The position numbers were made by a program, and so were the translations under genes. The notes beneath the pieces were generated by a model. That model saw only the letters and a program-made list of their open reading frames with translations, did no database searches and had not been told where the DNA came from. Below, piece after piece: positions 1 to 64,000 of a stretch of DNA of 64,000 bases. The DNA comes from Thermoplasmata archaeon (lineage in GTDB: Archaea; Thermoplasmatota; E2; DHVEG-1): contig JADBLO010000065.1 of NCBI GenBank assembly GCA_014894395.1, positions 3,840 to 67,839 on the forward strand, in the 5' to 3' direction. How positions within the stretch are numbered: the first letter of the stretch is position 1; the number at the start of each line of letters is the position of its first letter.

Positions 1-2083
1 CTATTAACTCAGTAATACGTGGGAACTTCTGAAAAATCGCTGAATTCCAGATGATACTATTCACTGCTGAATTTCTTGAAATCGTCTTGGTAAGACTCAC
101 GTTAAAAACACCATCAGTAAAACTATTCACTCGGAAACGTGCGTTCATACCCATCAGGAGCGGTTCGCGATAGACAAGGTTCACCATGCCGTACCGATTT
201 CCATCAATACACGCAGTGAAATTCATAACTCCATCAGCATCGCAAAGAGCCTGTGGATTAACAGAGAAGTTCACCATTTCATTTTCAATAAGAGTTCCTG
301 AAACATTATACCATTTACCACTCAGACACAAATGGAAATTATCAGTCGTATCACTATCGCGTTCTCGTTTCACGCTAAACAATGATACATCATAATCAGT
401 TGGATCAAGGAACTCTAATATTCCCTGCAAAAACCACGCATTCTCGTTGCTAGGAACCGTATATATGCCATAAATTGTTTCATAACTAGATCCAAACGTA
501 TGAGAGAACACTTGACTGTCACTACCAGAAAGTACGCTATACTGTGACTTTGTACCCCAGTCACTACAACGTACGCTCATGTTTAGTCTCCCACTGCCAG
601 AGAAGCACCGAGCTGTCATAGTAAAATTGTATGTTTGACCAGGAACAGCGGCACAAATGGTTCCCATTGGAAAACTACGATACGGCTGTCCACTCCTCCC
701 GTCTTCCTGTAAGCCCTGATGAGGATATTTCTCTGGGAAGGTAATACTAGTAGGCCCATGGACTCGCATACCAGGATCCGTCCACTTGACATTACCTGAT
801 CGGTCATTACCGAATCCAAGGATAATCTCTTTTAACTTATCGTTGCTGCTCGGTGATTCCATTCGTGCATCATAGAAAAGTTCCATGGGTACAGTGCCGA
901 TAAGCTGCAGGGTAATGTCCGGTGATAACAGTTTCATATCTGTTAATTGCGTTTCGTTATCCTGAAGGAACATAGGAAAGGAATACCAATCCTCAGCATT
1001 TGGATCATAGGTAGTAGGAACATTCCATGAATGAATATATTCTGGGACCCAATGGCCACCAACGCCATTATTCTCCCAAGTAGCAGTAGTAATGCCTGTG
1101 GAGGTAATGTTGTAAATGACTATTCTGTCTTCCTCATGATAATTACCCCAATCCATTTGTGAGTAAGGAGCGGAAAACGCCATTTCATGTCCAAATTGTC
1201 GGACGGGGTATGTTTTTCCGGTGCTCTTATTATTAACATACAAATCCAGATAATGGTTATGACCATGTATCCACATTTTAATCTGCGGGTTATTCTTGAA
1301 TAAGTTAGCCCACCAGTCCATATCCTGCTTCCCACGGTATGGTTCAGAAGTATCTTCCATTGTGGTATCCTCGATAGCTTGATGACAGAAGATAATGGTG
1401 GTTGTAATTGGGTACAAACTCGTCATATATTCAATCCATTCATATTCAACTGGGTGTGTCCATTGAACGTATCCTAACTCTGGAACAGTGAGGAAAAGGA
1501 TACCATCACGCATCATCGCATATACAGGATTGTTCATGCTGAGTTCGTCGATCAATGATTTGGTAAGATTATGCGGATCATCACTGTTCATTTCATAATC
1601 ATTTACGTCGTGGTTACCTATCACACAATGAAATGGTAGATTGATAGTTGAGAGAAGATATGCTTTCAAATTATTCTTGTATTGGTTCACGTACCAGGGT
1701 AAACCTATGCCATTCACATGCCCGGTATTGTGGTTAACTATGTCTCCAAGGTGTACAGCAAAATCAAGGAGGTTAGTAGCATCAACCAAATCCTCCCCGA
1801 GTCGGTCTAGATAATCAGCCATGCCGTACAGAGGATATTGATATTTAGCACCAATATGAGTATCAGTAAACGCTGCAAAACTCAATTGTGATTTCTGCGA
1901 TACGATACTGTCATTTCCGTCACACTTAAGTACACATTTGTTTAGGGGCTCTCGTAACAGTCTATTATCTACTTCAACTATACCGTGTGTTCTATCCGCA
2001 TTTATATTTGTTGGTACCGTCGCAAAAACAGTAGAGGCGATTATCGCCGTACAAATTAAAATACCTGGTATTTTATTTTTCAT
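1..2083 (-). CDS. Secreted calcineurin-like metallophosphoesterase with long C-terminal region (3' end runs off window)
   Basis: Hand translation from ATG 2083: MKNKIPGILICTAIIASTVFA signal peptide, then FTDTHIG, HLGDIV, IGNHD and IHGHNH motifs. The frame is still open at position 2, and the missing stop explains its absence from the ORF track. Confidence 0.85.
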   Translation of the reverse strand, partial: MKNKIPGILICTAIIASTVFATVPTNINADRTHGIVEVDNRLLREPLNKCVLKCDGNDSIVSQKSQLSFAAFTDTHIGAKYQYPLYGMADYLDRLGEDLVDATNLLDFAVHLGDIVNHNTGHVNGIGLPWYVNQYKNNLKAYLLSTINLPFHCVIGNHDVNDYEMNSDDPHNLTKSLIDELSMNNPVYAMMRDGILFLTVPELGYVQWTHPVEYEWIEYMTSLYPITTTIIFCHQAIEDTTMEDTSEPYRGKQDMDWWANLFKNNPQIKMWIHGHNHYLDLYVNNKSTGKTYPVRQFGHEMAFSAPYSQMDWGNYHEEDRIVIYNITSTGITTATWENNGVGGHWVPEYIHSWNVPTTYDPNAEDWYSFPMFLQDNETQLTDMKLLSPDITLQLIGTVPMELFYDARMESPSSNDKLKEIILGFGNDRSGNVKWTDPGMRVHGPTSITFPEKYPHQGLQEDGRSGQPYRSFPMGTICAAVPGQTYNFTMTARCFSGSGRLNMSVRCSDWGTKSQYSVLSGSDSQVFSHTFGSSYETIYGIYTVPSNENAWFLQGILEFLDPTDYDVSLFSVKRERDSDTTDNFHLCLSGKWYNVSGTLIENEMVNFSVNPQALCDADGVMNFTACIDGNRYGMVNLVYREPLLMGMNARFRVNSFTDGVFNVSLTKTISRNSAVNSIIWNSAIFQKFPRITELI

Positions 2084-2274
2084 ATAATCAAGACTGTTAG
2101 TATAGAGTAAAATACTTGGTATTTATAAATATATATACTTTTTTTATTAAAATCTTACAACACAAAATCATTTATTAACACTTCATAAGCGAGAAATCCC
2201 CAAACTTTAGTTTGCGGGATGAATCGCGCGTTCTTTTGTCTAAGAAAACTCTATGTCTTGAAAAGTGATTTTTA

Positions 2275-2329
2275 CTCTTGGACAGGCGCGCCCGCCTGGC
2301 GGCGGGTGTCATGAAAACCTGTCCAGGAG
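2275..2329 (+). promoter_or_regulatory. Stem-loop in tnpA 5' UTR that sequesters the GGAG ribosome-binding site
   Basis: CTCTTGGACAGG (2275-2286) pairs with CCTGTCCAGGAG (2318-2329). Inner stem GCGCCCGCC/GGCGGGTGT. The ATG is at 2339. Confidence 0.7.
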
Positions 2330-2338
2330 CAAAAAATA

Positions 2339-2785
2339 ATGGACTTAGTTAGCGGAAGCCATAGCATAGGCCAGAATCTCTACCACCTTGAATGGTGCCC
2401 CAAGTACAGATACAACATGTTTAGGGGAAAGGGAAATAAAAAGCTTTGCGAGGACATTTTACATGAAGTCGCCGCAAGACATAACATAGGAATGATCGAG
2501 TTGAGTGTGATGCCTGATCACATTCATACGGTTGTACAAATCCCACCAACCATGAGCGTCTCCCAAGCATTACATCTTCTGAAAGGAGCATCCTCCTACG
2601 AACTGTTCAGACGGCAACCGATGTTTCGCTATCGGTACTCACGGGGTAACTTCTGGAGTCCTGGGAAATTTTACCGCAGTGTTGGCGACGCAGACACTGA
2701 AACTGTGTTGGAGTACATCAGAAATCAACGACTGCAACAATCCTCTCTTGATGATTATCCAACTCCAGGACTACCGGGGGCGTGA
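2339..2785 (+). CDS. tnpA: IS200/IS605 Y1 HUH transposase
   Basis: YHLEWCPKYR, HUH motif DHIH, LKGASS, FWSPGKFYRSVG, catalytic YIRNQ; 148 aa. Confidence 0.95.
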   Translation: MDLVSGSHSIGQNLYHLEWCPKYRYNMFRGKGNKKLCEDILHEVAARHNIGMIELSVMPDHIHTVVQIPPTMSVSQALHLLKGASSYELFRRQPMFRYRYSRGNFWSPGKFYRSVGDADTETVLEYIRNQRLQQSSLDDYPTPGLPGA

Positions 2786-2910
2786 AGCCCCGCGATTTAT
2801 CGCGGGGAGCAGTCACTTTTCTATTTGTTTCTTCCGTCTTCTAATTGCTTAATAAATTGTCTTTTTTTGATTTTGCATAGATTCTTTCAACCTACACCCA
2901 GAAACTCAGT

Positions 2911-2926
2911 GCAAAACAATATAAAG
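2911..2926 (+). promoter_or_regulatory. BRE/TATA promoter for tfb
   Basis: CAAAACAA-TATAAAG lies about 25 nt upstream of the conserved leader at 2950. The same spacing occurs upstream of csp. Confidence 0.6.
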
Positions 2927-2949
2927 GCCAGAGACCCATATCTCTATAT

Positions 2950-3024
2950 AAAAGGAATGGAGATAAGAGTTTCACATTTTCGTTGACCCGAACGTTTGAG
3001 ATTTTTTATTTTTGTTCTTTTGTA
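2950..3024 (+). promoter_or_regulatory. Structured 5' leader, copy 1 (upstream of tfb)
   Basis: Near-duplicate of 4140-4215. A purine-rich 5' arm pairs with a U-rich 3' arm around a TTCG..CGAA-closed loop. Confidence 0.7.
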
Positions 3025-3120
3025 CTAGTCTTACTGCTAAAGGCTGAAACGGTAAAAATCTATAAAAGGAACTATTGAATAATAAAATTCTGGAAAAAGA
3101 GATGTGGGGGTTGAATTGAT

Positions 3121-4056
3121 TTGGCGAAAAAAAATAAGCAACAAATAGAAGAAATTCTCAGCTGTCCTGAATGTGGGAGTGGACATCTGAGTAAGGATTA
3201 TTCTCGAGCAGAATTAGTCTGTTCTGGTTGTGGACTCGTTGTTGATGAAGATATCATTGACCATGGCCCGGAATGGCGTGCATTCGATAACGAACAACGG
3301 GAGAAACGGTCTCGAACAGGATCCCCCATGACATATACCATCCATGACAAAGGACTGAGTACGACCATAGGGTGGACCAACAGAGATGCGTACGGGAAAT
3401 CCATTCCAACAAAAAATCGGGCACAATTATATCGACTACGAAAATGGCAACGACGCGTTCGCATCAGCGATGCAACCGAACGGAATCTAGCACTTGCTCT
3501 TTCAGGAATCGACAGACTTGCGTCAGGCATGGGTCTTCCAAGAACCGTACGAGAAACCGCAGCAGTGATCTATCGAAAAGCAGCGTTAAAAAATTTAGTA
3601 CGAGGACGAAGCATCCAAGGGGTAACAGCCGCCTCATTATATGCAGCCTGCCGACAATGCCATGTACCACGGACACTGGACGAAATAAGTACGATCGCAC
3701 AGATGCCTCGAAAAGAAATTGGCAGAAACTATCGATATGTCTCCCGTGAACTCGAATTAAAATTAATGCCGACCGCACCAAAAGATTATATCTCACGGTT
3801 CTGCAGTGAGTTAAAACTCAGCAACAACGTTCAAGCAAAAACATTGGAAATACTGGGACATGCAGCAAATCAGGAGCTTACAAGCGGACGGGGCCCCACA
3901 GGACTTGCTGCCGCTTCCTTGTACATCTCGTCAGTTCTTTGTGGTGAACGCAGAACACAACGTGAGGTTGCAGAGATCGCAGGGGTCACTGAAGTGACGA
4001 TTCGAAATCGATACAAAGAACTCGCACAAAAACTGGATATTCGTATCGTGATGTAA
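3121..4056 (+). CDS. tfb: Transcription initiation factor IIB
   Basis: Zn ribbon CPECGS...CSGCG, B-reader GPEWRAF, two cyclin repeats, [16 protein letters not shown]; TTG start. Confidence 0.97.
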
Positions 4057-4100
4057 ATTTTTTATTCCAAGTAATGTAACAGAAACCTACGACCTTCCCC

Positions 4101-4118
4101 ATAAAAAACTATATAAAG
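4101..4118 (+). promoter_or_regulatory. BRE/TATA promoter for csp
   Basis: AAAAAAC-TATATAAAG, flanked by inverted repeat ACCTTCCC (4092-4099) / GGGAAGGT (4121-4128). Confidence 0.6.
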
Positions 4119-4139
4119 GTGGGAAGGTTATATCGCATC

Positions 4140-4215
4140 AAAAGGAATAGAAATAAGAGTTTCACAATTTCGTAAATTCGAATGTTCGAAATCTTTTTGT
4201 TTTTGTTCTTTTGTA
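4140..4215 (+). promoter_or_regulatory. Structured 5' leader, copy 2 (upstream of csp)
   Basis: Near-duplicate of 2950-3024 with the same long-hairpin potential. Confidence 0.7.
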
Positions 4216-4251
4216 AAAATCTAGATATAATCTAAGGAAAACGTGAATAAC

Positions 4252-4443
4252 ATGAAAGGAAATGTAAAATGGTATAATGCAAGAAAGGGATACGGATTCA
4301 TCCAGTGTGACGATGGTAAAGAAGTCTTCGTTCATCGGACCGCTCTCCCAATGGAAGCATCACTTAATGAGGGTGATGCAGTGGAATTTGAAGTTGAAAC
4401 ATCAGATCGAGGACCACAAGCAAAAAACGTAAAGAAGGCGTAA
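4252..4443 (+). CDS. cspA: Cold-shock protein (CSD)
   Basis: MKGNVKWYNARKGYGFI (RNP1), VFVH (RNP2), GPQAKNV. An alternative GTG start is at 4243. Confidence 0.95.
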   Translation: MKGNVKWYNARKGYGFIQCDDGKEVFVHRTALPMEASLNEGDAVEFEVETSDRGPQAKNVKKA

Positions 4444-4559
4444 GATTCTCACAAGAAACAACCGATCTGAAAACACTTTTTTTCAAAAAAATTTGAAACA
4501 AAGAGTAAACGATTAGTTATTAAAAGAGACTCAAAACAATAACATGATTTAGTAGAAAG

Positions 4560-5756
4560 GTGAAAACAATGAAATGTGAACAACTTATCATACAAACAAA
4601 ACTCCTAGCAAAACTGCAAGAACAAGATTTCAAGGAACTGACGCTTATTCAGGAAAAATGCATACCGGAAATCGTCTTGGGAAAAGATGTCGTTGGCCAA
4701 GCAGAGACAGGTTCAGGAAAAACACTCGCGTTCTGTCTTCCTATCCTCGACAAAATTATTCCTAGACGAGGACTGCAGGCGCTTGTTCTTACTCCTACAA
4801 GAGAACTGTGCGTGCAGGTCACTGATGTCTTTCGGGATTTTGGAAAAACCCTGGGGATACGGACCACGAGCGTGTACGGTGGTGTCAGCATTGGACCACA
4901 GATACACGACATCCGTACATCTGAGATCGTTATCGGAACCCCCGGCAGGATGCTTGATCACCTCCGCAGGAGAACCATTGACTTAAGCAACATTAAAATC
5001 CTTGTGCTGGATGAAACCGATAAAATGTTTGAGATGGGATTTGTCGACGATGTCGAAGAAATCATTCGCCAGATACCTCAGCAACGACAATTACTAATGT
5101 TCAGCGCCACGATATCAGAGGATGTTCATCGTCTCGCGAGAAAACATCTGAAAAATCCAGTGATTATAAAGACCCAGTCGTATGTCGATCACAGTAAATT
5201 GAAACAGATCTATTATGATATTTTTCAGCAGAACCAGAAGTTCTCTCTTCTCGTTCATTTACTGAACAGCAATACCGATGGGTTATCCATTGTGTTCTGT
5301 GGGACACGCAGAGAATCCGATGCTGTCTCAAAGAACCTTGCACGTCAAGGAATCCGCGCCTCCGCAATCCACGGGGGAATGAGACAACAAAAACGGGCGA
5401 GCTCACTGGACGCGTTGAAAACACAAAAAACCAAGGTACTGGTAGCAACAGATGTAGCTGCCCGGGGTCTTGATATCAAAAACGTCACTCACATCTACAA
5501 CTACGACGTACCGAAGACACCGACCGAATATGTTCATCGGATAGGGAGAACCGCACGTGCCGGAGCATATGGCGCAGCAATCACCCTTCTTACCGAGCGC
5601 GACCATGACAACTTCAGGCGGGTGCAAAGTAACGAAGAACTCAGAATAGAACGCGCAGATATCCCTGATTTTCGAAAGGTTCCGTTTATGCGACGGTTTG
5701 AGCCACAGGGCCATCAGCAGTTTCGAGGACCATCGCGTCATTCGTTCGGACGATGA
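4560..5756 (+). CDS. DEAD-box RNA helicase (motif II reads DETD)
   Basis: AETGSGKT, PTREL, GG, TPGR, DETD, SAT, ARGLD, HRIGRTAR. Confidence 0.95.
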   Translation: MKTMKCEQLIIQTKLLAKLQEQDFKELTLIQEKCIPEIVLGKDVVGQAETGSGKTLAFCLPILDKIIPRRGLQALVLTPTRELCVQVTDVFRDFGKTLGIRTTSVYGGVSIGPQIHDIRTSEIVIGTPGRMLDHLRRRTIDLSNIKILVLDETDKMFEMGFVDDVEEIIRQIPQQRQLLMFSATISEDVHRLARKHLKNPVIIKTQSYVDHSKLKQIYYDIFQQNQKFSLLVHLLNSNTDGLSIVFCGTRRESDAVSKNLARQGIRASAIHGGMRQQKRASSLDALKTQKTKVLVATDVAARGLDIKNVTHIYNYDVPKTPTEYVHRIGRTARAGAYGAAITLLTERDHDNFRRVQSNEELRIERADIPDFRKVPFMRRFEPQGHQQFRGPSRHSFGR

Positions 5757-5927
5757 AACAAAAACATGGTCCTGGTGTTAAACAAGAGGAAAATAAACGA
5801 GTGATGCCATAGCTTCCATGTTGCTACAGATCCTCGTCTTTCTTATTTCTTTATAAAAATTCCCATTTAATAAGTTTAAGTACCAAAAAACCTTTTAAGA
5901 ACCTGCATCTTCTCGGTGTTCGTCCAT

Positions 5928-7703
5928 ATGAGAATCGCCATAGTACTGAAAGACCGATGTAAATCAAAGCGATGCGCACAGGAATGTATCAAATTCTGCC
6001 CCAGAGTACGCGCTGGCGATGAAACCGTTGTTATGGGGGATGAAGGAAAACCAGTCATCTCCGAAGAACTCTGTGTCGGCTGTGGCATCTGCATCAATAA
6101 ATGCCCGTTCGAGGCAATCAAAATTATTGGACTAGCAGAAGAACTCAAAGGAGAGCTTGTACATCAATTCGGGAAAAACGGGTTCCGGCTCTATCGACTC
6201 CCCATCCCAAAAAAAGGCAGCTGCGCCGGTATCCTCGGACAGAACGGGATAGGAAAAACAATAGCAATCAAAATCCTTGCAGGGCAAATCATCCCAAACC
6301 TTGGGGAATATAGAAAAAAGAAGCCGTCTTGGGACGCCGTGCTGGAACACTACGCAGGCACTGAACTACATGAACATTTCAAAGCACTCTCAGAAAAGAA
6401 CCTGACCTGCGTACTGAAGCCGCAATACGTCGACCAACTCCCAAAGATAGTCAAAGGGAAAATTAGGGACTTACTCAAGAGTGCGGATACCACAAACAAA
6501 TTTGACGCTGTTGTCACGAAACTTGGGATTGGCAATCTGCTGGATAAAGAGATTGAAAAAGGAACGATCTCTGGAGGAGAACTCCAACTTGTTTCGATCG
6601 CTGCTGCCCTCATAAAAGATGTTGATTTGTACTTTTTTGATGAGCCAACCTCGTATCTTGATATCTATCAACGATTGAAAGTCGCCCGTATCATCCGGGA
6701 ACTCTCCAAAGAAAAAAAAGTCATCGTGGTTGAACACGATCTTGCGGTCTTAGATTTCCTGTGTGAAAACGTCCATATCATGTACGGGACAGAAGGCGCC
6801 TACGGTGTCGTTACCTTCCCTCGTGCTGTACGGCATTCCATTAACACCTATCTATCAGGCTATCTGAAAGAAGAGAACATTCGCTTTGGGGAGAAAATCG
6901 AGTTTTTTGCCAATCCGCCAAAGCAACAACAAGGGTTACGAATCCTTGTCTCTTATAATGATCTTACGAAAGAGTTCGAAGATTTCACACTTGAGATAGA
7001 AAGAGGTATTATCCGTTCAGGAGAAATTGTGGGAATCGTTGGTCCGAATGCGATCGGAAAAACAACATTTGTGAAGATGCTTGCTGGGGTGATTCCCCCC
7101 ACAAAAGGAACAATAGAATACGATCTGAAAATCAGTTATAAACCGCAGTATATCACTCCTGATTTTGAAGGAACTGTGCAAGAATATTTTGAGACATACG
7201 CACCACAGCTCTTTACGTCATCGTTCTACCAAACAGAGGTACGCGATGCACTTCATTTGAAGTACCTTCAGGACCATACGCTGGACACGCTCTCTGGTGG
7301 GGAACTCCAACGGGTCGCGATCGCGGCCTCTATCATTAAAGAAGCGGATATCTACCTCATCGATGAACCATCTGCGTACCTTGATAGCCAACAGCGGATG
7401 ATTGTCTCACGGATGTTACGTCGGGTCATTGAAAAATCAGGGAAATCCGCAATGGTGGTCGACCATGACGTGTATTTCATCGATATGGTGAGCGATGCCT
7501 TGATAGTGTTTGATGGCATGCCAGGGAAACGCGGACGTGCACAGGGACCGTATAGTTTGCATGAGGGGATGAATCGGTTTTTGAAAAACGTTGATATCAC
7601 CTTCCGACGGGATGAGGAGACCAAACGACCTCGGGTCAACAAACCTGATTCGTACATGGACCGGCAGCAAAAACAGAATGGTGAATATTACTATAAACTC
7701 TAA
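5928..7703 (+). CDS. abce1: Ribosome recycling ATPase ABCE1/RLI
   Basis: N-terminal 2x[4Fe-4S] Cys motifs and twin ABC cassettes (GQNGIGKT, GPNAIGKT, SGGELQ, DEP), C-terminal GEYYY. Confidence 0.97.
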   Translation: MRIAIVLKDRCKSKRCAQECIKFCPRVRAGDETVVMGDEGKPVISEELCVGCGICINKCPFEAIKIIGLAEELKGELVHQFGKNGFRLYRLPIPKKGSCAGILGQNGIGKTIAIKILAGQIIPNLGEYRKKKPSWDAVLEHYAGTELHEHFKALSEKNLTCVLKPQYVDQLPKIVKGKIRDLLKSADTTNKFDAVVTKLGIGNLLDKEIEKGTISGGELQLVSIAAALIKDVDLYFFDEPTSYLDIYQRLKVARIIRELSKEKKVIVVEHDLAVLDFLCENVHIMYGTEGAYGVVTFPRAVRHSINTYLSGYLKEENIRFGEKIEFFANPPKQQQGLRILVSYNDLTKEFEDFTLEIERGIIRSGEIVGIVGPNAIGKTTFVKMLAGVIPPTKGTIEYDLKISYKPQYITPDFEGTVQEYFETYAPQLFTSSFYQTEVRDALHLKYLQDHTLDTLSGGELQRVAIAASIIKEADIYLIDEPSAYLDSQQRMIVSRMLRRVIEKSGKSAMVVDHDVYFIDMVSDALIVFDGMPGKRGRAQGPYSLHEGMNRFLKNVDITFRRDEETKRPRVNKPDSYMDRQQKQNGEYYYKL

Positions 7704-7739
7704 AAAACATAATAAACATTCGTGTGTTTTATTTTTGTA

Positions 7740-8438
7740 ATGACGACAGTCTTTACCTGGGGACTTCTCATCTTTCTTTCGTTTCTTCCACCCCTGTTGT
7801 ATACACTTTGGATACGAAACACGGAACGATGCCATCGTGAACAATGGAAACCAATTTTTCTGTGTTTCCTCTGGGGCGCAACGATCGCTGTCGTCGCATC
7901 TTTTATCTTAGAAATCATTTTGGAATTACCGTTTACGTATTCATTGTCTCATGCTGAAATGGCTCCGTTTCTTGCAACGGTTGTCATCGCACCGGTTATT
8001 GAAGAGTTCACCAAACCTCTTGCGTTACACCTTAAATCCGTAAGAAATAATCTCGATGAATTAGAAGATGGTTTGATCTACGGAGCTGTTGCAGGATTGG
8101 GTTTTTCCGCGACAGAAAATCTTCTGTATGGATATAGTTTTTTATCTGAAGGAATTGTTGTATTTTTGGTTTTAATGGCAGTACGAAGTTTTGGCGGTTG
8201 TTTTCTTCACGCCTCCGCAACCGCATTGACGGGATATGGATATGGAAAAACAGTGATGAAACATTCGTCCTTATTTGGAGTTTTACCGTATTTTATCCTC
8301 GCGATTTTTCTTCATGGATTCTATAATTTTCTTCTCTCGTATGAATTCGTTGGGGTGATATCAGGGTTTTTCCTCGCATTTCTTTTTGTCATCATCGCGA
8401 TCACAATGATCCGAAATAGAATAAGAACCCTCGATTAA
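7740..8438 (+). CDS. PrsW-family intramembrane metalloprotease
   Basis: APVIEEFTK, GLGFSATEN, HASAT, HGFYN; multiple TM segments. Confidence 0.9.
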   Translation: MTTVFTWGLLIFLSFLPPLLYTLWIRNTERCHREQWKPIFLCFLWGATIAVVASFILEIILELPFTYSLSHAEMAPFLATVVIAPVIEEFTKPLALHLKSVRNNLDELEDGLIYGAVAGLGFSATENLLYGYSFLSEGIVVFLVLMAVRSFGGCFLHASATALTGYGYGKTVMKHSSLFGVLPYFILAIFLHGFYNFLLSYEFVGVISGFFLAFLFVIIAITMIRNRIRTLD

Positions 8439-8479
8439 AAAACCTGTTAAAAAAAAGAAAAAGAGGTGCTTTTTTCCTA

Positions 8480-9508
8480 TTATTTCGGTGGTACCTCAAA
8501 ACTCCATCGAACTGAATCGCCATTAGAGATTAAACATTTGTCAGCACCAATGTTTGGGAGCTGGCCATTCACGTAGTATTGCCAGTATTTTCCATCGGTT
8601 CCACCAGCTGCATTATTGATGGAATTGATTAACGTGGAATCAAACTGTGCGTAGTAGGTCGAAGTAACAGTAAATCCATTTTTCACTGAGCACCGCTCCA
8701 ACAAGGAAAACGCAGTGTCTTCCTTATAGGCAACAAGATTATCGCTGATGGTCCATCCATCGCCGAAGATTTCGATTCGTACACTGGTTTGATCGGATTT
8801 CTCGAGCCAAATTTCACTTTTTTCAGGAACCTTCATTGCAGTCCCCGTGAATGAGAGCGCCACAAGACCGAGGACGAGGAGCACCGCGGGAACCTTATGA
8901 ACCATCTTTATCTTGAAAGGTTGGATATTTTTGTTCTTTCGTGCGACATACGTCAGAACAGGAACTGCGATGGCGACAAACGTGACCACGCCAGAGATCA
9001 TATGGTAGACCATGAACGGCAGTCCCGCGGTAAACACCGCGACAAGAGACGGTGCATCATGGGGGTACATCAGGTACCACCAACCAAGGTTTGTCCACAC
9101 ATCATACAGTAAGACAAATCCAACACCAAGTCCGGCAGCAAGACCAACGGTCTTGAGACGCAGCTGTCCTAGTCCACTCCATAGTCGTTCTTTGTTAAAT
9201 AGATTGATGAGTGCAATGATGGCAAACCCCGAGTATGTAAATAATACGATTCTGTTCATTTGATTTCCCACAAAAATCGGGTTTCCAATCAGTAAATCAC
9301 TTCCGATCATGCTTACAAGGGGGACAACTAACGCCAGGGGCGATCGCATTACCATCACTGCCAGAAACGTCACGACCATTATGACTTCAAAGTTAGGAAA
9401 CGGCTGTACTCCCATTCCAAAAAGGACATACCGTCCGATTGTTCCAAAAAGTATAAGTCCTATCATGATTATCAATTGCTGTAGATTCGTCTGATTTTTT
9501 ATGTTCAT
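8480..9508 (-). CDS. ECF-type S-component-like membrane protein fused to a C-terminal DUF4430 (transcobalamin-like) domain; possible corrinoid uptake
   Basis: N-terminal ~6-7 TM with R...PFPNF, SD, YDVWTN.GWW and AGLPF motifs. C-terminal TAFSLL...INSIN...YWQYYVNG...GAD...GD.VRW. Confidence 0.7.
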   Translation of the reverse strand: MNIKNQTNLQQLIIMIGLILFGTIGRYVLFGMGVQPFPNFEVIMVVTFLAVMVMRSPLALVVPLVSMIGSDLLIGNPIFVGNQMNRIVLFTYSGFAIIALINLFNKERLWSGLGQLRLKTVGLAAGLGVGFVLLYDVWTNLGWWYLMYPHDAPSLVAVFTAGLPFMVYHMISGVVTFVAIAVPVLTYVARKNKNIQPFKIKMVHKVPAVLLVLGLVALSFTGTAMKVPEKSEIWLEKSDQTSVRIEIFGDGWTISDNLVAYKEDTAFSLLERCSVKNGFTVTSTYYAQFDSTLINSINNAAGGTDGKYWQYYVNGQLPNIGADKCLISNGDSVRWSFEVPPK

Positions 9509-9565
9509 AATGATGTTCTCCCTTTTTGTATGGAATACAATACTACGTATAAGATTTTTGTTTTA

Positions 9566-10846
9566 TTACAGAATATCGCCTTTTACCGCTCGACAGGTGG
9601 CGATCAGCTTTTCTTTTATTTTTTCATTACATTCGACTTCCACGGTGATAACCTCGCTGTAGGTGATTTTTATGACCTGGGTTTTTTCATACAGTTGAGA
9701 GATAAACGCGTGCGATTTTTCCTCAAGGGGCAGTTGAAACGTTATCTTCACCATGTGGGGTAACGAATCGTAAATCGTCTGGAGCAACACCTCGATGTGT
9801 TTGTTTTCTTTCACAGAAATATCAACAAAGACATGGTCATCAATGATGCCGGTTTGATCCAGATGCTCTCGGAGCGTATTGAGGGATTCATTATCGATCA
9901 GATCGATTTTATTTAACGCGATGATGATCGGCGCACCCACACCGATATTTCGTAATTCATTCAACGAAACGCGGAGTTTTTTTTCAACGACTTCCTTTGC
10001 TTCACTGCCGTCCACTACCAAGATGACGACGTCAGCAAACTCAATTTCCTCAAGTGTGGAGTGGAATGCATCGATGATGCAAGCGGGAAGGTTCTCGATA
10101 AAACCGACGGTGTCGGTGAGGAGGATTGGGATTTTTTTTTCTTTGTTTTTTGCGGTAATGCTTCGAGTTGTTGTTGACAAGGTGGAAAATAGTTGTTCTT
10201 CCACTTTCACTTTTTCTCCTGAAAGTAGGTTCATCAGGCTGCTTTTCCCTGCGTTGGTGTACCCGGCAAGGGAGGTAGAGTAGAATCCGCTTTTTGATCT
10301 GGTTTGTCTCTGTAGCTCTCTGTTTTCTCTGATTTTTTGGAGATCTTCTCCGATTTTTTTTGTTTGTCGTTTAATCATCTCATAGTAGTCATCAACCTGG
10401 TACTCTCCTCCTGCCATGAAACCAGGGTGTTCTCCTGCTTTTGCCCGGTGAATCAGCTCTCGGACATATGGTCGCTCGTATTGCAATTGCGCGAGTTTTA
10501 CTTGGAGGAGAGCTTCCCGTCGTTCCGCGTGTTCTTCGAAGATAGCAAGAATGAGCCGGACGCGGTCATAGACCTTGGTCTCAAGCTTTTTTTCCAGGGC
10601 GAACCATTGAGATGGTTTGAGTTCCCCATTTACGATTACGAGATCGAATGATTCTTCTGCATCCTCAAAGTACTCTTTAATTTCGTCTACTTTTCCGCAC
10701 CCAATATAAAAGTTCACATCCGGGTTTTCTCTATGTTGGATAAACTCTTTCAGAACAGTATATCCTAGGGTATCTGCCAGTTGAACAATCTCTGAAGTTG
10801 AATCATCAAGCGATATGAGAATCGCATTCTTCTGTTTCGTGTTCAT
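9566..10846 (-). CDS. hflX: GTPase HflX
   Basis: GYTNAGKSS, LFSTL, DTVGFI, NKID, N-terminal HflX domain (DRVRLILAIF...EALLQVKLAQL). Start moved to MNTKQK. Confidence 0.95.
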   Translation of the reverse strand: MNTKQKNAILISLDDSTSEIVQLADTLGYTVLKEFIQHRENPDVNFYIGCGKVDEIKEYFEDAEESFDLVIVNGELKPSQWFALEKKLETKVYDRVRLILAIFEEHAERREALLQVKLAQLQYERPYVRELIHRAKAGEHPGFMAGGEYQVDDYYEMIKRQTKKIGEDLQKIRENRELQRQTRSKSGFYSTSLAGYTNAGKSSLMNLLSGEKVKVEEQLFSTLSTTTRSITAKNKEKKIPILLTDTVGFIENLPACIIDAFHSTLEEIEFADVVILVVDGSEAKEVVEKKLRVSLNELRNIGVGAPIIIALNKIDLIDNESLNTLREHLDQTGIIDDHVFVDISVKENKHIEVLLQTIYDSLPHMVKITFQLPLEEKSHAFISQLYEKTQVIKITYSEVITVEVECNEKIKEKLIATCRAVKGDIL

Positions 10847-11015
10847 TTTTTCTGAAAAGAATAACGTTCCTTTCTTCTTTAATTTTTGGCAAGAAAAAAT
10901 AGATCTGTTGGTAGGGATCGGTTTTTGGAAAAAGCCATGAAAGATGCAAATAGAACTGTTAAAATGACACAAAGTTTAAATATGTGCTATGCTATTGCAT
11001 AGCATTGATAGTACT

Positions 11016-11204
11016 ATGGAAATTATAGCGTGCCCACTCTGCGGGAGTAAAAATACTCATTCTTTGATCGTAGGAAATTCAGCTCTACCATATTTTGCAA
11101 GCGGATATGCTTGTGAAGATTGCGTTTTCAAAGGTGTCCCCCTCATATTTGCCACGGAAAAGATATACCAAAATTTCTTGGATTTACAGAAAAATATGAA
11201 ATAA
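11016..11204 (+). CDS. Small Zn-ribbon protein
   Basis: CPLCGS...YACEDC.F.G; TATA-like TTTAAATA at 10975. Confidence 0.65.
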   Translation: MEIIACPLCGSKNTHSLIVGNSALPYFASGYACEDCVFKGVPLIFATEKIYQNFLDLQKNMK

Positions 11205-11356
11205 GGTCTGTACCCTTATTTCCTTTCAGAAAAGGAGGAAAGGTATCATTCTTCATAAGGATCCCCTTTCTGTTTTTCCCTTTCCTCCCCGACATCCCAT
11301 ACCCACTTTTTAATTGAACTTTCTGTTCCAAAGGATAGTTATATTAAGGAGAATAA

Positions 11357-11380
11357 TGTTATAAAATCATACAATGGGGG
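11357..11380 (+). promoter_or_regulatory. Shared leader element TGTTATAAAATCATACAATGGGGG
   Basis: Variant of the element at 35083 and 38204, lying between a TATA-like box and the start codon. Confidence 0.6.
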
Positions 11381-11387
11381 AAAAGTC

Positions 11388-11867
11388 ATGGAAAATCCAC
11401 GTATAAAGAAAGGATTGGGGGTTACAGTCGTTTTATTGTTTTTGTCGATAACATGTCTCCCGATTGTTAATGCAAGTGAGGGGAAACCGGATTTGATTAT
11501 CGAAAATATCACCATAGAACCAGGAACTCAAATATATACGGAAGAATGTTATTGTAAGATAAAAAATATTGGTGATTCTCCCGCAGGTGATGAAATCGAA
11601 GTACGAATAATCGTGAAGCGAAAACCGTTAGGCATCTTTCCTGCTCTTTTTACCGTATATTCAGATACATCCACGCATGGTATCCCTGGGGGTCTTCCAC
11701 CAGGAAAATCCATAAATTTATATTTAGCACCTTGTGAGATTCTACCTAAATTTGGTTTTTTCAAATTCAGTTGCACGGTGAATCCTTTGAGAAAAATCGA
11801 AGAAAGTAACTATAATAACAACGACCTTGCAAAGAATTTTTTCACTGTTTTTGGTATTTGGATTTAA
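11388..11867 (+). CDS. Secreted CARDB/Ig-like domain protein
   Basis: Signal peptide; PDLII...IKNIG...VNP...IEESNYNNN. Confidence 0.8.
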   Translation: MENPRIKKGLGVTVVLLFLSITCLPIVNASEGKPDLIIENITIEPGTQIYTEECYCKIKNIGDSPAGDEIEVRIIVKRKPLGIFPALFTVYSDTSTHGIPGGLPPGKSINLYLAPCEILPKFGFFKFSCTVNPLRKIEESNYNNNDLAKNFFTVFGIWI

Positions 11868-11909
11868 ATTGAATGAAAAAATATCATTAAAATCATAGGG
11901 GGAAACCAT

Positions 11910-12536
11910 ATACAAAAAAGTTCTCTGATTGGAGTAAGTATCTGTGCTGTGGTTCTTCTTGTTCTTGGTTCATTGACCAATGTTGTAGGGTATCAACAAG
12001 TTCAATCAACTGCGGTGAATGATTCTCCTTTATTTAGAACAAGAACACAGAAAGCCACCAATGAACAACAGAACATCTTAACGTCTCATTACCTTGGAAA
12101 GGGAAAAGATACTCTCTTGCAATTCCCAATTAAAGATAACACAAATGTATTACTGAAAAACATTTTCGAATCAATTAAAAAAATGGATGGTGCAACCTTT
12201 CAGAGATTTCTCGTTCTATTAAAACAGCGTTTGAAAGAAACAACATCCTTGAATGAAATGCAATTACTTGAAATAAACAATGGATTCACTAAAATAAGAA
12301 AACAAGCTGATATACGACTTCTGTCGCCATCTCAAGAACCTCCTACTATTTGGGGATGTTTTACTATTGACAGAGTTGAATGTTTAAAACAGCTTATAGG
12401 ACTTGCTATAATAATAGTAGGTATAATTATTTTGTTTATAATTTTTCTTCCTTTGAATATTATAATTGAAATTATATCTAAGATATTCCACTGGGATTAT
12501 ACTACAATTCTTTATTGTGATTTTACTCCTTCATAA
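11910..12536 (+). CDS. Secreted/membrane-anchored hypothetical protein (ATA or GTG start)
   Basis: The hydrophobic signal continues in frame upstream of GTG 11949 to ATA 11910, 7 nt after GGGGG. C-terminal TM segment. Confidence 0.7.
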   Translation: MQKSSLIGVSICAVVLLVLGSLTNVVGYQQVQSTAVNDSPLFRTRTQKATNEQQNILTSHYLGKGKDTLLQFPIKDNTNVLLKNIFESIKKMDGATFQRFLVLLKQRLKETTSLNEMQLLEINNGFTKIRKQADIRLLSPSQEPPTIWGCFTIDRVECLKQLIGLAIIIVGIIILFIIFLPLNIIIEIISKIFHWDYTTILYCDFTPS

Positions 12537-12599
12537 CCCTAATGATTGTCATTGCTTATGAATCAGGCAAAAAGAGAAAGTATGAAAGAGGAAAAATCA

Positions 12600-13622
12600 A
12601 TGAAAAGGAAAGGTTTGGCGGTTGGAATCATTCTCTTATTCATTGGAACCTGTATCATTTCAACAGTTGCACAGGATACTGAGAAACCACTACCGGCATC
12701 AAGAGGAAATTGGTTGTATGTTGGTGGGAGCGGATCAGGAAATTATTCAACAATACAAGATGCAATTGATAATTCCAGCAATGGAGATACGGTCTATGTA
12801 TACAATGGAACTTACTACGAACATGTCGAAATAGATAAATCAATTACATTAATCGGAGAAAATAACAATCAAATTATAGAGAATATCATTCTTGATAATT
12901 TAAATGGTATCGATTTACATTATTCCAACAATAATTTCATTTTCAAAAATCATATCTCCGGTGGCGATTGTGGTATCGGAGTCGATAGTTCATCCAATAA
13001 TCAGATTACTGAAAATACTATAGAAGGCATTTACAACTTCGGCATTGATATATACGGGATGTTTTCTCGTAACAATATTATTTCTAAGAATCATATCGAA
13101 CACAACGGCTTTGGAATTCAACTCGGGTGGCAGTGCTATAATACTATTATTACCGGGAATGAAATAATCCAGAATACATACCAGGCAATTCTGTTAATTT
13201 TTTCATCATATGCTAATATAACGAACAATACTCTTATTGGAAATGCATGGGGAATCCATATATGGGATTCATCAAATAATACAATTATTTTAAGAAATAC
13301 TATTCAAAGAAACTGGTATGGAATAGAATTAGAAACCAATTCTACAATTGTAAGTCAAAATACTATTAAAGATAATGTCGGTTATGGCCTTCTTCTACTA
13401 GGGGGATTTAATACAAAAATTGATCGTAATAATTTCATTAATAACAAAATTCAAGCATTTTTTTATGGTCGATTTAATACTATATGGAATGAAAATTATT
13501 GGAACCGAACAAGATTTTTTCCAAAAATCATATTTGGGAAATTAAACGAAGATAGCATATTTTATAATGTGATAAATATCGATTGGCATCCGGCGAAAAA
13601 ACCCTATGATATCGGAGTATGA
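12600..13622 (+). CDS. Secreted right-handed beta-helix (NosD/CASH) protein
   Basis: Signal peptide, LYVGGSG..NY.TIQDAID, Asn-rich PbH1 repeats, N.W..NYW, DWHPA..PYDI. Confidence 0.88.
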   Translation: MKRKGLAVGIILLFIGTCIISTVAQDTEKPLPASRGNWLYVGGSGSGNYSTIQDAIDNSSNGDTVYVYNGTYYEHVEIDKSITLIGENNNQIIENIILDNLNGIDLHYSNNNFIFKNHISGGDCGIGVDSSSNNQITENTIEGIYNFGIDIYGMFSRNNIISKNHIEHNGFGIQLGWQCYNTIITGNEIIQNTYQAILLIFSSYANITNNTLIGNAWGIHIWDSSNNTIILRNTIQRNWYGIELETNSTIVSQNTIKDNVGYGLLLLGGFNTKIDRNNFINNKIQAFFYGRFNTIWNENYWNRTRFFPKIIFGKLNEDSIFYNVINIDWHPAKKPYDIGV

Positions 13623-13628
13623 TGGAGA

Positions 13629-14441
13629 ATGAAAGATACTTGGGTGAAGAAAGGACTTGTTGTTTCTATTATTCTTTTATTCATCGGTGTTGCTATTGCA
13701 CCAAGCATCAACTTCACTGTCGTAAAAGCATCCAATGACAACGACCTTGTAGAAGTGACTACCCAAGCGTGTGGTATCAATGGATTTGGAAATACTACGG
13801 TAAAACTCACTAAACAGCAATACCAGGATTTACAGAATTACCTGGTTGATTTCAGGGCACAATTAAACGATACTACAACAAGGGAGGAAGCAGTTCCTAT
13901 CTTCAAGGAAGCAGTTGTAGAGTTGAACAAGTATGGGTTGTTGCCGAAGGGAATGGGTGTTGAACAAGTGCAGAAACTAGTAACTGGACAGTTTTCCAAT
14001 CAAAGATACTTTAATACCATAATGAAATTGTTGACAGGAAAACAAAGAAATTTTACTAAAAATGAAAACTGGTGTTGTTCATTCCTTAGTCAAACAAATT
14101 TTATGCTTGTGGATTGTCTAATCTGGACATTGTTTGGCGGCGGCTTTTTAAACGGTTTAGCAAATGAATTATATAATTTAAAAAAATTCTTCATATGGCG
14201 TCCTATCCGATTTTGTATAGTCTGGCCTAAGAGAGATGGTTGGGTGAATACTATTGGACTAAATGGCTTTAAATCTTGGAATGGTAATCTGATTGGATTG
14301 TTAGGCGGCTCACACATTGGGAATGATACGGGAGTTATTGGATTTACAGGAATAAAAATTGGAAATGGTAATACTATGTATACGTGGCTAATTGGAACAG
14401 CGTATCATGTGAAAATAAATTATACAGATTATGTACCATAA
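13629..14441 (+). CDS. Secreted hypothetical protein
   Basis: Signal peptide KKGLVVSIILLFIGVAIAPS; C-terminal GVIGFTGIKI; 270 aa. Confidence 0.75.
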   Translation: MKDTWVKKGLVVSIILLFIGVAIAPSINFTVVKASNDNDLVEVTTQACGINGFGNTTVKLTKQQYQDLQNYLVDFRAQLNDTTTREEAVPIFKEAVVELNKYGLLPKGMGVEQVQKLVTGQFSNQRYFNTIMKLLTGKQRNFTKNENWCCSFLSQTNFMLVDCLIWTLFGGGFLNGLANELYNLKKFFIWRPIRFCIVWPKRDGWVNTIGLNGFKSWNGNLIGLLGGSHIGNDTGVIGFTGIKIGNGNTMYTWLIGTAYHVKINYTDYVP

Positions 14442-14575
14442 ATGAAATATGAGGTAAAATTATCATTATTATTTATTAAAAAGAGACCGCATGAAATTGT
14501 AGATTCATGCATTGTGAGAGCTTCCCACAAAAATGATTGAGTTTTATATACTACGGAAAAAAGAAAAAAACCTCC

Positions 14576-15226
14576 TTATTTTTTCTTATTAAACCCGTTC
14601 CGAAACCATCGTAATGTAATATGGAAGCGTTGAATCGCGGTGATGTTTCCAACAACTGCAAAATAAATCAGCACCCATTCGATAATGGTTGTGTTCCAGG
14701 GCAATTGAAGCGAAGAGCGAAGCGCAATATGTTGGATAATCGGGAATACGATGAGCAGTGCGAGTCGATCCGCCCGTCCTAACAAGCCTGAGTAATCACG
14801 TTTATAGCCGATTGCTTGTGCTTGTGTCCCCATATAACTGGTCAGTAACATGCCGATGATTGCAAGCAATCCAATAGGAGGTCGGCACCAAGAGCTCAGT
14901 GCAAGTGCACCAACCATGAATACGTCCGCGTACCGATCAAGTGCGTGATCGAGGAAATCTCCCCGTGCCGATGCCTTGTTTGTTAATTTTGCAACCTTTC
15001 CGTCGATTGCATCAAACAGGCCGTTGAGTAAGACAAACAGGGCAGCAAAAAATAAAAAGAAGTTCTGTAACTCACTTGATGGATTTGAGAAATAAAAAAA
15101 ACCTCCCGCGATCAGAGAGAAAAGAAGTGCAAACCACGTGAGGATATCAGGATTAATATGCGTGAAGTGCTTCGCTATCATGGTCAGGAATGGATCTACT
15201 TTCCCTCGTGTTCTATCCAATACCAT
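14576..15226 (-). CDS. CDP-alcohol phosphatidyltransferase (archaetidyl-inositol-phosphate/glycerophosphate synthase type)
   Basis: DAIDGKVA...GDFLDHALDRYAD signature. Confidence 0.92.
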   Translation of the reverse strand: MVLDRTRGKVDPFLTMIAKHFTHINPDILTWFALLFSLIAGGFFYFSNPSSELQNFFLFFAALFVLLNGLFDAIDGKVAKLTNKASARGDFLDHALDRYADVFMVGALALSSWCRPPIGLLAIIGMLLTSYMGTQAQAIGYKRDYSGLLGRADRLALLIVFPIIQHIALRSSLQLPWNTTIIEWVLIYFAVVGNITAIQRFHITLRWFRNGFNKKK

Positions 15227-15234
15227 ATCTGCTC

Positions 15235-15789
15235 CTATGATGGAAAACCTTCGAGGATTTCCTCTGACCAATCAATCAGTCCTATACTATATGTTTTTGT
15301 CGGTTGAAAGTTCTTCTTCGCAATCTTCAAGATTGATGCGGCAACCTCTTCGATGGTTTTTTTGGTTGTATCAATCTCAAAAATATTCTTCTTGGGGTGT
15401 AGTTCCACTGCTTCGCAGAGAATCACATCTATGGTTTCTGCGTCTATGTTTTCCTGTATTTTTTGATTGTTCCATTTTTTTTTCATTAACCTTTTTTTTA
15501 GTTCTTTGGGATGGCAACGGAGAATAATCACTTTTTCCATTGTTTTGAGAAGATGCGCAACATGTCCTTCGAAAAAAACAAGGTCGTTTGTGGTGAAGTT
15601 CTTCTTGATGTATTTGTGTAACTTGTCCATGTCAATGAGCTGTGAGTTTCTTTTCTTGTCAATCCCGTCAGTGCATCTGTTCTGTATAGCAAGCTCGTGC
15701 AATCGAACAATGGTATATCCTTGTTTCTGGAGCAGTGTCGCAACCGCGCTTTTTCCGGTTCCTGGGGTGCCGGTGAGTGCGACCAGCAT
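15235..15789 (-). CDS. Adenylate kinase AK6/Fap7 family
   Basis: ALTGTPGTGKS, FFEGH, LRCHP..L..RL, KI.EN..AE. Confidence 0.9.
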   Translation of the reverse strand: MLVALTGTPGTGKSAVATLLQKQGYTIVRLHELAIQNRCTDGIDKKRNSQLIDMDKLHKYIKKNFTTNDLVFFEGHVAHLLKTMEKVIILRCHPKELKKRLMKKKWNNQKIQENIDAETIDVILCEAVELHPKKNIFEIDTTKKTIEEVAASILKIAKKNFQPTKTYSIGLIDWSEEILEGFPS

Positions 15790-15790
15790 G

Positions 15791-17086
15791 TTAGATCAAC
15801 TTACGGTAGTCATATCCACGGAATCCTTCTTTGAAACAGTAGCAAAGCTCTTGGAAGTCTTTCCGGTATTCTTTCACGTCGCCTTTGATTTTCTTGGGGT
15901 TTTCTTTTTTCAGGAGCGCGCGTGCATAGAATGCTGCGACGTCATCCATTTCTTTTTCTTTCATCCCGATGCGGGTGAGCTCTGGTGTTCCAAGCCTGAG
16001 ACCTGAGGGGTTGAGTGGGTCGGAGTCGCCAGGGATCATGTTCATGTTGGTGACAATACCTGCTTTCTCAAGGATTTTCGATGCTTCTTTGCCTTTTCCC
16101 GGTCCGATTTCTACCAGGACTTGATGTGATTTGGTAAATCCGAGTTTTTCTCCGAAGACTTTGAAACCTTGTTCATGGAGCGCTTCTGCGAGGTGTTTCG
16201 CGTTCTTGATGGTTTGATCCGCGTACGCCTCCCCGAACTCGAGATGTTCAGCATAGGCAATTCCTTTTGCTGCAACATGGTGCAAGTGGTAGGATGAGGT
16301 AACACCGGGGAAGACCCCAAATCCCAGTTTTCGTAAGAAGGCTTTGTCATCCTCGTTGTCTGCTTTGTGATCTGAAAGAATCATCCCGCCTTGAGGGCCG
16401 GGCAGGGTTTTATGGGTGCTCCCAGTCATCACATCTGCTCCCTCTCTGAGTGGGTCTTGGAATTTTTTCCCACCAATGAGACCAAGCACATGGGCTGCAT
16501 CGTACACCACGTAGGCCCCGACTTCATGTGCTGCCTCCGCAATGGGTTTAAGTGGAGTCGGGAATAAGAAGACCGATTGCCCACACAATGCGAGTTTTGG
16601 TTTGACCTGTTTAATGAGTTTCACCGCACCATCAACATCTATGTTCATCTCCTCGTTGCTAAACGGGAATGAAATAAGGTTAATACCTCGGACTCCTGCA
16701 GCACCATATTTGCCAAACGAGATATGAGCACCATTCGCGGTATCAAGAACGGTCGCAGTCTCACCAGGTTTGATAAGTGCTTTTAACACGGCCAGGTTCG
16801 CGATGGTTCCTGAGGTTGGTCGCACATCAGCATAACTACATCGGAACAGTTTCTTTGCAAGCTCCATGGTTTTTTCTTCGACAAGGTCGAAGAACTTACA
16901 TCCTTCGTAGTACCGGTTTCCCGGGGTGCCTTCCGCGTAACGTCCATGAAAATCAGTAATCAGCATTTCTCGGCATAACGGTGAGAGGACATTTTCACTG
17001 GCGATCATCGGTAGAGAGTTGGCGAAAAACTCGTTGTTTTTCATCGCTTGTTTTCTGATATATTCAACGTCATCGTACCATTTCAT
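15791..17086 (-). CDS. glyA: Serine hydroxymethyltransferase
   Basis: IASEN, RYAEG, RYYEG, STHKTLPGPQGG (PLP Lys), SGLRLGT. GGTGA SD upstream of ATG 17086. Confidence 0.96.
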   Translation of the reverse strand: MKWYDDVEYIRKQAMKNNEFFANSLPMIASENVLSPLCREMLITDFHGRYAEGTPGNRYYEGCKFFDLVEEKTMELAKKLFRCSYADVRPTSGTIANLAVLKALIKPGETATVLDTANGAHISFGKYGAAGVRGINLISFPFSNEEMNIDVDGAVKLIKQVKPKLALCGQSVFLFPTPLKPIAEAAHEVGAYVVYDAAHVLGLIGGKKFQDPLREGADVMTGSTHKTLPGPQGGMILSDHKADNEDDKAFLRKLGFGVFPGVTSSYHLHHVAAKGIAYAEHLEFGEAYADQTIKNAKHLAEALHEQGFKVFGEKLGFTKSHQVLVEIGPGKGKEASKILEKAGIVTNMNMIPGDSDPLNPSGLRLGTPELTRIGMKEKEMDDVAAFYARALLKKENPKKIKGDVKEYRKDFQELCYCFKEGFRGYDYRKLI

Positions 17087-17159
17087 AGAATTCACCAAAA
17101 CTGTATCTTTGACTTCAATAAAAAGGTAATGGAAAACGTTTTCCTAGAGAAACCAGGAA

Positions 17160-17693
17160 CTATTTTTTCTTTTCATTACGCATTTTAAATAAAGACGGCA
17201 GATGAATCGTATAGGTTCCATCTTTTTGGATCACAATCGGTTCTTTCTCCAGGAGTCCTTTGAGGTCGATATGGTACTTCCCTGGTTGTTCCACCCCGAT
17301 AGTCTCTGGAGTATCTGAGTGATCTACCTCAGCGTTTATTTTTTCAATAATCGCTTTCCGTTGATCATCACTAATTGGTTCACCGAGGTTGATTTCCGCT
17401 GCTGGTTCTTCTTGTTCGATCTGGTCTTCGATCATCTTTCGTAGGTCTTTTGGTTTCAGCGTAATCCATGTCTCGGTACCCTTCAGCGTACCCTTGTTTT
17501 TTTCGACAGCAAACTCCATGATTCTAGTAGTGAGATCCTGACCGATCCCCTTACTCATGATGTCTCGTTCTGTTTCATTTAATGGTTGTTTCGTGAAAAA
17601 AAACCTGTTTCCCCCGCACCCTGGGCATCCTTTCAACAACTGCGAGGATCCTTCTTCGAAGACATGACCACATTTGAGACACTGATGTGGCAT
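17160..17693 (-). CDS. oapC: OapC Zn-ribbon protein
   Basis: MPHQCLKCG...GCPGCGGNRF, C-terminal ETI....G.Y.IDL..L...GTY.I.L. Confidence 0.85.
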   Translation of the reverse strand: MPHQCLKCGHVFEEGSSQLLKGCPGCGGNRFFFTKQPLNETERDIMSKGIGQDLTTRIMEFAVEKNKGTLKGTETWITLKPKDLRKMIEDQIEQEEPAAEINLGEPISDDQRKAIIEKINAEVDHSDTPETIGVEQPGKYHIDLKGLLEKEPIVIQKDGTYTIHLPSLFKMRNEKKK

Positions 17694-18070
17694 TAACTTG
17701 CTCCTTTCCCAGGAATGATCGTGGTCTCAATCATGTCATTATCTTTGTGTACCATCTTAAGGAGATGCGCTGGTCCGATCACGGTCATTCGGGGTTTTTT
17801 TGCCACGCCGAACACCCGCTGGAAGAACCCGACTTTTTCATTTTCGTATCCGCCGATCTCAATACCTATGAATGTATCATGGTTGATTTCTTTCATCGTA
17901 TGTTCAATGAGTTTTGCCTGTTCTGTTGGAGTCAGACCGTGTTCTAAGACAAGGATTCTTCCTTCTTTGACTTCATTTAAAATATACTTGAGTTTATCTG
18001 AGGAGGAAAGATGCTCAAGTTTCTGATGGGAGATCAGATTAAACGCGATCCCGCCGTCTTTTTTCGCCAT
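17693..18070 (-). CDS. oapB: OapB (DUF2073) protein
   Basis: LVLEHGLTP.EQ..LIE.TM.EI..D.F.GIEI, MTVIGPA. Confidence 0.88.
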   Translation of the reverse strand: MAKKDGGIAFNLISHQKLEHLSSSDKLKYILNEVKEGRILVLEHGLTPTEQAKLIEHTMKEINHDTFIGIEIGGYENEKVGFFQRVFGVAKKPRMTVIGPAHLLKMVHKDNDMIETTIIPGKGAS

Positions 18071-18075
18071 AGTTT

Positions 18076-18741
18076 TTACCTCCTCTTCTTATGTCGTTTC
18101 TTCCCAAACTCTTTTACCATCATAGTATACAAATTCTCAGTATTATATCCGGTGAGCGCACTGATAGGAATAACCGGATGTTGTGGAAACGCGGACTTCA
18201 AAGTGGCCGGGCTTGCGTTCTCCGCATCGATTTTGTTTGCTGCGATGAGAATGGGGAGATTCCGTGCCTCTAGGTTCCCAATGATGGTGACATTGACCTG
18301 GGTGAACGGGTCCTGTGTTGCATCCATGACGAGTACGACACCATCGATGTCGTCTAACCAGCGGATTGCTTCAATGACTCCCTCGGTTGCTTCTTTTGCT
18401 CGCATTCGCGAGGCATCCTTGTCCATCCCGTACATGTTCATGAATTCTTTAAAATCGATTTTTGTGGCAATCCCTGGTGTGTCCACAAGATCCATCGTCA
18501 ATGATGATCCACCGTTATTAATCCTGATGTTGTTCTTCCATTTCGCCCGTCGTGTCTCATGAGGAACTTCAGAAACACTTCCCATGATGTCCCCTGTCCA
18601 ATCCCGCAGAATTCGATTTGCAAGCGTGGTTTTTCCGACATTCGGCGGGCCATAGATTCCAATCTTGGCGTGGCTCTTGCCAAAAACCTTTTTGATCATC
18701 TTTGAAAACTTACTTTCTCTGAATCTCTCGAGTATTCCCAT
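18076..18741 (-). CDS. oapA: OapA Era-like GTP-binding protein
   Basis: IGIYGPPNVGKTTLANRI, PHETR, DTPG, QDPFTQVN, NKID, ISAL. Confidence 0.92.
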   Translation of the reverse strand: MGILERFRESKFSKMIKKVFGKSHAKIGIYGPPNVGKTTLANRILRDWTGDIMGSVSEVPHETRRAKWKNNIRINNGGSSLTMDLVDTPGIATKIDFKEFMNMYGMDKDASRMRAKEATEGVIEAIRWLDDIDGVVLVMDATQDPFTQVNVTIIGNLEARNLPILIAANKIDAENASPATLKSAFPQHPVIPISALTGYNTENLYTMMVKEFGKKRHKKRR

Positions 18742-18914
18742 CCCATTCCATCTCCAAATCGTATAGGTATTTCCATTAAATAGTATACAAATTATAGTTT
18801 ATTAGTTTAGCGGCTCATGTTTGTATCGCATGAACCACAATAAAATAATAACCCTTAAATAGCCACAACATTATTCGCATGATGGAGAATTAATTTCATG
18901 GGACGGCATGATTT

Positions 18915-19871
18915 ATGACTGAAGAAAAAGTAGGTGGTATAAGCATGAAAGGAACAACAGACTCATTTATGGAACGACTGCAGGAAGCATCAACTGAACT
19001 TGGTTCTATTAAAAGTTCGTTTTCTAAAGGCATGGATGATCTTGCAAAGATTCAAAGTATGCTGAGTCTCGACGGATTGAATAAAATGGATTCTATGATT
19101 CGCTCGTTTGAAGACCGCCTTTCTGAAGCTGAACGACGACGGGAAGAAGCAGTAGAGGGAGCCCGACGGTACAGTGTGGAGCTTGAAAAAGAAAAAGACC
19201 GACTAGTGAAGCTCTGGGATGCCTATAAAAACCAGGAAGAATCATTGTCTGCACAGGAGAAACACGTCGCAGAACTGGACGAGAGATTACGGGATACTGA
19301 GCAGGTCCGCATGCAGTTTGAACGAGATGCAACCGCACGGATACAAACTCTAACGCAGAGGTTAGAGGAACGAGAGCAGGCGATCCAGCAATTAGATGAT
19401 CTGAGACAGCAAGTGATGAGGTTCGATACCATCAGAACCCAACTGGAAACAAGTACGGACCGTATGCGCGGGGACCTCACGGTAAAAGACGACATCATCA
19501 GAACACTGGAAAAGCAAGTTGAGCAGCTGCGCGGATTTGAACAGTTCGCAGATTTCAAGACGAAGTTTGAAGAGGTCTCTACGGAGTTCGAGAAAGAAAA
19601 AGAACGACTCACGAAGTTATTCCGTTTATACGAAGAGACCGAATCGGAGAACAAGATGGTAAAAGAGGAACTCCGAGAATGGCAGAACTGGTTTGACTCC
19701 AATGATGAACTCTTTACAAAACTGTTTATCTCAGTGGAACACCTGAAACACCGCAACACCGTGTCGCCCTCTGAAACCACGGTTGATGAGGAGATTGAAA
19801 TCCCACCGTCTCTTGAGGAGCGACAAGAACCAGCTGAGAAGCCAAGGCGAAAACTCCGGTTCAGAAAATAA
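18915..19871 (+). CDS. Long coiled-coil protein of unknown function
   Basis: E/K/R/Q/L-rich heptad composition over ~250 aa, acidic linker and basic tail RRKLRFRK. Confidence 0.8.
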   Translation: MTEEKVGGISMKGTTDSFMERLQEASTELGSIKSSFSKGMDDLAKIQSMLSLDGLNKMDSMIRSFEDRLSEAERRREEAVEGARRYSVELEKEKDRLVKLWDAYKNQEESLSAQEKHVAELDERLRDTEQVRMQFERDATARIQTLTQRLEEREQAIQQLDDLRQQVMRFDTIRTQLETSTDRMRGDLTVKDDIIRTLEKQVEQLRGFEQFADFKTKFEEVSTEFEKEKERLTKLFRLYEETESENKMVKEELREWQNWFDSNDELFTKLFISVEHLKHRNTVSPSETTVDEEIEIPPSLEERQEPAEKPRRKLRFRK

Positions 19872-19896
19872 AAAACCATCATTTTTTTTCTTTTTT

Positions 19897-22002
19897 TTAT
19901 TCTATTTTTATCGTACTAATTCCACTTTCATCTTCTGACACTGTTATCGTATGTTCAGTGAAATGTTTGATATCTTCGACATGGGTGATTAAGAAGATCT
20001 GTCGGAATTTTGAGGAAAAACTATTTAGTGCTTTAATGATGTTTTGTTTTCGTATCTGATCCTGTGAACCAAAGATTTCATCCAGGATAATGAATTGAAA
20101 GACGCTGCCTGCACGTTCGGTAATGATCTCTGAGATAGCAAGCCGTATGCAGAGGTTTGCCAGGTCTTCTTCCCCGCCTGAGAACCGTTCAATCGTGTAT
20201 GGTAACCCACGGTCGTACACCAGGAGGTTGTAGTCTTCATCCAGCTCGATTTGTGAGTATTTCCCGTCGGTGAGCTCATCAAAGAGTTCTGATGCATGTG
20301 ATGAAAGGGTTGGTCGGATCTGAGAGATAAGGTATGTCCGGTAGGAATCCATGACCTCGGACAACATGCTGAGGCGTTGTGCGTCGTTTCGTTCGCTTTC
20401 TAGTTTTTTAACAAGTCTTTGTTGTTCTTCAATATTTTTTTCGAAGGTTTTTATCTGCTGACCGATCAGGTTTTTTTTCCCTTCTTGTTCTTTCTGTTCT
20501 ACCGTTATCTCTTGATGTTTCTCTTTGATATTATCAAGTTTCGACAATGCCTCTTGATAGACTCTATAGGTTTCGCTGACACGAATTCGTATCGGTCTGT
20601 ACTGTTTTTCGTCAAACTCGACGGCGCCGATTGCTTTGATTTCTTTTTTCTTGTTTTCCAGCTCTCGTTTTTCTCGCAAAATTTCTTCAGTAGCGTGGCG
20701 AAGGGTGATCTGGAGTTTTTCTCGTTCAACGACTTGACTGCGGAGGTACATGCTTTTCTTCTGCAACGCTTGTTTTTCCCGAGAGAGTCGATCATATTCT
20801 GTATCCAGTTTTTTTCCATCCTCGGTCAATTTCTGTGCTTCATGATTTTTTTTTGTGAGTTCTTCTGTATATGAGGTAAGAAGTTTTTTTTGCTGTTCGC
20901 CTAATACGCGTTCGCAGGTCGGGCATTTCGCCTGTGGTCCCATTTTTTCGATATAGTGTTTTTTTGTTGTTAATTCTTTGATATCGTTTCTTAGTCGGTG
21001 CAATAGAGTTGTATTCTGCTCTTGTTTCTTCACTGCGGTCTGGATGACGTTACTACTTTTCTCCTGCTGTTGTTCAAAGGTTTGAAGATCTTCTTCAAGG
21101 TTCTTAAATACAGTGAGTTTCTCTTTTTGTTTTTCAAGGATTTCTTGTCGTTCGTTTGTTGTTTTTTCCAATGTTTTGATGTCGTTTTCTAAGCGTTGTT
21201 TTTTTTCGAATCTGCTTTTTTTTCCCTCGAGTTGTTCTTTGGTCATGCAGAGTTTTTCGTATAAAAGCTTTTTTGTTTCGCAGTCTTTTTTTGTTTTGGA
21301 AAGTTCCTCTTCAATTTTTTGATGTTGTTTTTTCTGTTCTTCAATACGCTGAGCTAGTTCTTTTTGTTTTTTTTGTTGGTTTTGTATCTCTTGTTTGTAT
21401 ACGGTTATTTTGTCTTGGCCATGTTCATCGACAAGGTCATTACCTAGTTTCTCAACAAGATTTTTCTTCTCTTTTGTGTCTGATCGGATCGCACTGATGA
21501 TGTCGTCGACTGCGTTGATCCCCAGCATTCGGAGGATGAGTTGTCGTCGTTCACTGGGGTTCATGGATGATAAGGTGTTCAGCTCTTTTTGTTTCGCGAA
21601 AATCGAGGTGTAGAATGATTTCCAGTCCATCCCTAGTTTCTTTTGGATATACTTACTGAGGACTTCTGCACCATTTGCTGCTAACTTCCCGTTTACGGTC
21701 GCACTCCCTGATGCTGACAGGTTTTTTCCGCTCATCTCTCGGACAACATGGTAGGTGTCATCATCGAAGATGAACTCAAGTTCAACCCGACACGGATCAG
21801 ATGGTGCTGCGCCTTCTCGTTTGATCTGGTCTGTGGAGGTTCGCGCTGCCACAGGGCCATAGAGTGTCCATGCGACCGCTTCAAACACGGTTGATTTTCC
21901 TACGCCGTTTAATCCGACGACACCGGTGACTCCATCAGGGAATTCGATGTAACATTCTTTGAATTTCCGGAAGTTTTTCAGACGGATTGATTTGAGTATC
22001 AT
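19897..22002 (-). CDS. rad50: Rad50/SbcC-family ATPase
   Basis: Walker A GLNGVGKST, zinc hook CPTC, signature FSGGE, LDEIFGSQD, ITH. Confidence 0.9.
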   Translation of the reverse strand: MILKSIRLKNFRKFKECYIEFPDGVTGVVGLNGVGKSTVFEAVAWTLYGPVAARTSTDQIKREGAAPSDPCRVELEFIFDDDTYHVVREMSGKNLSASGSATVNGKLAANGAEVLSKYIQKKLGMDWKSFYTSIFAKQKELNTLSSMNPSERRQLILRMLGINAVDDIISAIRSDTKEKKNLVEKLGNDLVDEHGQDKITVYKQEIQNQQKKQKELAQRIEEQKKQHQKIEEELSKTKKDCETKKLLYEKLCMTKEQLEGKKSRFEKKQRLENDIKTLEKTTNERQEILEKQKEKLTVFKNLEEDLQTFEQQQEKSSNVIQTAVKKQEQNTTLLHRLRNDIKELTTKKHYIEKMGPQAKCPTCERVLGEQQKKLLTSYTEELTKKNHEAQKLTEDGKKLDTEYDRLSREKQALQKKSMYLRSQVVEREKLQITLRHATEEILREKRELENKKKEIKAIGAVEFDEKQYRPIRIRVSETYRVYQEALSKLDNIKEKHQEITVEQKEQEGKKNLIGQQIKTFEKNIEEQQRLVKKLESERNDAQRLSMLSEVMDSYRTYLISQIRPTLSSHASELFDELTDGKYSQIELDEDYNLLVYDRGLPYTIERFSGGEEDLANLCIRLAISEIITERAGSVFQFIILDEIFGSQDQIRKQNIIKALNSFSSKFRQIFLITHVEDIKHFTEHTITVSEDESGISTIKIE

Positions 22003-23135
22003 GGTTTTTTCTCTTGTTCTTCTATTTTATGGATGTAGTGTAACCCAAGGTTGAAGAGTATTTTTTTTTCCTGGTATTGTTGGATATCGAGAAATTTCTC
22101 AAACTCGTCTGCCAGTGATTTCATCTTGTAATCTTTGCTCAGCGCTGCCTCACCGGTTTTGATGGTTGTAGATTTAATCTCAAAATGTACAGCGGTTTTC
22201 CCAAGGTCTCGTATCTGATGAAAATCGATTCCTCGTTGGATGTGCGAGGGGACGTTCTCAAGACAGACGCGTATGATTTTATCTTTTGGATCAATAGCTT
22301 GGATGGTTTCTTTTACCTTCTGTACGATCTGTTCAATACGGAGTGTCGAACAATCGAGTGAAGGTGCGCCAACCATAATCCTAGTTTTTAGAGGAATGAA
22401 CCGGTGTTTGAGTTTTTGTCCGAGGTCAATTTCAAGGCATCCTTTCTGGGAGTCTGCCTCGGTAAAGCTCAGATGCTCTGTTGATCCTGCGTAAAACGCG
22501 TTCTCCTGTAGTTTTGTGTACATATGGTAGTGCCCAAGTGCGATGTAATCAAAATCCTCCTGGAGGTTTTTCACGGGGATGAACAGCTCGTTGAACTCGT
22601 TCATTTTGAATTCTTTTATCCCTGCGACTGCACCATGCGCCATGAGTACGTTGAAATCAGCTTTCTTGCCTCGTGTAATTTTTTTGAGATTGGTCTCAAA
22701 TTCTTTAGGGCTTTGACACTGAGGAATCGCATGGACCATGACCGTTTCATCCTTGTTTTTTAATGAGACAGTTTCGTAATGATTGTTATGAATAGGGTAG
22801 ACATGATCAAGATGCTCGAAGATAGAGAAAATATTTCCTGTTTCTTTGAGCTTGGGTGTCTCATGATTCCCAGAGATGACGATGAACGGGATGTTTTCTT
22901 TTGACAATCGCAGAATCTGTTGTACGGCAACCGTTATCGCCCGATTTGTTGGTCGAACTGAATCAAACAGGTCACCCGCATGGAGCACAAGATCAGGTTT
23001 GCTTTTCACGGCGTAGTCGATGCACTGGGTGAACGCATCATACACGTCTATCTCCCGTTGGTTCACACCTTCTTCTGTTACTTTCCGGTATGCAGAATAA
23101 CCAAGATGGGTATCAGCGAGATGTAAAACCTTCAT
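21999..23135 (-). CDS. mre11: Mre11/SbcD nuclease
   Basis: DTHLG, GDLFD, GNHE, AHG, LGHYH, YAGS. 4-nt overlap with rad50. Confidence 0.9.
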   Translation of the reverse strand: MKVLHLADTHLGYSAYRKVTEEGVNQREIDVYDAFTQCIDYAVKSKPDLVLHAGDLFDSVRPTNRAITVAVQQILRLSKENIPFIVISGNHETPKLKETGNIFSIFEHLDHVYPIHNNHYETVSLKNKDETVMVHAIPQCQSPKEFETNLKKITRGKKADFNVLMAHGAVAGIKEFKMNEFNELFIPVKNLQEDFDYIALGHYHMYTKLQENAFYAGSTEHLSFTEADSQKGCLEIDLGQKLKHRFIPLKTRIMVGAPSLDCSTLRIEQIVQKVKETIQAIDPKDKIIRVCLENVPSHIQRGIDFHQIRDLGKTAVHFEIKSTTIKTGEAALSKDYKMKSLADEFEKFLDIQQYQEKKILFNLGLHYIHKIEEQEKKP

Positions 23136-23137
23136 TC

Positions 23138-24523
23138 TTACCTTCTTTTTCGTGCGAGTTTCAGAGCAACAACATCGCAGGCAAGCGTAACTGCATCGAG
23201 GGTTGGTGCGATGGGTGGTGCGTACGCTGTCTCTAGTTTTCGAAACTCTTCAATTGGTGTTTTGCTCAGGATAGCGCAGGCAAATGTGTTGATCCGTTGT
23301 GCAGCGTTACTGCCCACCGCTTGAGCAGAAAGAATATGTCCGGTTTCTTCATGTACACCGACTTTGATGATAATGGGTTCTCCGCCAGGGAAGTAGTCTG
23401 GCCGGGAGGAGCCTTTATATTTACCCGTGACAAGCGGGAGAGTTTTCATACCCTGTTTGACCGGGCCCACTGCTGCGATCTCTATATCAAAAAACTCCGA
23501 TGTTCTGGATAAGAGCACACCAGATGGTAACGAATAGAGGCTACCCGCAGCATTGATTCCAGCGGCAATACCTTGTCGTACCACAACGCTCCCAAGTCCG
23601 ATGCCGAGAGGTTCGTTGGTCACAAAATCAATATATTCAGTACAATCACCGACTGCGTAGACGTTTTTCACTGAGGTCTCTGATTTTTCATTGACTTGTA
23701 TGCCACCAGTTTTTCCAATAGTACAGCCGATGGTTTTTGCAAGTGACGTTTCTGGTTTTGTCCCTGTTGCGATGATGAGAAGATCTGTTTCGATTTTCTT
23801 TTCCTCCCCAGTTGGAGTATCTTTGATGACGAGTGAGGTGATGACGCCCTGGTGTTCTTCTGTCCGTATCGCGAGATGATTCGTATAAACCGAAATCTTC
23901 TCTTCTAATATCTGCAGCACTGGTTCGCTCATGTCATCATCCAAGGTATTGGCAAGAATGGCGGGAAGTGCTTCAACAACCGTGACCTTCATGCCTTTCT
24001 TATGAAGCGTATCTGCCATCTCAAGTCCGATGAGTCCTGCGCCAATGATTGTTGCTTTTTTTCCTTTTTTTATCTGAGCAAGAATTTTCTTTCCATCGTC
24101 GATTGTCCGAAGGACATGAACACCTTGAAGTAGTTGTCCGTTTTTCTGGATGTTTTGGATAGGGGGAACCCATGGTTTTGCTCCTGTTGCAAAAATAAGG
24201 CTATCGAATTCCTTTTCAATACGGGCGGTCCCTTTTTTTGCTAGCACTGTTCGTTGTTGGATGTTGATTTCTTCTACGGTTGTTTCAAGATGTACATCGA
24301 TGTGTTCTTTTTTGAACCAGTCTTCAGAAAATTCGATGAGGTTGAGAAACTCTGGGATTGTTCCTGCGATTGCGTACGGCAACCCGCATTTTGAATATTG
24401 TGGGTATTTCCCTTTTTCAAACACGGTTATGGATGCGGTTCGGTCTGTTTTTCGTGCGAATTGCGCGGTGGTCCCACCACCTGCGCCACAGCCGATGATA
24501 ATGATTCGTCGTGCTTTGGTCAT
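23138..24523 (-). CDS. NADH oxidase / CoA-disulfide reductase family flavoprotein
   Basis: GCGAGG, single redox Cys YSKCGLPY, ATG, GAGLIGLE, GDC, YAPP. Confidence 0.88.
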   Translation of the reverse strand: MTKARRIIIIGCGAGGGTTAQFARKTDRTASITVFEKGKYPQYSKCGLPYAIAGTIPEFLNLIEFSEDWFKKEHIDVHLETTVEEINIQQRTVLAKKGTARIEKEFDSLIFATGAKPWVPPIQNIQKNGQLLQGVHVLRTIDDGKKILAQIKKGKKATIIGAGLIGLEMADTLHKKGMKVTVVEALPAILANTLDDDMSEPVLQILEEKISVYTNHLAIRTEEHQGVITSLVIKDTPTGEEKKIETDLLIIATGTKPETSLAKTIGCTIGKTGGIQVNEKSETSVKNVYAVGDCTEYIDFVTNEPLGIGLGSVVVRQGIAAGINAAGSLYSLPSGVLLSRTSEFFDIEIAAVGPVKQGMKTLPLVTGKYKGSSRPDYFPGGEPIIIKVGVHEETGHILSAQAVGSNAAQRINTFACAILSKTPIEEFRKLETAYAPPIAPTLDAVTLACDVVALKLARKRR

Positions 24524-24610
24524 TGAAAATCCCCATCCAACTAACTGAGATGTTTTTTTAAACGTTTTTAATAAAGATGACGTCATCTAGAAAAGAGGTT
24601 CCTACCATGA

Positions 24611-26368
24611 TTATACTTTTGTTACTCCTTTGATGACTGTATTACAGGAATCGAATGTATGATGAAGAATGGCAAATCCCGTGGTGTACTCCCCTGATTT
24701 AAAATATTGATCTGCCGCAGTATATTCTTGTTCATACTCAGTGCAATTTCTTCCTTGAATAGCTGCTGTTTCAATCCTGGATTTACAGGTACTGAGTGCG
24801 ATCTTTCCTATGGTGGAAATTGAAGCTTCTGTTCCTGAGATATTTTTGAGAACCGACACCGTTTGTTGCATCCTTTGAAGAGAGAGGGTGTAGTTTTCCA
24901 TCCAGATGTTTTCGATGATTCCTCGTGAGGCATTTGGTGCGCCTAGCCAGAGTTGTTCGGTGAGAAACGCCTGTTCTTGCATGCCTCGGTCCAGAGCGGT
25001 CAGAAATGGGGTGATGTCTGAAGCATTATGGATCATTTGGTGTGCGAGTATTTCGTTTCCCTCGTTCTCTGAAAGGAAGACGTTTTCGACGTTTTGGCAG
25101 AGAGATGTTAATGTTCCATGACCATAAAGGTGAAGGAGCTCTAAGGATAGTGCTGCTGCTTCTCCGGTTTGGTACGGGTCGTAGAAATCGTTGTCGCAGA
25201 TATGAACCGGAACATAAATCGAGGAGCATGGATGGTTTGCAGCAAACCATCCGCTACTTAAGAGATTGGCGTGTTCATTTGGTATTTTGTATATCATTGC
25301 TGCTTCGTAGGTGGAAGTGTCTTCACAGAGCGGTCGGAGTCCATCAAGATCTGTTGCGTGAAGCCGCGAATAGCTTATCATATTATTAACAGAGATACAG
25401 CCGCTCATGGGTCGGATGTGTGCCTGGAGTTCTTTTTCCCAGGCGTGCACCGCGGTACAGACTATTATCTTTGCTGTATTTCCGTTGATGTCCAGGAGTT
25501 TGACGCTATAGGGTCCAACGGTGGCGCGTTCTCCCAGATGGATTGTTGCTTCCTTGTTCAGTCCATGGGAAAGAAAGACAAACGTTGGAACCGCTTGTAC
25601 GGTGATGGAGAATTGATTCGTTTGAATGATTTTCACCCCGCAGATTGATGAAAGGTGGACAATGCTACCGTGTCGTACCCATGTTTCTTTCTCTGTATCA
25701 AACGAAGACGCAATCGGTAGTGATTTGAAGAGTTGTGTCCGCCAGAGGTCTTTTGGGTAGTTGGACATGACGAGGATATCGGTAACATCTTTGATTGTAT
25801 GATGCACGGCATCTGCTTCAATGACGACTGCTCGTTGTGGGCCGACTAAAAACAGGTTCTCGGAAACCCCTGTAGCATGAAGCTGATCAATTACCTCGGT
25901 GGTCAGTAGTTTGATTGCTTCGTCTTCGTTGTCTGCTGTTTGACAGGCGTATCTGATCCAATCAAAGTCATCCCAGGCATTTCTGGTCGGGTTTTTCCAG
26001 TTTGAGAGCGTGTCTGCATCGCCAAAGGCAAGCCCCGCGTCAGTAAGGACCATGCCTGCTTTGACGATGTTCGGAAGCGTGTCTCCTTGTGTTGCGACAC
26101 CGAAAAATGTATGCGTGACGATAAAATCCCAGGGTTTCCCGGTCCACGGGTGATAATAGGTGTATTGCGTTCCTTTTGGAACACGACAGAGTACTTGCAG
26201 ACCTGGTCTACTCGGGTCTCGAACCTTTAACAGAAGACTGTAATTCCCTGCGGTTGCTGGAGGTGTTATCACAATGTCTTTGCAGCTTTTTCCTATGGGA
26301 AAAATGAGTATGGATGTGAGCAGGAGAACGATGAATAAAAATGGTGGTATTTTCCGGTATCGTCTCAT
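24611..26368 (-). CDS. Secreted Ntn-hydrolase-like protein (C45/C69 peptidase-like)
   Basis: Signal peptide ending GKS followed by Cys (CKDIV), LKVRD, SENL, C-terminal P.SSIYVP. Confidence 0.6.
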   Translation of the reverse strand: MRRYRKIPPFLFIVLLLTSILIFPIGKSCKDIVITPPATAGNYSLLLKVRDPSRPGLQVLCRVPKGTQYTYYHPWTGKPWDFIVTHTFFGVATQGDTLPNIVKAGMVLTDAGLAFGDADTLSNWKNPTRNAWDDFDWIRYACQTADNEDEAIKLLTTEVIDQLHATGVSENLFLVGPQRAVVIEADAVHHTIKDVTDILVMSNYPKDLWRTQLFKSLPIASSFDTEKETWVRHGSIVHLSSICGVKIIQTNQFSITVQAVPTFVFLSHGLNKEATIHLGERATVGPYSVKLLDINGNTAKIIVCTAVHAWEKELQAHIRPMSGCISVNNMISYSRLHATDLDGLRPLCEDTSTYEAAMIYKIPNEHANLLSSGWFAANHPCSSIYVPVHICDNDFYDPYQTGEAAALSLELLHLYGHGTLTSLCQNVENVFLSENEGNEILAHQMIHNASDITPFLTALDRGMQEQAFLTEQLWLGAPNASRGIIENIWMENYTLSLQRMQQTVSVLKNISGTEASISTIGKIALSTCKSRIETAAIQGRNCTEYEQEYTAADQYFKSGEYTTGFAILHHTFDSCNTVIKGVTKV

Positions 26369-26420
26369 ATAAGAATAAAATATAAGAAGAAATATATAAA
26401 AGTATGCTCCGGGTGGTTGT

Positions 26421-27311
26421 TTATTCAGGAGGTACTTCTTTCTTCTTCTTCGTCTTTTTCGCGGTGGTTTTCTTCTTGGTCGTTGTCTTTGCCTTGGTTT
26501 TCTTCTTGGGTTTCTCAGCTTTCTCTGTTTCTTCAGCGGGAAGTTCCTCTTCAGCAGGTGCTTCTTTTTCTTCCTTTGGTAACTCTTCTTCTGCTGGCTT
26601 TTCTTCAGTGATTTCTTCTTCAGATGGTACTTCTGACTCTTCTTTTATTGGTTCTTTGGGTTCTACCGGTTTTTCTTCTTTTTTCTCTGCTGGTTTTTCG
26701 TCTTCAATGATGACCGTTGGTAATCGCATAATTTCTGTTTTATTAATCTCAATGCGTTTTACTGGGTAGTAGACTTTGCAGTTCTTGTAAATCTCGCTGC
26801 CGATTTTTCCGTCGAGGCAGTCTTTGATGAAGGCGTTGAGGGTTTTTGTTTTGCCTTCTTTGCTGATGACCACTTTCATCACGTTTCTGATGAGTTTTTT
26901 CTGTGAGGTTTGGATTCGTTTCTCTGCTATTGCAAAGGGTTTTACTCGCAGAAGCGCGCCGTCTCTGGTTTCAACGTCGAACACACCGTCGACGCGGGAT
27001 TTTCGTCTTCTGGTCATCCGTCGGAGGTAATCTGAGGTGAGCACATGACCTTTGAGTTGTGTGTGGGCCGTGTTTTGTTCCACTTTATCGACGGTGAAAA
27101 GGAGTTTAATGTGGGATTTTCGAAAATCGTTGGTGAGGTCTTGCAGGGAGACTTCCGTAACTCTACCGATAAGGCTGTTTGGAGACTCTGCTAAGGTCTC
27201 AGCAACTGGAACGTTATTAAATAACGATGGTGCGAGTATCTGGTACCAGTTTTTTGCTTTCCATCGGTCTTTGACTTTTCTTGAGGTCGTCCGTGCACGT
27301 GCTTTGGCCAT
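26421..27311 (-). CDS. rps3ae: 30S ribosomal protein S3Ae (eS1) with acidic then Lys/Thr-rich C-terminal extension
   Basis: KDRWKAKNWY.ILAP..F, GR..E..L.DLT.D, DYLRR..RRR.S, YP...EI.K. Confidence 0.95.
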   Translation of the reverse strand: MAKARARTTSRKVKDRWKAKNWYQILAPSLFNNVPVAETLAESPNSLIGRVTEVSLQDLTNDFRKSHIKLLFTVDKVEQNTAHTQLKGHVLTSDYLRRMTRRRKSRVDGVFDVETRDGALLRVKPFAIAEKRIQTSQKKLIRNVMKVVISKEGKTKTLNAFIKDCLDGKIGSEIYKNCKVYYPVKRIEINKTEIMRLPTVIIEDEKPAEKKEEKPVEPKEPIKEESEVPSEEEITEEKPAEEELPKEEKEAPAEEELPAEETEKAEKPKKKTKAKTTTKKKTTAKKTKKKKEVPPE

Positions 27312-27434
27312 ACGTATCACTTATACTTTATTATTTTTCTATGAAAGGATTTTTGGAGTAATAGAGTTATTCTATTTAAATGCTACTAGTGGCTGACCCT
27401 ATGAACAAACCCTGGAGTTATCGAGAAAAGATTT

Positions 27435-28232
27435 TTAAAAAGCATCCAAAATTTTTAGATTTCGTTCTTTTCCTCTCTTTCGTATCTCCTCTCTGATGTT
27501 CATATAATATTTTTTATTTTCAAACACATTTTTTGAGAAAACTCGAAAAACCTCTTTTTCCTGTTGTAATCCTTTCTGGATGTTCTCCCAGATCCCTGGT
27601 TTGAGACGGAGCATATCAATCCATATCTCTGTGGCACCCGACTCTCGAAAAGTATCAAGGATTGACGGGATTTCTTCTAATGAAGTCGTTGGATACACGG
27701 GACCAAAGAACACGCTGGTTCTCACCCCTGCATCAGCATAGGTTCGTAAGGCGTGTAATCGTTCTTGGATGGAGGAAGAATGCGGTTCAAGTGCCTTCCT
27801 TTGTTCATCATGTACTGTTGCGATACTCATCATCACTTGCGACTCAGAAAACCGTGAGACCAGATCAATGTCTCGTGTGACAAGGGCTGATTTCGTTTGA
27901 ATATGAATCGGGAAATCAACCTTCAAGAGTTGTTCGAGACAGTACCTCGTAAGCATATATTTCTGTTCTAGTGGTTGATAGGGATCAGTGACCGTTGAAA
28001 TACCAACGACACCTGGTTTTTTTGTTTTAAGCTCCTTTGCAAGAACCACCGGTATATTGGTTTTTACCTCGATTGTTGCATCCCACTGGTCTTGATTCAT
28101 CCGTAGCACGTTTGGAGCGTAACAATACGCGCAGTGATGTTGGCATCCTCTGTAGGGGTTCAGTGAATATGAGAGACCAGGTAACGAGGAAGGCGATAGC
28201 GCTGTTTTACACAACGTTTGTTTTACCTCCAT
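27435..28232 (-). CDS. Radical SAM protein, spore photoproduct lyase-like family
   Basis: NPYRGCQHHCAYCYA, TDPYQP.E, TKS.LV.RD, LEP. Confidence 0.88.
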   Translation of the reverse strand: MEVKQTLCKTALSPSSLPGLSYSLNPYRGCQHHCAYCYAPNVLRMNQDQWDATIEVKTNIPVVLAKELKTKKPGVVGISTVTDPYQPLEQKYMLTRYCLEQLLKVDFPIHIQTKSALVTRDIDLVSRFSESQVMMSIATVHDEQRKALEPHSSSIQERLHALRTYADAGVRTSVFFGPVYPTTSLEEIPSILDTFRESGATEIWIDMLRLKPGIWENIQKGLQQEKEVFRVFSKNVFENKKYYMNIREEIRKRGKERNLKILDAF

Positions 28233-28233
28233 G

Positions 28234-29526
28234 TTATCTCACCAGAAAATCCTCCAATCGCCGTTGGTACAACTGGTTCTTGAGCACCGCGCTGTTTCTG
28301 ATCCATCGCTGCACCGGGATATCCATAATCTCTGACACATAAACGAGTGATTCATTCAGCGTATCGAACTTCCGGCATGGGTGGGAAAGTGCACTCCGAA
28401 CACTTTCGCGGACGTTCCACACCCCAATCGGCATGATATATCCTGGGTGCGCCTCGCGAAGGATAACGACACCAGCCTGCCTTCGTTCTTTGTTGAGTAA
28501 CTCGTTGACCGCGAGACGCGCCGCGTAGTAACACCCACCGATCTCCGCATACGTCGTCCGCCCCTCATAAAACTCGTAGCTATTAAAAATCGAAATACCG
28601 GTCCCAAACTGGTTCCACGTCGTATTAGGGTACCACGCCTCAATAAGCTCATACTGCCATTCCGATGGCGTCATCAAAATAATCCAGCGGTTATCAAACT
28701 GATTCAGAAAGTACGCACGGACCTCATTGATGAACGGGTATGTCTTTGTTTTTTTCATGAGTTCAGCGCCAAGGGTAGAATCCACCGCGGTGATACTCCA
28801 CCTGGTAGGCACAAACCGTCTGTTCTTTTTGACCCCGAACGCGCCCACGCTGAACGCGCGCTGGATCTTTGAGACGAGCACCCCGTTTTTATAGATATCA
28901 AGAATCGCGTCTTTTGCTTTCAGATCGGTATCATAGTATGCTTTCTCGATATGTTGCTCGTATTTCGGGTTGGTGATATCCAGTGATTTTAACGGTGCAG
29001 ATGGCCCATGCGGTTGCACCTCGTCATAAAACGCTATCTTCCCATAGGGTTTCTTCTCAAAGAGTGCATCAGCAAACACCGCGTTCTTGGAGAGAGCCAG
29101 CTCCCTGGTAAACTCTACGATACGATGCGGGCTTTCCACATTGGTCACATTCACGGTGAATTTCCCGCGGACCAGCTGACTACGGAAATCAACGATATCA
29201 TCAAGGGTTTTATCCAGCCACAGCTCCGGGGTATCGATCTCAGAGGTATCACCCATCACTGGAGGAATCATGGGACCGATCGCAACCTTTGGATACCCGA
29301 TCCTGCCGATAAAAACGCTTGGTGGTGACGCGCCCTCCAACCGCAAACTATCGACGAACGGCTTCATTTTCACCTTGGAATGAAATCGGACGATTACGGG
29401 ACAGCGGGCTTTCCCACACAAGAATTTTGTACCCCGGCAGAGTGCGCACACACTCGTTCCTTTCTTTTTTTCTGCCGGTACTAACTTTTTTTGTCCTTTT
29501 ATTAGATCTTGCACGATGTCCCCCAT
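28234..29526 (-). CDS. nreA: Nre DNA repair protein
   Basis: C..C.G.K.LCGK..CP, SPPSVFIGR.GYPKV, VPTRWSITAVD, GGCYYAARL, C-terminal PIP box QRRLEDF. Confidence 0.92.
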   Translation of the reverse strand: MGDIVQDLIKGQKKLVPAEKKKGTSVCALCRGTKFLCGKARCPVIVRFHSKVKMKPFVDSLRLEGASPPSVFIGRIGYPKVAIGPMIPPVMGDTSEIDTPELWLDKTLDDIVDFRSQLVRGKFTVNVTNVESPHRIVEFTRELALSKNAVFADALFEKKPYGKIAFYDEVQPHGPSAPLKSLDITNPKYEQHIEKAYYDTDLKAKDAILDIYKNGVLVSKIQRAFSVGAFGVKKNRRFVPTRWSITAVDSTLGAELMKKTKTYPFINEVRAYFLNQFDNRWIILMTPSEWQYELIEAWYPNTTWNQFGTGISIFNSYEFYEGRTTYAEIGGCYYAARLAVNELLNKERRQAGVVILREAHPGYIMPIGVWNVRESVRSALSHPCRKFDTLNESLVYVSEIMDIPVQRWIRNSAVLKNQLYQRRLEDFLVR

Positions 29527-29576
29527 CAATCATTTTTTCTTTTAAAGGTTCCTTAGAGCGTAATGAAAGTATTCAG

Positions 29577-29969
29577 TTACTCTGGATTAATTTTCTTCTT
29601 AAGCGTTTCTATCCACGACGGTAATCCTTCTACCGTGCGACAAATGCATCGTTTCGCAAACACCTTACGATACCTCAGATTGCAGCTTACGCGATTCTCA
29701 AGATGTTTTTTAATCGAAAGACACAGCCTGCCGCCACGCCAATCCCAATCTGTAAGAAGGATAATATTTTGATGCTTCTGGGCAATCGTATCACAGAAAT
29801 CGGGAACTGAACGTCCTTTATTGAACCGGATGATTTCACCAGACACTTCGAGTTTTCGTAACGCAGCAATGTCTTTTTCTCCTTCTACGATAATAGGTAC
29901 TGTTTTATTTTCCTCTCGTAATTCTGTAAGTGCTTCTTCAAGTTCCTCTAACGTTTGTTCATAATCCAT
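29577..29969 (-). CDS. Small TOPRIM-domain protein
   Basis: IIVEGEKD..ALRKL, LLTDWD..G, VEGL. Confidence 0.88.
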   Translation of the reverse strand: MDYEQTLEELEEALTELREENKTVPIIVEGEKDIAALRKLEVSGEIIRFNKGRSVPDFCDTIAQKHQNIILLTDWDWRGGRLCLSIKKHLENRVSCNLRYRKVFAKRCICRTVEGLPSWIETLKKKINPE

Positions 29970-30282
29970 GGAATGATTCCTCAAGCATCTCACATACTGT
30001 ATCAACGGGTACTTTCTTGAGAGCTACAGTCTTTTCCCTGCTTTTCTGCCCGCTCACCAGGATAACATTTTTTGGTGATATCTTAAAAAACCCTGCAATT
30101 GTTTCTACCACCTCATTGTTTGCCTTATTGTCTTTTGCCTCAGATCGCACCTTGATTTCAATGCATTTCCTCCATTGATTATACCCTGCAGGAAATAAAA
30201 CCTGAGACGACCCTGGTACCACATGCAAACAAAGAAGGGCACCTTGATTGGAACTTTTTATCGCATCCTTAAATGAGGTCAT
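29959..30282 (-). CDS. DUF167/UPF0235 protein
   Basis: V.PGS, KAN.EV, ILVSGQKSREK. Confidence 0.85.
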   Translation of the reverse strand: MTSFKDAIKSSNQGALLCLHVVPGSSQVLFPAGYNQWRKCIEIKVRSEAKDNKANNEVVETIAGFFKISPKNVILVSGQKSREKTVALKKVPVDTVCEMLEESFHGL

Positions 30283-30303
30283 ACTCTCCAAAAAAATAAT
30301 TTG

Positions 30304-30654
30304 TTATGTTTGAGACAGCTTCAGGATAGCCTCGGCGAGATCACCATTCGTCTCCTTTAAAGCCTTCCGCACCTCTGCCTCTGATTTGCCTGTTTGTTCC
30401 ATAATCAACTTAATGTCTTCTTTCAGAGGGCCTTCACTCTCTCCACCCCTGGTTTTTACGGTCGGCTCACCAATAATCTGAAACGTCTTCTGTCCCTGCG
30501 CCTCCATCACCGTTACCTCAGCAGCATCAAACACGTACTCCTTCGTATCAGTCTGAATAATCACCTTTTCTACATTATCAATATTCTTGACATTAATTCC
30601 GAAGCGTTTCATCATCTGATTCAGTTGCCTACTATTCATCCGACCTGGCATCAT
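30304..30654 (-). CDS. nac: Nascent polypeptide-associated complex protein
   Basis: MMKRFGI, V.KVII, QGQ.TFQI.G, UBA-like EDIKLIMEQTG...ALKETNGDLAEAILKL. Confidence 0.93.
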   Translation of the reverse strand: MMPGRMNSRQLNQMMKRFGINVKNIDNVEKVIIQTDTKEYVFDAAEVTVMEAQGQKTFQIIGEPTVKTRGGESEGPLKEDIKLIMEQTGKSEAEVRKALKETNGDLAEAILKLSQT

Positions 30655-30718
30655 ATGTAACAAACCCTGGTATAATTCCGAAGCATATATAGAGTTCTAG
30701 TCGTTTAACATTTTTGGT

Positions 30719-32170
30719 ATGATTTCAGAAGCAGAAATAAAGGTCCTGGATAGAAACTCTGAGTACTTTGGCGTACCAACATTACACCTCATGGAAAATG
30801 CAGGAAAAGGCGTCGCTGAGTTCATCAGAAACACGGTAAAAAACACAAAGAAAAACATCCTCATCCTCTGTGGGACCGGCAACAACGGTGGAGACGGGTT
30901 TGTCGCAGCACGGTACCTTACGCAATACTACAAGGTCACGGTCTTTCTTGCAGGAACCGAGATCAAAACAGAGATTGCTCAGAAAAATTATCAGAAACTC
31001 CAAACCTACGAAGTCAAAATCTACACCTCACCTCGTGACCTCGACGCGCTCCTTGTAGAAAACGATATTCTCATCGATGCACTCCTTGGGACTGGACTGG
31101 CCGATGAGTTAAAAGAACCGTATGCCACCATCGTTAAAAAAATCAATGCAACAAAGAAGAAAATGATTGTTTCTGTTGATGTTCCCACGGGACTTGGCAC
31201 CACTCAATCAATCACCTCTGAGTACACCGTCACCTTTCATGACATCAAGGAAGGAATGAACGAGAAAAACAGCGGAAACATCCAGGTGGTCGACATTGGC
31301 ATCTCCCAAGAAGCAACAACTTACGTCGGACCAGGGGAACTTTCTGTGTACTATCCACGCCCTGCAAAAAAATCGCACAAAGGAGACAACGGCATCGTAC
31401 TCATTATAGGCGGAGGACCATACATCGGTGCACCAGCACTCAGCGGTCTTGCTGCATTACGAACCGGTGTTGACCTTGTGTATATTGCAACACCAAAACG
31501 ATCCTGGGAATCAGTTGCCGCGTTTTCACCAAACTTCATCGTAAAAGATCTCCACGATGATATGCTTACAAAGAACGATATCCCGAGCATCGAAGAACTT
31601 CTCAGTAAATGCACCGCGGTTGTTCTCGGTCCAGGACTCGGAGCTGCTAAAGAAACCGAAGAAGCAATCATCCCGCTTGTCAGACGCATCATTGCAGAAA
31701 AGAAACCATTGGTACTGGATGCTGATGCCATCAAACCAGTCGGGGAAAACCTCCCCCTCATAAAGAACTCAACAACCGTAGTGACCCCCCATGTCGGTGA
31801 ATTCAAAAAACTCACGGGGATCACCCTTTCACAAGATGTTGACACAAGAATCAACGCGGTCAAAGATTGGGCTGAAAAAATCGGGATCACGATTTTCCTG
31901 AAAGGATATATCGACGTGCTCAGTGACGGAACAAACGTCAAACAAAATAAAGTTCATAATGAAGCAATGACTGTTGGTGGGACTGGAGACGTCCTTGCAG
32001 GCATCATCGGAGCCCTCCTCTCAAAAGGAGTAAAACCGTTCAACGCAGTCCGAATCGCAGCCTTCCTCAACGGTGAAGCAGGCAACGAAGCGTTCCAGAA
32101 AAAATCCTACGGGTTAATTGCGACTGATATTGTTGATGAAATCCCTACTGTCTTGAAAAAATATCTATAG
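30719..32170 (+). CDS. nnr: Bifunctional NAD(P)HX epimerase/dehydratase
   Basis: LMENAG, GNNGGDG, DALLGTG, DVPTG; SHKG.NG, GPGLG, DADA, TPH.GEF, GGTGD. Confidence 0.94.
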   Translation: MISEAEIKVLDRNSEYFGVPTLHLMENAGKGVAEFIRNTVKNTKKNILILCGTGNNGGDGFVAARYLTQYYKVTVFLAGTEIKTEIAQKNYQKLQTYEVKIYTSPRDLDALLVENDILIDALLGTGLADELKEPYATIVKKINATKKKMIVSVDVPTGLGTTQSITSEYTVTFHDIKEGMNEKNSGNIQVVDIGISQEATTYVGPGELSVYYPRPAKKSHKGDNGIVLIIGGGPYIGAPALSGLAALRTGVDLVYIATPKRSWESVAAFSPNFIVKDLHDDMLTKNDIPSIEELLSKCTAVVLGPGLGAAKETEEAIIPLVRRIIAEKKPLVLDADAIKPVGENLPLIKNSTTVVTPHVGEFKKLTGITLSQDVDTRINAVKDWAEKIGITIFLKGYIDVLSDGTNVKQNKVHNEAMTVGGTGDVLAGIIGALLSKGVKPFNAVRIAAFLNGEAGNEAFQKKSYGLIATDIVDEIPTVLKKYL

Positions 32171-32214
32171 TGATTTTTTTTATAAAACCTGAACACCAAG
32201 GAAAAACTGTTCGT

Positions 32215-32505
32215 TTATTCCCAGATCGCTTTGACTTCCAGGTGTGCCACAAGCTCTCCAGCGACTTGATACAATACCCACGCGGTAAACGCTGGTTCTT
32301 GCTGCATCTCCTCTGAAAGCGCTGCGGTAATCTTATTTTTCATTTCCTGTTCAAGCTTATCAGGCTTGGCTGGCCATTCCGCGTACTGGTATTTCTTCAT
32401 CCATTCCGCGGTCCGTTCAATCGGCTCAGTCTTTTTATCAGCAAGCTTCCGCACAGCTTTCTCTGTCTTTTTCACAAACTCTCCAGATGATTTCTTCTGC
32501 CACAT
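32215..32505 (-). CDS. Hypothetical protein (~96 aa)
   Basis: ATG 32505 preceded by GAGG; helical, charged sequence; fills the gap between two genes. Confidence 0.6.
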   Translation of the reverse strand: MWQKKSSGEFVKKTEKAVRKLADKKTEPIERTAEWMKKYQYAEWPAKPDKLEQEMKNKITAALSEEMQQEPAFTAWVLYQVAGELVAHLEVKAIWE

Positions 32506-32602
32506 TATTCCATCCTCACCACAGATATCCTTCTCTGCGATAAAAGCCTTTACTTCAAAATAAAAAAAACTTTTAAGAACTCCGCAGTAATCAGCCATTC
32601 GA

Positions 32603-34177
32603 ATGAAAAAAACATACCTCCTGATAGGAATCCTCATCGTCTTTTTCATGATTTCTCCCTCAGCCACCGCCATCTTTGCATCCTCGCATGATCTCAAAGG
32701 AACACTCACGAAGGATACCAAAGTATTTTTTGTTGGAAAAACCGAAATCAGCGGGACCTTCACTGGCTACCCGATGGAACGATTAATCAATTCATCCGTT
32801 GTTTCAGACATGAACGCATTTCCTCTTGTTGGGGCAAGCAGTATCTCCAATCTCGATACTGTCATCGTCGTAGAAAACATCGACATCACCAAAGCAACCT
32901 CACTTGAAGAACTCTACCTGCGGTATTACGATCATATCACGGAATACTCCAATGTTGACATCACCACAGACAACGGGATGTTTCTCCTAGGGATTAACCA
33001 AGGACGCCTCAGCATTTCCACAGACCTAGCCTATGCGGTCACCACCTTCATCCCCTTTGAAATCATCGCTGGTACCACAACAAGGTTTTTCCTCACGATA
33101 ACGAACAATCCACTCACCATGCAATGCTCCGGAGACTTTGCGGTTCTCACCGAGCTGTCCAATACGGGTACAATCAGAGTAAAAGATACACACGGGGCGA
33201 CACTCTGGAGTGGAGCTTCACAAAATAATTACCTGGTGATTCAGAATGAAAAATTCTCAGTCACCCAACAACCACCTTTGTTTCTCTTTCCCCTTAACAC
33301 TGCTGCCTCAATTGCACCATTGAAGCTGTCAATATCCCCGGCTGACCCAAAAGATATTGTGATAAAACAACTCATAAAAAATGTCTCTATCGCAGTAAAA
33401 AACCTTGGGGAATACAATACCTCAGAATTCATGGACAACATCGATGGATTTGACACGATCATCCAGGCTCCCTCCCTTGTTGCAAACGGAGCGATGGTGT
33501 TCATCCAAACCAACGATACCGTGACCATTGATCATACGACACAACGGTTTTCTTCTTTCGGGTTCGCTCGTTTCAATACTCTTGACGTCACCGTTACAGG
33601 ATCTTCCTCTGGACCAACAATACAAGCGGATTGTAAACTCATTTTCCTTGGGAACCACTTCTACAACGCCCAAGCAAAACGCAACACTGACGGGATCGCA
33701 TTCCCCTTCGAGCTGCTCATTATCTGGATTCTGGCGCTGTGCGTCTTTATCTACATACGGTTTTTCTTACGACCTCCTGTTCACAAAGAAAAAGATGAGA
33801 TGATCAAACGATACGCTCTTATTCTCCATATCATTTTACTCATCATTGCATTTCTTTTACTTGATACTGAAGTCAATGACCTATTCGGTATCAGTGCTTT
33901 CACTGCACTGCTCTCCCAAGGATTCTCGATGATCACTGGAGCATTCCTGCTCTTAGAATTAGCCATCTGGATCCTCGGCTACCTCATCCTTGCTATCCCC
34001 ATTCAACTACTTGCATACTCTGGACTTCGTCTTCTTTGCATCGGAAAAGGTGGTAACGGCATTCGGAAAGCAATTGGGGACCTGTCCATCTGGGTTTTTT
34101 GCGGGCTCTATCTCCTTTTCTTTATGAACATCATTTTTTCCCTGATTCATTTTAATAATCTCTTTCCCATGGGATAA
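32603..34177 (+). CDS. Membrane protein with large exported N-terminal domain and ~4-5 C-terminal TMs
   Basis: Signal peptide, T/S-rich beta region, hydrophobic C-terminus; 524 aa. Confidence 0.75.
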   Translation: MKKTYLLIGILIVFFMISPSATAIFASSHDLKGTLTKDTKVFFVGKTEISGTFTGYPMERLINSSVVSDMNAFPLVGASSISNLDTVIVVENIDITKATSLEELYLRYYDHITEYSNVDITTDNGMFLLGINQGRLSISTDLAYAVTTFIPFEIIAGTTTRFFLTITNNPLTMQCSGDFAVLTELSNTGTIRVKDTHGATLWSGASQNNYLVIQNEKFSVTQQPPLFLFPLNTAASIAPLKLSISPADPKDIVIKQLIKNVSIAVKNLGEYNTSEFMDNIDGFDTIIQAPSLVANGAMVFIQTNDTVTIDHTTQRFSSFGFARFNTLDVTVTGSSSGPTIQADCKLIFLGNHFYNAQAKRNTDGIAFPFELLIIWILALCVFIYIRFFLRPPVHKEKDEMIKRYALILHIILLIIAFLLLDTEVNDLFGISAFTALLSQGFSMITGAFLLLELAIWILGYLILAIPIQLLAYSGLRLLCIGKGGNGIRKAIGDLSIWVFCGLYLLFFMNIIFSLIHFNNLFPMG

Positions 34178-34180
34178 CCT

Positions 34181-34924
34181 ATGCAACCTGAGCTTCAACC
34201 AATCATCGATGAACCAGCTCTCCTGCTCAAAGAAAAAAAACTCCTGGTTATCGCAGACCTTCATATCGGCATTGAAAGCGAATTACGGGAAAAAGGATTA
34301 CAGGTGCCATCACAAACCAACGTGATGGAACAACGATTGATCTCGATTCTCACAACAAACACTATCCAAGACATCATCTTGCTTGGGGACATTAAACACA
34401 ATATCCCTTCATCAACCATCCAAGAACGTTCCGATGTGAATCGATTCCTGAACACGATTCAAACATATGGTGCCCTTCATGTCCTGCCTGGGAACCACGA
34501 TGGAAACATCGATCGATTGCTTCCCCCAACAATTAAGTTACATCCCTCCGATGGCTTCGTGTTTGAGGGGATAGGGTTTACCCATGGTCACCGAAGGCCA
34601 AACAAAGAGGTCATGCAATGCGAACAGGTCATCATCGGTCACACACACCCCACCGTCATGCTTACCGACCGTCTTGGTTACCGGACGTTTGAACAATGTT
34701 GGCTACGGAGCACTCCACTCTCTGATACACTTATAGAAAAATACCCGACATCACCAACTTCACAGATTCTCGTCATGCCAGCGTTTAATCCTTTATGTGG
34801 CGGCATCGCAGTCAACCGAGACCCCTTACTTGGTCCGTTTAGGTCACTTATGGACATTGACAACGCAGAGGTATATCTCCTGGATGGATCCTCCCTTGGG
34901 AAGGTAAAGGACCTCAAAGAATAA
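34181..34924 (+). CDS. Metallophosphoesterase (MJ0037/ICC-like)
   Basis: ADLHIG, GDIKH, GNHD, HGH, GHTHP, MPAFN. Confidence 0.88.
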   Translation: MQPELQPIIDEPALLLKEKKLLVIADLHIGIESELREKGLQVPSQTNVMEQRLISILTTNTIQDIILLGDIKHNIPSSTIQERSDVNRFLNTIQTYGALHVLPGNHDGNIDRLLPPTIKLHPSDGFVFEGIGFTHGHRRPNKEVMQCEQVIIGHTHPTVMLTDRLGYRTFEQCWLRSTPLSDTLIEKYPTSPTSQILVMPAFNPLCGGIAVNRDPLLGPFRSLMDIDNAEVYLLDGSSLGKVKDLKE

Positions 34925-35082
34925 AGTGAACATTTGATGACCCTCCCAAAAAAAACCTATCTTATCAGCCCTCTCCCTTTTTCCAATATTGATAAAATGT
35001 CATGAGCCTCCTCCCGATAAGTTAGAGAAATAATTGTTTAAATACCGTATTATTATTGGAAAAATACTAATAAAGGGGATGT

Positions 35083-35108
35083 TTGTTATAAAATTGTACA
35101 ATGGGGAA
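35083..35108 (+). promoter_or_regulatory. Shared leader element TTGTTATAAAATTGTACAATGGGGAA
   Basis: 26 nt identical to 38204-38229; contains palindrome ATTGTACAAT and a GGGG SD-like run. Confidence 0.65.
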
Positions 35109-35111
35109 TAT

Positions 35112-37976
35112 ATGCAAAAGAAGTCTTTGTTAGAGAAGGGTTTTGCTTTAGGAATCATACTTCTTTTCATTGGGACAAGTATTATTCCATCTTTTGCTCA
35201 AAATAGTGAAGAGAAACCATCTTTACCGGCATCAAGAGGTAATTGGTTATACGTGGGTGGTTCAGGTCCTGGAAACTATACGAGGATTCAGGATGCTATC
35301 AATGATTCGAATACTGGAGATACCGTCTACGTGTACGATGACTCCTCCCCCTATTATGAAAACGTAGTGGTACATAAATCCATTACTCTGATTGGTGAGG
35401 ATAAAATAAGTACAGAAATCAATGGTTCCTATCTTGATGATTCTCTAGACACTGTTAACGTTACTGGGGATCATGTCGCTATCAGTGGCTTTAGCGTTAC
35501 AAATAATTTCGGGTACTATTATCAGGGAGCTATAAAGATCATAGCGGATTATGTTACTCTCTCCAATTGTATCATCTGTAATAATGAGTGGATTGGTATC
35601 TACTTGGTTGGCGCATCCTACTGCCAGATAGTTGATTGTGAACTGTATGAAAATCTCGTTGCTATCGACCTTATTCGTTCAAGAAATAATGTAATTCAGA
35701 ATTGTTTTTGTCTTAATAATTCCGATGCAATTACACTCTTTCAATCCTCAGACAACAATCAAATCGTTAATTGTACGTGCAATAGAAATCGTTTTGAGAG
35801 CATCCATATACAGCAGTCCTCAGACAATCAAATAACTGGTTGTGTATGTCAAAATGGATACGATGGGATAAGCTTAGCATATGCCCCAAATACGAGAATG
35901 CGAAATAATACCATGATGAATAATTACGCTAACTTCGGTATCGGTTCATCGTCTGTATCAGATTTTTATTGTGATATCGATACCTCAAACACCATCAATG
36001 GAAAACCGATTTATTACATAATTGAACAAAACAGTCTTCTCTTTGATGAAACGATGGAGATAGGTTTCCTTGGATTAGTCAGCTGTCAAAACATTTCAGT
36101 GAAAAATTGTGATTTCACAAATAATTTTGAAGGTATGCTTGTCGCGGGTACCTCAAATTCTTTCATAGAAAACTGTAGTTTTGGTAATAACGATGGTCAT
36201 GGGATGTATATCATTTCTTCTTTGGACAATACGGTGAAAAACTGTACGTTTCGAAACAGTTTTTGGGACGGCATCTTTCTGTATGATTCATCCGGTAATA
36301 CTGTAGAGAATTGCTCATGTTACGGTTCTCTCGCAGGGGTAAACCTCTATTATTGCACGAATAACACGATTCGGGGACAGATGGTTAAACAATGTACGGT
36401 TGGTATCTCGTTTGATTCATCTAGTAATAATTTGTTGAAAGACAACGAGATGGTTAATAGCGGGTTGAAAGTGACTGGGAGCAGTCCTGCTGAATACATC
36501 AATGATGTTGATACAAGCAATACGGTCAACGGAAAACCTGTGTACTATTGTATAAATGAAACGAATAGGACAATTCCATTTGACGCTGGTGAAGTGATCC
36601 TTATTACTTGTAACCATTGCATGGTCTCAAATCTTAATCTGAGTGACGCAAGCGTAGGCATAAAACTCGCATATTCAAGCACGAACACCATCGCAAACAA
36701 CATCCTTTCTACCAACAGCGTTGTTGCAATAGATCTGGATGGTTCTGATAACGACGACAACATCATCAAAGATAACATCATACAAGAAAATAATTATGGA
36801 ATTGATGTCGATTCATCATTCAATAACGTCATTCAAGGGAACATGTTATCTGATAATGGTTTGGGTATTTCCTTTGATTCTTCCAGGGGAAACACGATTG
36901 TGGGAAATACCGTCCAAGGCGGCTACTATGGTATCTATTTTGACCACTCTTCTCTCAATACACTGACTGACAATTCAATTCACAATACCAGTATTTTTGG
37001 GCTCTACCTCCTCTCCTCCAGCGAAAATGGTCTCAAAACAAACGAGATGATCAACTGCAGTCTGATGGTGTACGGTAATAGTCTTGCTGAGTATATCAAT
37101 GATGTTGATACCAGCAATACGGTCAACGGAAAACCTGTGTATTACTACATCCATCAGACAGACATCATAACACCACAAGACGCCGGCGAAGTAATACTGA
37201 TAGATTCGAGTCGTTGCACAATCAAAAATCTCGATCTGAACAAGGGAACCATAGGGATAACGCTTGCCTACTCATCTAACAACATGATTATGGGAAACAC
37301 ATTAAAAAGTCAAAGCATGATAGCAATTGATCTTGGTCATGTGGGGAACACCGATAATACGGTCCAAGGAAATGTGATCCAGGATAGTGGCTATGGAATC
37401 GATATTGAATTTTCCGAGGGCAACACCATTAAAAAAAATAAAATCGTTTCTAACGGCTATGGTATCCTTCTGTACAATGCGTTCAATACCACCATCCGAA
37501 GAAATACCATTTCTAAAAATAATTACGGCATCAGCGCGATAGAGGCGCCCGGGAGTAAAATTCGCTGGAACAACATCTATTGGAATTACCTCTATGGGCT
37601 TCACACGGAGACATGTTCCGTCACTGCACGATGGAACTGGTGGGGTTCTGCAAAGGGTCCAAATGTACATGGGAACGGAAACGGGGACCGTCTCAGTGCC
37701 ATAAAAAATGGGTACATCACCTATATTCCCTGGTTATGTCTTCCAGTTCTCTTTACAGGGAGAATACAATCTATTATACCCAACGGTAATCAAAAAAATT
37801 TTGTCGACAGTTCGTTTAAAACACAGGGGAAAACGTATGTTGAAATCCATCATATCGCATCTGATGAAATGGCTATTTATGGTATGAAAAACGTAAGAAT
37901 TGATACAGAACGTGCTATACCACCGAAAGCAGCCATGGAACAGAATTTTCATACTCAATTTCTTTGTTTAAAATAA
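35112..37976 (+). CDS. Large secreted NosD/CASH beta-helix protein
   Basis: Signal peptide from ATG 35112, LYVGGSGPGNY..IQDAI, three D.SNT.NGKP.YY modules, WNWWG...GP. Confidence 0.88.
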   Translation: MQKKSLLEKGFALGIILLFIGTSIIPSFAQNSEEKPSLPASRGNWLYVGGSGPGNYTRIQDAINDSNTGDTVYVYDDSSPYYENVVVHKSITLIGEDKISTEINGSYLDDSLDTVNVTGDHVAISGFSVTNNFGYYYQGAIKIIADYVTLSNCIICNNEWIGIYLVGASYCQIVDCELYENLVAIDLIRSRNNVIQNCFCLNNSDAITLFQSSDNNQIVNCTCNRNRFESIHIQQSSDNQITGCVCQNGYDGISLAYAPNTRMRNNTMMNNYANFGIGSSSVSDFYCDIDTSNTINGKPIYYIIEQNSLLFDETMEIGFLGLVSCQNISVKNCDFTNNFEGMLVAGTSNSFIENCSFGNNDGHGMYIISSLDNTVKNCTFRNSFWDGIFLYDSSGNTVENCSCYGSLAGVNLYYCTNNTIRGQMVKQCTVGISFDSSSNNLLKDNEMVNSGLKVTGSSPAEYINDVDTSNTVNGKPVYYCINETNRTIPFDAGEVILITCNHCMVSNLNLSDASVGIKLAYSSTNTIANNILSTNSVVAIDLDGSDNDDNIIKDNIIQENNYGIDVDSSFNNVIQGNMLSDNGLGISFDSSRGNTIVGNTVQGGYYGIYFDHSSLNTLTDNSIHNTSIFGLYLLSSSENGLKTNEMINCSLMVYGNSLAEYINDVDTSNTVNGKPVYYYIHQTDIITPQDAGEVILIDSSRCTIKNLDLNKGTIGITLAYSSNNMIMGNTLKSQSMIAIDLGHVGNTDNTVQGNVIQDSGYGIDIEFSEGNTIKKNKIVSNGYGILLYNAFNTTIRRNTISKNNYGISAIEAPGSKIRWNNIYWNYLYGLHTETCSVTARWNWWGSAKGPNVHGNGNGDRLSAIKNGYITYIPWLCLPVLFTGRIQSIIPNGNQKNFVDSSFKTQGKTYVEIHHIASDEMAIYGMKNVRIDTERAIPPKAAMEQNFHTQFLCLK
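36483..37147 (+). repeat. Intragenic duplicated module (EYINDVDTSNTVNGKPVYY)
   Basis: Near-identical nucleotide copies at ~36483-36550 and ~37080-37147, 597 nt apart; a third diverged copy is at ~35973. Confidence 0.8.
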
Positions 37977-38089
37977 AATACATCCCCGATATATTTTTAG
38001 ATGAGATTTTGAAACTGTGTAAATAGTGGTTTTTTTTGGGAAGTAATATTGTTGAACGTAAATCAGTGTATTGTTTTTAAAAATTAAAA

Positions 38090-38182
38090 TGTTATGAAAT
38101 TAGGATTGGGGGAAGAAAAGAAAAAAAACAATTAGTAATCATAAGAATCATTTCCCTGCTTATGAGTCAGAGTCTTAATTAA
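38090..38182 (+). pseudogene. Decayed gene start (leader plus signal-peptide relic)
   Basis: TGTTATGAAATT...GGGGG followed by an ATG-less frame KKQLVIIRIISLLMSQSLN*. Confidence 0.4.
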
Positions 38183-38203
38183 TAATGTATTTATAGAAGA
38201 ACA

Positions 38204-38229
38204 TTGTTATAAAATTGTACAATGGGGAA
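38204..38229 (+). promoter_or_regulatory. Shared leader element TTGTTATAAAATTGTACAATGGGGAA
   Basis: Identical to 35083-35108, downstream of TTTATA. Confidence 0.65.
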
Positions 38230-38234
38230 AAGGC

Positions 38235-40202
38235 ATGAATGGAAGTCTCGTTGAAAAACTAATGATTTGTGGAATTATATTTGTAATCTCCGGAGTAAAT
38301 TATGGAGCTGGCGTAGAGAATAATACGGGGTATAAAAGTAATTCTATTAGTACAAATGAATCTACCTCTTCATCATCTTTTACTACTGACTGGTGGCCTA
38401 TGTATCACCATGATCTCAATCTCACAGGATATTCTACATCGACGGCTCCCAAAACAAACAAAGTATTATGGGCTGCTGGGACATACAAAAATTTTTGGTA
38501 TGACCCTCAGAGATCATCACCTGCGGTTGTTAACGATACCATCTACATAGGGGTTGTTGATCCCTCAGTTCCAAAATCTACTCCAATTTCTCATGAAATC
38601 GGATTCCAGAAAAACCGTTTACCATTAAAAAGTCCTTTCAATTTTGATAGAATTCAAAATGAGAACCCCTCTACGGAACGCTGGTATGAGGCCTATTTAG
38701 TTTGCATGAATGCAACAACAGGCTTTGAAAAATGGAAAACAAGGCTTGATGATGAGTATTATATCAGGGGTTCTCCTGCAGTTGCTGATGGTAGGGTCTA
38801 TATTACTACTACTGAGTGGTTTACAAGTCCATATGGCCATTTATTTTGTTTAGATGCTTCCACAGGTTCTATTCTTTGGAACTTTACTTTGAATGGATAT
38901 GAGGCTTTTTCACCTGCTGTTGTAAATGGAAAAGTGTATGCATCCGGATGGATTCTTGGAGAAAATTCTTCCAAGATTTGCAAACTTTTCTGTTTAGATA
39001 CAGAAACAGGTATCGAAGTATTTAATACGACTTTAGGTATTGGAGAGCCTGTTGACGCAGCAGTATTGTATAACGGTCGCATATATGTCTCTGTGTGGGA
39101 TGACAACGCTTATGAGACTTTTCTATACTGTGTTAATGCATTAAACGGAACTCTTTATTGGAATAAGAATCTGCCTGGAAACTACTTGCTTTCTTCTCCT
39201 GTTATTTATAATGGAAAAATATTTGTTATCTCGAACACTTTTGATTTTCAAGAAAATGTTTCCTGTTATATTGAGTGTTTTGATGCGATAACAGGTGCTC
39301 CTCAATGGAATAGATATATCGAAGGTGGTGCCAATGCATGGTCAACCCCTGCTGTTGCCTATAACAGAATTTATTTTACAGTATCACATGAACTTTATGA
39401 CATAAGTTGGTTGTATTGTTTAGATGCAGCAACTGGTGATCTTATATGGAATAAGTTTCTGACACAAGACGGAGTGTTATATTCATCTCCAGCAATTGCA
39501 GATGGAAAGATATACGTCAATTCCATGAGTTATTTCCAGTTTCATGGTTATTTGTACTGTTTAGATGCGACAACTGGCGATAATATTTGGCAATACTGGT
39601 TGGTTGACCCAATATATTCCTCACCTGCTATTGCGAGTGGAAGATTGTATCTTGCCTCTCGGGATTACTTCTATACCTTTGATGATTCAGCTCCATCAGA
39701 TAATCCCCCAATTGTAACAATCACGGGACCACATTATGGGGTACCTGGAAAAGAATATAATTATACCTTTTTAGCTGAGGATCCGGAAGAGCATGATTTG
39801 TTGGTGATTTTTGAATGGTCAAGAGAATGGCCAGAGGGTTACTATATGTGGGTAACGCCCTCAGGTATACCATACGTTTTAACCTTACCTTTTGAAGAGG
39901 AAGGAGAGTATTGGATTCGAGCAAGAGCCCAAGATATGGTGTATTATACCTGGAGTAATTGGACTGAACTTACGATTAATATCTCAGAGCCTAAGCAGAT
40001 GTTTCTTCTTGGATTCATCAATCATGTTGAAAAAGAAAATGATTATACCTTAATGAACGCCTCGCTCGTATTTTATGCTCAGTTTTCTCCATTCAAAGTT
40101 GGTTTCCTTTCACCTGGTAATCAAATCATCATTTTGAATAATTCTACAGGGTATATGGGCTCACGTTTCATCATCGGGCGATTCCAAGCAACTATCGGGT
40201 AG
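38235..40202 (+). CDS. Secreted PQQ-like (BamB-type) beta-propeller protein with C-terminal PKD-like domain
   Basis: WPMYHHD...TGYS, repeated SSPA..G..Y / LYCLDA.TG...W, then NPP...I.GP..G..G.EY.Y...DPE. Confidence 0.85.
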   Translation: MNGSLVEKLMICGIIFVISGVNYGAGVENNTGYKSNSISTNESTSSSSFTTDWWPMYHHDLNLTGYSTSTAPKTNKVLWAAGTYKNFWYDPQRSSPAVVNDTIYIGVVDPSVPKSTPISHEIGFQKNRLPLKSPFNFDRIQNENPSTERWYEAYLVCMNATTGFEKWKTRLDDEYYIRGSPAVADGRVYITTTEWFTSPYGHLFCLDASTGSILWNFTLNGYEAFSPAVVNGKVYASGWILGENSSKICKLFCLDTETGIEVFNTTLGIGEPVDAAVLYNGRIYVSVWDDNAYETFLYCVNALNGTLYWNKNLPGNYLLSSPVIYNGKIFVISNTFDFQENVSCYIECFDAITGAPQWNRYIEGGANAWSTPAVAYNRIYFTVSHELYDISWLYCLDAATGDLIWNKFLTQDGVLYSSPAIADGKIYVNSMSYFQFHGYLYCLDATTGDNIWQYWLVDPIYSSPAIASGRLYLASRDYFYTFDDSAPSDNPPIVTITGPHYGVPGKEYNYTFLAEDPEEHDLLVIFEWSREWPEGYYMWVTPSGIPYVLTLPFEEEGEYWIRARAQDMVYYTWSNWTELTINISEPKQMFLLGFINHVEKENDYTLMNASLVFYAQFSPFKVGFLSPGNQIIILNNSTGYMGSRFIIGRFQATIG

Positions 40203-40678
40203 CAGGATTTTTCTGCGGAACTATGTACACGTCAGGGTTCTAACTTCGTGTTAAGATTGTCAAGTGGAAATAGGCGTATAAATCCAGAAAGTTAGAGAAT
40301 TACGAAGCGATGTAAAGAGACAGTATGAAATTATAGATTGCCCCCCAAAACTGAGATAACAACGTATACGTAAAACCATTGTTTTACCACCAAAACAATC
40401 TTCTCGTATGCTTTTTTATCACCCGAGTATCAAACCATTAAACAACGTGGTATATCCCTAAAAACTGGGTGATTCAATAACACCTTTTAAATGGGAAGTG
40501 GTCGCTAACCCTGCAAAGAGGAACCACTATGAATAAACCAGTAACTATGAGGGAAAACAGGCAGGTGACAAACACCAATACGCTGGAACATGTCAAGTGT
40601 AGTTCGAATGCAAGCAAGTTAACCTTAAATACATCATGTAATATACGAAACCGACTTACAACAACATCTTGATGGCCT

Positions 40679-40855
40679 ATGGAGTTAAATCTCTCTGAAA
40701 GAGTCGGAAGCCTACTGCAGGCATTATTTCTCCTCATTCTACCATGGGTAGTCCTGCTTATCGGACTCGCGGTATCGCTTGACAATGTCTGGTATTACCT
40801 GCTGTGTATCACCTGGTTTGGATGTGGCCTTGTCTTTTTCGGGACCCTCAATTAG
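40679..40855 (+). CDS. Small two-TM membrane protein (58 aa)
   Basis: Hand translation MELNLSERVGSLLQALFLLILPWVVLLIGLAVSLDNVWYYLLCITWFGCGLVFFGTLN*; shorter than any ORF in the track. Confidence 0.6.
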   Translation: MELNLSERVGSLLQALFLLILPWVVLLIGLAVSLDNVWYYLLCITWFGCGLVFFGTLN

Positions 40856-40936
40856 CATGGCAGCGTGTGACTCGTTTTTCTTTAAAACCAAAATCATTTA
40901 AATCACCTACCCTATTCTGTTTTCCTGTTGATCGGG

Positions 40937-42562
40937 ATGGTTAATTATATCATCGTAACAGGTGGAGTTATTTCTGGTTTAGGGAAAGGTATTACGACCG
41001 CGTCGATCGGAAAGATCCTCGAGAACCACGGATACAAAGTAACGGCAATCAAGATTGATCCCTACATCAACTATGATGCAGGCACCTTACGACCAACGGA
41101 ACATGGGGAGGTCTGGGTAACAGAGGACGGCGGGGAAATCGACCAGGACCTCGGTCATTACGAACGCTTTTTAGACATCAATATCCCTAAGCGCAACAAT
41201 ATCACCACCGGTCAAGTCTATAGCGCCGTCATAGAAAAAGAACGAAGCGGTAAATACCTCGGTAAAACCGTACAGCCAATCCCCCATGTCACTGATGAAA
41301 TCAAACGACGGATTCGAGCACCAGCAGAGGAAACAAAATTTGATTTCGTTCTCGTCGAGATTGGCGGCACTGTTGGTGATTATGAAAACGTATTGTTCTT
41401 AGAAGCGGTTCGTCAGATGAAATACGAGGGAGAAAAAATCATCTACGTCCATGTCACCTATGTGCCGGTCCTGAAATCACTTGGTGAAGCAAAAACCAAA
41501 CCAACACAGCACTCCGTCAAACTGCTCCGCGAAATTGGTATTCAACCTGATTTCATTATCACTCGTTCGGAAAAACCTCTCGATGATGTTCGGAAGGAAA
41601 AAATCGCATTGTTCTGTAACGTTTCTGGTGAGGACGTTATTTCAGATTCCAATATCGACAATGTCTACGGCGTTCCCCTTTTGTTTGAAGAGCAGACACT
41701 TTGTAAGAAGATTCTTAAGAAACTTGGACTTCGGAAAGAAGAAATTGATATGAACATCTGGAAAACGTATATCGGAAAGATCCGGAAGTTAGATAAAAAA
41801 ATCAAGATAGGGATTGTTGGGAAATACTTTGATATTGGCGCATTTAAGCTTTCCGACTCGTATATTTCTGTGATCGAGGCGGTAAAGCATGCCGCATGGA
41901 ATAACAACGTCCGCCCAGAGATCGAATGGATTGACTCAAAAATCTTTGAGAAGCAGCCACGGAAGATTGTGAACCTCAAGAAAGTCGACGGCATTATCGT
42001 CCCTGGTGGGTTTGGATTATCCGGTGTTGAAGGGAAAATCGCAACGATAAAATATGCTCGTGAAAATAAGATCCCGTACCTTGGATTGTGTCTGGGGATG
42101 CAACTCGCGGTCGTCGAATACGCAAGAAACGTCTGTGGAATGAAAGGTGCAAACACCACAGAGGTTGAAAAAAACCCCCCGTACCCGGTGATTGATTTCA
42201 TCCCTGATCAGGTTAAAATTGTCACTGAATCACGCTATGGGGCGACCATGCGGCTTGGTGCGTACCCAGCAATTCTCACCGAAGGTTCTTTGATCCGAAA
42301 GCTGTACGATGATCAAAACAAGGTCTATGAACGTCATCGGCATCGGTACGAAGTCAACCCGCAATACATTGAAACCCTGGAGAAGAACGGCCTGGTATTC
42401 TCTGGACGATCACCAGATGGTATCCTCATGGAGTTCATGGAACTGCCTGGTCATCCGTATTTTATCGGTACCCAGGCACACCCGGAGTTTAAATCACGGC
42501 CGATGAAACCCGCCCCCCTCTTTGATGGACTCATTAAAGCAGCAAAGAAAAAAAAGGAATAA
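40937..42562 (+). CDS. pyrG: CTP synthase
   Basis: TGGVISGLGKG, KIDPYIN, TKPTQHS, GLCLGMQ, RHRHRYE, QAHPE. Confidence 0.98.
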   Translation: MVNYIIVTGGVISGLGKGITTASIGKILENHGYKVTAIKIDPYINYDAGTLRPTEHGEVWVTEDGGEIDQDLGHYERFLDINIPKRNNITTGQVYSAVIEKERSGKYLGKTVQPIPHVTDEIKRRIRAPAEETKFDFVLVEIGGTVGDYENVLFLEAVRQMKYEGEKIIYVHVTYVPVLKSLGEAKTKPTQHSVKLLREIGIQPDFIITRSEKPLDDVRKEKIALFCNVSGEDVISDSNIDNVYGVPLLFEEQTLCKKILKKLGLRKEEIDMNIWKTYIGKIRKLDKKIKIGIVGKYFDIGAFKLSDSYISVIEAVKHAAWNNNVRPEIEWIDSKIFEKQPRKIVNLKKVDGIIVPGGFGLSGVEGKIATIKYARENKIPYLGLCLGMQLAVVEYARNVCGMKGANTTEVEKNPPYPVIDFIPDQVKIVTESRYGATMRLGAYPAILTEGSLIRKLYDDQNKVYERHRHRYEVNPQYIETLEKNGLVFSGRSPDGILMEFMELPGHPYFIGTQAHPEFKSRPMKPAPLFDGLIKAAKKKKE

Positions 42563-42567
42563 ATTGA

Positions 42568-43572
42568 TTACATTGTTTTTGGCTCAAAAACCGTTTTATG
42601 TAACACAAGGTTACTGCAAAAGAACCAGAGCGGAGGAATCAACGCAACAAGGGCAATGTAGATGTTCAATGAACATAACATAATGGGTGTTGTTGCGTAC
42701 ATGAAAATCACGGTGATTCCAATCGATTTCCTGATGCGAGATCGGTCAAAGGTTTTTATGGAATATAATTTGTAAATGGAAACAAAGATCAAAACCTCTA
42801 AAATCACCAGAAGCGCAATTTGCCAGAGCCAAAGGTCCCACGACCGCATGACAAACGGTGTGAAAGGTATGAAGATCAACAGCATGCGTCCAATTTCGAT
42901 GAGATATCCAGTGGTTTTAAAGGAGAGCGGTAAGGCAATGACGCCGGCATGGATATTCGCACCTAACCGGATAGCGATTGTATTTGCGCTTCCTTCTTTG
43001 TCATGATCGATGTCTTTTATCGTACCGTTAATCATATTCATAAAGAGGACTTGTAACCCGCCGATAAGTGCCACAATATATGCTAACCTGGTCGGGGTTC
43101 CAATCGTCGATGCACCAAATAAAATAAGGAAAAAAACAGCACCGGCTACAAACAGATCCATCCCTGGGTATTTCTTGCTAGCGATATCGTAGACGGTCGC
43201 AATGAAATATGCGATCAGGAGGATAAGGATAAGAAAGATGTAACTTCCTAGTTCTGAAAAAAATACGAGAGAAAGAAGAAACGAACCAATCATACAGGAC
43301 ACTGCGAAGAAAGCAGCACGTTTTCTTGTGATACTCCCTCGCACTAAGGGTCGTGCGATGAGGTCTTTAGATAATTTATCGACCTTGATGTCGATGACAT
43401 CATTGAGCACGAATCCGTACGAATGGGCAAAACAACCGATGATAAATAATATAACCAATTTTAAGGGTGTCAACGTATCCACATTCCACATGGCTAGCGC
43501 GCCAAGAACGGGAGCAACCCCTGTAAGTCCCATGTTGAAGAGACGGGTGATTTCTATATAATCACGTATCAT
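42568..43572 (-). CDS. UbiA-family prenyltransferase (DGGGP synthase-like)
   Basis: NDVIDIKVD...RPL..G, KDIDHD..G..T; multi-TM. Confidence 0.85.
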   Translation of the reverse strand: MIRDYIEITRLFNMGLTGVAPVLGALAMWNVDTLTPLKLVILFIIGCFAHSYGFVLNDVIDIKVDKLSKDLIARPLVRGSITRKRAAFFAVSCMIGSFLLSLVFFSELGSYIFLILILLIAYFIATVYDIASKKYPGMDLFVAGAVFFLILFGASTIGTPTRLAYIVALIGGLQVLFMNMINGTIKDIDHDKEGSANTIAIRLGANIHAGVIALPLSFKTTGYLIEIGRMLLIFIPFTPFVMRSWDLWLWQIALLVILEVLIFVSIYKLYSIKTFDRSRIRKSIGITVIFMYATTPIMLCSLNIYIALVALIPPLWFFCSNLVLHKTVFEPKTM

Positions 43573-43662
43573 TAGCTAAAAAGTAAAACAAGAGGCCCAT
43601 AAAAAACCATCGGTTTGTAACCTATAGGTTTTTATAATCAATCTCCATTTTTTTCTTTCAGT

Positions 43663-44676
43663 ATGCTCGAAAAACTTCGCATGTTTGCTGATATCGGCAG
43701 AACACAAGGAATTACCACCACTGCATCTATTGCCATAGTCGGTGCATTGACCTCTACCGCATCAGTCGAATGGTACCATATTGTGTATTTCACCATTCTA
43801 GCGATTATCTCTCATATGGCGCTGAACACCTACATCGCGTTAGGTGACATAGAACTTGATGCACACACCTATGTCCCCTCAAGAAACCCAGTCTCAACCG
43901 GTATGCTGTCAAAAAAAGAGGCGATGTTCTTTGTCTACGGAGGAACCCTCGTCTGCATCCTTCTCATCGCTGTTCTCCGCCTTCACCTTGATTCGCTCTC
44001 TGTTCTTATGAGCTTCCTGTGTTTCTTTCCTGCGTACGGCTTTCTTCTCTGGTACGGCTGGAAAGGAAAAAAAGTCGTCGTCTCCTATGATTTTTCATTC
44101 TCGATTTCCTATTCCTTTTTTGTCCTCTTTGGGGTGTTTGCTGTTGGTGGGTTACCAACGATGTACACCTGGATTTTCATCGGGGTAGTCATCTTTGCAG
44201 CAACCGCGTTCGCCCAATGGGAAAATGGTCTTAAAGACGTTGATGCAGACCGCAGTGTCGGCGTAAGAAGCCTCGCGGTTGTCGCCCACGTAAAGAATAA
44301 TGAAAAACTCCGTGGTACCCACCCCTATTTCCTCTATGGATGTACTTTAAAAGTGGGATTTCTCCTATTCAGTTTCATGGCGTGGTGGTACACGAATAAT
44401 CTGTATTACCTCCTTTTCCTTATATTCTACGGAATCCCTTCCCAAATATTCATCATGTATCGATTTGTAACAAAACAAAGTCCAGTCGAGCATCGAAAAA
44501 CAATTCTCCTTGATGTGACCTTTGCTGCGATCCTCGGTTACTCCACGATTATCGGAAAAACAGATATCGTACCAATCGCCCTGTTGATTATCTATCTTAT
44601 CGGGGGATATCTGATAGGTTCTTTGATTCAGTCAAACTGTGAATTTAAATTCGGAAGATTCCGAATCTCAACCTAA
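43663..44676 (+). CDS. UbiA-family prenyltransferase-like protein, divergent first Asp motif
   Basis: NTYIALGDIELD...NPV..G, KDVDAD..G..S; multi-TM. Confidence 0.75.
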   Translation: MLEKLRMFADIGRTQGITTTASIAIVGALTSTASVEWYHIVYFTILAIISHMALNTYIALGDIELDAHTYVPSRNPVSTGMLSKKEAMFFVYGGTLVCILLIAVLRLHLDSLSVLMSFLCFFPAYGFLLWYGWKGKKVVVSYDFSFSISYSFFVLFGVFAVGGLPTMYTWIFIGVVIFAATAFAQWENGLKDVDADRSVGVRSLAVVAHVKNNEKLRGTHPYFLYGCTLKVGFLLFSFMAWWYTNNLYYLLFLIFYGIPSQIFIMYRFVTKQSPVEHRKTILLDVTFAAILGYSTIIGKTDIVPIALLIIYLIGGYLIGSLIQSNCEFKFGRFRIST

Positions 44677-44689
44677 CGGGAGAACGCTA

Positions 44690-46072
44690 CTATTTGTTCT
44701 TCAAATACGTATCGATTGCCCGTGCCACTCGTTTCCCAGCACCCATGGCAAGAATGACGGTTGCAGCTCCAGTGGCAATATCTCCCCCTGCAAAGATACC
44801 GGGTACCGATGTTCGACCATCGTCATCAGCGATGATATTCCCGTGTTTCCCGATTTTTAGTTCTTTCATGGTCTGTGGGATTAAGGGATTTGGACTCTGA
44901 CCAATTGCAACAAGCGCGGTATCAATAGGTATTTTTTCTTCAGAGCCTGGAATTGGCACCGGTCGTCTCCTCCCAGAATCATCAGGCTCGCCGAGCTGCA
45001 TTTTTAGATATTCTACTTCTTTAAGGATTCCTTTCTCATCACCGATAAAACGGATTGGATTTGTTAACAATTTGAAAATGACCCCTTCTTGTTTTGCATG
45101 CTCGATTTCCTCCGCACGCGCCGGCATCTCTGCTTCTGTTCTGCGATACAGGATATAGGATTTTTCTGCACCTAATCGTAAGGATGTGCGTGCGCAATCC
45201 ATCGCAACATTCCCAGCGCCAAATGTAGCGACGATCCTGCCGATTTTCACGGGTGTGTCATACTCAGGGAACTTGTACGCCTTCATCATATTCACGCGAG
45301 TGAGAAACTCATTCGCTGAATACACACCGTCAAGGTTTTCACCAGGGATATTCAACCAGTTTGGAAGACCGGCACCGGTCCCAATAAACACCGCATCATA
45401 TTCTTCCATCAATTCTTTTACATCAATGGTTTTTCCCACGACGACATCATAGTTGATAGCGACACCTAAACTTTTTACATATTCGACTTCAGATTTGACG
45501 ATTGCTTTCGGCAGACGGAACTCAGGGATCCCATACATCAACACGCCACCGGGATCATGTAACGCCTCAAAGACGGTTACTGCATGCCCCATTCGTGCGA
45601 GATCACCAGCACAGGTTAATCCTGCTGGACCAGAGCCGACAACTGCGACAATCTTTCCAGTTGATTTTGGTTTCTTTGGAGGTTTTTTCCCTTTCTCCCG
45701 CTCATAGTCAGCAATAAATCGTTCGAGCCTTCCGATACCAACAGGTTCCCCGATCTTCTTGAGCGTACATTCCTCTTCACATTGGCTTTCATAGGGGCAT
45801 ACACGTCCTGAGATTGCCGGGAGATTGTTTTTCGCTTTGATGACCTCTGCTGCTTTGTCAAAATCACCTTGGGCAATACAAGTGATAAAACCAGGGATGT
45901 CGATTTCCACGGGGCATCCTTTCATGCAGGGTTTGTTTTTGCATTGTAAACAACGCTTTGCTTCCTCGATAGCAATCTCTTTTGTGTAACCATAGGGTAC
46001 TTCTTTGAAATTCTTGATACGCTCCTGTGGTGGTTGCTCAGGCATTTCGTGTTTTGTTTTTCGCACGCTCAT
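44690..46072 (-). CDS. nfnB: NADH-dependent reduced ferredoxin:NADP oxidoreductase large subunit (NfnB/SudA, GltD-like)
   Basis: EAKRCLQC..PC..GCP, GRVCPYE.QCE..C, GSGPAG, GAGNVAMD, YRR, GGDI..G.ATVI.AMG. Confidence 0.9.
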   Translation of the reverse strand: MSVRKTKHEMPEQPPQERIKNFKEVPYGYTKEIAIEEAKRCLQCKNKPCMKGCPVEIDIPGFITCIAQGDFDKAAEVIKAKNNLPAISGRVCPYESQCEEECTLKKIGEPVGIGRLERFIADYEREKGKKPPKKPKSTGKIVAVVGSGPAGLTCAGDLARMGHAVTVFEALHDPGGVLMYGIPEFRLPKAIVKSEVEYVKSLGVAINYDVVVGKTIDVKELMEEYDAVFIGTGAGLPNWLNIPGENLDGVYSANEFLTRVNMMKAYKFPEYDTPVKIGRIVATFGAGNVAMDCARTSLRLGAEKSYILYRRTEAEMPARAEEIEHAKQEGVIFKLLTNPIRFIGDEKGILKEVEYLKMQLGEPDDSGRRRPVPIPGSEEKIPIDTALVAIGQSPNPLIPQTMKELKIGKHGNIIADDDGRTSVPGIFAGGDIATGAATVILAMGAGKRVARAIDTYLKNK

Positions 46073-46890
46073 TGGGCACCCGCCAGTTTGCACGCCTCTC
46101 CTTCCGCATGAATAAAACGGCGGTTCCGAAGCATCAAATTATCATAATCCACTTTATGCCCATCGAACTCAGGACCATCAACACAGGCGAACTTTGTCTT
46201 ACCATCGATCGAGACTCGACATCCACCGCACATCCCGGTGCCATCAACCATAATAGGGTTCAAACTCACCAGGGTTTTAATATCGTATTTTTTTGTGAGA
46301 TTGGAGACCACTTTCATCATGATAATCGGACCGATTGCCATAACCATGTTGACATTCTGTGTATCGATTACTTTCTGTAAGACATCGCTGACAAAACCTT
46401 TGTGACCTTTCGATCCATCATCTGTTGCGATATAGAATTCGTCGCTATATGCTTCGATTTCTTTTTCTAAAAGAAGAAGGTCTTTGGTTTTAGCCCCAAG
46501 GATTGAAATTACATTGTTCCCTGATTCTTTCAACGCTTTCACGATCGGATATAAGGGGGCAATACCAACCCCGCCACCGACGCAGACGACCGTACCGTAT
46601 TTCTTAACTTCCGACGGCATGCCAAGGGGTCCTGCGAAATTTTCTAAGGAATCACCAACGTTAAGAGTACCGAGTTGTTTTGTGGTTTTTCCAACCTCAA
46701 GAAAAATAATAGTAATCGTTCCTTTTTTTGGATCAGAATCAGCAATCGTCAAAGGGATACGTTCCCCTCTTTCGTCAATACGAAGAATGATAAATTGACC
46801 GGGTTGTGCTTTCTTTGCAACCAGCGGTGCTTTGATCTTCATGAGTTTCACGGTATCTGATAATACCTTTTTTTCGATGATTTCATACAT
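46069..46890 (-). CDS. nfnA: Nfn small subunit (NfnA/SudB)
   Basis: GERIPLTI, GGGVG, MVDGTGMCGGCRV...FACVDGP. Confidence 0.92.
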   Translation of the reverse strand: MYEIIEKKVLSDTVKLMKIKAPLVAKKAQPGQFIILRIDERGERIPLTIADSDPKKGTITIIFLEVGKTTKQLGTLNVGDSLENFAGPLGMPSEVKKYGTVVCVGGGVGIAPLYPIVKALKESGNNVISILGAKTKDLLLLEKEIEAYSDEFYIATDDGSKGHKGFVSDVLQKVIDTQNVNMVMAIGPIIMMKVVSNLTKKYDIKTLVSLNPIMVDGTGMCGGCRVSIDGKTKFACVDGPEFDGHKVDYDNLMLRNRRFIHAEGEACKLAGAQ

Positions 46891-46980
46891 ACAAACACAT
46901 CAGAGAATAAATCCTGGTAACCGGTATTTTACATTCGTCTTTAATAGTTTATGATATTCTTTCTCCACCTGAGCAGATTT

Positions 46981-47286
46981 TTACAAAAGATTAATACGGA
47001 TTTTCATGAACTCTTCCTGGATATCTACTTTTCGCGGATAATTGCTAAAAAATCCTTCGAAAAAGATTTTGATGAATCTCGCTGACTCAGAGACAGCAAG
47101 AACCAAGGTGAAATTTTTCTTGGAATCTTGCTTGAGGGTATACCAGTTTGTTTTCTCCATATATTTTAAGATGTGCTCTGGCTCATGGATGCCTTTATCA
47201 CTATATTCCTTTCTATGAAAATCACCAATTTTCCACACGTCATCCCAGAATTTCTTGGAGCCTTCACCGATCTCGATAAAATTTAC
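46981..47286 (-). pseudogene. 5'-truncated gene fragment
   Basis: Protein-like frame VNFIEIGEGSKKFWDDVWK...KIRINLL begins immediately after the in-frame TAA of the upstream gene. No clear start or RBS. Confidence 0.5.
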
Positions 47287-50200
47287 TTAGATGTTCCCTG
47301 GTTTTAAAATTATCGCATGACCTGATCGACCATTTAGTTTCACATGCAGCGGTGCTGAGAGATGCACGTGGTCCACATACTTCATTTTTTTTGTTACACG
47401 CTGTTTCTCCAGCCACTCACAATCAATAAAGCAAGACTCTGAGTGTAATGGAATATCAATGTACCCAATTCCGTGACTGATCATGTTCTGGAAGAAATGT
47501 GTCCCCTGTGATGGTTTGATATTGAAATTTTCAAGGGCGGTCTCTATGATGACTCGTACTCCAGAAATTTGTCCCCAGCGAACTGGAATCCCAAGCCATC
47601 GATCCTGGGTTCCCCACCTCCCAGGTCCCATGAGAAGGTACGGGGATGCAGCTGCCATTAGCGTTTTGTTAATGATGCCAATTTCTTCAGCAATTTCGAC
47701 GGTTTTTGAGGTATCAAAACGATCTGAGGGAACATACACAATATCTTGAATCGTATGAATCAATCCGTTGCCTAATGCTTGATCTGAGCGGATGAAGATT
47801 TGCTTCTTTGCGATTTTGTTATCCCATCCGATATCAAGCTGCTCCGTTGAGACGACAAACGGGCGAATCTGTAGGATAGCAAATGTCGGGGATGTGCGTT
47901 TTTCTGGATCAATATTCACCGCGAATTCAAACTCTACGGGGCACCCCATGCCTTTCTGACCAAGGAGCAAAAGATCTTTGAGCAGGGGTGCGAGAGGGAA
48001 TGCATCATATTTGAGTACTCCTGCAAACGTGATTAACGGTAGCCCTGTCTCGGAAAGACCATCCCGAACAACCCCATCGTTTCGATCATAACTACTCGCT
48101 ACGAAGTCAAGGGAGCCATCGTTCCTGATATCGGTTGTTTGCAGTTTAATTATAGGACTGTCATGTGGTTCAGAAAGATGGAAATCCTTGTTGTGAGTGT
48201 GTAAGACATATAGTTCTCGTTGTGTATGCTCAAGGACCAGTTCCGGTGATGAAAAATCAGGATTTATCTCAGGATACCGTGGACAAAACCGGAAGACCTT
48301 TTCTCCACCAACCACCGCTTTTCCAAGGCCGACCGCGATGTTTACGATTCCCTCCTCTGGAGTCTGATGAGCGATTGGATAGAAATTATAGGATTTCGCG
48401 ACACCAGAAAAAGTAGGGTAAAACCTACCACTAAATTCACTCCCTGCAAGCTCTTGAATGATGACAGCCATTTTTTCTTCTTCGATTTTCAGTGAGAGTG
48501 ATTCCGCGTATGCTTTTGGTTCTCTGTAAAACACAGATGCATATACAAGTTTAATCCCCTGACACAGTTGATTTAACCGATCGTCATCATCTTCATGATT
48601 ATTCGGCAACAAATATGTTGAGTACATGCCAGCAAACGGATGATTCTGATAATCCTCAAGAAGGCTTGATGATCGCACCGCGAGCGGGGTTCGGAAATGT
48701 TGTAAAATCACTTTTAATTTTTGTTTCAACTCACCACAAATATCACATTCAAGGAACGCATGGGCGATGTCGGAATCCGTAAGTTTTTCGTTTTTGAAAA
48801 AACGATGGAGATTATGATCTGAGACAAAGCGATCAAACTCAAGTGTGCCGATGACCACCGTATTTGGTACTTTAATCCTGATGTTTTTATATTTATCTTC
48901 GAGTTTATAATGTGTCAGAAGCGATCGCATGAACGCAAGCCCTCGACCTTTTCCACCCAGCGAATCACCCCGTAATCGTGTAAAGGAGGAGTCAAATTCA
49001 AATGTCTGCTCATCAAAATCGGTAATGATCCCACGTTGCTTACTTTTCCGCGCCTCATTAAAGACCGAAATAAGATATTCCCGTACTGCGTTTAGGTCAG
49101 AAAAATCAGACACTTTTTTCGGACGTAATTCCTTGGCAAGATCAAATTCACAGCGAGCCATCAGCCAGTTTGAGAAATGGTTTCGCTCTGAATGATGCAG
49201 GATCGACTCCAATGGTATTCGTTGGAGTGCTTCTTCAAACTCCCGCATGTTTGATGCCCGGGCGATCTCCGTGGTTTGCACATGCATCCCCTCCGGACCT
49301 GGGTACCCAGCCTTCTTTTTTTGTAATTTTGGATCCTTCGGCAACAAGAACTGGAAATCACCAAACCCAAGACTATTAACTAGGAAATGTTGGAAGTCTT
49401 GCACCAGTGTTGGAGATTTCTTATGTAAAAAATATGCATCTAATACCTCAGCTTTCTCCCGGTTTACAAGATCGGTAGACTGCATCATGATTGGCAGATG
49501 AACCGAATCCTTCCGAATCACCCGCACAAACTCAAAGCCTGCTGTTGGATTAGCAGTACCATCCTTTTTAAATGAGACATCTGAGAGTATCCCAAGAATA
49601 TAATCTTTGTATTTTCTATAATAATATATTGCTTCTTCGAATGTTTCTGCGAGCAGAATTTTCGGTCGTGCCCGTCGACGTAGCTGTCGTTGCATTTCAT
49701 TTAAATCCTCAGAAAGAGATCGCCGTGTCTGCTGTACCACTTCAGTATATAGGATTGGGAGAAACATTGAGTAATGATAGATAGAATCTTCTACCATGAT
49801 CACAACACGAACATTCCCATTGACTGTGTCGTATCGAACATTCATGCTATCCTCTACATACTTGATAATTGCGAGAAAGAGCGTTGGATCTCCAGTCCAA
49901 GCAAAGATTTTATCAACGCCTTCTTTGACATCTTCGCGATCCTGGAACTGGTTGATATCGGCACGATCAGTTGCAAGTAAGACAATCGGCAGATCAGGGT
50001 AAAGTTTCTTGATTTTTTTTCCGAACTCAAATGGGTCCATCCCGATATTTTTTGCCATGGTGATAATCAAGTCATACCGATGTTCCTTAATTTTCTGTAG
50101 CGCATTCTCTCCTGAAAACACACGCGTCACTCGAGGTGGTTGGCTGAGCAGGAGATGCTGATACTGACCGATGACGAGTTCTGCGATTAATCCTTCTTCC

Positions 50201-50355
50201 TCGATTGTAAATGCATCATATAAACTAGAGACAATAAGAATGTCTTTAACTCTGTAGGGCATGAGGGCATGGTAGATTTGAGTACCAAGATCATAGGTTC
50301 CTTCAAAATCATCTTGGATTCGTGAACTCCGAAAACCTGCCTCTTCTACTTTCAT
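47287..50355 (-). CDS. Receiver-like domains fused to PEP-synthase/PPDK N-terminal (ATP-grasp) domain
   Basis: Receiver-like segments (ILIV.S...YDLII; IMVEDS...ILSDV), GGKGRGL, AVRSSSLLED...FAG.Y, MAVIIQ, FSGVA, GLG..VV.G, EFEFA, LQIRP, C-terminal PSQGTHFFQN. Confidence 0.85.
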   Translation of the reverse strand: MKVEEAGFRSSRIQDDFEGTYDLGTQIYHALMPYRVKDILIVSSLYDAFTIEEEGLIAELVIGQYQHLLLSQPPRVTRVFSGENALQKIKEHRYDLIITMAKNIGMDPFEFGKKIKKLYPDLPIVLLATDRADINQFQDREDVKEGVDKIFAWTGDPTLFLAIIKYVEDSMNVRYDTVNGNVRVVIMVEDSIYHYSMFLPILYTEVVQQTRRSLSEDLNEMQRQLRRRARPKILLAETFEEAIYYYRKYKDYILGILSDVSFKKDGTANPTAGFEFVRVIRKDSVHLPIMMQSTDLVNREKAEVLDAYFLHKKSPTLVQDFQHFLVNSLGFGDFQFLLPKDPKLQKKKAGYPGPEGMHVQTTEIARASNMREFEEALQRIPLESILHHSERNHFSNWLMARCEFDLAKELRPKKVSDFSDLNAVREYLISVFNEARKSKQRGIITDFDEQTFEFDSSFTRLRGDSLGGKGRGLAFMRSLLTHYKLEDKYKNIRIKVPNTVVIGTLEFDRFVSDHNLHRFFKNEKLTDSDIAHAFLECDICGELKQKLKVILQHFRTPLAVRSSSLLEDYQNHPFAGMYSTYLLPNNHEDDDDRLNQLCQGIKLVYASVFYREPKAYAESLSLKIEEEKMAVIIQELAGSEFSGRFYPTFSGVAKSYNFYPIAHQTPEEGIVNIAVGLGKAVVGGEKVFRFCPRYPEINPDFSSPELVLEHTQRELYVLHTHNKDFHLSEPHDSPIIKLQTTDIRNDGSLDFVASSYDRNDGVVRDGLSETGLPLITFAGVLKYDAFPLAPLLKDLLLLGQKGMGCPVEFEFAVNIDPEKRTSPTFAILQIRPFVVSTEQLDIGWDNKIAKKQIFIRSDQALGNGLIHTIQDIVYVPSDRFDTSKTVEIAEEIGIINKTLMAAASPYLLMGPGRWGTQDRWLGIPVRWGQISGVRVIIETALENFNIKPSQGTHFFQNMISHGIGYIDIPLHSESCFIDCEWLEKQRVTKKMKYVDHVHLSAPLHVKLNGRSGHAIILKPGNI

Positions 50356-50588
50356 GCCATCACATCATCAAGATATAATCCCTACAATCAAACAGCTGAC
50401 ACTATTAGAATTTTTTTGTGGAAATTTGTAAGGACGTATCATTAAATAAAATTTTTTCATGACACACAAAAACGAATCTGTTTGCCTGTGAGATGTTTTT
50501 AAATAATCCATACGAAATACCTAATATGGGACGATGAGATGCAAAAGACTCAGCGCGAAGTTGATGGATTTGAAGTAGAGGACTCTCA

Positions 50589-51029
50589 ATGAGTGATGAG
50601 CGTGATGAGCAGAATAAAAAGGAAGATACAAAAGAGAGTTCTCCTGAACAATCATCCGCTACTGACGGTTCCTCTTCCGACCGTCTCGGAACAACACAGA
50701 AAGCGGTCTGTCAACAAATCATAAAATCGGTATGGACCCATGAACCCTGGTTATTTTTCAAGGTCGTCGTAAAAAGCAACGAAGAGATGGGTGATTACAT
50801 CGCCCTCCATGGTTTGGTTCCTCAAAATGAGTTTCCGCTTCATTTACGATATAAAATACCAGAGAACGAGATATGGATTAGAGAAAACGTCTATACCGAT
50901 CCTGAACGAAGAAAAAGTATTCTTGCTCATGAGTACGCTGAACTTGATTTGATGATTTCCCATGCGATAAGTTACAAAGAAGCCCATGAACATGCAGAAT
51001 TCTTTGAACATCTCTTTTATCACGATTAA
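50589..51029 (+). CDS. Hypothetical protein with putative metal-binding HE..E...H motif
   Basis: IPENEIWI...ILAHEYAE..LM....Y..AH..A. Confidence 0.65.
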   Translation: MSDERDEQNKKEDTKESSPEQSSATDGSSSDRLGTTQKAVCQQIIKSVWTHEPWLFFKVVVKSNEEMGDYIALHGLVPQNEFPLHLRYKIPENEIWIRENVYTDPERRKSILAHEYAELDLMISHAISYKEAHEHAEFFEHLFYHD

Positions 51030-51119
51030 AACAAGCAAGATCAAAGCATTCTTGAAGAATTAAAGTACATATCGAAATCCACATAAAAAATTAAGCGCAC
51101 ATCGAATGGATAGGATGGA

Positions 51120-51569
51120 TTAAATTAAGAAATAATGCGGACATAATTCCATGGTTTCTATCCACATTCCAACTTCTACTTTTTCAACATATGGCATTTC
51201 TAAAATTGTATCTCTAAGTCTGCAGAGATGAGGAAAATCTTTCACGACACTAATGGCTATTACATCATGACTACCGACTAATTTTGAAGCAACTATAACA
51301 CTTGGTAATTGGATAATTTTTTCAAGAACTTGAGGAGAATACGCAGGTTTTACATTGATCCCAAACCGTGCAATAAAGGAATAACCAATCCTCGATGGAT
51401 CAATAACGACGGTGGAATTAATGATCACTCCTTCTTTTTTTAATCGCTCAAAACGATTACTGATAGTATCAGGAGATATTTTCAATAATCTCGCAATCTC
51501 ACGAAAAGAAGTTCGCGCATCTTTTTTGAGCGCTTCTATAATGGCAATATCAATTTTATCTACATCCAT
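51120..51569 (-). CDS. Lrp/AsnC transcriptional regulator
   Basis: DKIDIAII..LKKDAR.SF.EIA..L.IS..T...R..RL...GVI plus RAM domain. Confidence 0.92.
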   Translation of the reverse strand: MDVDKIDIAIIEALKKDARTSFREIARLLKISPDTISNRFERLKKEGVIINSTVVIDPSRIGYSFIARFGINVKPAYSPQVLEKIIQLPSVIVASKLVGSHDVIAISVVKDFPHLCRLRDTILEMPYVEKVEVGMWIETMELCPHYFLI

Positions 51570-51578
51570 AGTTGGCTC

Positions 51579-52040
51579 CTAATCAAGTTCAAAATTCTTG
51601 GGGCACAAAAGAGGTTTATCGACTAAAATATCAACGTCGACATTTTTTACCTGTTGGAAATCGCCTATTGTACTCTTCGTCATCCCTATTTTTTCGATGT
51701 CGTCTAGTATCGCAATCGCTTCGATATCATAGCGTCCAATTGCTCGTGTCACTACGCACATCCCAGATATTCGTTTTACCATGTTGAGAACCTGACCGGA
51801 ATAAGGATGTGTTACTTGTATCCCAATGAAAACCAAGTGTTTTTTTTCGAGTTGTTTCGGATCAATTACAATGGTTGTACCACGGATGATTCCTTTTTTC
51901 TTCATTGCATTAAAACGATTTTTAATGGTATCTGTAGAAACTCCGCATTGTTTAGCAATCTCTTTAAAGGATTTTCTAGCATCTCCTTGAAGTAGTCTCA
52001 ATATTTGAATATCAATTGTATCAATTTTATTTTCCGACAT
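51579..52040 (-). CDS. Lrp/AsnC transcriptional regulator
   Basis: DTIDIQIL.LLQ.DAR.SF.EIA...GVS..T...R, G.YD. Confidence 0.92.
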   Translation of the reverse strand: MSENKIDTIDIQILRLLQGDARKSFKEIAKQCGVSTDTIKNRFNAMKKKGIIRGTTIVIDPKQLEKKHLVFIGIQVTHPYSGQVLNMVKRISGMCVVTRAIGRYDIEAIAILDDIEKIGMTKSTIGDFQQVKNVDVDILVDKPLLCPKNFELD

Positions 52041-52157
52041 ATGATGATCAATATACGATGGTATTTCAAACATTGTATGAATTTTTTCTATAATATTCTT
52101 TTGTTTGTCAGTTGTACTTCTAAATTTTCAGTATTTTTACTTCATAAATACCTATTT

Positions 52158-52186
52158 TGTCCAATTTATAATATAAATTACGGACA
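52158..52186. promoter_or_regulatory. Inverted repeat between divergent Lrp genes
   Basis: TGTCC-AATTTATA-A-TATAAATT-AC-GGACA. Confidence 0.45.
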
Positions 52187-52252
52187 TTATAGTAAAATTT
52201 ATAAAGAAAATAACACTCATGTCGACCATATTTTGAAAAGAGGTCGATAAAA

Positions 52253-52531
52253 ATGGCAATGGCATACGTACTCATCAAAACATCCCCCGGACATGCTCGT
52301 GATGTGTATTATAGATCAAATTATCTTGACGAGATTTGTGAAGCTCATCCACTTGTTGGTGAATATGATTTGATTTTTAAGGTCAAAGCTGATAATTCTG
52401 AAACCATCGGTTACATTATCGAGGATAAGATCAAAAAATTGGACGATATCATCTCAACAGAAACTCTCCCAGTTACCGATTTTATCAATAACGGAAAAAA
52501 GCTTAGAAAAACAATCATCAAACGAATTTAA
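52253..52531 (+). CDS. Stand-alone Lrp/AsnC ligand-binding (RAM) domain protein
   Basis: MAYVLI...PG....V...EAH...GEYDLI.KV...STETL; no HTH. Confidence 0.88.
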   Translation: MAMAYVLIKTSPGHARDVYYRSNYLDEICEAHPLVGEYDLIFKVKADNSETIGYIIEDKIKKLDDIISTETLPVTDFINNGKKLRKTIIKRI

Positions 52532-52554
52532 CTATGATACATCAGGTTGAATAA

Positions 52555-53043
52555 ATGACTATCAAAATATTTGTCACCGGTGGAACATTTGACAAAGAAT
52601 ACGATGAAATAGAAGGAAAACTCTTTTTCCGTGATACACACCTTCCTGAGATGCTGAAACTCGGCCACTGTCGACTTGACATAGATCTACGAACGTTGAT
52701 GATGATTGATAGCATGAGTATGAACGATCAAGATAGAATCATTATTGTCGAGAATTGTAAAAATGCAGAGGAGGACAAAATAGTCATCACTCATGGGACA
52801 GACACCATGGCTGAAACTGCAAAACAATTAGGCGAAGCAATCAAAGATAAAACCATTGTTCTCACCGGGGCAATGGTTCCCTATCGATTCGGCAGTTCTG
52901 ACGGATTATTCAATCTCGGAAGCGCGCTTGCCTTTGTTCAAACTCTACCACCCGGAGTATACGTTTCTATGAATGGACGATATTTTACCTGGGATAATGT
53001 TATAAAAAATAAACGTCTAGGTGAATTTGAAGAAATACAATGA
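52555..53043 (+). CDS. Asparaginase/glutaminase N-terminal domain-only protein
   Basis: TGGTF, DS, HGTDTM, LTGAM.P, SD..FNL; only 162 aa. Confidence 0.88.
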   Translation: MTIKIFVTGGTFDKEYDEIEGKLFFRDTHLPEMLKLGHCRLDIDLRTLMMIDSMSMNDQDRIIIVENCKNAEEDKIVITHGTDTMAETAKQLGEAIKDKTIVLTGAMVPYRFGSSDGLFNLGSALAFVQTLPPGVYVSMNGRYFTWDNVIKNKRLGEFEEIQ

Positions 53044-53051
53044 ACTTGCTT

Positions 53052-53576
53052 CTATTTTTTTCTTCGTTGTTTCTTAGTACAAGATTTTTTTTGTTGGATC
53101 AGCCACATCCCCTCAGGTATAAAACCACATGTTTTATAGAAATGAAACGCAGGATTTTTAAACGCGACACCTACTCCAATAAATTCGATACCTTGACTAT
53201 ATAATTCTTTCAGCAAGATCTCGAGAAGTTTACTTCCAGCACCGCTATTTCGATACTCTGGATGGATACAAATCTCATCAACAAATCCTATTCGTTCTAT
53301 TGCATAAATAACTGCTTCGTCGCGTTCCCCCACATGTCCTGTAGCCATACCGATGATCTTCTTTTTATCTTCAGCAACAAAGAAAAATTGATTTGGATCT
53401 TTAAGCAATTCTCGTTGGCGGCTGATGATATATTTTTTACATTTGTTTTTTGGTTTCAGGGTATCAAGTGCTCCACTATAATGGGTATGTTCAAGTGATG
53501 AAATCCAGTATAAATCAAAAAATGCATCAAGGTCTTCCTCGAATCCTTTGCGCAGTACCACCGATTTTTTTTTCAT
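53052..53576 (-). CDS. GNAT acetyltransferase
   Basis: I.PEYRNSGAGSKLL, N.A..FY...GF. Confidence 0.85.
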   Translation of the reverse strand: MKKKSVVLRKGFEEDLDAFFDLYWISSLEHTHYSGALDTLKPKNKCKKYIISRQRELLKDPNQFFFVAEDKKKIIGMATGHVGERDEAVIYAIERIGFVDEICIHPEYRNSGAGSKLLEILLKELYSQGIEFIGVGVAFKNPAFHFYKTCGFIPEGMWLIQQKKSCTKKQRRKK

Positions 53577-53660
53577 AGAAAGTCATCCCGACATTATATT
53601 GTTAATATTTGAAGGAATCTGAGGAATAGAAATGACAAAAAAAGGAAAAAAATCGTGTAA

Positions 53661-54998
53661 TTACACGATTCCCTGGTCAAGCATCGCATCAGCGACTTTG
53701 ACAAACCCAGCGATATTCGCTCCTTTAATATAATCGACTTTATCTTTGGAAACTCTTCCGTATTTCACACATGCCTCATGGATGTTTTTCATTATCTGAT
53801 GCAGGTGTTTGTCCACTTCTTCAGCAGTCCAGTTCATACGCATGCTGTTCTGTGACATCTCAAGACCAGAGACTGCAACACCACCAGCGTTGACTGCTTT
53901 CCCCGGAGCATACATCATTTTCTCAGTTGCGAATTTCGCAGCATCATACGTACAGCCCATGTTGGAAACCTCAACAACCAAGATACAACCATTCTTCGCT
54001 AATATTTTCGCATCATTAAGATCTAATTCGTTCTGTGTTGCACAGGGCATTGCAATATCGCATTTCACTTCCCATGGCTTTTTCCCTGCGTAGAATGGGG
54101 CATTGAATTTCTTCGCAAAATCCTCAACACGATCATTATTTGAGGCACGCATTTCAAGCATATATTCGATTTTCTCTCCTTTGATACCATCTATATCATA
54201 GATATATCCATCTGGGCCAGAGAGTGTCACGACTTTACCACCGAGCTCGTTAATCTTTAATGCGCATCCCCAGGCGACATTACCAAAACCAGATACGGTA
54301 ACTATTTTTCCTTTAAAACTGTCGCTTTTCAATTTCAGCATTTCCGATGCAAAATATACAGCACCATAACCGGTTGCCTCTGGTCGAATCAAACTCCCTC
54401 CCCAGTTTACACCCTTTCCAGTCAGAACACCGGTAAACTCGTTGCGTAATTTCTTGTACATTCCAAACAGATATCCAATTTCTCTGCCACCAACACCGAT
54501 ATCACCAGCAGGCACATCAGTGTTTGGCCCTACATGTCGAAACAACTCCATCATAAAGGACTGGCAGAATCGCATGATCTCCATTTCTGATTTTCCTCGA
54601 GCATTGAAATCAGAACCACCTTTCCCACCACCCATGGGCAGTGAAGTAAGACTGTTTTTGAAGATCTGCTCAAAACCAAGGAACTTTAAAATACTTAAAT
54701 TGACACTAGGATGGAATCGCAGACCACCTTTATAGGGTCCAATTGCGCTGTTAAATTCAATACGATACCCGCGGTTTACCTGAACGTCTCCTTTGTCATC
54801 GACCCAAGGAACACGGAATATAATCGCACGTTCAGGTTCAACCATTCGCTCCAGGATCTTTGCTTTTTTATATTTCGGATTTTTTTCGATAAATGGCATG
54901 ACGCTTTCTGTGAACTCTTGAACCGCTTGATGAAATTCTTTTTCACCAGGATTTTTTTCCATGACTTTTTCCATGAACACTTTCACATTTTCATCCAT
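53661..54998 (-). CDS. gdhA: Glutamate dehydrogenase (E. coli GdhA-like subfamily)
   Basis: GPYKGGLRFHPSV, LPMGGGKGG, DVPAGDIG, RPEATGYG, SGFGNV, NAGGVAVS. GGAGG upstream of ATG 54998. Confidence 0.96.
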   Translation of the reverse strand: MDENVKVFMEKVMEKNPGEKEFHQAVQEFTESVMPFIEKNPKYKKAKILERMVEPERAIIFRVPWVDDKGDVQVNRGYRIEFNSAIGPYKGGLRFHPSVNLSILKFLGFEQIFKNSLTSLPMGGGKGGSDFNARGKSEMEIMRFCQSFMMELFRHVGPNTDVPAGDIGVGGREIGYLFGMYKKLRNEFTGVLTGKGVNWGGSLIRPEATGYGAVYFASEMLKLKSDSFKGKIVTVSGFGNVAWGCALKINELGGKVVTLSGPDGYIYDIDGIKGEKIEYMLEMRASNNDRVEDFAKKFNAPFYAGKKPWEVKCDIAMPCATQNELDLNDAKILAKNGCILVVEVSNMGCTYDAAKFATEKMMYAPGKAVNAGGVAVSGLEMSQNSMRMNWTAEEVDKHLHQIMKNIHEACVKYGRVSKDKVDYIKGANIAGFVKVADAMLDQGIV

Positions 54999-55082
54999 AA
55001 AGACAGCCTCCAAATATTCGTGGTCCGTATCGTCCTCCATTATTAAAATCTATGTATTAAAAAGGAAAAAAAGAAGAAGAGG

Positions 55083-55098
55083 ACGGATGAATATCCGT
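55083..55098. promoter_or_regulatory. Inverted repeat in gdhA/nuoE-like divergent intergenic region
   Basis: ACGGAT-GAAT-ATCCGT. Confidence 0.4.
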
Positions 55099-55188
55099 TG
55101 GTAATTATTATTCTTATGTATTACATTTTATCGTAAGGTATTAAAAGAGATTAAAGATTCAAAAATCAACTAACGGGGGACAAGGTTC

Positions 55189-55653
55189 ATGAGAACCGCA
55201 GATATCGATAGAATTCTCAAAAAACATGATTACAAAAAATCTGCACTAATACCCATTCTCCAGGATATCCAAGCAGGACATCGTTGGCTCCCTATGGAAA
55301 CCCTGAAATATGTTTCTGAAAAACTTGACATTCCACTCATCGATGTCTACAGCCTAGCAACCTTCTATAAATCGTTTAGTCTAAAACCACGGGGAAAACA
55401 TGTGGTAACAGCGTGTTGCGGAACCGCCTGTCATGTCCGAGGTGGTCCAAAAGTTTTACAAGAATTACAAAATGAATTGCATATCGGTGTTGATGAGACT
55501 ACGCCGGATAAAACCTTTACGTTAGAAACGGTCCGATGCCTTGGCGCTTGCGCGCTTGGACCACTTGTTGTCATTGATGGAAAATATCATGGGCAGATGA
55601 ACACAAAAAAAGTCGCTTCAACATTAAAAAAATACGCCAAGAAAAAGAAATAA
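55189..55653 (+). CDS. NuoE/HydC-like [2Fe-2S] subunit
   Basis: LIPILQDIQ, ATFY, C.GTACHVRG, CLGAC..GP. Confidence 0.92.
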   Translation: MRTADIDRILKKHDYKKSALIPILQDIQAGHRWLPMETLKYVSEKLDIPLIDVYSLATFYKSFSLKPRGKHVVTACCGTACHVRGGPKVLQELQNELHIGVDETTPDKTFTLETVRCLGACALGPLVVIDGKYHGQMNTKKVASTLKKYAKKKK

Positions 55654-55700
55654 AAAATCTTCGACAAGCCTTGAAAAATTAACTGGATACGTGATAAAAA

Positions 55701-58700
55701 ATGAAAAAAATACAAACCGCTTCCGACCTCAAAGCTGTCAAAGAAACCATATTAAAAAATACACGAAAAGGGAAAACTATAGTCACACTCTGTGGTGGAA
55801 CCGGTTGTCACGCTTCAGGATGTAACACTGTTATCTCTGCATTTAAACGAGAACTGAAAAAGAATAAACTACAGGATACTGTAGATGTGAAAGTTACAGG
55901 TTGTCATGGGTTCTGTGAAAAAGGGCCAATTGTGGTTCTTCATCCAAAAGGAATTTTCTACAAACAAGTAAAATCCAGGGATGTTAAAGACATCATTGAA
56001 CATACACTTTTAAAAGGAAAAATCGTAGACAGATTACTCTACATTGATCCATTGACTGGAAAGAAAATCACCTATGAAAAAGACGTACAATTTTACAAAG
56101 GGCAAGAGCGCATCGTCTTCGCTGATAATGGGTTACTAGACCCTTATAAAATTGAGGATTACATTGCTATCGGTGGATATACTGCAGCAGTCAAAGCACT
56201 TACCAGTATGTCTCCTGAGAAAATCATTGATGAAATAAAAAAATCAGGATTACGCGGACGAGGCGGAGCAGGGTTTCCTACTGGGCTGAAATGGGAATCA
56301 TGTCGAAACGCTAAAGGTACAACAAAATATATAATATGTAACGCAGACGAAGGTGATCCTGGCGCATATATGGATCGTAGTCTTATTGAAGGAAACCCGT
56401 TTAGTATCCTGGACGGGATGTTGATTGGTGCGTTTGCGATTGGCGCAAACCAGGGGATCGTATACGTCCGAGATGAATATCCTATTGCTGTTCAAACCAT
56501 GAAAAACGCGATTACACAAGCACGACAATGGGGATTACTGGGTAAAGACATTCTCAACTCCGGTTTTGATTTTGATCTATCGATTGTACGAGGCGCAGGC
56601 GCATTTGTCTGTGGGGAAGAAACTGCGCTCATCGCCTCCGTTGAAGGAAAGAAAGGAGAACCACGACAACGACCACCATTCCCTACACAAAAAGGACTCT
56701 GGGGGAAACCTACAAATATCAACAACGTGGAAACCTGGGCAAACATCCCGTATATCATTAACAAAGGATCAAAATGGTACTCTAGTATTGGAACTGAAAA
56801 AAGCAAAGGGACAAAGATATTTTCCCTTGTAGGGAAAATCAACAACACCGGTTTAGTTGAAGTACCGATGGGGATTACGATTAAAGAAATGATTTATGTG
56901 ATTGGCGGTGGTATCCCTGAAGGGAAATCCTTTAAAGCGGTGCAAACCGGTGGTCCGTCTGGCGGTTGTATCCCCAAAGAACTGCTTGAGACGCCGATTG
57001 ATTATGAGAAACTCAAAGAAGCAGGCTCCATCATGGGATCTGGCGGTATGGTGGTGATGGACGAGGACACCTGCATGGTGGATGTCGCTCGATATTTCCT
57101 TGAATTTCTTCAAGATGAATCCTGCGGGAAATGTCTCTCGTGTCGCGAAGGAATAAAACGAATGGCGGAGATCGTCACCGATATTACGAAAGGGCAAGGT
57201 AAAGAAGGAGACATTGAGCTTTTAAAAGAACTCGCTACGACAGTGAAAGATACTTCGATGTGTGGTCTTGGTCAGACCGCTGCGAACCCAGTACTGTCGA
57301 CGATTAAGTTTTTCCATCATGAGTACGAGACCCATATCATGGACCGGAAATGTCCTGCAGGTGTTTGTCGAGACTTGTATATCTCACCATGTCAGAACGC
57401 ATGTCCAGCTGGTATGAACGCTCCTGGATATATTTCATTAATCGGTGAGGGACGTTTTACTGAGGCTCTTGAACTTGCGTTAGATACGAATCCGTTTCCA
57501 TCAGTCTGTGGTCGTATTTGCGACCATCAATGTATGTTTAAATGTCGGCGAAATCAGATTGATGAACCAGTTGCGATCCGATCACTCAAGCGATTCATTG
57601 GAGATTATGAAGAGAATGGCATTGACTATCCTGTGGTAAAACAATCGAATGTCATGATACCTTTTAGAGTTGCGATTGTTGGTGCTGGACCAGCTGGTTT
57701 GAGTTGTGCGTATTTCCTTGCTAGGTTGGGATATAAACCAACGGTCTTTGAAAAACTCCCGGTTGGAGGAGGGATGATGGCGATCGCAATCCCTGAATAT
57801 CGACTGCCGAAAACTGTGTTGCAACGAGAGATCAACAACATTAGGAAACTAGGTGTTGACATTAGACTGAATACACAGGTTGGGAAAGATATTACCATTT
57901 CTCAGTTGTGGTCACAAGGATATCAGGCGTTTTTTGTCGCTGTTGGAATGTATGGTGATAGAAACCTTGGTATCCCTGGGGAGAATCTGGAAAATGTGAT
58001 CCAGGCGGTTGATTTGCTCTCTGATATTAATCTTGACAAACCTGTGGTGTCACCCGCTGGGAAGAAAGTTGTTGTCATCGGGGGTGGGAATTCAGCGGTA
58101 GATGCTGCTCGTACAATGCTTCGCATGGGTGCAAGCGGCGTGACAATCCTGTATCGTCGAACTAGGCGAGAAATGCCAGCGTATAAAGAAGAAGTAGAAT
58201 CAGCAGAACATGAGGGAGTAATAATCAGATTCCTGACCGCTCCTGAGAAAATCTTTGGTGAGAAAGGAAAAGTAAAAAGTATCGAATGTATTAAAATGAA
58301 GCCAGGGGAGTTTGACACCGAAGGACGGCAGAAACCCATGCCGGTGAAAGACAGTAATTTCTTCGTTGATGCTGACATTGTGATTCCCGCGATTGGGGAG
58401 TTCTCTGATGTGTCTGGGTTGTTTACTGGTCTTGATGTGGAGACGAACCGTGATGGGACTATTAAAACTGATAAACACGGAAGAACCAGTATCCCTGGGT
58501 TATTTTCTGGTGGTGATGTGGTCTCTGGTCCTGCAACTGTTATCAACGCGATTGCATCTGGGGAACGCACCGCGGTTACCATTGATCAGTATCTGACGAA
58601 AGATAGAACGAGGAAATATCCCTGGCGGGAGCATAAGAAAGTTGATACGTTTTTTGACCCTGAAGCAGAACCAGTAAGTTACCGAATGCAGAAGCCAAAG

Positions 58701-58862
58701 ACACTCTCGCCTGAGGAACGACGAGGTTGTTTCGACGAAGTTGAGTTATCTTACACTAAAGCGCTTGCGATGAAAGAAGCGAAACGATGTCTCCGCTGTG
58801 ACCTTGAACTTGAGCTGCAAGAAAAAATTCAAAAGGAAAAACCACTGGAGGTGTCGCGATGA
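55701..58862 (+). CDS. NuoF/HydB-like FMN/NADH subunit fused to GltD/NfnB-like FAD/NAD(P)H domain
   Basis: Trx-like 2Fe-2S (CGGTGC..CHGFC), GLRGRGGAGFPTG, NADEGDPGAYMDR, CGEETAL, FKAVQTGGPSGG, SCGKC..CREG, C.LG, H...CPAGVC; then CQNACP, CGRIC...C...C, GAGPAG, GGGNSA.D, YRR, GGD, EAKRCLRC. Confidence 0.9.
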   Translation: MKKIQTASDLKAVKETILKNTRKGKTIVTLCGGTGCHASGCNTVISAFKRELKKNKLQDTVDVKVTGCHGFCEKGPIVVLHPKGIFYKQVKSRDVKDIIEHTLLKGKIVDRLLYIDPLTGKKITYEKDVQFYKGQERIVFADNGLLDPYKIEDYIAIGGYTAAVKALTSMSPEKIIDEIKKSGLRGRGGAGFPTGLKWESCRNAKGTTKYIICNADEGDPGAYMDRSLIEGNPFSILDGMLIGAFAIGANQGIVYVRDEYPIAVQTMKNAITQARQWGLLGKDILNSGFDFDLSIVRGAGAFVCGEETALIASVEGKKGEPRQRPPFPTQKGLWGKPTNINNVETWANIPYIINKGSKWYSSIGTEKSKGTKIFSLVGKINNTGLVEVPMGITIKEMIYVIGGGIPEGKSFKAVQTGGPSGGCIPKELLETPIDYEKLKEAGSIMGSGGMVVMDEDTCMVDVARYFLEFLQDESCGKCLSCREGIKRMAEIVTDITKGQGKEGDIELLKELATTVKDTSMCGLGQTAANPVLSTIKFFHHEYETHIMDRKCPAGVCRDLYISPCQNACPAGMNAPGYISLIGEGRFTEALELALDTNPFPSVCGRICDHQCMFKCRRNQIDEPVAIRSLKRFIGDYEENGIDYPVVKQSNVMIPFRVAIVGAGPAGLSCAYFLARLGYKPTVFEKLPVGGGMMAIAIPEYRLPKTVLQREINNIRKLGVDIRLNTQVGKDITISQLWSQGYQAFFVAVGMYGDRNLGIPGENLENVIQAVDLLSDINLDKPVVSPAGKKVVVIGGGNSAVDAARTMLRMGASGVTILYRRTRREMPAYKEEVESAEHEGVIIRFLTAPEKIFGEKGKVKSIECIKMKPGEFDTEGRQKPMPVKDSNFFVDADIVIPAIGEFSDVSGLFTGLDVETNRDGTIKTDKHGRTSIPGLFSGGDVVSGPATVINAIASGERTAVTIDQYLTKDRTRKYPWREHKKVDTFFDPEAEPVSYRMQKPKTLSPEERRGCFDEVELSYTKALAMKEAKRCLRCDLELELQEKIQKEKPLEVSR

Positions 58863-59560
58863 TCGAGATGACGGTCGATGGGATTCCTGTGCAGGTGGAG
58901 GAAGGATCAACAGTGCTTGATGCTGTACGATTCTATGGAATAGAAATTCCCACGTTATGTCATCATGATGGATTATCTGAATATGGTGCGTGTCGTTTAT
59001 GTGTTGTTGAAATTGGGAAAGGTGAAAACGCGAAACTGGTATCTTCGTGTACCTATCCTGCAGAGCAAGGCTTGTTTGTTCGAACGAACTCTCAGCGGGT
59101 AGTCTCCGCTCGTAAGATGCTTGTTGAGTTGTTAGTAGCGATGTGTCCATCATCAAAAACCGTTCAGGACCTTGCATCTGCAATGGAAGTAACACAAGTG
59201 CGATTTAAAGTGGATCGTATGAATGATTGTATCCTCTGTGGACTCTGCGTGCGGATGTGTGAGGAGCAGATGATGGCAAAAGCAATCGGGTTTGTGAACC
59301 GTGGTAAAAATCGTAAGATCACCACGCCATTTGATCTGAAATCAGATGTCTGTCGAACCTGTGGTGGTTGTCTCTATATATGTCCGGCATGTGAGCTCCG
59401 TTGTCAGGGACCAAATGCAGATACAGATCTGTGTAACGCGTGTTTGAATGTTCAACCGGTGTGTTTAAAGGAAGAGGATGATAAAATGTGCTTCCTTGAA
59501 ACTTGTGGATGGTGTTATGAGGAATTAGGAAGAAAGAAAAAGAAAATGGAGAAAAAATAA
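58859..59560 (+). CDS. Short NuoG/HydA N-terminal-like FeS subunit without catalytic domain
   Basis: IPTLC...GACRLC...C (2Fe-2S), CILCGLCVRMC and CRTCGGCLYICP (2x4Fe-4S), Cys-rich tail; no H-cluster or Mo/W motifs. Confidence 0.88.
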   Translation: MIEMTVDGIPVQVEEGSTVLDAVRFYGIEIPTLCHHDGLSEYGACRLCVVEIGKGENAKLVSSCTYPAEQGLFVRTNSQRVVSARKMLVELLVAMCPSSKTVQDLASAMEVTQVRFKVDRMNDCILCGLCVRMCEEQMMAKAIGFVNRGKNRKITTPFDLKSDVCRTCGGCLYICPACELRCQGPNADTDLCNACLNVQPVCLKEEDDKMCFLETCGWCYEELGRKKKKMEKK

Positions 59561-59580
59561 ATGTTTGGAGGTAAAAGATT

Positions 59581-61161
59581 ATGTCATTAACAAGAGTAAA
59601 TGCATCTGCCGCAACGCTAAGTAAAAACAGAACCGAAGGATCGATTAACACACTCAGTGGGATGTGTGCGACCTGTGTCGATGGGTGCATCGGCATGTGT
59701 GAGATAGGGAAATCAGCCTATCGTGGTCATGAAGTAATCTACCCGCAGCCGTTTGGGATTATCACCTCGGCGTGTGAGAAGATATACCCGGTTGACTTGT
59801 CTCATTTCACGATCCTTGGTGGAGTTGTTGGCGCATGGGGTATTGAAACCAATAGTGATCGCGCGATTTTTTCTAATGTGAACCTGGAACGAACCGTCTG
59901 TAAGGAAAATCCATTAAAGGTGAAGATGCCGATAATCATCCCTGGTCTTGGCTCCACTGCGATTGCGAAAAATAACTGGGAAGGTCTCGCGGTTGGTGCA
60001 GCGATAACGGGTATTCCTTTGACAATTGGTGAGAACGTCTGTGGTATGGACCCTGACGCTGAGTTTGTCAAAGGCAAAGTGAAACATTCACCCGACCTAG
60101 AATGGCGTGTTGGTTTGTATAAGAAATGGCAGCAGAAAGGTTACGGCGCAATTATTGTACAAGCGAACGTCGAGGATACGGGTCTTGGTGTCCATGAGTA
60201 TGCGATTTCAGATCTGGATGTTGATGCCGTTGAACTGAAATGGGGTCAGGGTGCGAAGAACATTGGTGGCGAAGTAAAAATTAAAGAACTCAAGAGGGCA
60301 CAGGAATTGAAGAAACGAGGGTATATTGTTCTCCCAGATCCAACTGATAAGGATATCATTGCTGCGTTTGAAAAAGGAAGTTTCCGGGAGTTCGAACGGC
60401 ATTCACGGGTAGGTATGGTGTCTGAGGCAGGGTTTATGAAACGTGTCAAAGAACTCCGTGACTGTGGTGCGAAACGTGTTTTCCTTAAGACTGGTGCGTA
60501 TCGACCAGTTGCACTTGCACAAGCGGTGAAATATGCGTCGAAAGCAAAAATCGATTTGCTTACGGTTGATGCTGCTGGCGGTGGAACCGGGATGAGCCCC
60601 TGGCGAATGATGAACGAATGGGGTATTCCACCGGTCGAACTTCATTCTATGCTCTACAATTATGTTGATAAGCTTGCGAAGAATGGAGAGTATGTCCCGG
60701 ATATTGCGATTGCTGGTGGTTTTACTTTTGAAGATCAGATACTCAAAGGGCTAGCTCTTGGTGCTCCTTACTTTAAACTCGTTGGAATGGCACGAGGGCC
60801 TCTTGCTGCAGCGATGGTTGGTAAAACCATTGGTAAGAAAATAAACGAGTCAATGGTCCCAGTCTATATCGAACGATTCGGCAATACCCCCGAAGAAATC
60901 TTTGTTACAGCACCAGAGTTAAAAAGAAAATATGGAAAAGACTTTGACAAACTACCAACCGGTGCTATCGGACTTTACACATACATGGAGCGACTGCATC
61001 AAGGGTTACGACAAATCATGGCTGGTTGCCGAAAATTCACTTTGGATTACATTTCTCGAGACGATATCGCAGCCCTTACGAAAGAAGCAGCAGATATCAG
61101 TGGTCTCCCATACATCACTGATGTTGACGAGAAAGAAGTCGCTAAAATACTTAATAGCTAA
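59581..61161 (+). CDS. FMN-binding glutamate synthase family protein (stand-alone GltB FMN domain)
   Basis: N-terminal CATCVDGC.G.CE, GLGS, TIGEN, ELKWGQGAK..GG, LKTG, D.AGGGTG.SP, AGG, K.LALGA, AR. Confidence 0.88.
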   Translation: MSLTRVNASAATLSKNRTEGSINTLSGMCATCVDGCIGMCEIGKSAYRGHEVIYPQPFGIITSACEKIYPVDLSHFTILGGVVGAWGIETNSDRAIFSNVNLERTVCKENPLKVKMPIIIPGLGSTAIAKNNWEGLAVGAAITGIPLTIGENVCGMDPDAEFVKGKVKHSPDLEWRVGLYKKWQQKGYGAIIVQANVEDTGLGVHEYAISDLDVDAVELKWGQGAKNIGGEVKIKELKRAQELKKRGYIVLPDPTDKDIIAAFEKGSFREFERHSRVGMVSEAGFMKRVKELRDCGAKRVFLKTGAYRPVALAQAVKYASKAKIDLLTVDAAGGGTGMSPWRMMNEWGIPPVELHSMLYNYVDKLAKNGEYVPDIAIAGGFTFEDQILKGLALGAPYFKLVGMARGPLAAAMVGKTIGKKINESMVPVYIERFGNTPEEIFVTAPELKRKYGKDFDKLPTGAIGLYTYMERLHQGLRQIMAGCRKFTLDYISRDDIAALTKEAADISGLPYITDVDEKEVAKILNS

Positions 61162-61215
61162 GCACATGATAATCTCTTCAATGTAACTACTTGAGATCCT
61201 AAGGGAGAGTCTCCT

Positions 61216-62316
61216 TCAGGATTCTCGTGTTGTTTTTAGACCATGACCAGTCAATGGCACAACTACCACTGCATTTTTTCTAATGGGATACTTTTGAAAA
61301 CCTGCGACGGCAACCGCTGACGTTGGTTCAATGTAATATCCTTTTTGTATCGTGGCATGCAACGCGCTGATAATATCTTTTTCTTTTACTGTGATAATAT
61401 CGCCGTTGGTTTCTTTTATCGCATGGAGGATATCTTTTGCTCGTACCGGGTTTGCGATGGCGATGCCTTCAGCGATGGTTTCTTTCCAAGTGAAAGGATT
61501 TTTAATTTGATGGTGCTTCTTCCAAGCCTGTGCCAGTGGTGAACAATTCTCGGCTTGTACTCCAATAATTTTTGGGAGTGTATCGATAATTTTTTCTCGT
61601 TGTAATTCTTTTAATCCGATGTATGTTCCAAGGAGAAGCGTTCCATTACCAACCGGTAAAATAATTGCATCAGGTGCATTCCATCCAAGTTGTTCTACGA
61701 TCTCAAAAATACATGTTTTTGTACCCTGAAAAAAGAACGGGTTCCAGTAGTGACTTGCATAGTATGTAGATTGTGCCGCAAGCCATACTGCCTTTGCGGT
61801 ATCCTCTCTAGTACCTGGAATCTTATGAAGGGCGGCACCGTACTGTTCGATTTGCAGTAGTTTTCCTGCAGAAGTTTTTTCAGGAACATAGATATCACAT
61901 GTAATGTTTGCTTTTGCGCAGTATGCCGCAATCGCAGCACCAGCATTCCCTGAAGAGTCTTCTACGACTTTTTTAACTCCCAACTCTTTTATCTTGCTAA
62001 CTAACACCGATGCACCGCGGTCTTTGTATGATCCACTCGGGAAGAGATGGTCTTGTTTCAATAATACTTTTTTTCCTGAAAACTGTTCTTCAACAAGTGG
62101 AGTGAATCCTTCATCAAACGAGATGATATGTTTATCGTGTTCGATGGGGAGAGCTTCGCGGTATCGCCACATTGTTGGTTTTCTTATTTGTATTTTATCA
62201 ACAGGAAATCGTGCATGAAAATCGAGCGTTAATAATCCACCACATTTACAGTTCCATATCGGTTCGGATGATGGATATTCTTTATGACATGATTGACAGC
62301 GGAGTTTCATATTCAT
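61216..62316 (-). CDS. Threonine synthase-like PLP enzyme
   Basis: C..C...C.CGG, MWRY, EG.TPL, P.GSYKDRG, DSSGNAG, PVGNG, EPTSA, LTGHGLK. Confidence 0.88.
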   Translation of the reverse strand: MNMKLRCQSCHKEYPSSEPIWNCKCGGLLTLDFHARFPVDKIQIRKPTMWRYREALPIEHDKHIISFDEGFTPLVEEQFSGKKVLLKQDHLFPSGSYKDRGASVLVSKIKELGVKKVVEDSSGNAGAAIAAYCAKANITCDIYVPEKTSAGKLLQIEQYGAALHKIPGTREDTAKAVWLAAQSTYYASHYWNPFFFQGTKTCIFEIVEQLGWNAPDAIILPVGNGTLLLGTYIGLKELQREKIIDTLPKIIGVQAENCSPLAQAWKKHHQIKNPFTWKETIAEGIAIANPVRAKDILHAIKETNGDIITVKEKDIISALHATIQKGYYIEPTSAVAVAGFQKYPIRKNAVVVVPLTGHGLKTTRES

Positions 62317-62418
62317 TCAATGCATTGATTTTATAAACCCTATGTAAATGTTTTGTTCAGTACTATTTAATTAGCTAGTAATACACGAATTTTAAGGGGT
62401 TCTGGAAGACAGCAGAGT

Positions 62419-64000
62419 TCACATTTTAATGAAAAACAGAAGTATTGTTGCATTTTGTGATTTGATAGCTGAGCTATAGGGGTGCGATGCAGTGACCGTT
62501 ATCATAGTCTTTCCCAATCCAAGGATTAAATCTGAGGTAACAGTTCGTTCTGCACCGGGTGGGATATTTAACACTGTCCCGCTCGTTTTCTGCCCGATGA
62601 ATGCACCACCGGTAAGCGTAATATTCCACTGAACGTGCATAATATCTATTGCACCCGTATTTTTAATCACTGTTTTAATCTTGAAAAGTCCACCTTTCAC
62701 AAGACCAATCTCGAGTTTAGGTGCAATGATAGTGATTACAAAAGGCTCTGACCAACCGCTTTCGATTCCAAGTGTGTTTTTTGCTTTTGCAGTAATTGAA
62801 TAATTACCTTTATCAGACCAGGCGTGCGAGATTGTTACGATAGCTCCTGAAGCACAAGGACCAAACCATTCTTCATGGCTCCCATCGCCCCATTCTATCC
62901 AATAATACAGGTTCGAATTCCCTGGATCTGTTGTTACGAATGTGAAATCCATCTGCCTGCCAATATCTCCTTCCGTTGATCCATTTATCTGTGGTGGAAA
63001 TGGTGCTGACAAAACAGGACTCACAATCAAAGCATAGTCCGCGTCTAAATCTGGTGTTTCCACGTGAGAATCCTGGATAATTTCATCTGCAGATACCTCG
63101 ATAGTCCATGTCCCTGGTTCAGGGTTTTTAATGAAGACACATTCGACCGTGTCCTTTGTATCTGGATTACCACCTGGTTCAGACCAAACACCGTTAAGAA
63201 GACCATTATTTCCCCAATAAATAACCTGCGAAGGGGAAATAACTTTTAACGATAAGTCGTTGATTCGATGTTGTGTTTGTACAGCTGGATTTCCCGCAGG
63301 ATCAGCATAGGTCATGGTCACCTTTAGAGAAGGTAAAGCAGCCTCCACCGCGACCATATGTGTTGATACTTCAAATGGCGTAAGTACATCCGATTCATCA
63401 ATGATATAGAACTTATCTCGTAAATCGTACATGTTTTTAACGGACGGCATACCCCACCCTTGATGCATACGAGTTTTATCACCAGAGGTGCCATTGAATG
63501 GGTATTGATCCGCAGCGTTGATCATCATGGCCTTCGCGGTCGTCATATGGGGGCGATTTTCAAAGACAGTGCCTTCGGGGTCTACCTCGTTTCCAAAGAT
63601 ACCATCAGACCACATCTGATAAAATAAGCCAAAGTGACCAGCGATGATCGGTGTTGCTCCGCTTGTACCCCCAAAGCTCGAGGTGTAGGCGGTGGGACTT
63701 CCAGAGGTAGTGGTAAATATCTCATCGTAGAAGGAGCAGAGATCAGGTTTAATCGTTCCATCAGAAGCAGGTCCAATGCTTGCTCCGTAATTCCATTGAT
63801 CATCATCTTTAATAAGAGTATTATAGTGGTACATACCACCACCAGAGACTATGTTCTTTGCCCAGGCTTGTGGCCGTGACATTTGATCCCCTGCATTGCT
63901 TTGAGATTGGCAATGGAGGATGTCAAAGTCAAAGAGCGCTGTATCTGTATCCGCAGAAATTGTGGTGTACTGTGTCGTCCGATCGCTTCCTACACTTGAG
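62419..64000 (-). CDS. S8 subtilisin-like protease with PKD-like C-terminal domain (5' end outside window)
   Basis: Frame open to the window edge; GP..DG.IKPD, catalytic FGGTSGATP, QGWG, beta-sandwich insert, WGDG PKD. Confidence 0.88.
   Translation of the reverse strand, partial: SSVGSDRTTQYTTISADTDTALFDFDILHCQSQSNAGDQMSRPQAWAKNIVSGGGMYHYNTLIKDDDQWNYGASIGPASDGTIKPDLCSFYDEIFTTTSGSPTAYTSSFGGTSGATPIIAGHFGLFYQMWSDGIFGNEVDPEGTVFENRPHMTTAKAMMINAADQYPFNGTSGDKTRMHQGWGMPSVKNMYDLRDKFYIIDESDVLTPFEVSTHMVAVEAALPSLKVTMTYADPAGNPAVQTQHRINDLSLKVISPSQVIYWGNNGLLNGVWSEPGGNPDTKDTVECVFIKNPEPGTWTIEVSADEIIQDSHVETPDLDADYALIVSPVLSAPFPPQINGSTEGDIGRQMDFTFVTTDPGNSNLYYWIEWGDGSHEEWFGPCASGAIVTISHAWSDKGNYSITAKAKNTLGIESGWSEPFVITIIAPKLEIGLVKGGLFKIKTVIKNTGAIDIMHVQWNITLTGGAFIGQKTSGTVLNIPPGAERTVTSDLILGLGKTMITVTASHPYSSAIKSQNATILLFFIKM

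Follow-up and report, generated by a model that had tools for sequence, protein, structure and literature searches.

A probable Bfu-family flavoprotein complex of a Thermoplasmata archaeon with a GltD-type module on BfuB and a glutamate-synthase-like FMN subunit

One operon in the window (the whole stretch of 64,000 nucleotides of Thermoplasmata archaeon DNA analyzed here) resembles those of HydABC-type enzymes, and no hydrogenase gene lies within or adjoining it. What complex, then, is encoded by these genes, and which reaction might it catalyze? The operon (55189–61161, plus strand) is compact, with four ORFs on the same strand and intergenic distances of 48, -4 and 20 nt, and, as weak evidence, one sediment RNA library contains short contigs that are 90–99% identical to it. 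The four genes very probably encode a single soluble iron-sulfur flavoprotein complex of the Bfu (HydABC-like) family. The features are as follows.

53661..55040, minus strand: glutamate dehydrogenase (context; PF00208 and PF02812), divergent, 148 nt upstream of the operon
55189..55653, plus strand: BfuC, 154 aa, NuoE/HydC-like with a thioredoxin-like [2Fe-2S] domain (PF01257, E = 9.9e-51)
55701..58862, plus strand: BfuB-GltD fusion, 1053 aa, from the Pfam and NCBIfam domain order
55755..56003, plus strand: N-terminal thioredoxin-like [2Fe-2S] domain of BfuB, residues 19–101 (PF01257, E = 5.7e-10)
56142..57338, plus strand: NuoF core of BfuB with NADH/FMN site, SLBB and [4Fe-4S] region, residues 148–546 (TIGR01959, E = 3.4e-150; PF01512, PF10531, PF10589)
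57333..57368, plus strand: His545...Cys551-x4-Cys556 motif of BfuB, common to bifurcating HydB/NfnB
57381..58802, plus strand: NfnA/GltD-type module of BfuB with 2x[4Fe-4S] (Fer4_20), FAD and NAD(P)H domains and a C-terminal Cys pair, residues 561–1034 (PF14691, PF07992)
58859..59560, plus strand: short wire-type BfuA, 233 aa, without the His-ligated A3 cluster (PF13510 and Fer4 di-cluster families); overlaps the BfuB ORF by 4 nt
59390..59515, plus strand: Cys-rich tail of BfuA (Cys178, 182, 192, 195, 202, 211, 216 and 219), all eight cysteines invariant in 76 of 76 sequences
59581..61161, plus strand: FMN subunit, 526 aa, divergent glutamate-synthase-type TIM barrel, putative catalytic (third-substrate) subunit (PF01645, E = 3.1e-15)
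59665..59700, plus strand: N-terminal C29-x2-C32-x3-C36-x3-C40 motif of the FMN subunit, cysteines at least 90% conserved

Among solved chains, BfuC comes closest to HydC/NfnC subunits of bifurcating enzymes (8a6t_C, with E = 8.2e-41, 7p5h_C, 7t2r_C, 9bov_C and 9mqx_C). In BfuB, the Pfam matches run from PF01257 (residues 19–101) through PF01512, the NuoF FMN domain (179–350), SLBB (374–422) and PF10589 (461–545) to PF14691 (Fer4_20, DPD/GltD; 555–638) and PF07992 (655–954). The NuoF half matched the solved bifurcating BfuB chains at E-values of 6.5e-228 (residues 28–559 against 7t2r_B) to 3e-186, whereas the non-bifurcating FdsB and Nqo1 reached only about 1e-118 to 1e-114. The thioredoxin-like domain carries Cys31, 36, 41, 68 and 72, as seen in the translation and in the alignment with relatives. 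The H-x5-C-x4-C motif agrees at every letter with 7q4v_B, 8a6t_B, 8oh5_B and 9bov_B, is identical in the solved bifurcating HydB, StnB and NfnB chains, and is retained in fused and unfused relatives of BfuB; in the solved enzymes, it is a 2Fe-2S or zinc site (PMC12018979). By sequence, the NADH/FMN core of the bifurcating type is made up of BfuC together with the first 560 residues of BfuB. A preliminary description, made from the DNA letters and their translations, had seen in this locus a re-wired HydABC-type complex, and the ORFs, domain searches and motif alignments bear this out: the HydB-type motifs that it listed (ADEGDPGAYM, FKAVQTGGPSGG and H...CPAGVC) are all present in the translation, and the thioredoxin-like N-terminus is the PF01257 match.

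The likeness to the HydB, StnB and NfnB chains stops at about residue 560, and the GltD-like part of NfnA/StnC starts at 561/562. Residues 562–1034 matched residues 102–567 of 9bov_A (E = 6.6e-115), and the next nearest solved modules were also NfnA/StnC (9n5u_A, 3.4e-111; 8oh5_C, 1.4e-99); among NCBIfam models, PRK12771 covers residues 514–1034 and PRK12814 residues 561–1034. The alignment at the junction places the module exactly where HydB has its 2x[4Fe-4S] ferredoxin domain, as the preliminary description had stated. NfnABC and StnABC (9bov, 9n5u, 8oh5) have the BfuBC core of the window complex and, like it, an NADPH module of the GltD/NfnL-like kind. In these enzymes, however, the module lies in the NuoG-like BfuA after the 2Fe-2S domain, as had also been stated, and BfuB keeps its ferredoxin-binding domain (PMC9304861, PMC12018979); in the window complex, BfuB carries the module where that domain would be, and an FMN protein makes a fourth subunit.

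Such a fusion is not new, since two papers of 2024 contain it, both in hydrogenase operons. In group A3 [FeFe]-hydrogenase clusters, known from Hydrogenedentota among other phyla, a "sub-type I" BfuB has its B3/B4 ferredoxin domain replaced, in the same manner, by a DPD_II (2x[4Fe-4S]) domain and an FAD/NAD(P) domain (mSystems 2024, PMC11406978); the BfuA of those clusters bears an H-cluster hydrogenase domain, unlike the 233-residue wire and separate FMN protein of the window. The hybrid [FeFe]/[NiFe] hydrogenases (HydBCD) of the same phylum, Thermoplasmatota, share three parts with the window complex: HydC, a HydB that bears a glutamate synthase domain, and a conduit subunit of the NuoG kind (Cell 2024, PMC11216029). 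Their operons encode a HydA-HyhS fusion and HyhL, whereas the present operon has neither of these and an FMN protein instead. The preliminary description had called the architecture uncharacterized. This stands, because neither published fusion has been characterized biochemically; the re-wired beta subunit is nonetheless already described (PMC11406978, PMC11216029). The four-gene cassette as a whole appears to be undescribed. In this operon, a predicted NADPH module and a distant glutamate synthase relative are found where Bfu hydrogenases have the hydrogenase.

BfuA contains one 2Fe-2S domain (Cys34, 45, 48 and 64) and one di-cluster ferredoxin domain with two CxxCxxCxxxC motifs (Cys124–134 and Cys165–175), and these cysteines are invariant in all 76 sequences compared (the window and 75 loci). 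At the position of the His/Cys cluster motif of HydA1 (8a6t_A), the alignment shows a gap, and the subunit had been read correctly as an iron-sulfur wire with a Cys-rich tail. The eight-Cys tail is absent from the other short BfuA of the genome, which has no adjoining FMN gene, and it may hold extra metal sites that reach the FMN subunit. A bare wire without the A3 cluster is already known from WorABCSL, the tungsten aldehyde oxidoreductase Bfu enzyme of Acetomicrobium mobile (9mqx, PMC12318220), whose 247-residue WorA is the best solved match of the window BfuA (9mqx_A, aligned end to end, E = 9e-35). Both have the "Type 2" layout: BfuA is short, lacks A3 and ends in a Cys-bearing segment by which a separate catalytic module is recruited. 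The WorA tail, however, is a four-Cys zinc finger with an adaptor helix; the partner there is a tungstopterin enzyme rather than an FMN barrel, and WorB keeps its ferredoxin domain (PMC12318220).

Relatives of the FMN gene were found in at least 583 species genomes, and those in various phyla share 67–97% identity. Of 80 related loci, spread over many phyla, 78 have the gene directly 3' of a short BfuA, and the other two are cut by contig ends; every one of the 75 with sufficient sequence on the 5' side also has BfuB there. The downstream FMN enzyme, which the preliminary description had guessed to be the third partner, is therefore almost certainly the partner of the Bfu complex. At one and the same junction, the exit module of BfuB is a GltD module in 46 loci and an ordinary ferredoxin domain in 29. 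On the BfuB tree, loci of either kind lie intermingled, with 17 changes under parsimony, of which well-supported branches force at least 10; this indicates that module and domain have been swapped repeatedly in the evolution of the cassette. The complex is widespread, and may tie glutamate chemistry to the redox carriers of the cell.

The FMN subunit matched a single Pfam family, PF01645, at 56.7 bits (cut-off 20.4), and no NCBIfam family. Its AlphaFold2 model (pLDDT 85.2) matched FMN-barrel folds. The sequence link to glutamate synthase is remote: hhalign gave 52.7% probability, aligning GGGTGMSP with GGTGASP of canonical GltB, and the family profile reached the glutamate synthase chains in the PDB at E = 0.22 only. 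NADPH-glutamate synthase (GltB alpha and GltD beta; 6s6s, 1ofd, 7mfm) has in common with the window complex the GltD-type FAD/2x[4Fe-4S] module, the PF01645 barrel and the aligned GGxTGxSP phosphate-binding stretch. Unlike it, the window complex has no glutaminase, central or GXGXG domain, and its GltD module and FMN barrel are separated by the whole NuoEF/NuoG-like chain. The region aligned with the glutamate synthase Cys motif is devoid of cysteine; instead there is the N-terminal four-Cys motif (its conservation was taken from 26 sequences, including relatives of 32–52% identity), which may be a [4Fe-4S] entry site. The FMN subunit would be the catalytic module for the third substrate, reached through the BfuA wire and tail.

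We propose that this subunit would make glutamate from 2-oxoglutarate and ammonia (2-iminoglutarate) by reduction, or run the reaction backwards, with no glutaminase involved; this assignment is possible but tentative. NADH would be oxidized at the BfuB flavin; some electrons would pass downhill through BfuA to the FMN subunit, and others through the C-terminal module of BfuB to a lower-potential acceptor, namely NADP+ in the fused form and ferredoxin in unfused relatives, so that the exergonic reduction at the FMN subunit would pay for NADPH (or reduced ferredoxin) made from NADH. It is plausible that the complex couples NADH, NADPH and a third partner, but this particular energetic scheme is doubtful. 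The source organism already has a glutamate dehydrogenase for the identical net reaction. In addition, the third substrate of the characterized Bfu enzymes is a mid-potential donor, with NAD+ and ferredoxin as acceptors (PMC9304861, PMC12318220), so that the scheme differs from them, which counts against it. Taken as a whole (complex, substrate and coupling), the proposal is the best explanation at hand, held with somewhat less than even confidence.

The same complex might also work uncoupled. NADH at the NuoF site and NADPH at the GltD module would then be alternative hydride sources, and electrons from either would reach the FMN subunit through iron-sulfur clusters, much as in glutamate synthase or dihydropyrimidine dehydrogenase but along a longer wire. 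GltD-like modules usually feed FMN barrels, and the module of BfuB is of that kind; the C-terminal ferredoxin domain, which the 2022 definition of the Bfu family requires and which defines its low-potential exit, is absent from the window BfuB. The reduction of 2-oxoglutarate by NAD(P)H, moreover, is already favorable without coupling and requires no added driving force, as judged from the energetics of glutamate dehydrogenase. Against this, BfuB retains under strong conservation the thioredoxin-like domain, the His/Cys motif and the far higher scores with bifurcating chains. In 29 of the 75 loci of the same cassette, moreover, a ferredoxin domain stands in place of the GltD module, a hint that a distinct second redox partner is important. 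We regard uncoupled operation as unlikely, though still a serious alternative.

Somewhat less probable again is that the complex is as described and the FMN subunit acts on another substrate, such as a 2-oxo or 2-hydroxy acid, an imine or an enoate. Folds of 2-hydroxyacid oxidases/dehydrogenases and IPP isomerase score at least as high as glutamate synthase (type-2 IPP isomerase and 2-hydroxyacid oxidases tie at Z 25–26; glutamate synthase has a lower Z of 20.9, yet the longest alignment, 341 residues), every accessory domain of glutamate synthase is missing, and 66 of the 80 loci have no neighboring glutamate dehydrogenase gene. On the other hand, PF01645 is the only sequence family found, above its curated cut-off, and enzymes and regulators of glutamate/glutamine metabolism recur as neighbors: glutamate dehydrogenase in 14 loci, as also in the window, glutamine synthetase in six and sigma-54 activators in 12. 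One stand-alone FMN homologue (46% identity) adjoins genes for aconitase, isocitrate dehydrogenase and a citrate-synthase-like protein, a route to 2-oxoglutarate. The source genome (92.7% complete) has two glutamine synthetases and no match to either the glutaminase or the GXGXG domain of glutamate synthase; a GXGXG match is also absent in 97 of 201 genomes of a same-phylum sample and in 20 of 21 of its own family, so that the lack of a canonical glutamate synthase does not single out carriers of the cassette.

It is highly improbable that the operon encodes a domain-permuted transhydrogenase of the NfnABC/Stn type (NADPH, NAD+ and ferredoxin) with the FMN gene as a mere neighbor or accessory. 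The GltD module is indeed closest to NfnA/StnC, and BfuA and BfuB (P0003 and P0002) match successive parts of PRK12814, the former its N-terminus and the latter the next part. However, the part replaced is exactly the ferredoxin-binding C-terminal domain of NfnB (PMC12018979), the 29 cassettes without any NADPH module still keep the FMN gene, and the genome already has an NfnAB pair (window 44690–46890). Least probable is an electron module of the HydBCD type for a hydrogenase encoded elsewhere, as in the Thermoplasmatota hybrid hydrogenase: that published complex does have a HydB bearing a glutamate synthase domain, and a conduit subunit with four clusters (PMC11216029), and [NiFe] hydrogenase genes exist on other contigs, but the 92.7%-complete genome gave no [FeFe] hydrogenase match, the operon and its flanks carry no hydrogenase gene, and the conserved fourth gene encodes the FMN protein in all 75 informative loci.

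Four open reading frames, all on the plus strand and separated by intergenic gaps of 48, -4 and 20 nt, form an operon at window 55189-61161. It lies on contig C47 of a 2.73-Mb assembly (completeness 92.7%); 148 nt upstream of it is a divergently oriented glutamate dehydrogenase gene (53661-55040).

Open reading frames of the operon (ORF calls, window coordinates)
55189-55653, plus strand, BfuC (P0001)
55701-58862, plus strand, BfuB (P0002)
58859-59560, plus strand, BfuA (P0003)
59581-61161, plus strand, FMN subunit (P0004)

P0001 is a NuoE/HydC-type protein with the thioredoxin-like [2Fe-2S] domain that marks a BfuC (PF01257, E = 9.9e-51), and its best solved matches are the HydC/NfnC (C) subunits of bifurcating enzymes. 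The 1053-residue P0002 is composite, as the order of its Pfam matches indicates.

Pfam matches in P0002 (residues)
19-101, PF01257
179-350, PF01512
374-422, SLBB (PF10531)
461-545, PF10589
555-638, PF14691
655-954, PF07992

The NuoF-type FMN/NADH domain, the SLBB domain and the [4Fe-4S] region of a Bfu B subunit are all present (PF01512, PF10531, PF10589). So is the extra N-terminal [2Fe-2S] domain (PF01257, 19-101, with Cys31, 36, 68 and 72), and the H545/C551/C556 motif of the His/Cys site is identical to that of the HydB/NfnB chains. Within query residues 440-640, the His and Cys positions of EYETHIMDRKCPAGVC of P0002 agree letter for letter with HydB, StnB and NfnB. Residues 28-559 match the B subunits of bifurcating enzymes (7t2r_B, E = 6.5e-228, as well as 7q4v_B, 9mqx_B, 8a6t_B, 9bov_B, 9n5u_B, 8oh5_B and 7p5h_B), whereas non-bifurcating relatives match far more weakly (6vw7_B, 2.5e-118; 2fug_1, 6.8e-114). 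The likeness to the HydB/StnB/NfnB chains ends at about residue 560, and likeness to NfnA/StnC, from their residues 102-104 onward, begins at 561/562. The C-terminal half is nearest to the GltD-like module of NfnA/StnC (9bov_A, 6.6e-115; 9n5u_A, 3.4e-111; 8oh5_C, 1.4e-99), and free NfnB ranks next (4ylf_B, 3.3e-99). Neither the domain search nor the alignments revealed a C-terminal 2x[4Fe-4S] ferredoxin-type domain in P0002; from residue 561 there is instead a GltD-type module, which has two [4Fe-4S] motifs of its own and belongs to another fold family (PF14691). The named sources of the close relatives of P0002 are Thermoplasmata/Thermoplasmatota archaea, and in databases this type of subunit is labelled 'NADH-quinone oxidoreductase subunit NuoF', a name that can mislead metabolic reconstructions of these uncultured lineages.

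P0003 (233 aa) carries the 2Fe-2S family PF13510 and the Fer4 di-cluster families of a BfuA and aligns with both WorA and HydA1. Its residues 2-185 align with the 247-aa WorA (9mqx_A, 9e-35), it is gapped at the His/Cys cluster motif of HydA1 (8a6t_A), and a Pfam search found no hydrogenase domain in it. The cysteines of the 2Fe-2S site and of two CxxCxxCxxxC motifs are invariant in all 76 BfuA sequences compared, and the same is true of eight further cysteines in the tail (178, 182, 192, 195, 202, 211, 216 and 219). The tail, together with the N-terminal Cys motif of the FMN subunit, would carry the electron path onward. When a complex of BfuA with the FMN subunit was predicted from alignments of the two chains, the score was 0.11 (mark 0.32), which counts neither for nor against their pairing. 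The preliminary description had called a NuoF-GltD fusion, a wire-type alpha subunit and probably an FMN partner. The domain order of P0002 and P0003, the matches to solved chains and the junction alignments agree with this anatomy, which is therefore correct in every checkable detail, and the finding is real.

The only Pfam match of P0004 (526 aa) is PF01645 at residues 280-400 (E = 3.1e-15; 56.7 bits, cut-off 20.4); none of the NCBIfam models matched, and no solved structure was found from the sequence at E <= 0.01. When the family profile was compared with the PDB, only designed TIM barrels were returned, plus GltS at E = 0.22. At 73-92% identity, the relatives listed for P0004 are remarkably conserved; their names point to Thermoplasmatota, Theionarchaea, WOR-3, Aminicenantes, Acidobacteriota, Omnitrophica, Bacteroidota and other groups. 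An exhaustive HMMER search gave only 1083 representatives at E <= 0.001, 171 of them at <= 1e-30; the family is thus compact and set apart from ordinary glutamate synthases. An ESM Atlas search returned only the subunit's own kind of cluster. An N-terminal CxxCxxxCxxxC motif (Cys 29, 32, 36 and 40) is conserved in 90% or more of the sequences in an alignment of 26, with identities down to 32%.

P0004 is a remote relative of glutamate synthase. Alignment by hhalign with a canonical 1515-aa GltB gave 52.7% probability (E = 1.4e-4) and paired GGGTGMSP of P0004 with GGTGASP of GltB. The FMN barrel PF01645 is common to P0004 and the glutamate synthase alpha subunit (GltB/GltS), but three other features of GltB are not shared: the Pfam search found neither PF00310 (glutamine amidotransferase) nor PF01493 (GXGXG) in P0004, and the Cys stretch of the GltB synthase domain aligns to a Cys-free stretch. 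In GltS this Cys motif binds a 3Fe-4S cluster. An AlphaFold2 model (mean pLDDT 85.2, pTM 0.87, residues 1-31 of low confidence) predicts that P0004 is an FMN-dependent TIM barrel. Foldseek placed it at similar E-values (about 1e-9) to lactate/glycolate oxidases, type-2 IPP isomerase and glutamate synthase, and the Z scores of an all-against-representatives aligner were 25.8 (IPP isomerase), 25.1-25.7 (2-hydroxyacid enzymes), about 22 (IMPDH/GMP reductase) and 20.9 (glutamate synthase 6s6s_A, with the longest alignment, 341 residues). The fold searches put P0004 with the FMN barrels but do not tell glutamate synthase apart from 2-hydroxyacid oxidases, IPP isomerase or IMPDH, and the fold by itself does not identify the substrate.

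Parts of this cassette have been met before. In PMC9304861, BfuB is defined by a set of InterPro domains, among them a C-terminal 2x[4Fe-4S] ferredoxin-type domain (IPR017896) that holds clusters B3 and B4 and is the site for ferredoxin. The functions given there are hydrogenase, Fdh, Nfn, F420, Wor, Bam, Por, Codh, Mbh, Nuo and Rub, and 17 clades have no assignment. Its main text uses none of the terms GltD, fusion and glutamate synthase, nor is a glutamate-synthase-type FMN barrel listed there as a third-substrate module; its supplement may include such clusters among the unassigned clades. PMC11406978 describes sub-type I BfuB, which Hydrogenedentota and various other phyla have in group A3 [FeFe]-hydrogenase clusters; its C-terminal B3/B4 domain is replaced by DPD_II and an FAD/NAD(P)-binding domain. 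The same replacement is seen in P0002 (PF14691 and PF07992 after the NuoF core), but sub-type I BfuB pairs with an H-cluster BfuA, and P0003 has no hydrogenase domain. From Thermoplasmatota, PMC11216029 describes a HydB with a glutamate synthase domain beside a NuoG-like conduit subunit in a hybrid [FeFe]/[NiFe] hydrogenase. The re-wired beta subunit of the preliminary description therefore stands as an architecture and falls as a novelty, since the fusion is already in print in these two papers.

The short BfuA also has a counterpart. WorABCSL (PMC12318220) has a short BfuA that lacks the A3 cluster; at its end are a Cys-bound zinc finger and an adaptor that recruits the catalytic module. In Type 2 Bfu enzymes and WorABCSL as there described, a short BfuA lacking the His-ligated A3 cluster is accompanied by separate catalytic subunits, as the separate FMN gene accompanies it here; however, WorABCSL has the tungstopterin aldehyde oxidoreductase WorS/WorL, and none of the four operon products matches such a family. 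In NfnABC/Stn the NADPH-binding GltD/NfnL-like module resides in the NuoG-like BfuA, whereas here it is fused to BfuB and the 233-aa BfuA is without it; the ferredoxin-like C-terminal domain by which their BfuB binds ferredoxin, according to PMC12018979, is absent from P0002. In short, published precedents exist for the fused beta subunit and for the wire-type alpha subunit. For the cassette's combination with a glutamate-synthase-like FMN subunit no description was found in the searchable literature, including passages of PMC5736913, PMC7325909, PMC9012536, PMC3543383 and the preprint 10.1101/207811, nor was any found for electron bifurcation in glutamate or nitrogen metabolism, and this conserved combination appears to be undescribed there.

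A confirmed relative of the FMN gene was present in at least 583 species-level genomes (one genome was scanned per species), spanning many bacterial and archaeal phyla from sediments and digesters. The locus counts that follow rest on the best 80 loci of these at least 583 relatives. A short BfuA lies directly upstream of the FMN gene in 78 of the 80, and the two loci without it have less than 300 nt of upstream DNA; BfuB is also present in 75. The subunit set, the cofactor motifs and this conserved gene order are established. The GltD module occurs in 46 of the 75 BfuB loci (in 44 the fusion is complete, and in two the NuoF part is cut by the contig end), and in the other 29 the gap of about 190-260 nt encodes, by alignment, an ordinary 2x[4Fe-4S] ferredoxin domain. 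In a maximum-likelihood tree of the NuoF halves (68 rows), the fused and unfused forms are interspersed, with 17 changes by parsimony, at least 10 of which are forced by well-supported branches. Therefore, both C-terminal modules have been swapped repeatedly at one junction. This alternation of ferredoxin domain and NADPH module offers a direct approach to a disputed matter, the low-potential exit of Bfu enzymes.

Several smaller variations were noticed among the cassettes. In many bacterial ones, about 140 additional residues stand between the NuoE domain and BfuB, either as a separate small ORF or as a C-terminal extension of BfuC (L014 at about 3570-3960, L049 at about 3600-4020 and L057 at about 3680-4120); this insert has four CxxC pairs, looks like a zinc ribbon and is absent from the window's operon. 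Directly upstream of BfuC, 13 of the 80 loci have a small Cys-rich ORF of about 114 aa without a Pfam family (e.g., L049 2643-2987), in front of which a sigma-54 response regulator and a histidine kinase are usually found. At the Desulfatiglandales locus L048, a second, divergent FMN gene with 50% identity (1000-2586, minus strand) lies 5 kb away from the cassette, on the opposite strand.

The neighbours of the cassette point to glutamate and nitrogen metabolism. A glutamate dehydrogenase gene adjoins it in 14 of the 80 loci (nine fused, four unfused and one undetermined), usually on the same strand and 3-350 nt away; glutamine synthetase is found beside it in six, a sigma-54 response regulator in 12, and a PPDK_N-domain protein of about 920 aa in nine (eight fused, one unfused). 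The window has a comparable, possibly regulatory protein:

47287-50355, minus strand, 1022-aa protein whose N-terminal region weakly resembles a response regulator, with PPDK_N (pyruvate phosphate dikinase ATP-binding)

Around the operon there are also two Lrp/AsnC-type regulators, a GNAT acetyltransferase, a 162-aa protein limited to the N-terminal domain of asparaginase, and a PLP-dependent enzyme whose fold family is that of threonine synthase and cysteine synthase. Genes of these flanking types lie at:

51120-52073, minus strand
52555-53043, plus strand
53052-53576, minus strand
61216-62316, minus strand

Together these genes make up an amino-acid-metabolism neighbourhood.

The genome itself encodes two glutamine synthetases, and PF00310 and PF01493 gave no match in it (92.7% complete), although control genomes were matched in 13 of 14 and 14 of 14 cases. 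GXGXG was matched in only seven of 40 carrier genomes; in the background, however, 104 of 201 genomes sampled from the same phylum matched and 97 did not, and in the genome's own family one of 21 matched and 20 did not. Because the absence of GXGXG is not specific to carriers, we rejected it as evidence that the cassette replaces the canonical glutamate synthase. Within one family of 23 genomes, the FMN homologue occurs in seven, GXGXG in 14 and both in two, a split that hints at complementarity; as the genomes are kin and the numbers small, we rejected this too as evidence. Among the 201 genomes of the phylum sample, 23 have an FMN-gene relative. In a subgroup with 46-50% identity, found in small near-complete genomes, the FMN gene stands alone without Bfu genes, and one such homologue adjoins aconitase, isocitrate dehydrogenase and citrate-synthase-like genes.

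We infer that the FMN subunit acts as a third-substrate module, most likely for 2-oxoglutarate plus ammonia/glutamate, and that the C-terminal module of BfuB would set the second redox partner, namely ferredoxin in the unfused form and NADP(H) in the window's fused form. Classical bifurcation from NADH would fit the module swap. In this hypothetical scheme NADH would be split at the BfuB flavin; the downhill branch would reduce 2-iminoglutarate at the glutamate-synthase-like FMN subunit, and the uphill branch would lead to ferredoxin (unfused form) or NADP+ (the window's fused form). The scheme departs from the characterised Bfu enzymes, in which the third substrate is a mid-potential donor (PMC9304861, PMC12318220). 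Its main rival is a plain, uncoupled dual-donor reductase, and we consider it rather unlikely that the cassette is an unrecognised bifurcating glutamate-forming enzyme that sends electrons from NADH to 2-iminoglutarate and uphill to ferredoxin or NADP+. If the bifurcating enzyme were nevertheless real, ammonia assimilation, or glutamate oxidation in reverse, would be coupled directly to energy conservation in hundreds of anaerobic lineages, and the repeated exchange of the two C-terminal modules, ferredoxin domain and GltD, would amount to a natural experiment in which Bfu enzymes select their low-potential partner. To the Bfu family, which is a major class of energy-coupling enzymes in anaerobes and is still poorly understood, the cassette would also contribute a new module for the third substrate, namely an FMN barrel resembling that of glutamate synthase.

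The same genome has other redox loci. PF02906 ([FeFe] hydrogenase) gave no match in it (92.7% complete); [NiFe] hydrogenases are present, away from the operon. Two other Bfu-like loci were found, on contigs C45 and C39. The former (L002, 38000-54000) is a BfuCBA set with a 268-aa BfuC bearing an N-terminal extension, a canonical 633-aa BfuB and a 208-aa BfuA, which has no eight-Cys tail; no FMN gene lies beside it, and the surroundings offer no obvious gene for a catalytic partner. In the tree, the BfuB of L002 joins the unfused FMN-associated BfuBs of L010 and L023 (support 100). The latter (L001, 18000-36000) is a large Hdr/Mvh-type cluster with HdrC/HdrB/HdrA-like genes, in which a NuoE domain is fused behind an FAD-binding stretch, accompanied by a canonical 644-aa BfuB and a 1081-aa protein in which the N-terminus of BfuA is joined to FAD and ferredoxin domains. 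MvhD, an FrhB-like protein and another HdrA-like protein (1016 aa) belong to the cluster too, and C39 has a [NiFe] hydrogenase immediately upstream of it. In one sediment metatranscriptome, 10% of the sampled words were present, with short contigs at 90-99% identity; these RNA contigs probably derive from relatives and do not demonstrate a transcript of the operon.

A conventional NfnAB/SudAB-type pair lies at window 44690-46890 (minus strand): one partner, of 467 aa, is GltD/NfnB-like and has a complete Fer4_20 domain, and the other is a PyrK-like subunit of 273 aa. A separate NADPH/ferredoxin module is therefore encoded in this genome, 9 kb away from the operon. Two adjacent, divergently oriented UbiA-family prenyltransferase genes (334 and 337 aa) are found beside CTP synthase at window 42568-44676. 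Two probably secreted proteins are also encoded in the window: a 655-aa PQQ-like beta-propeller protein (38235-40202, plus strand) and a subtilase-like protein (62419-63999, minus strand) that runs off the window end.
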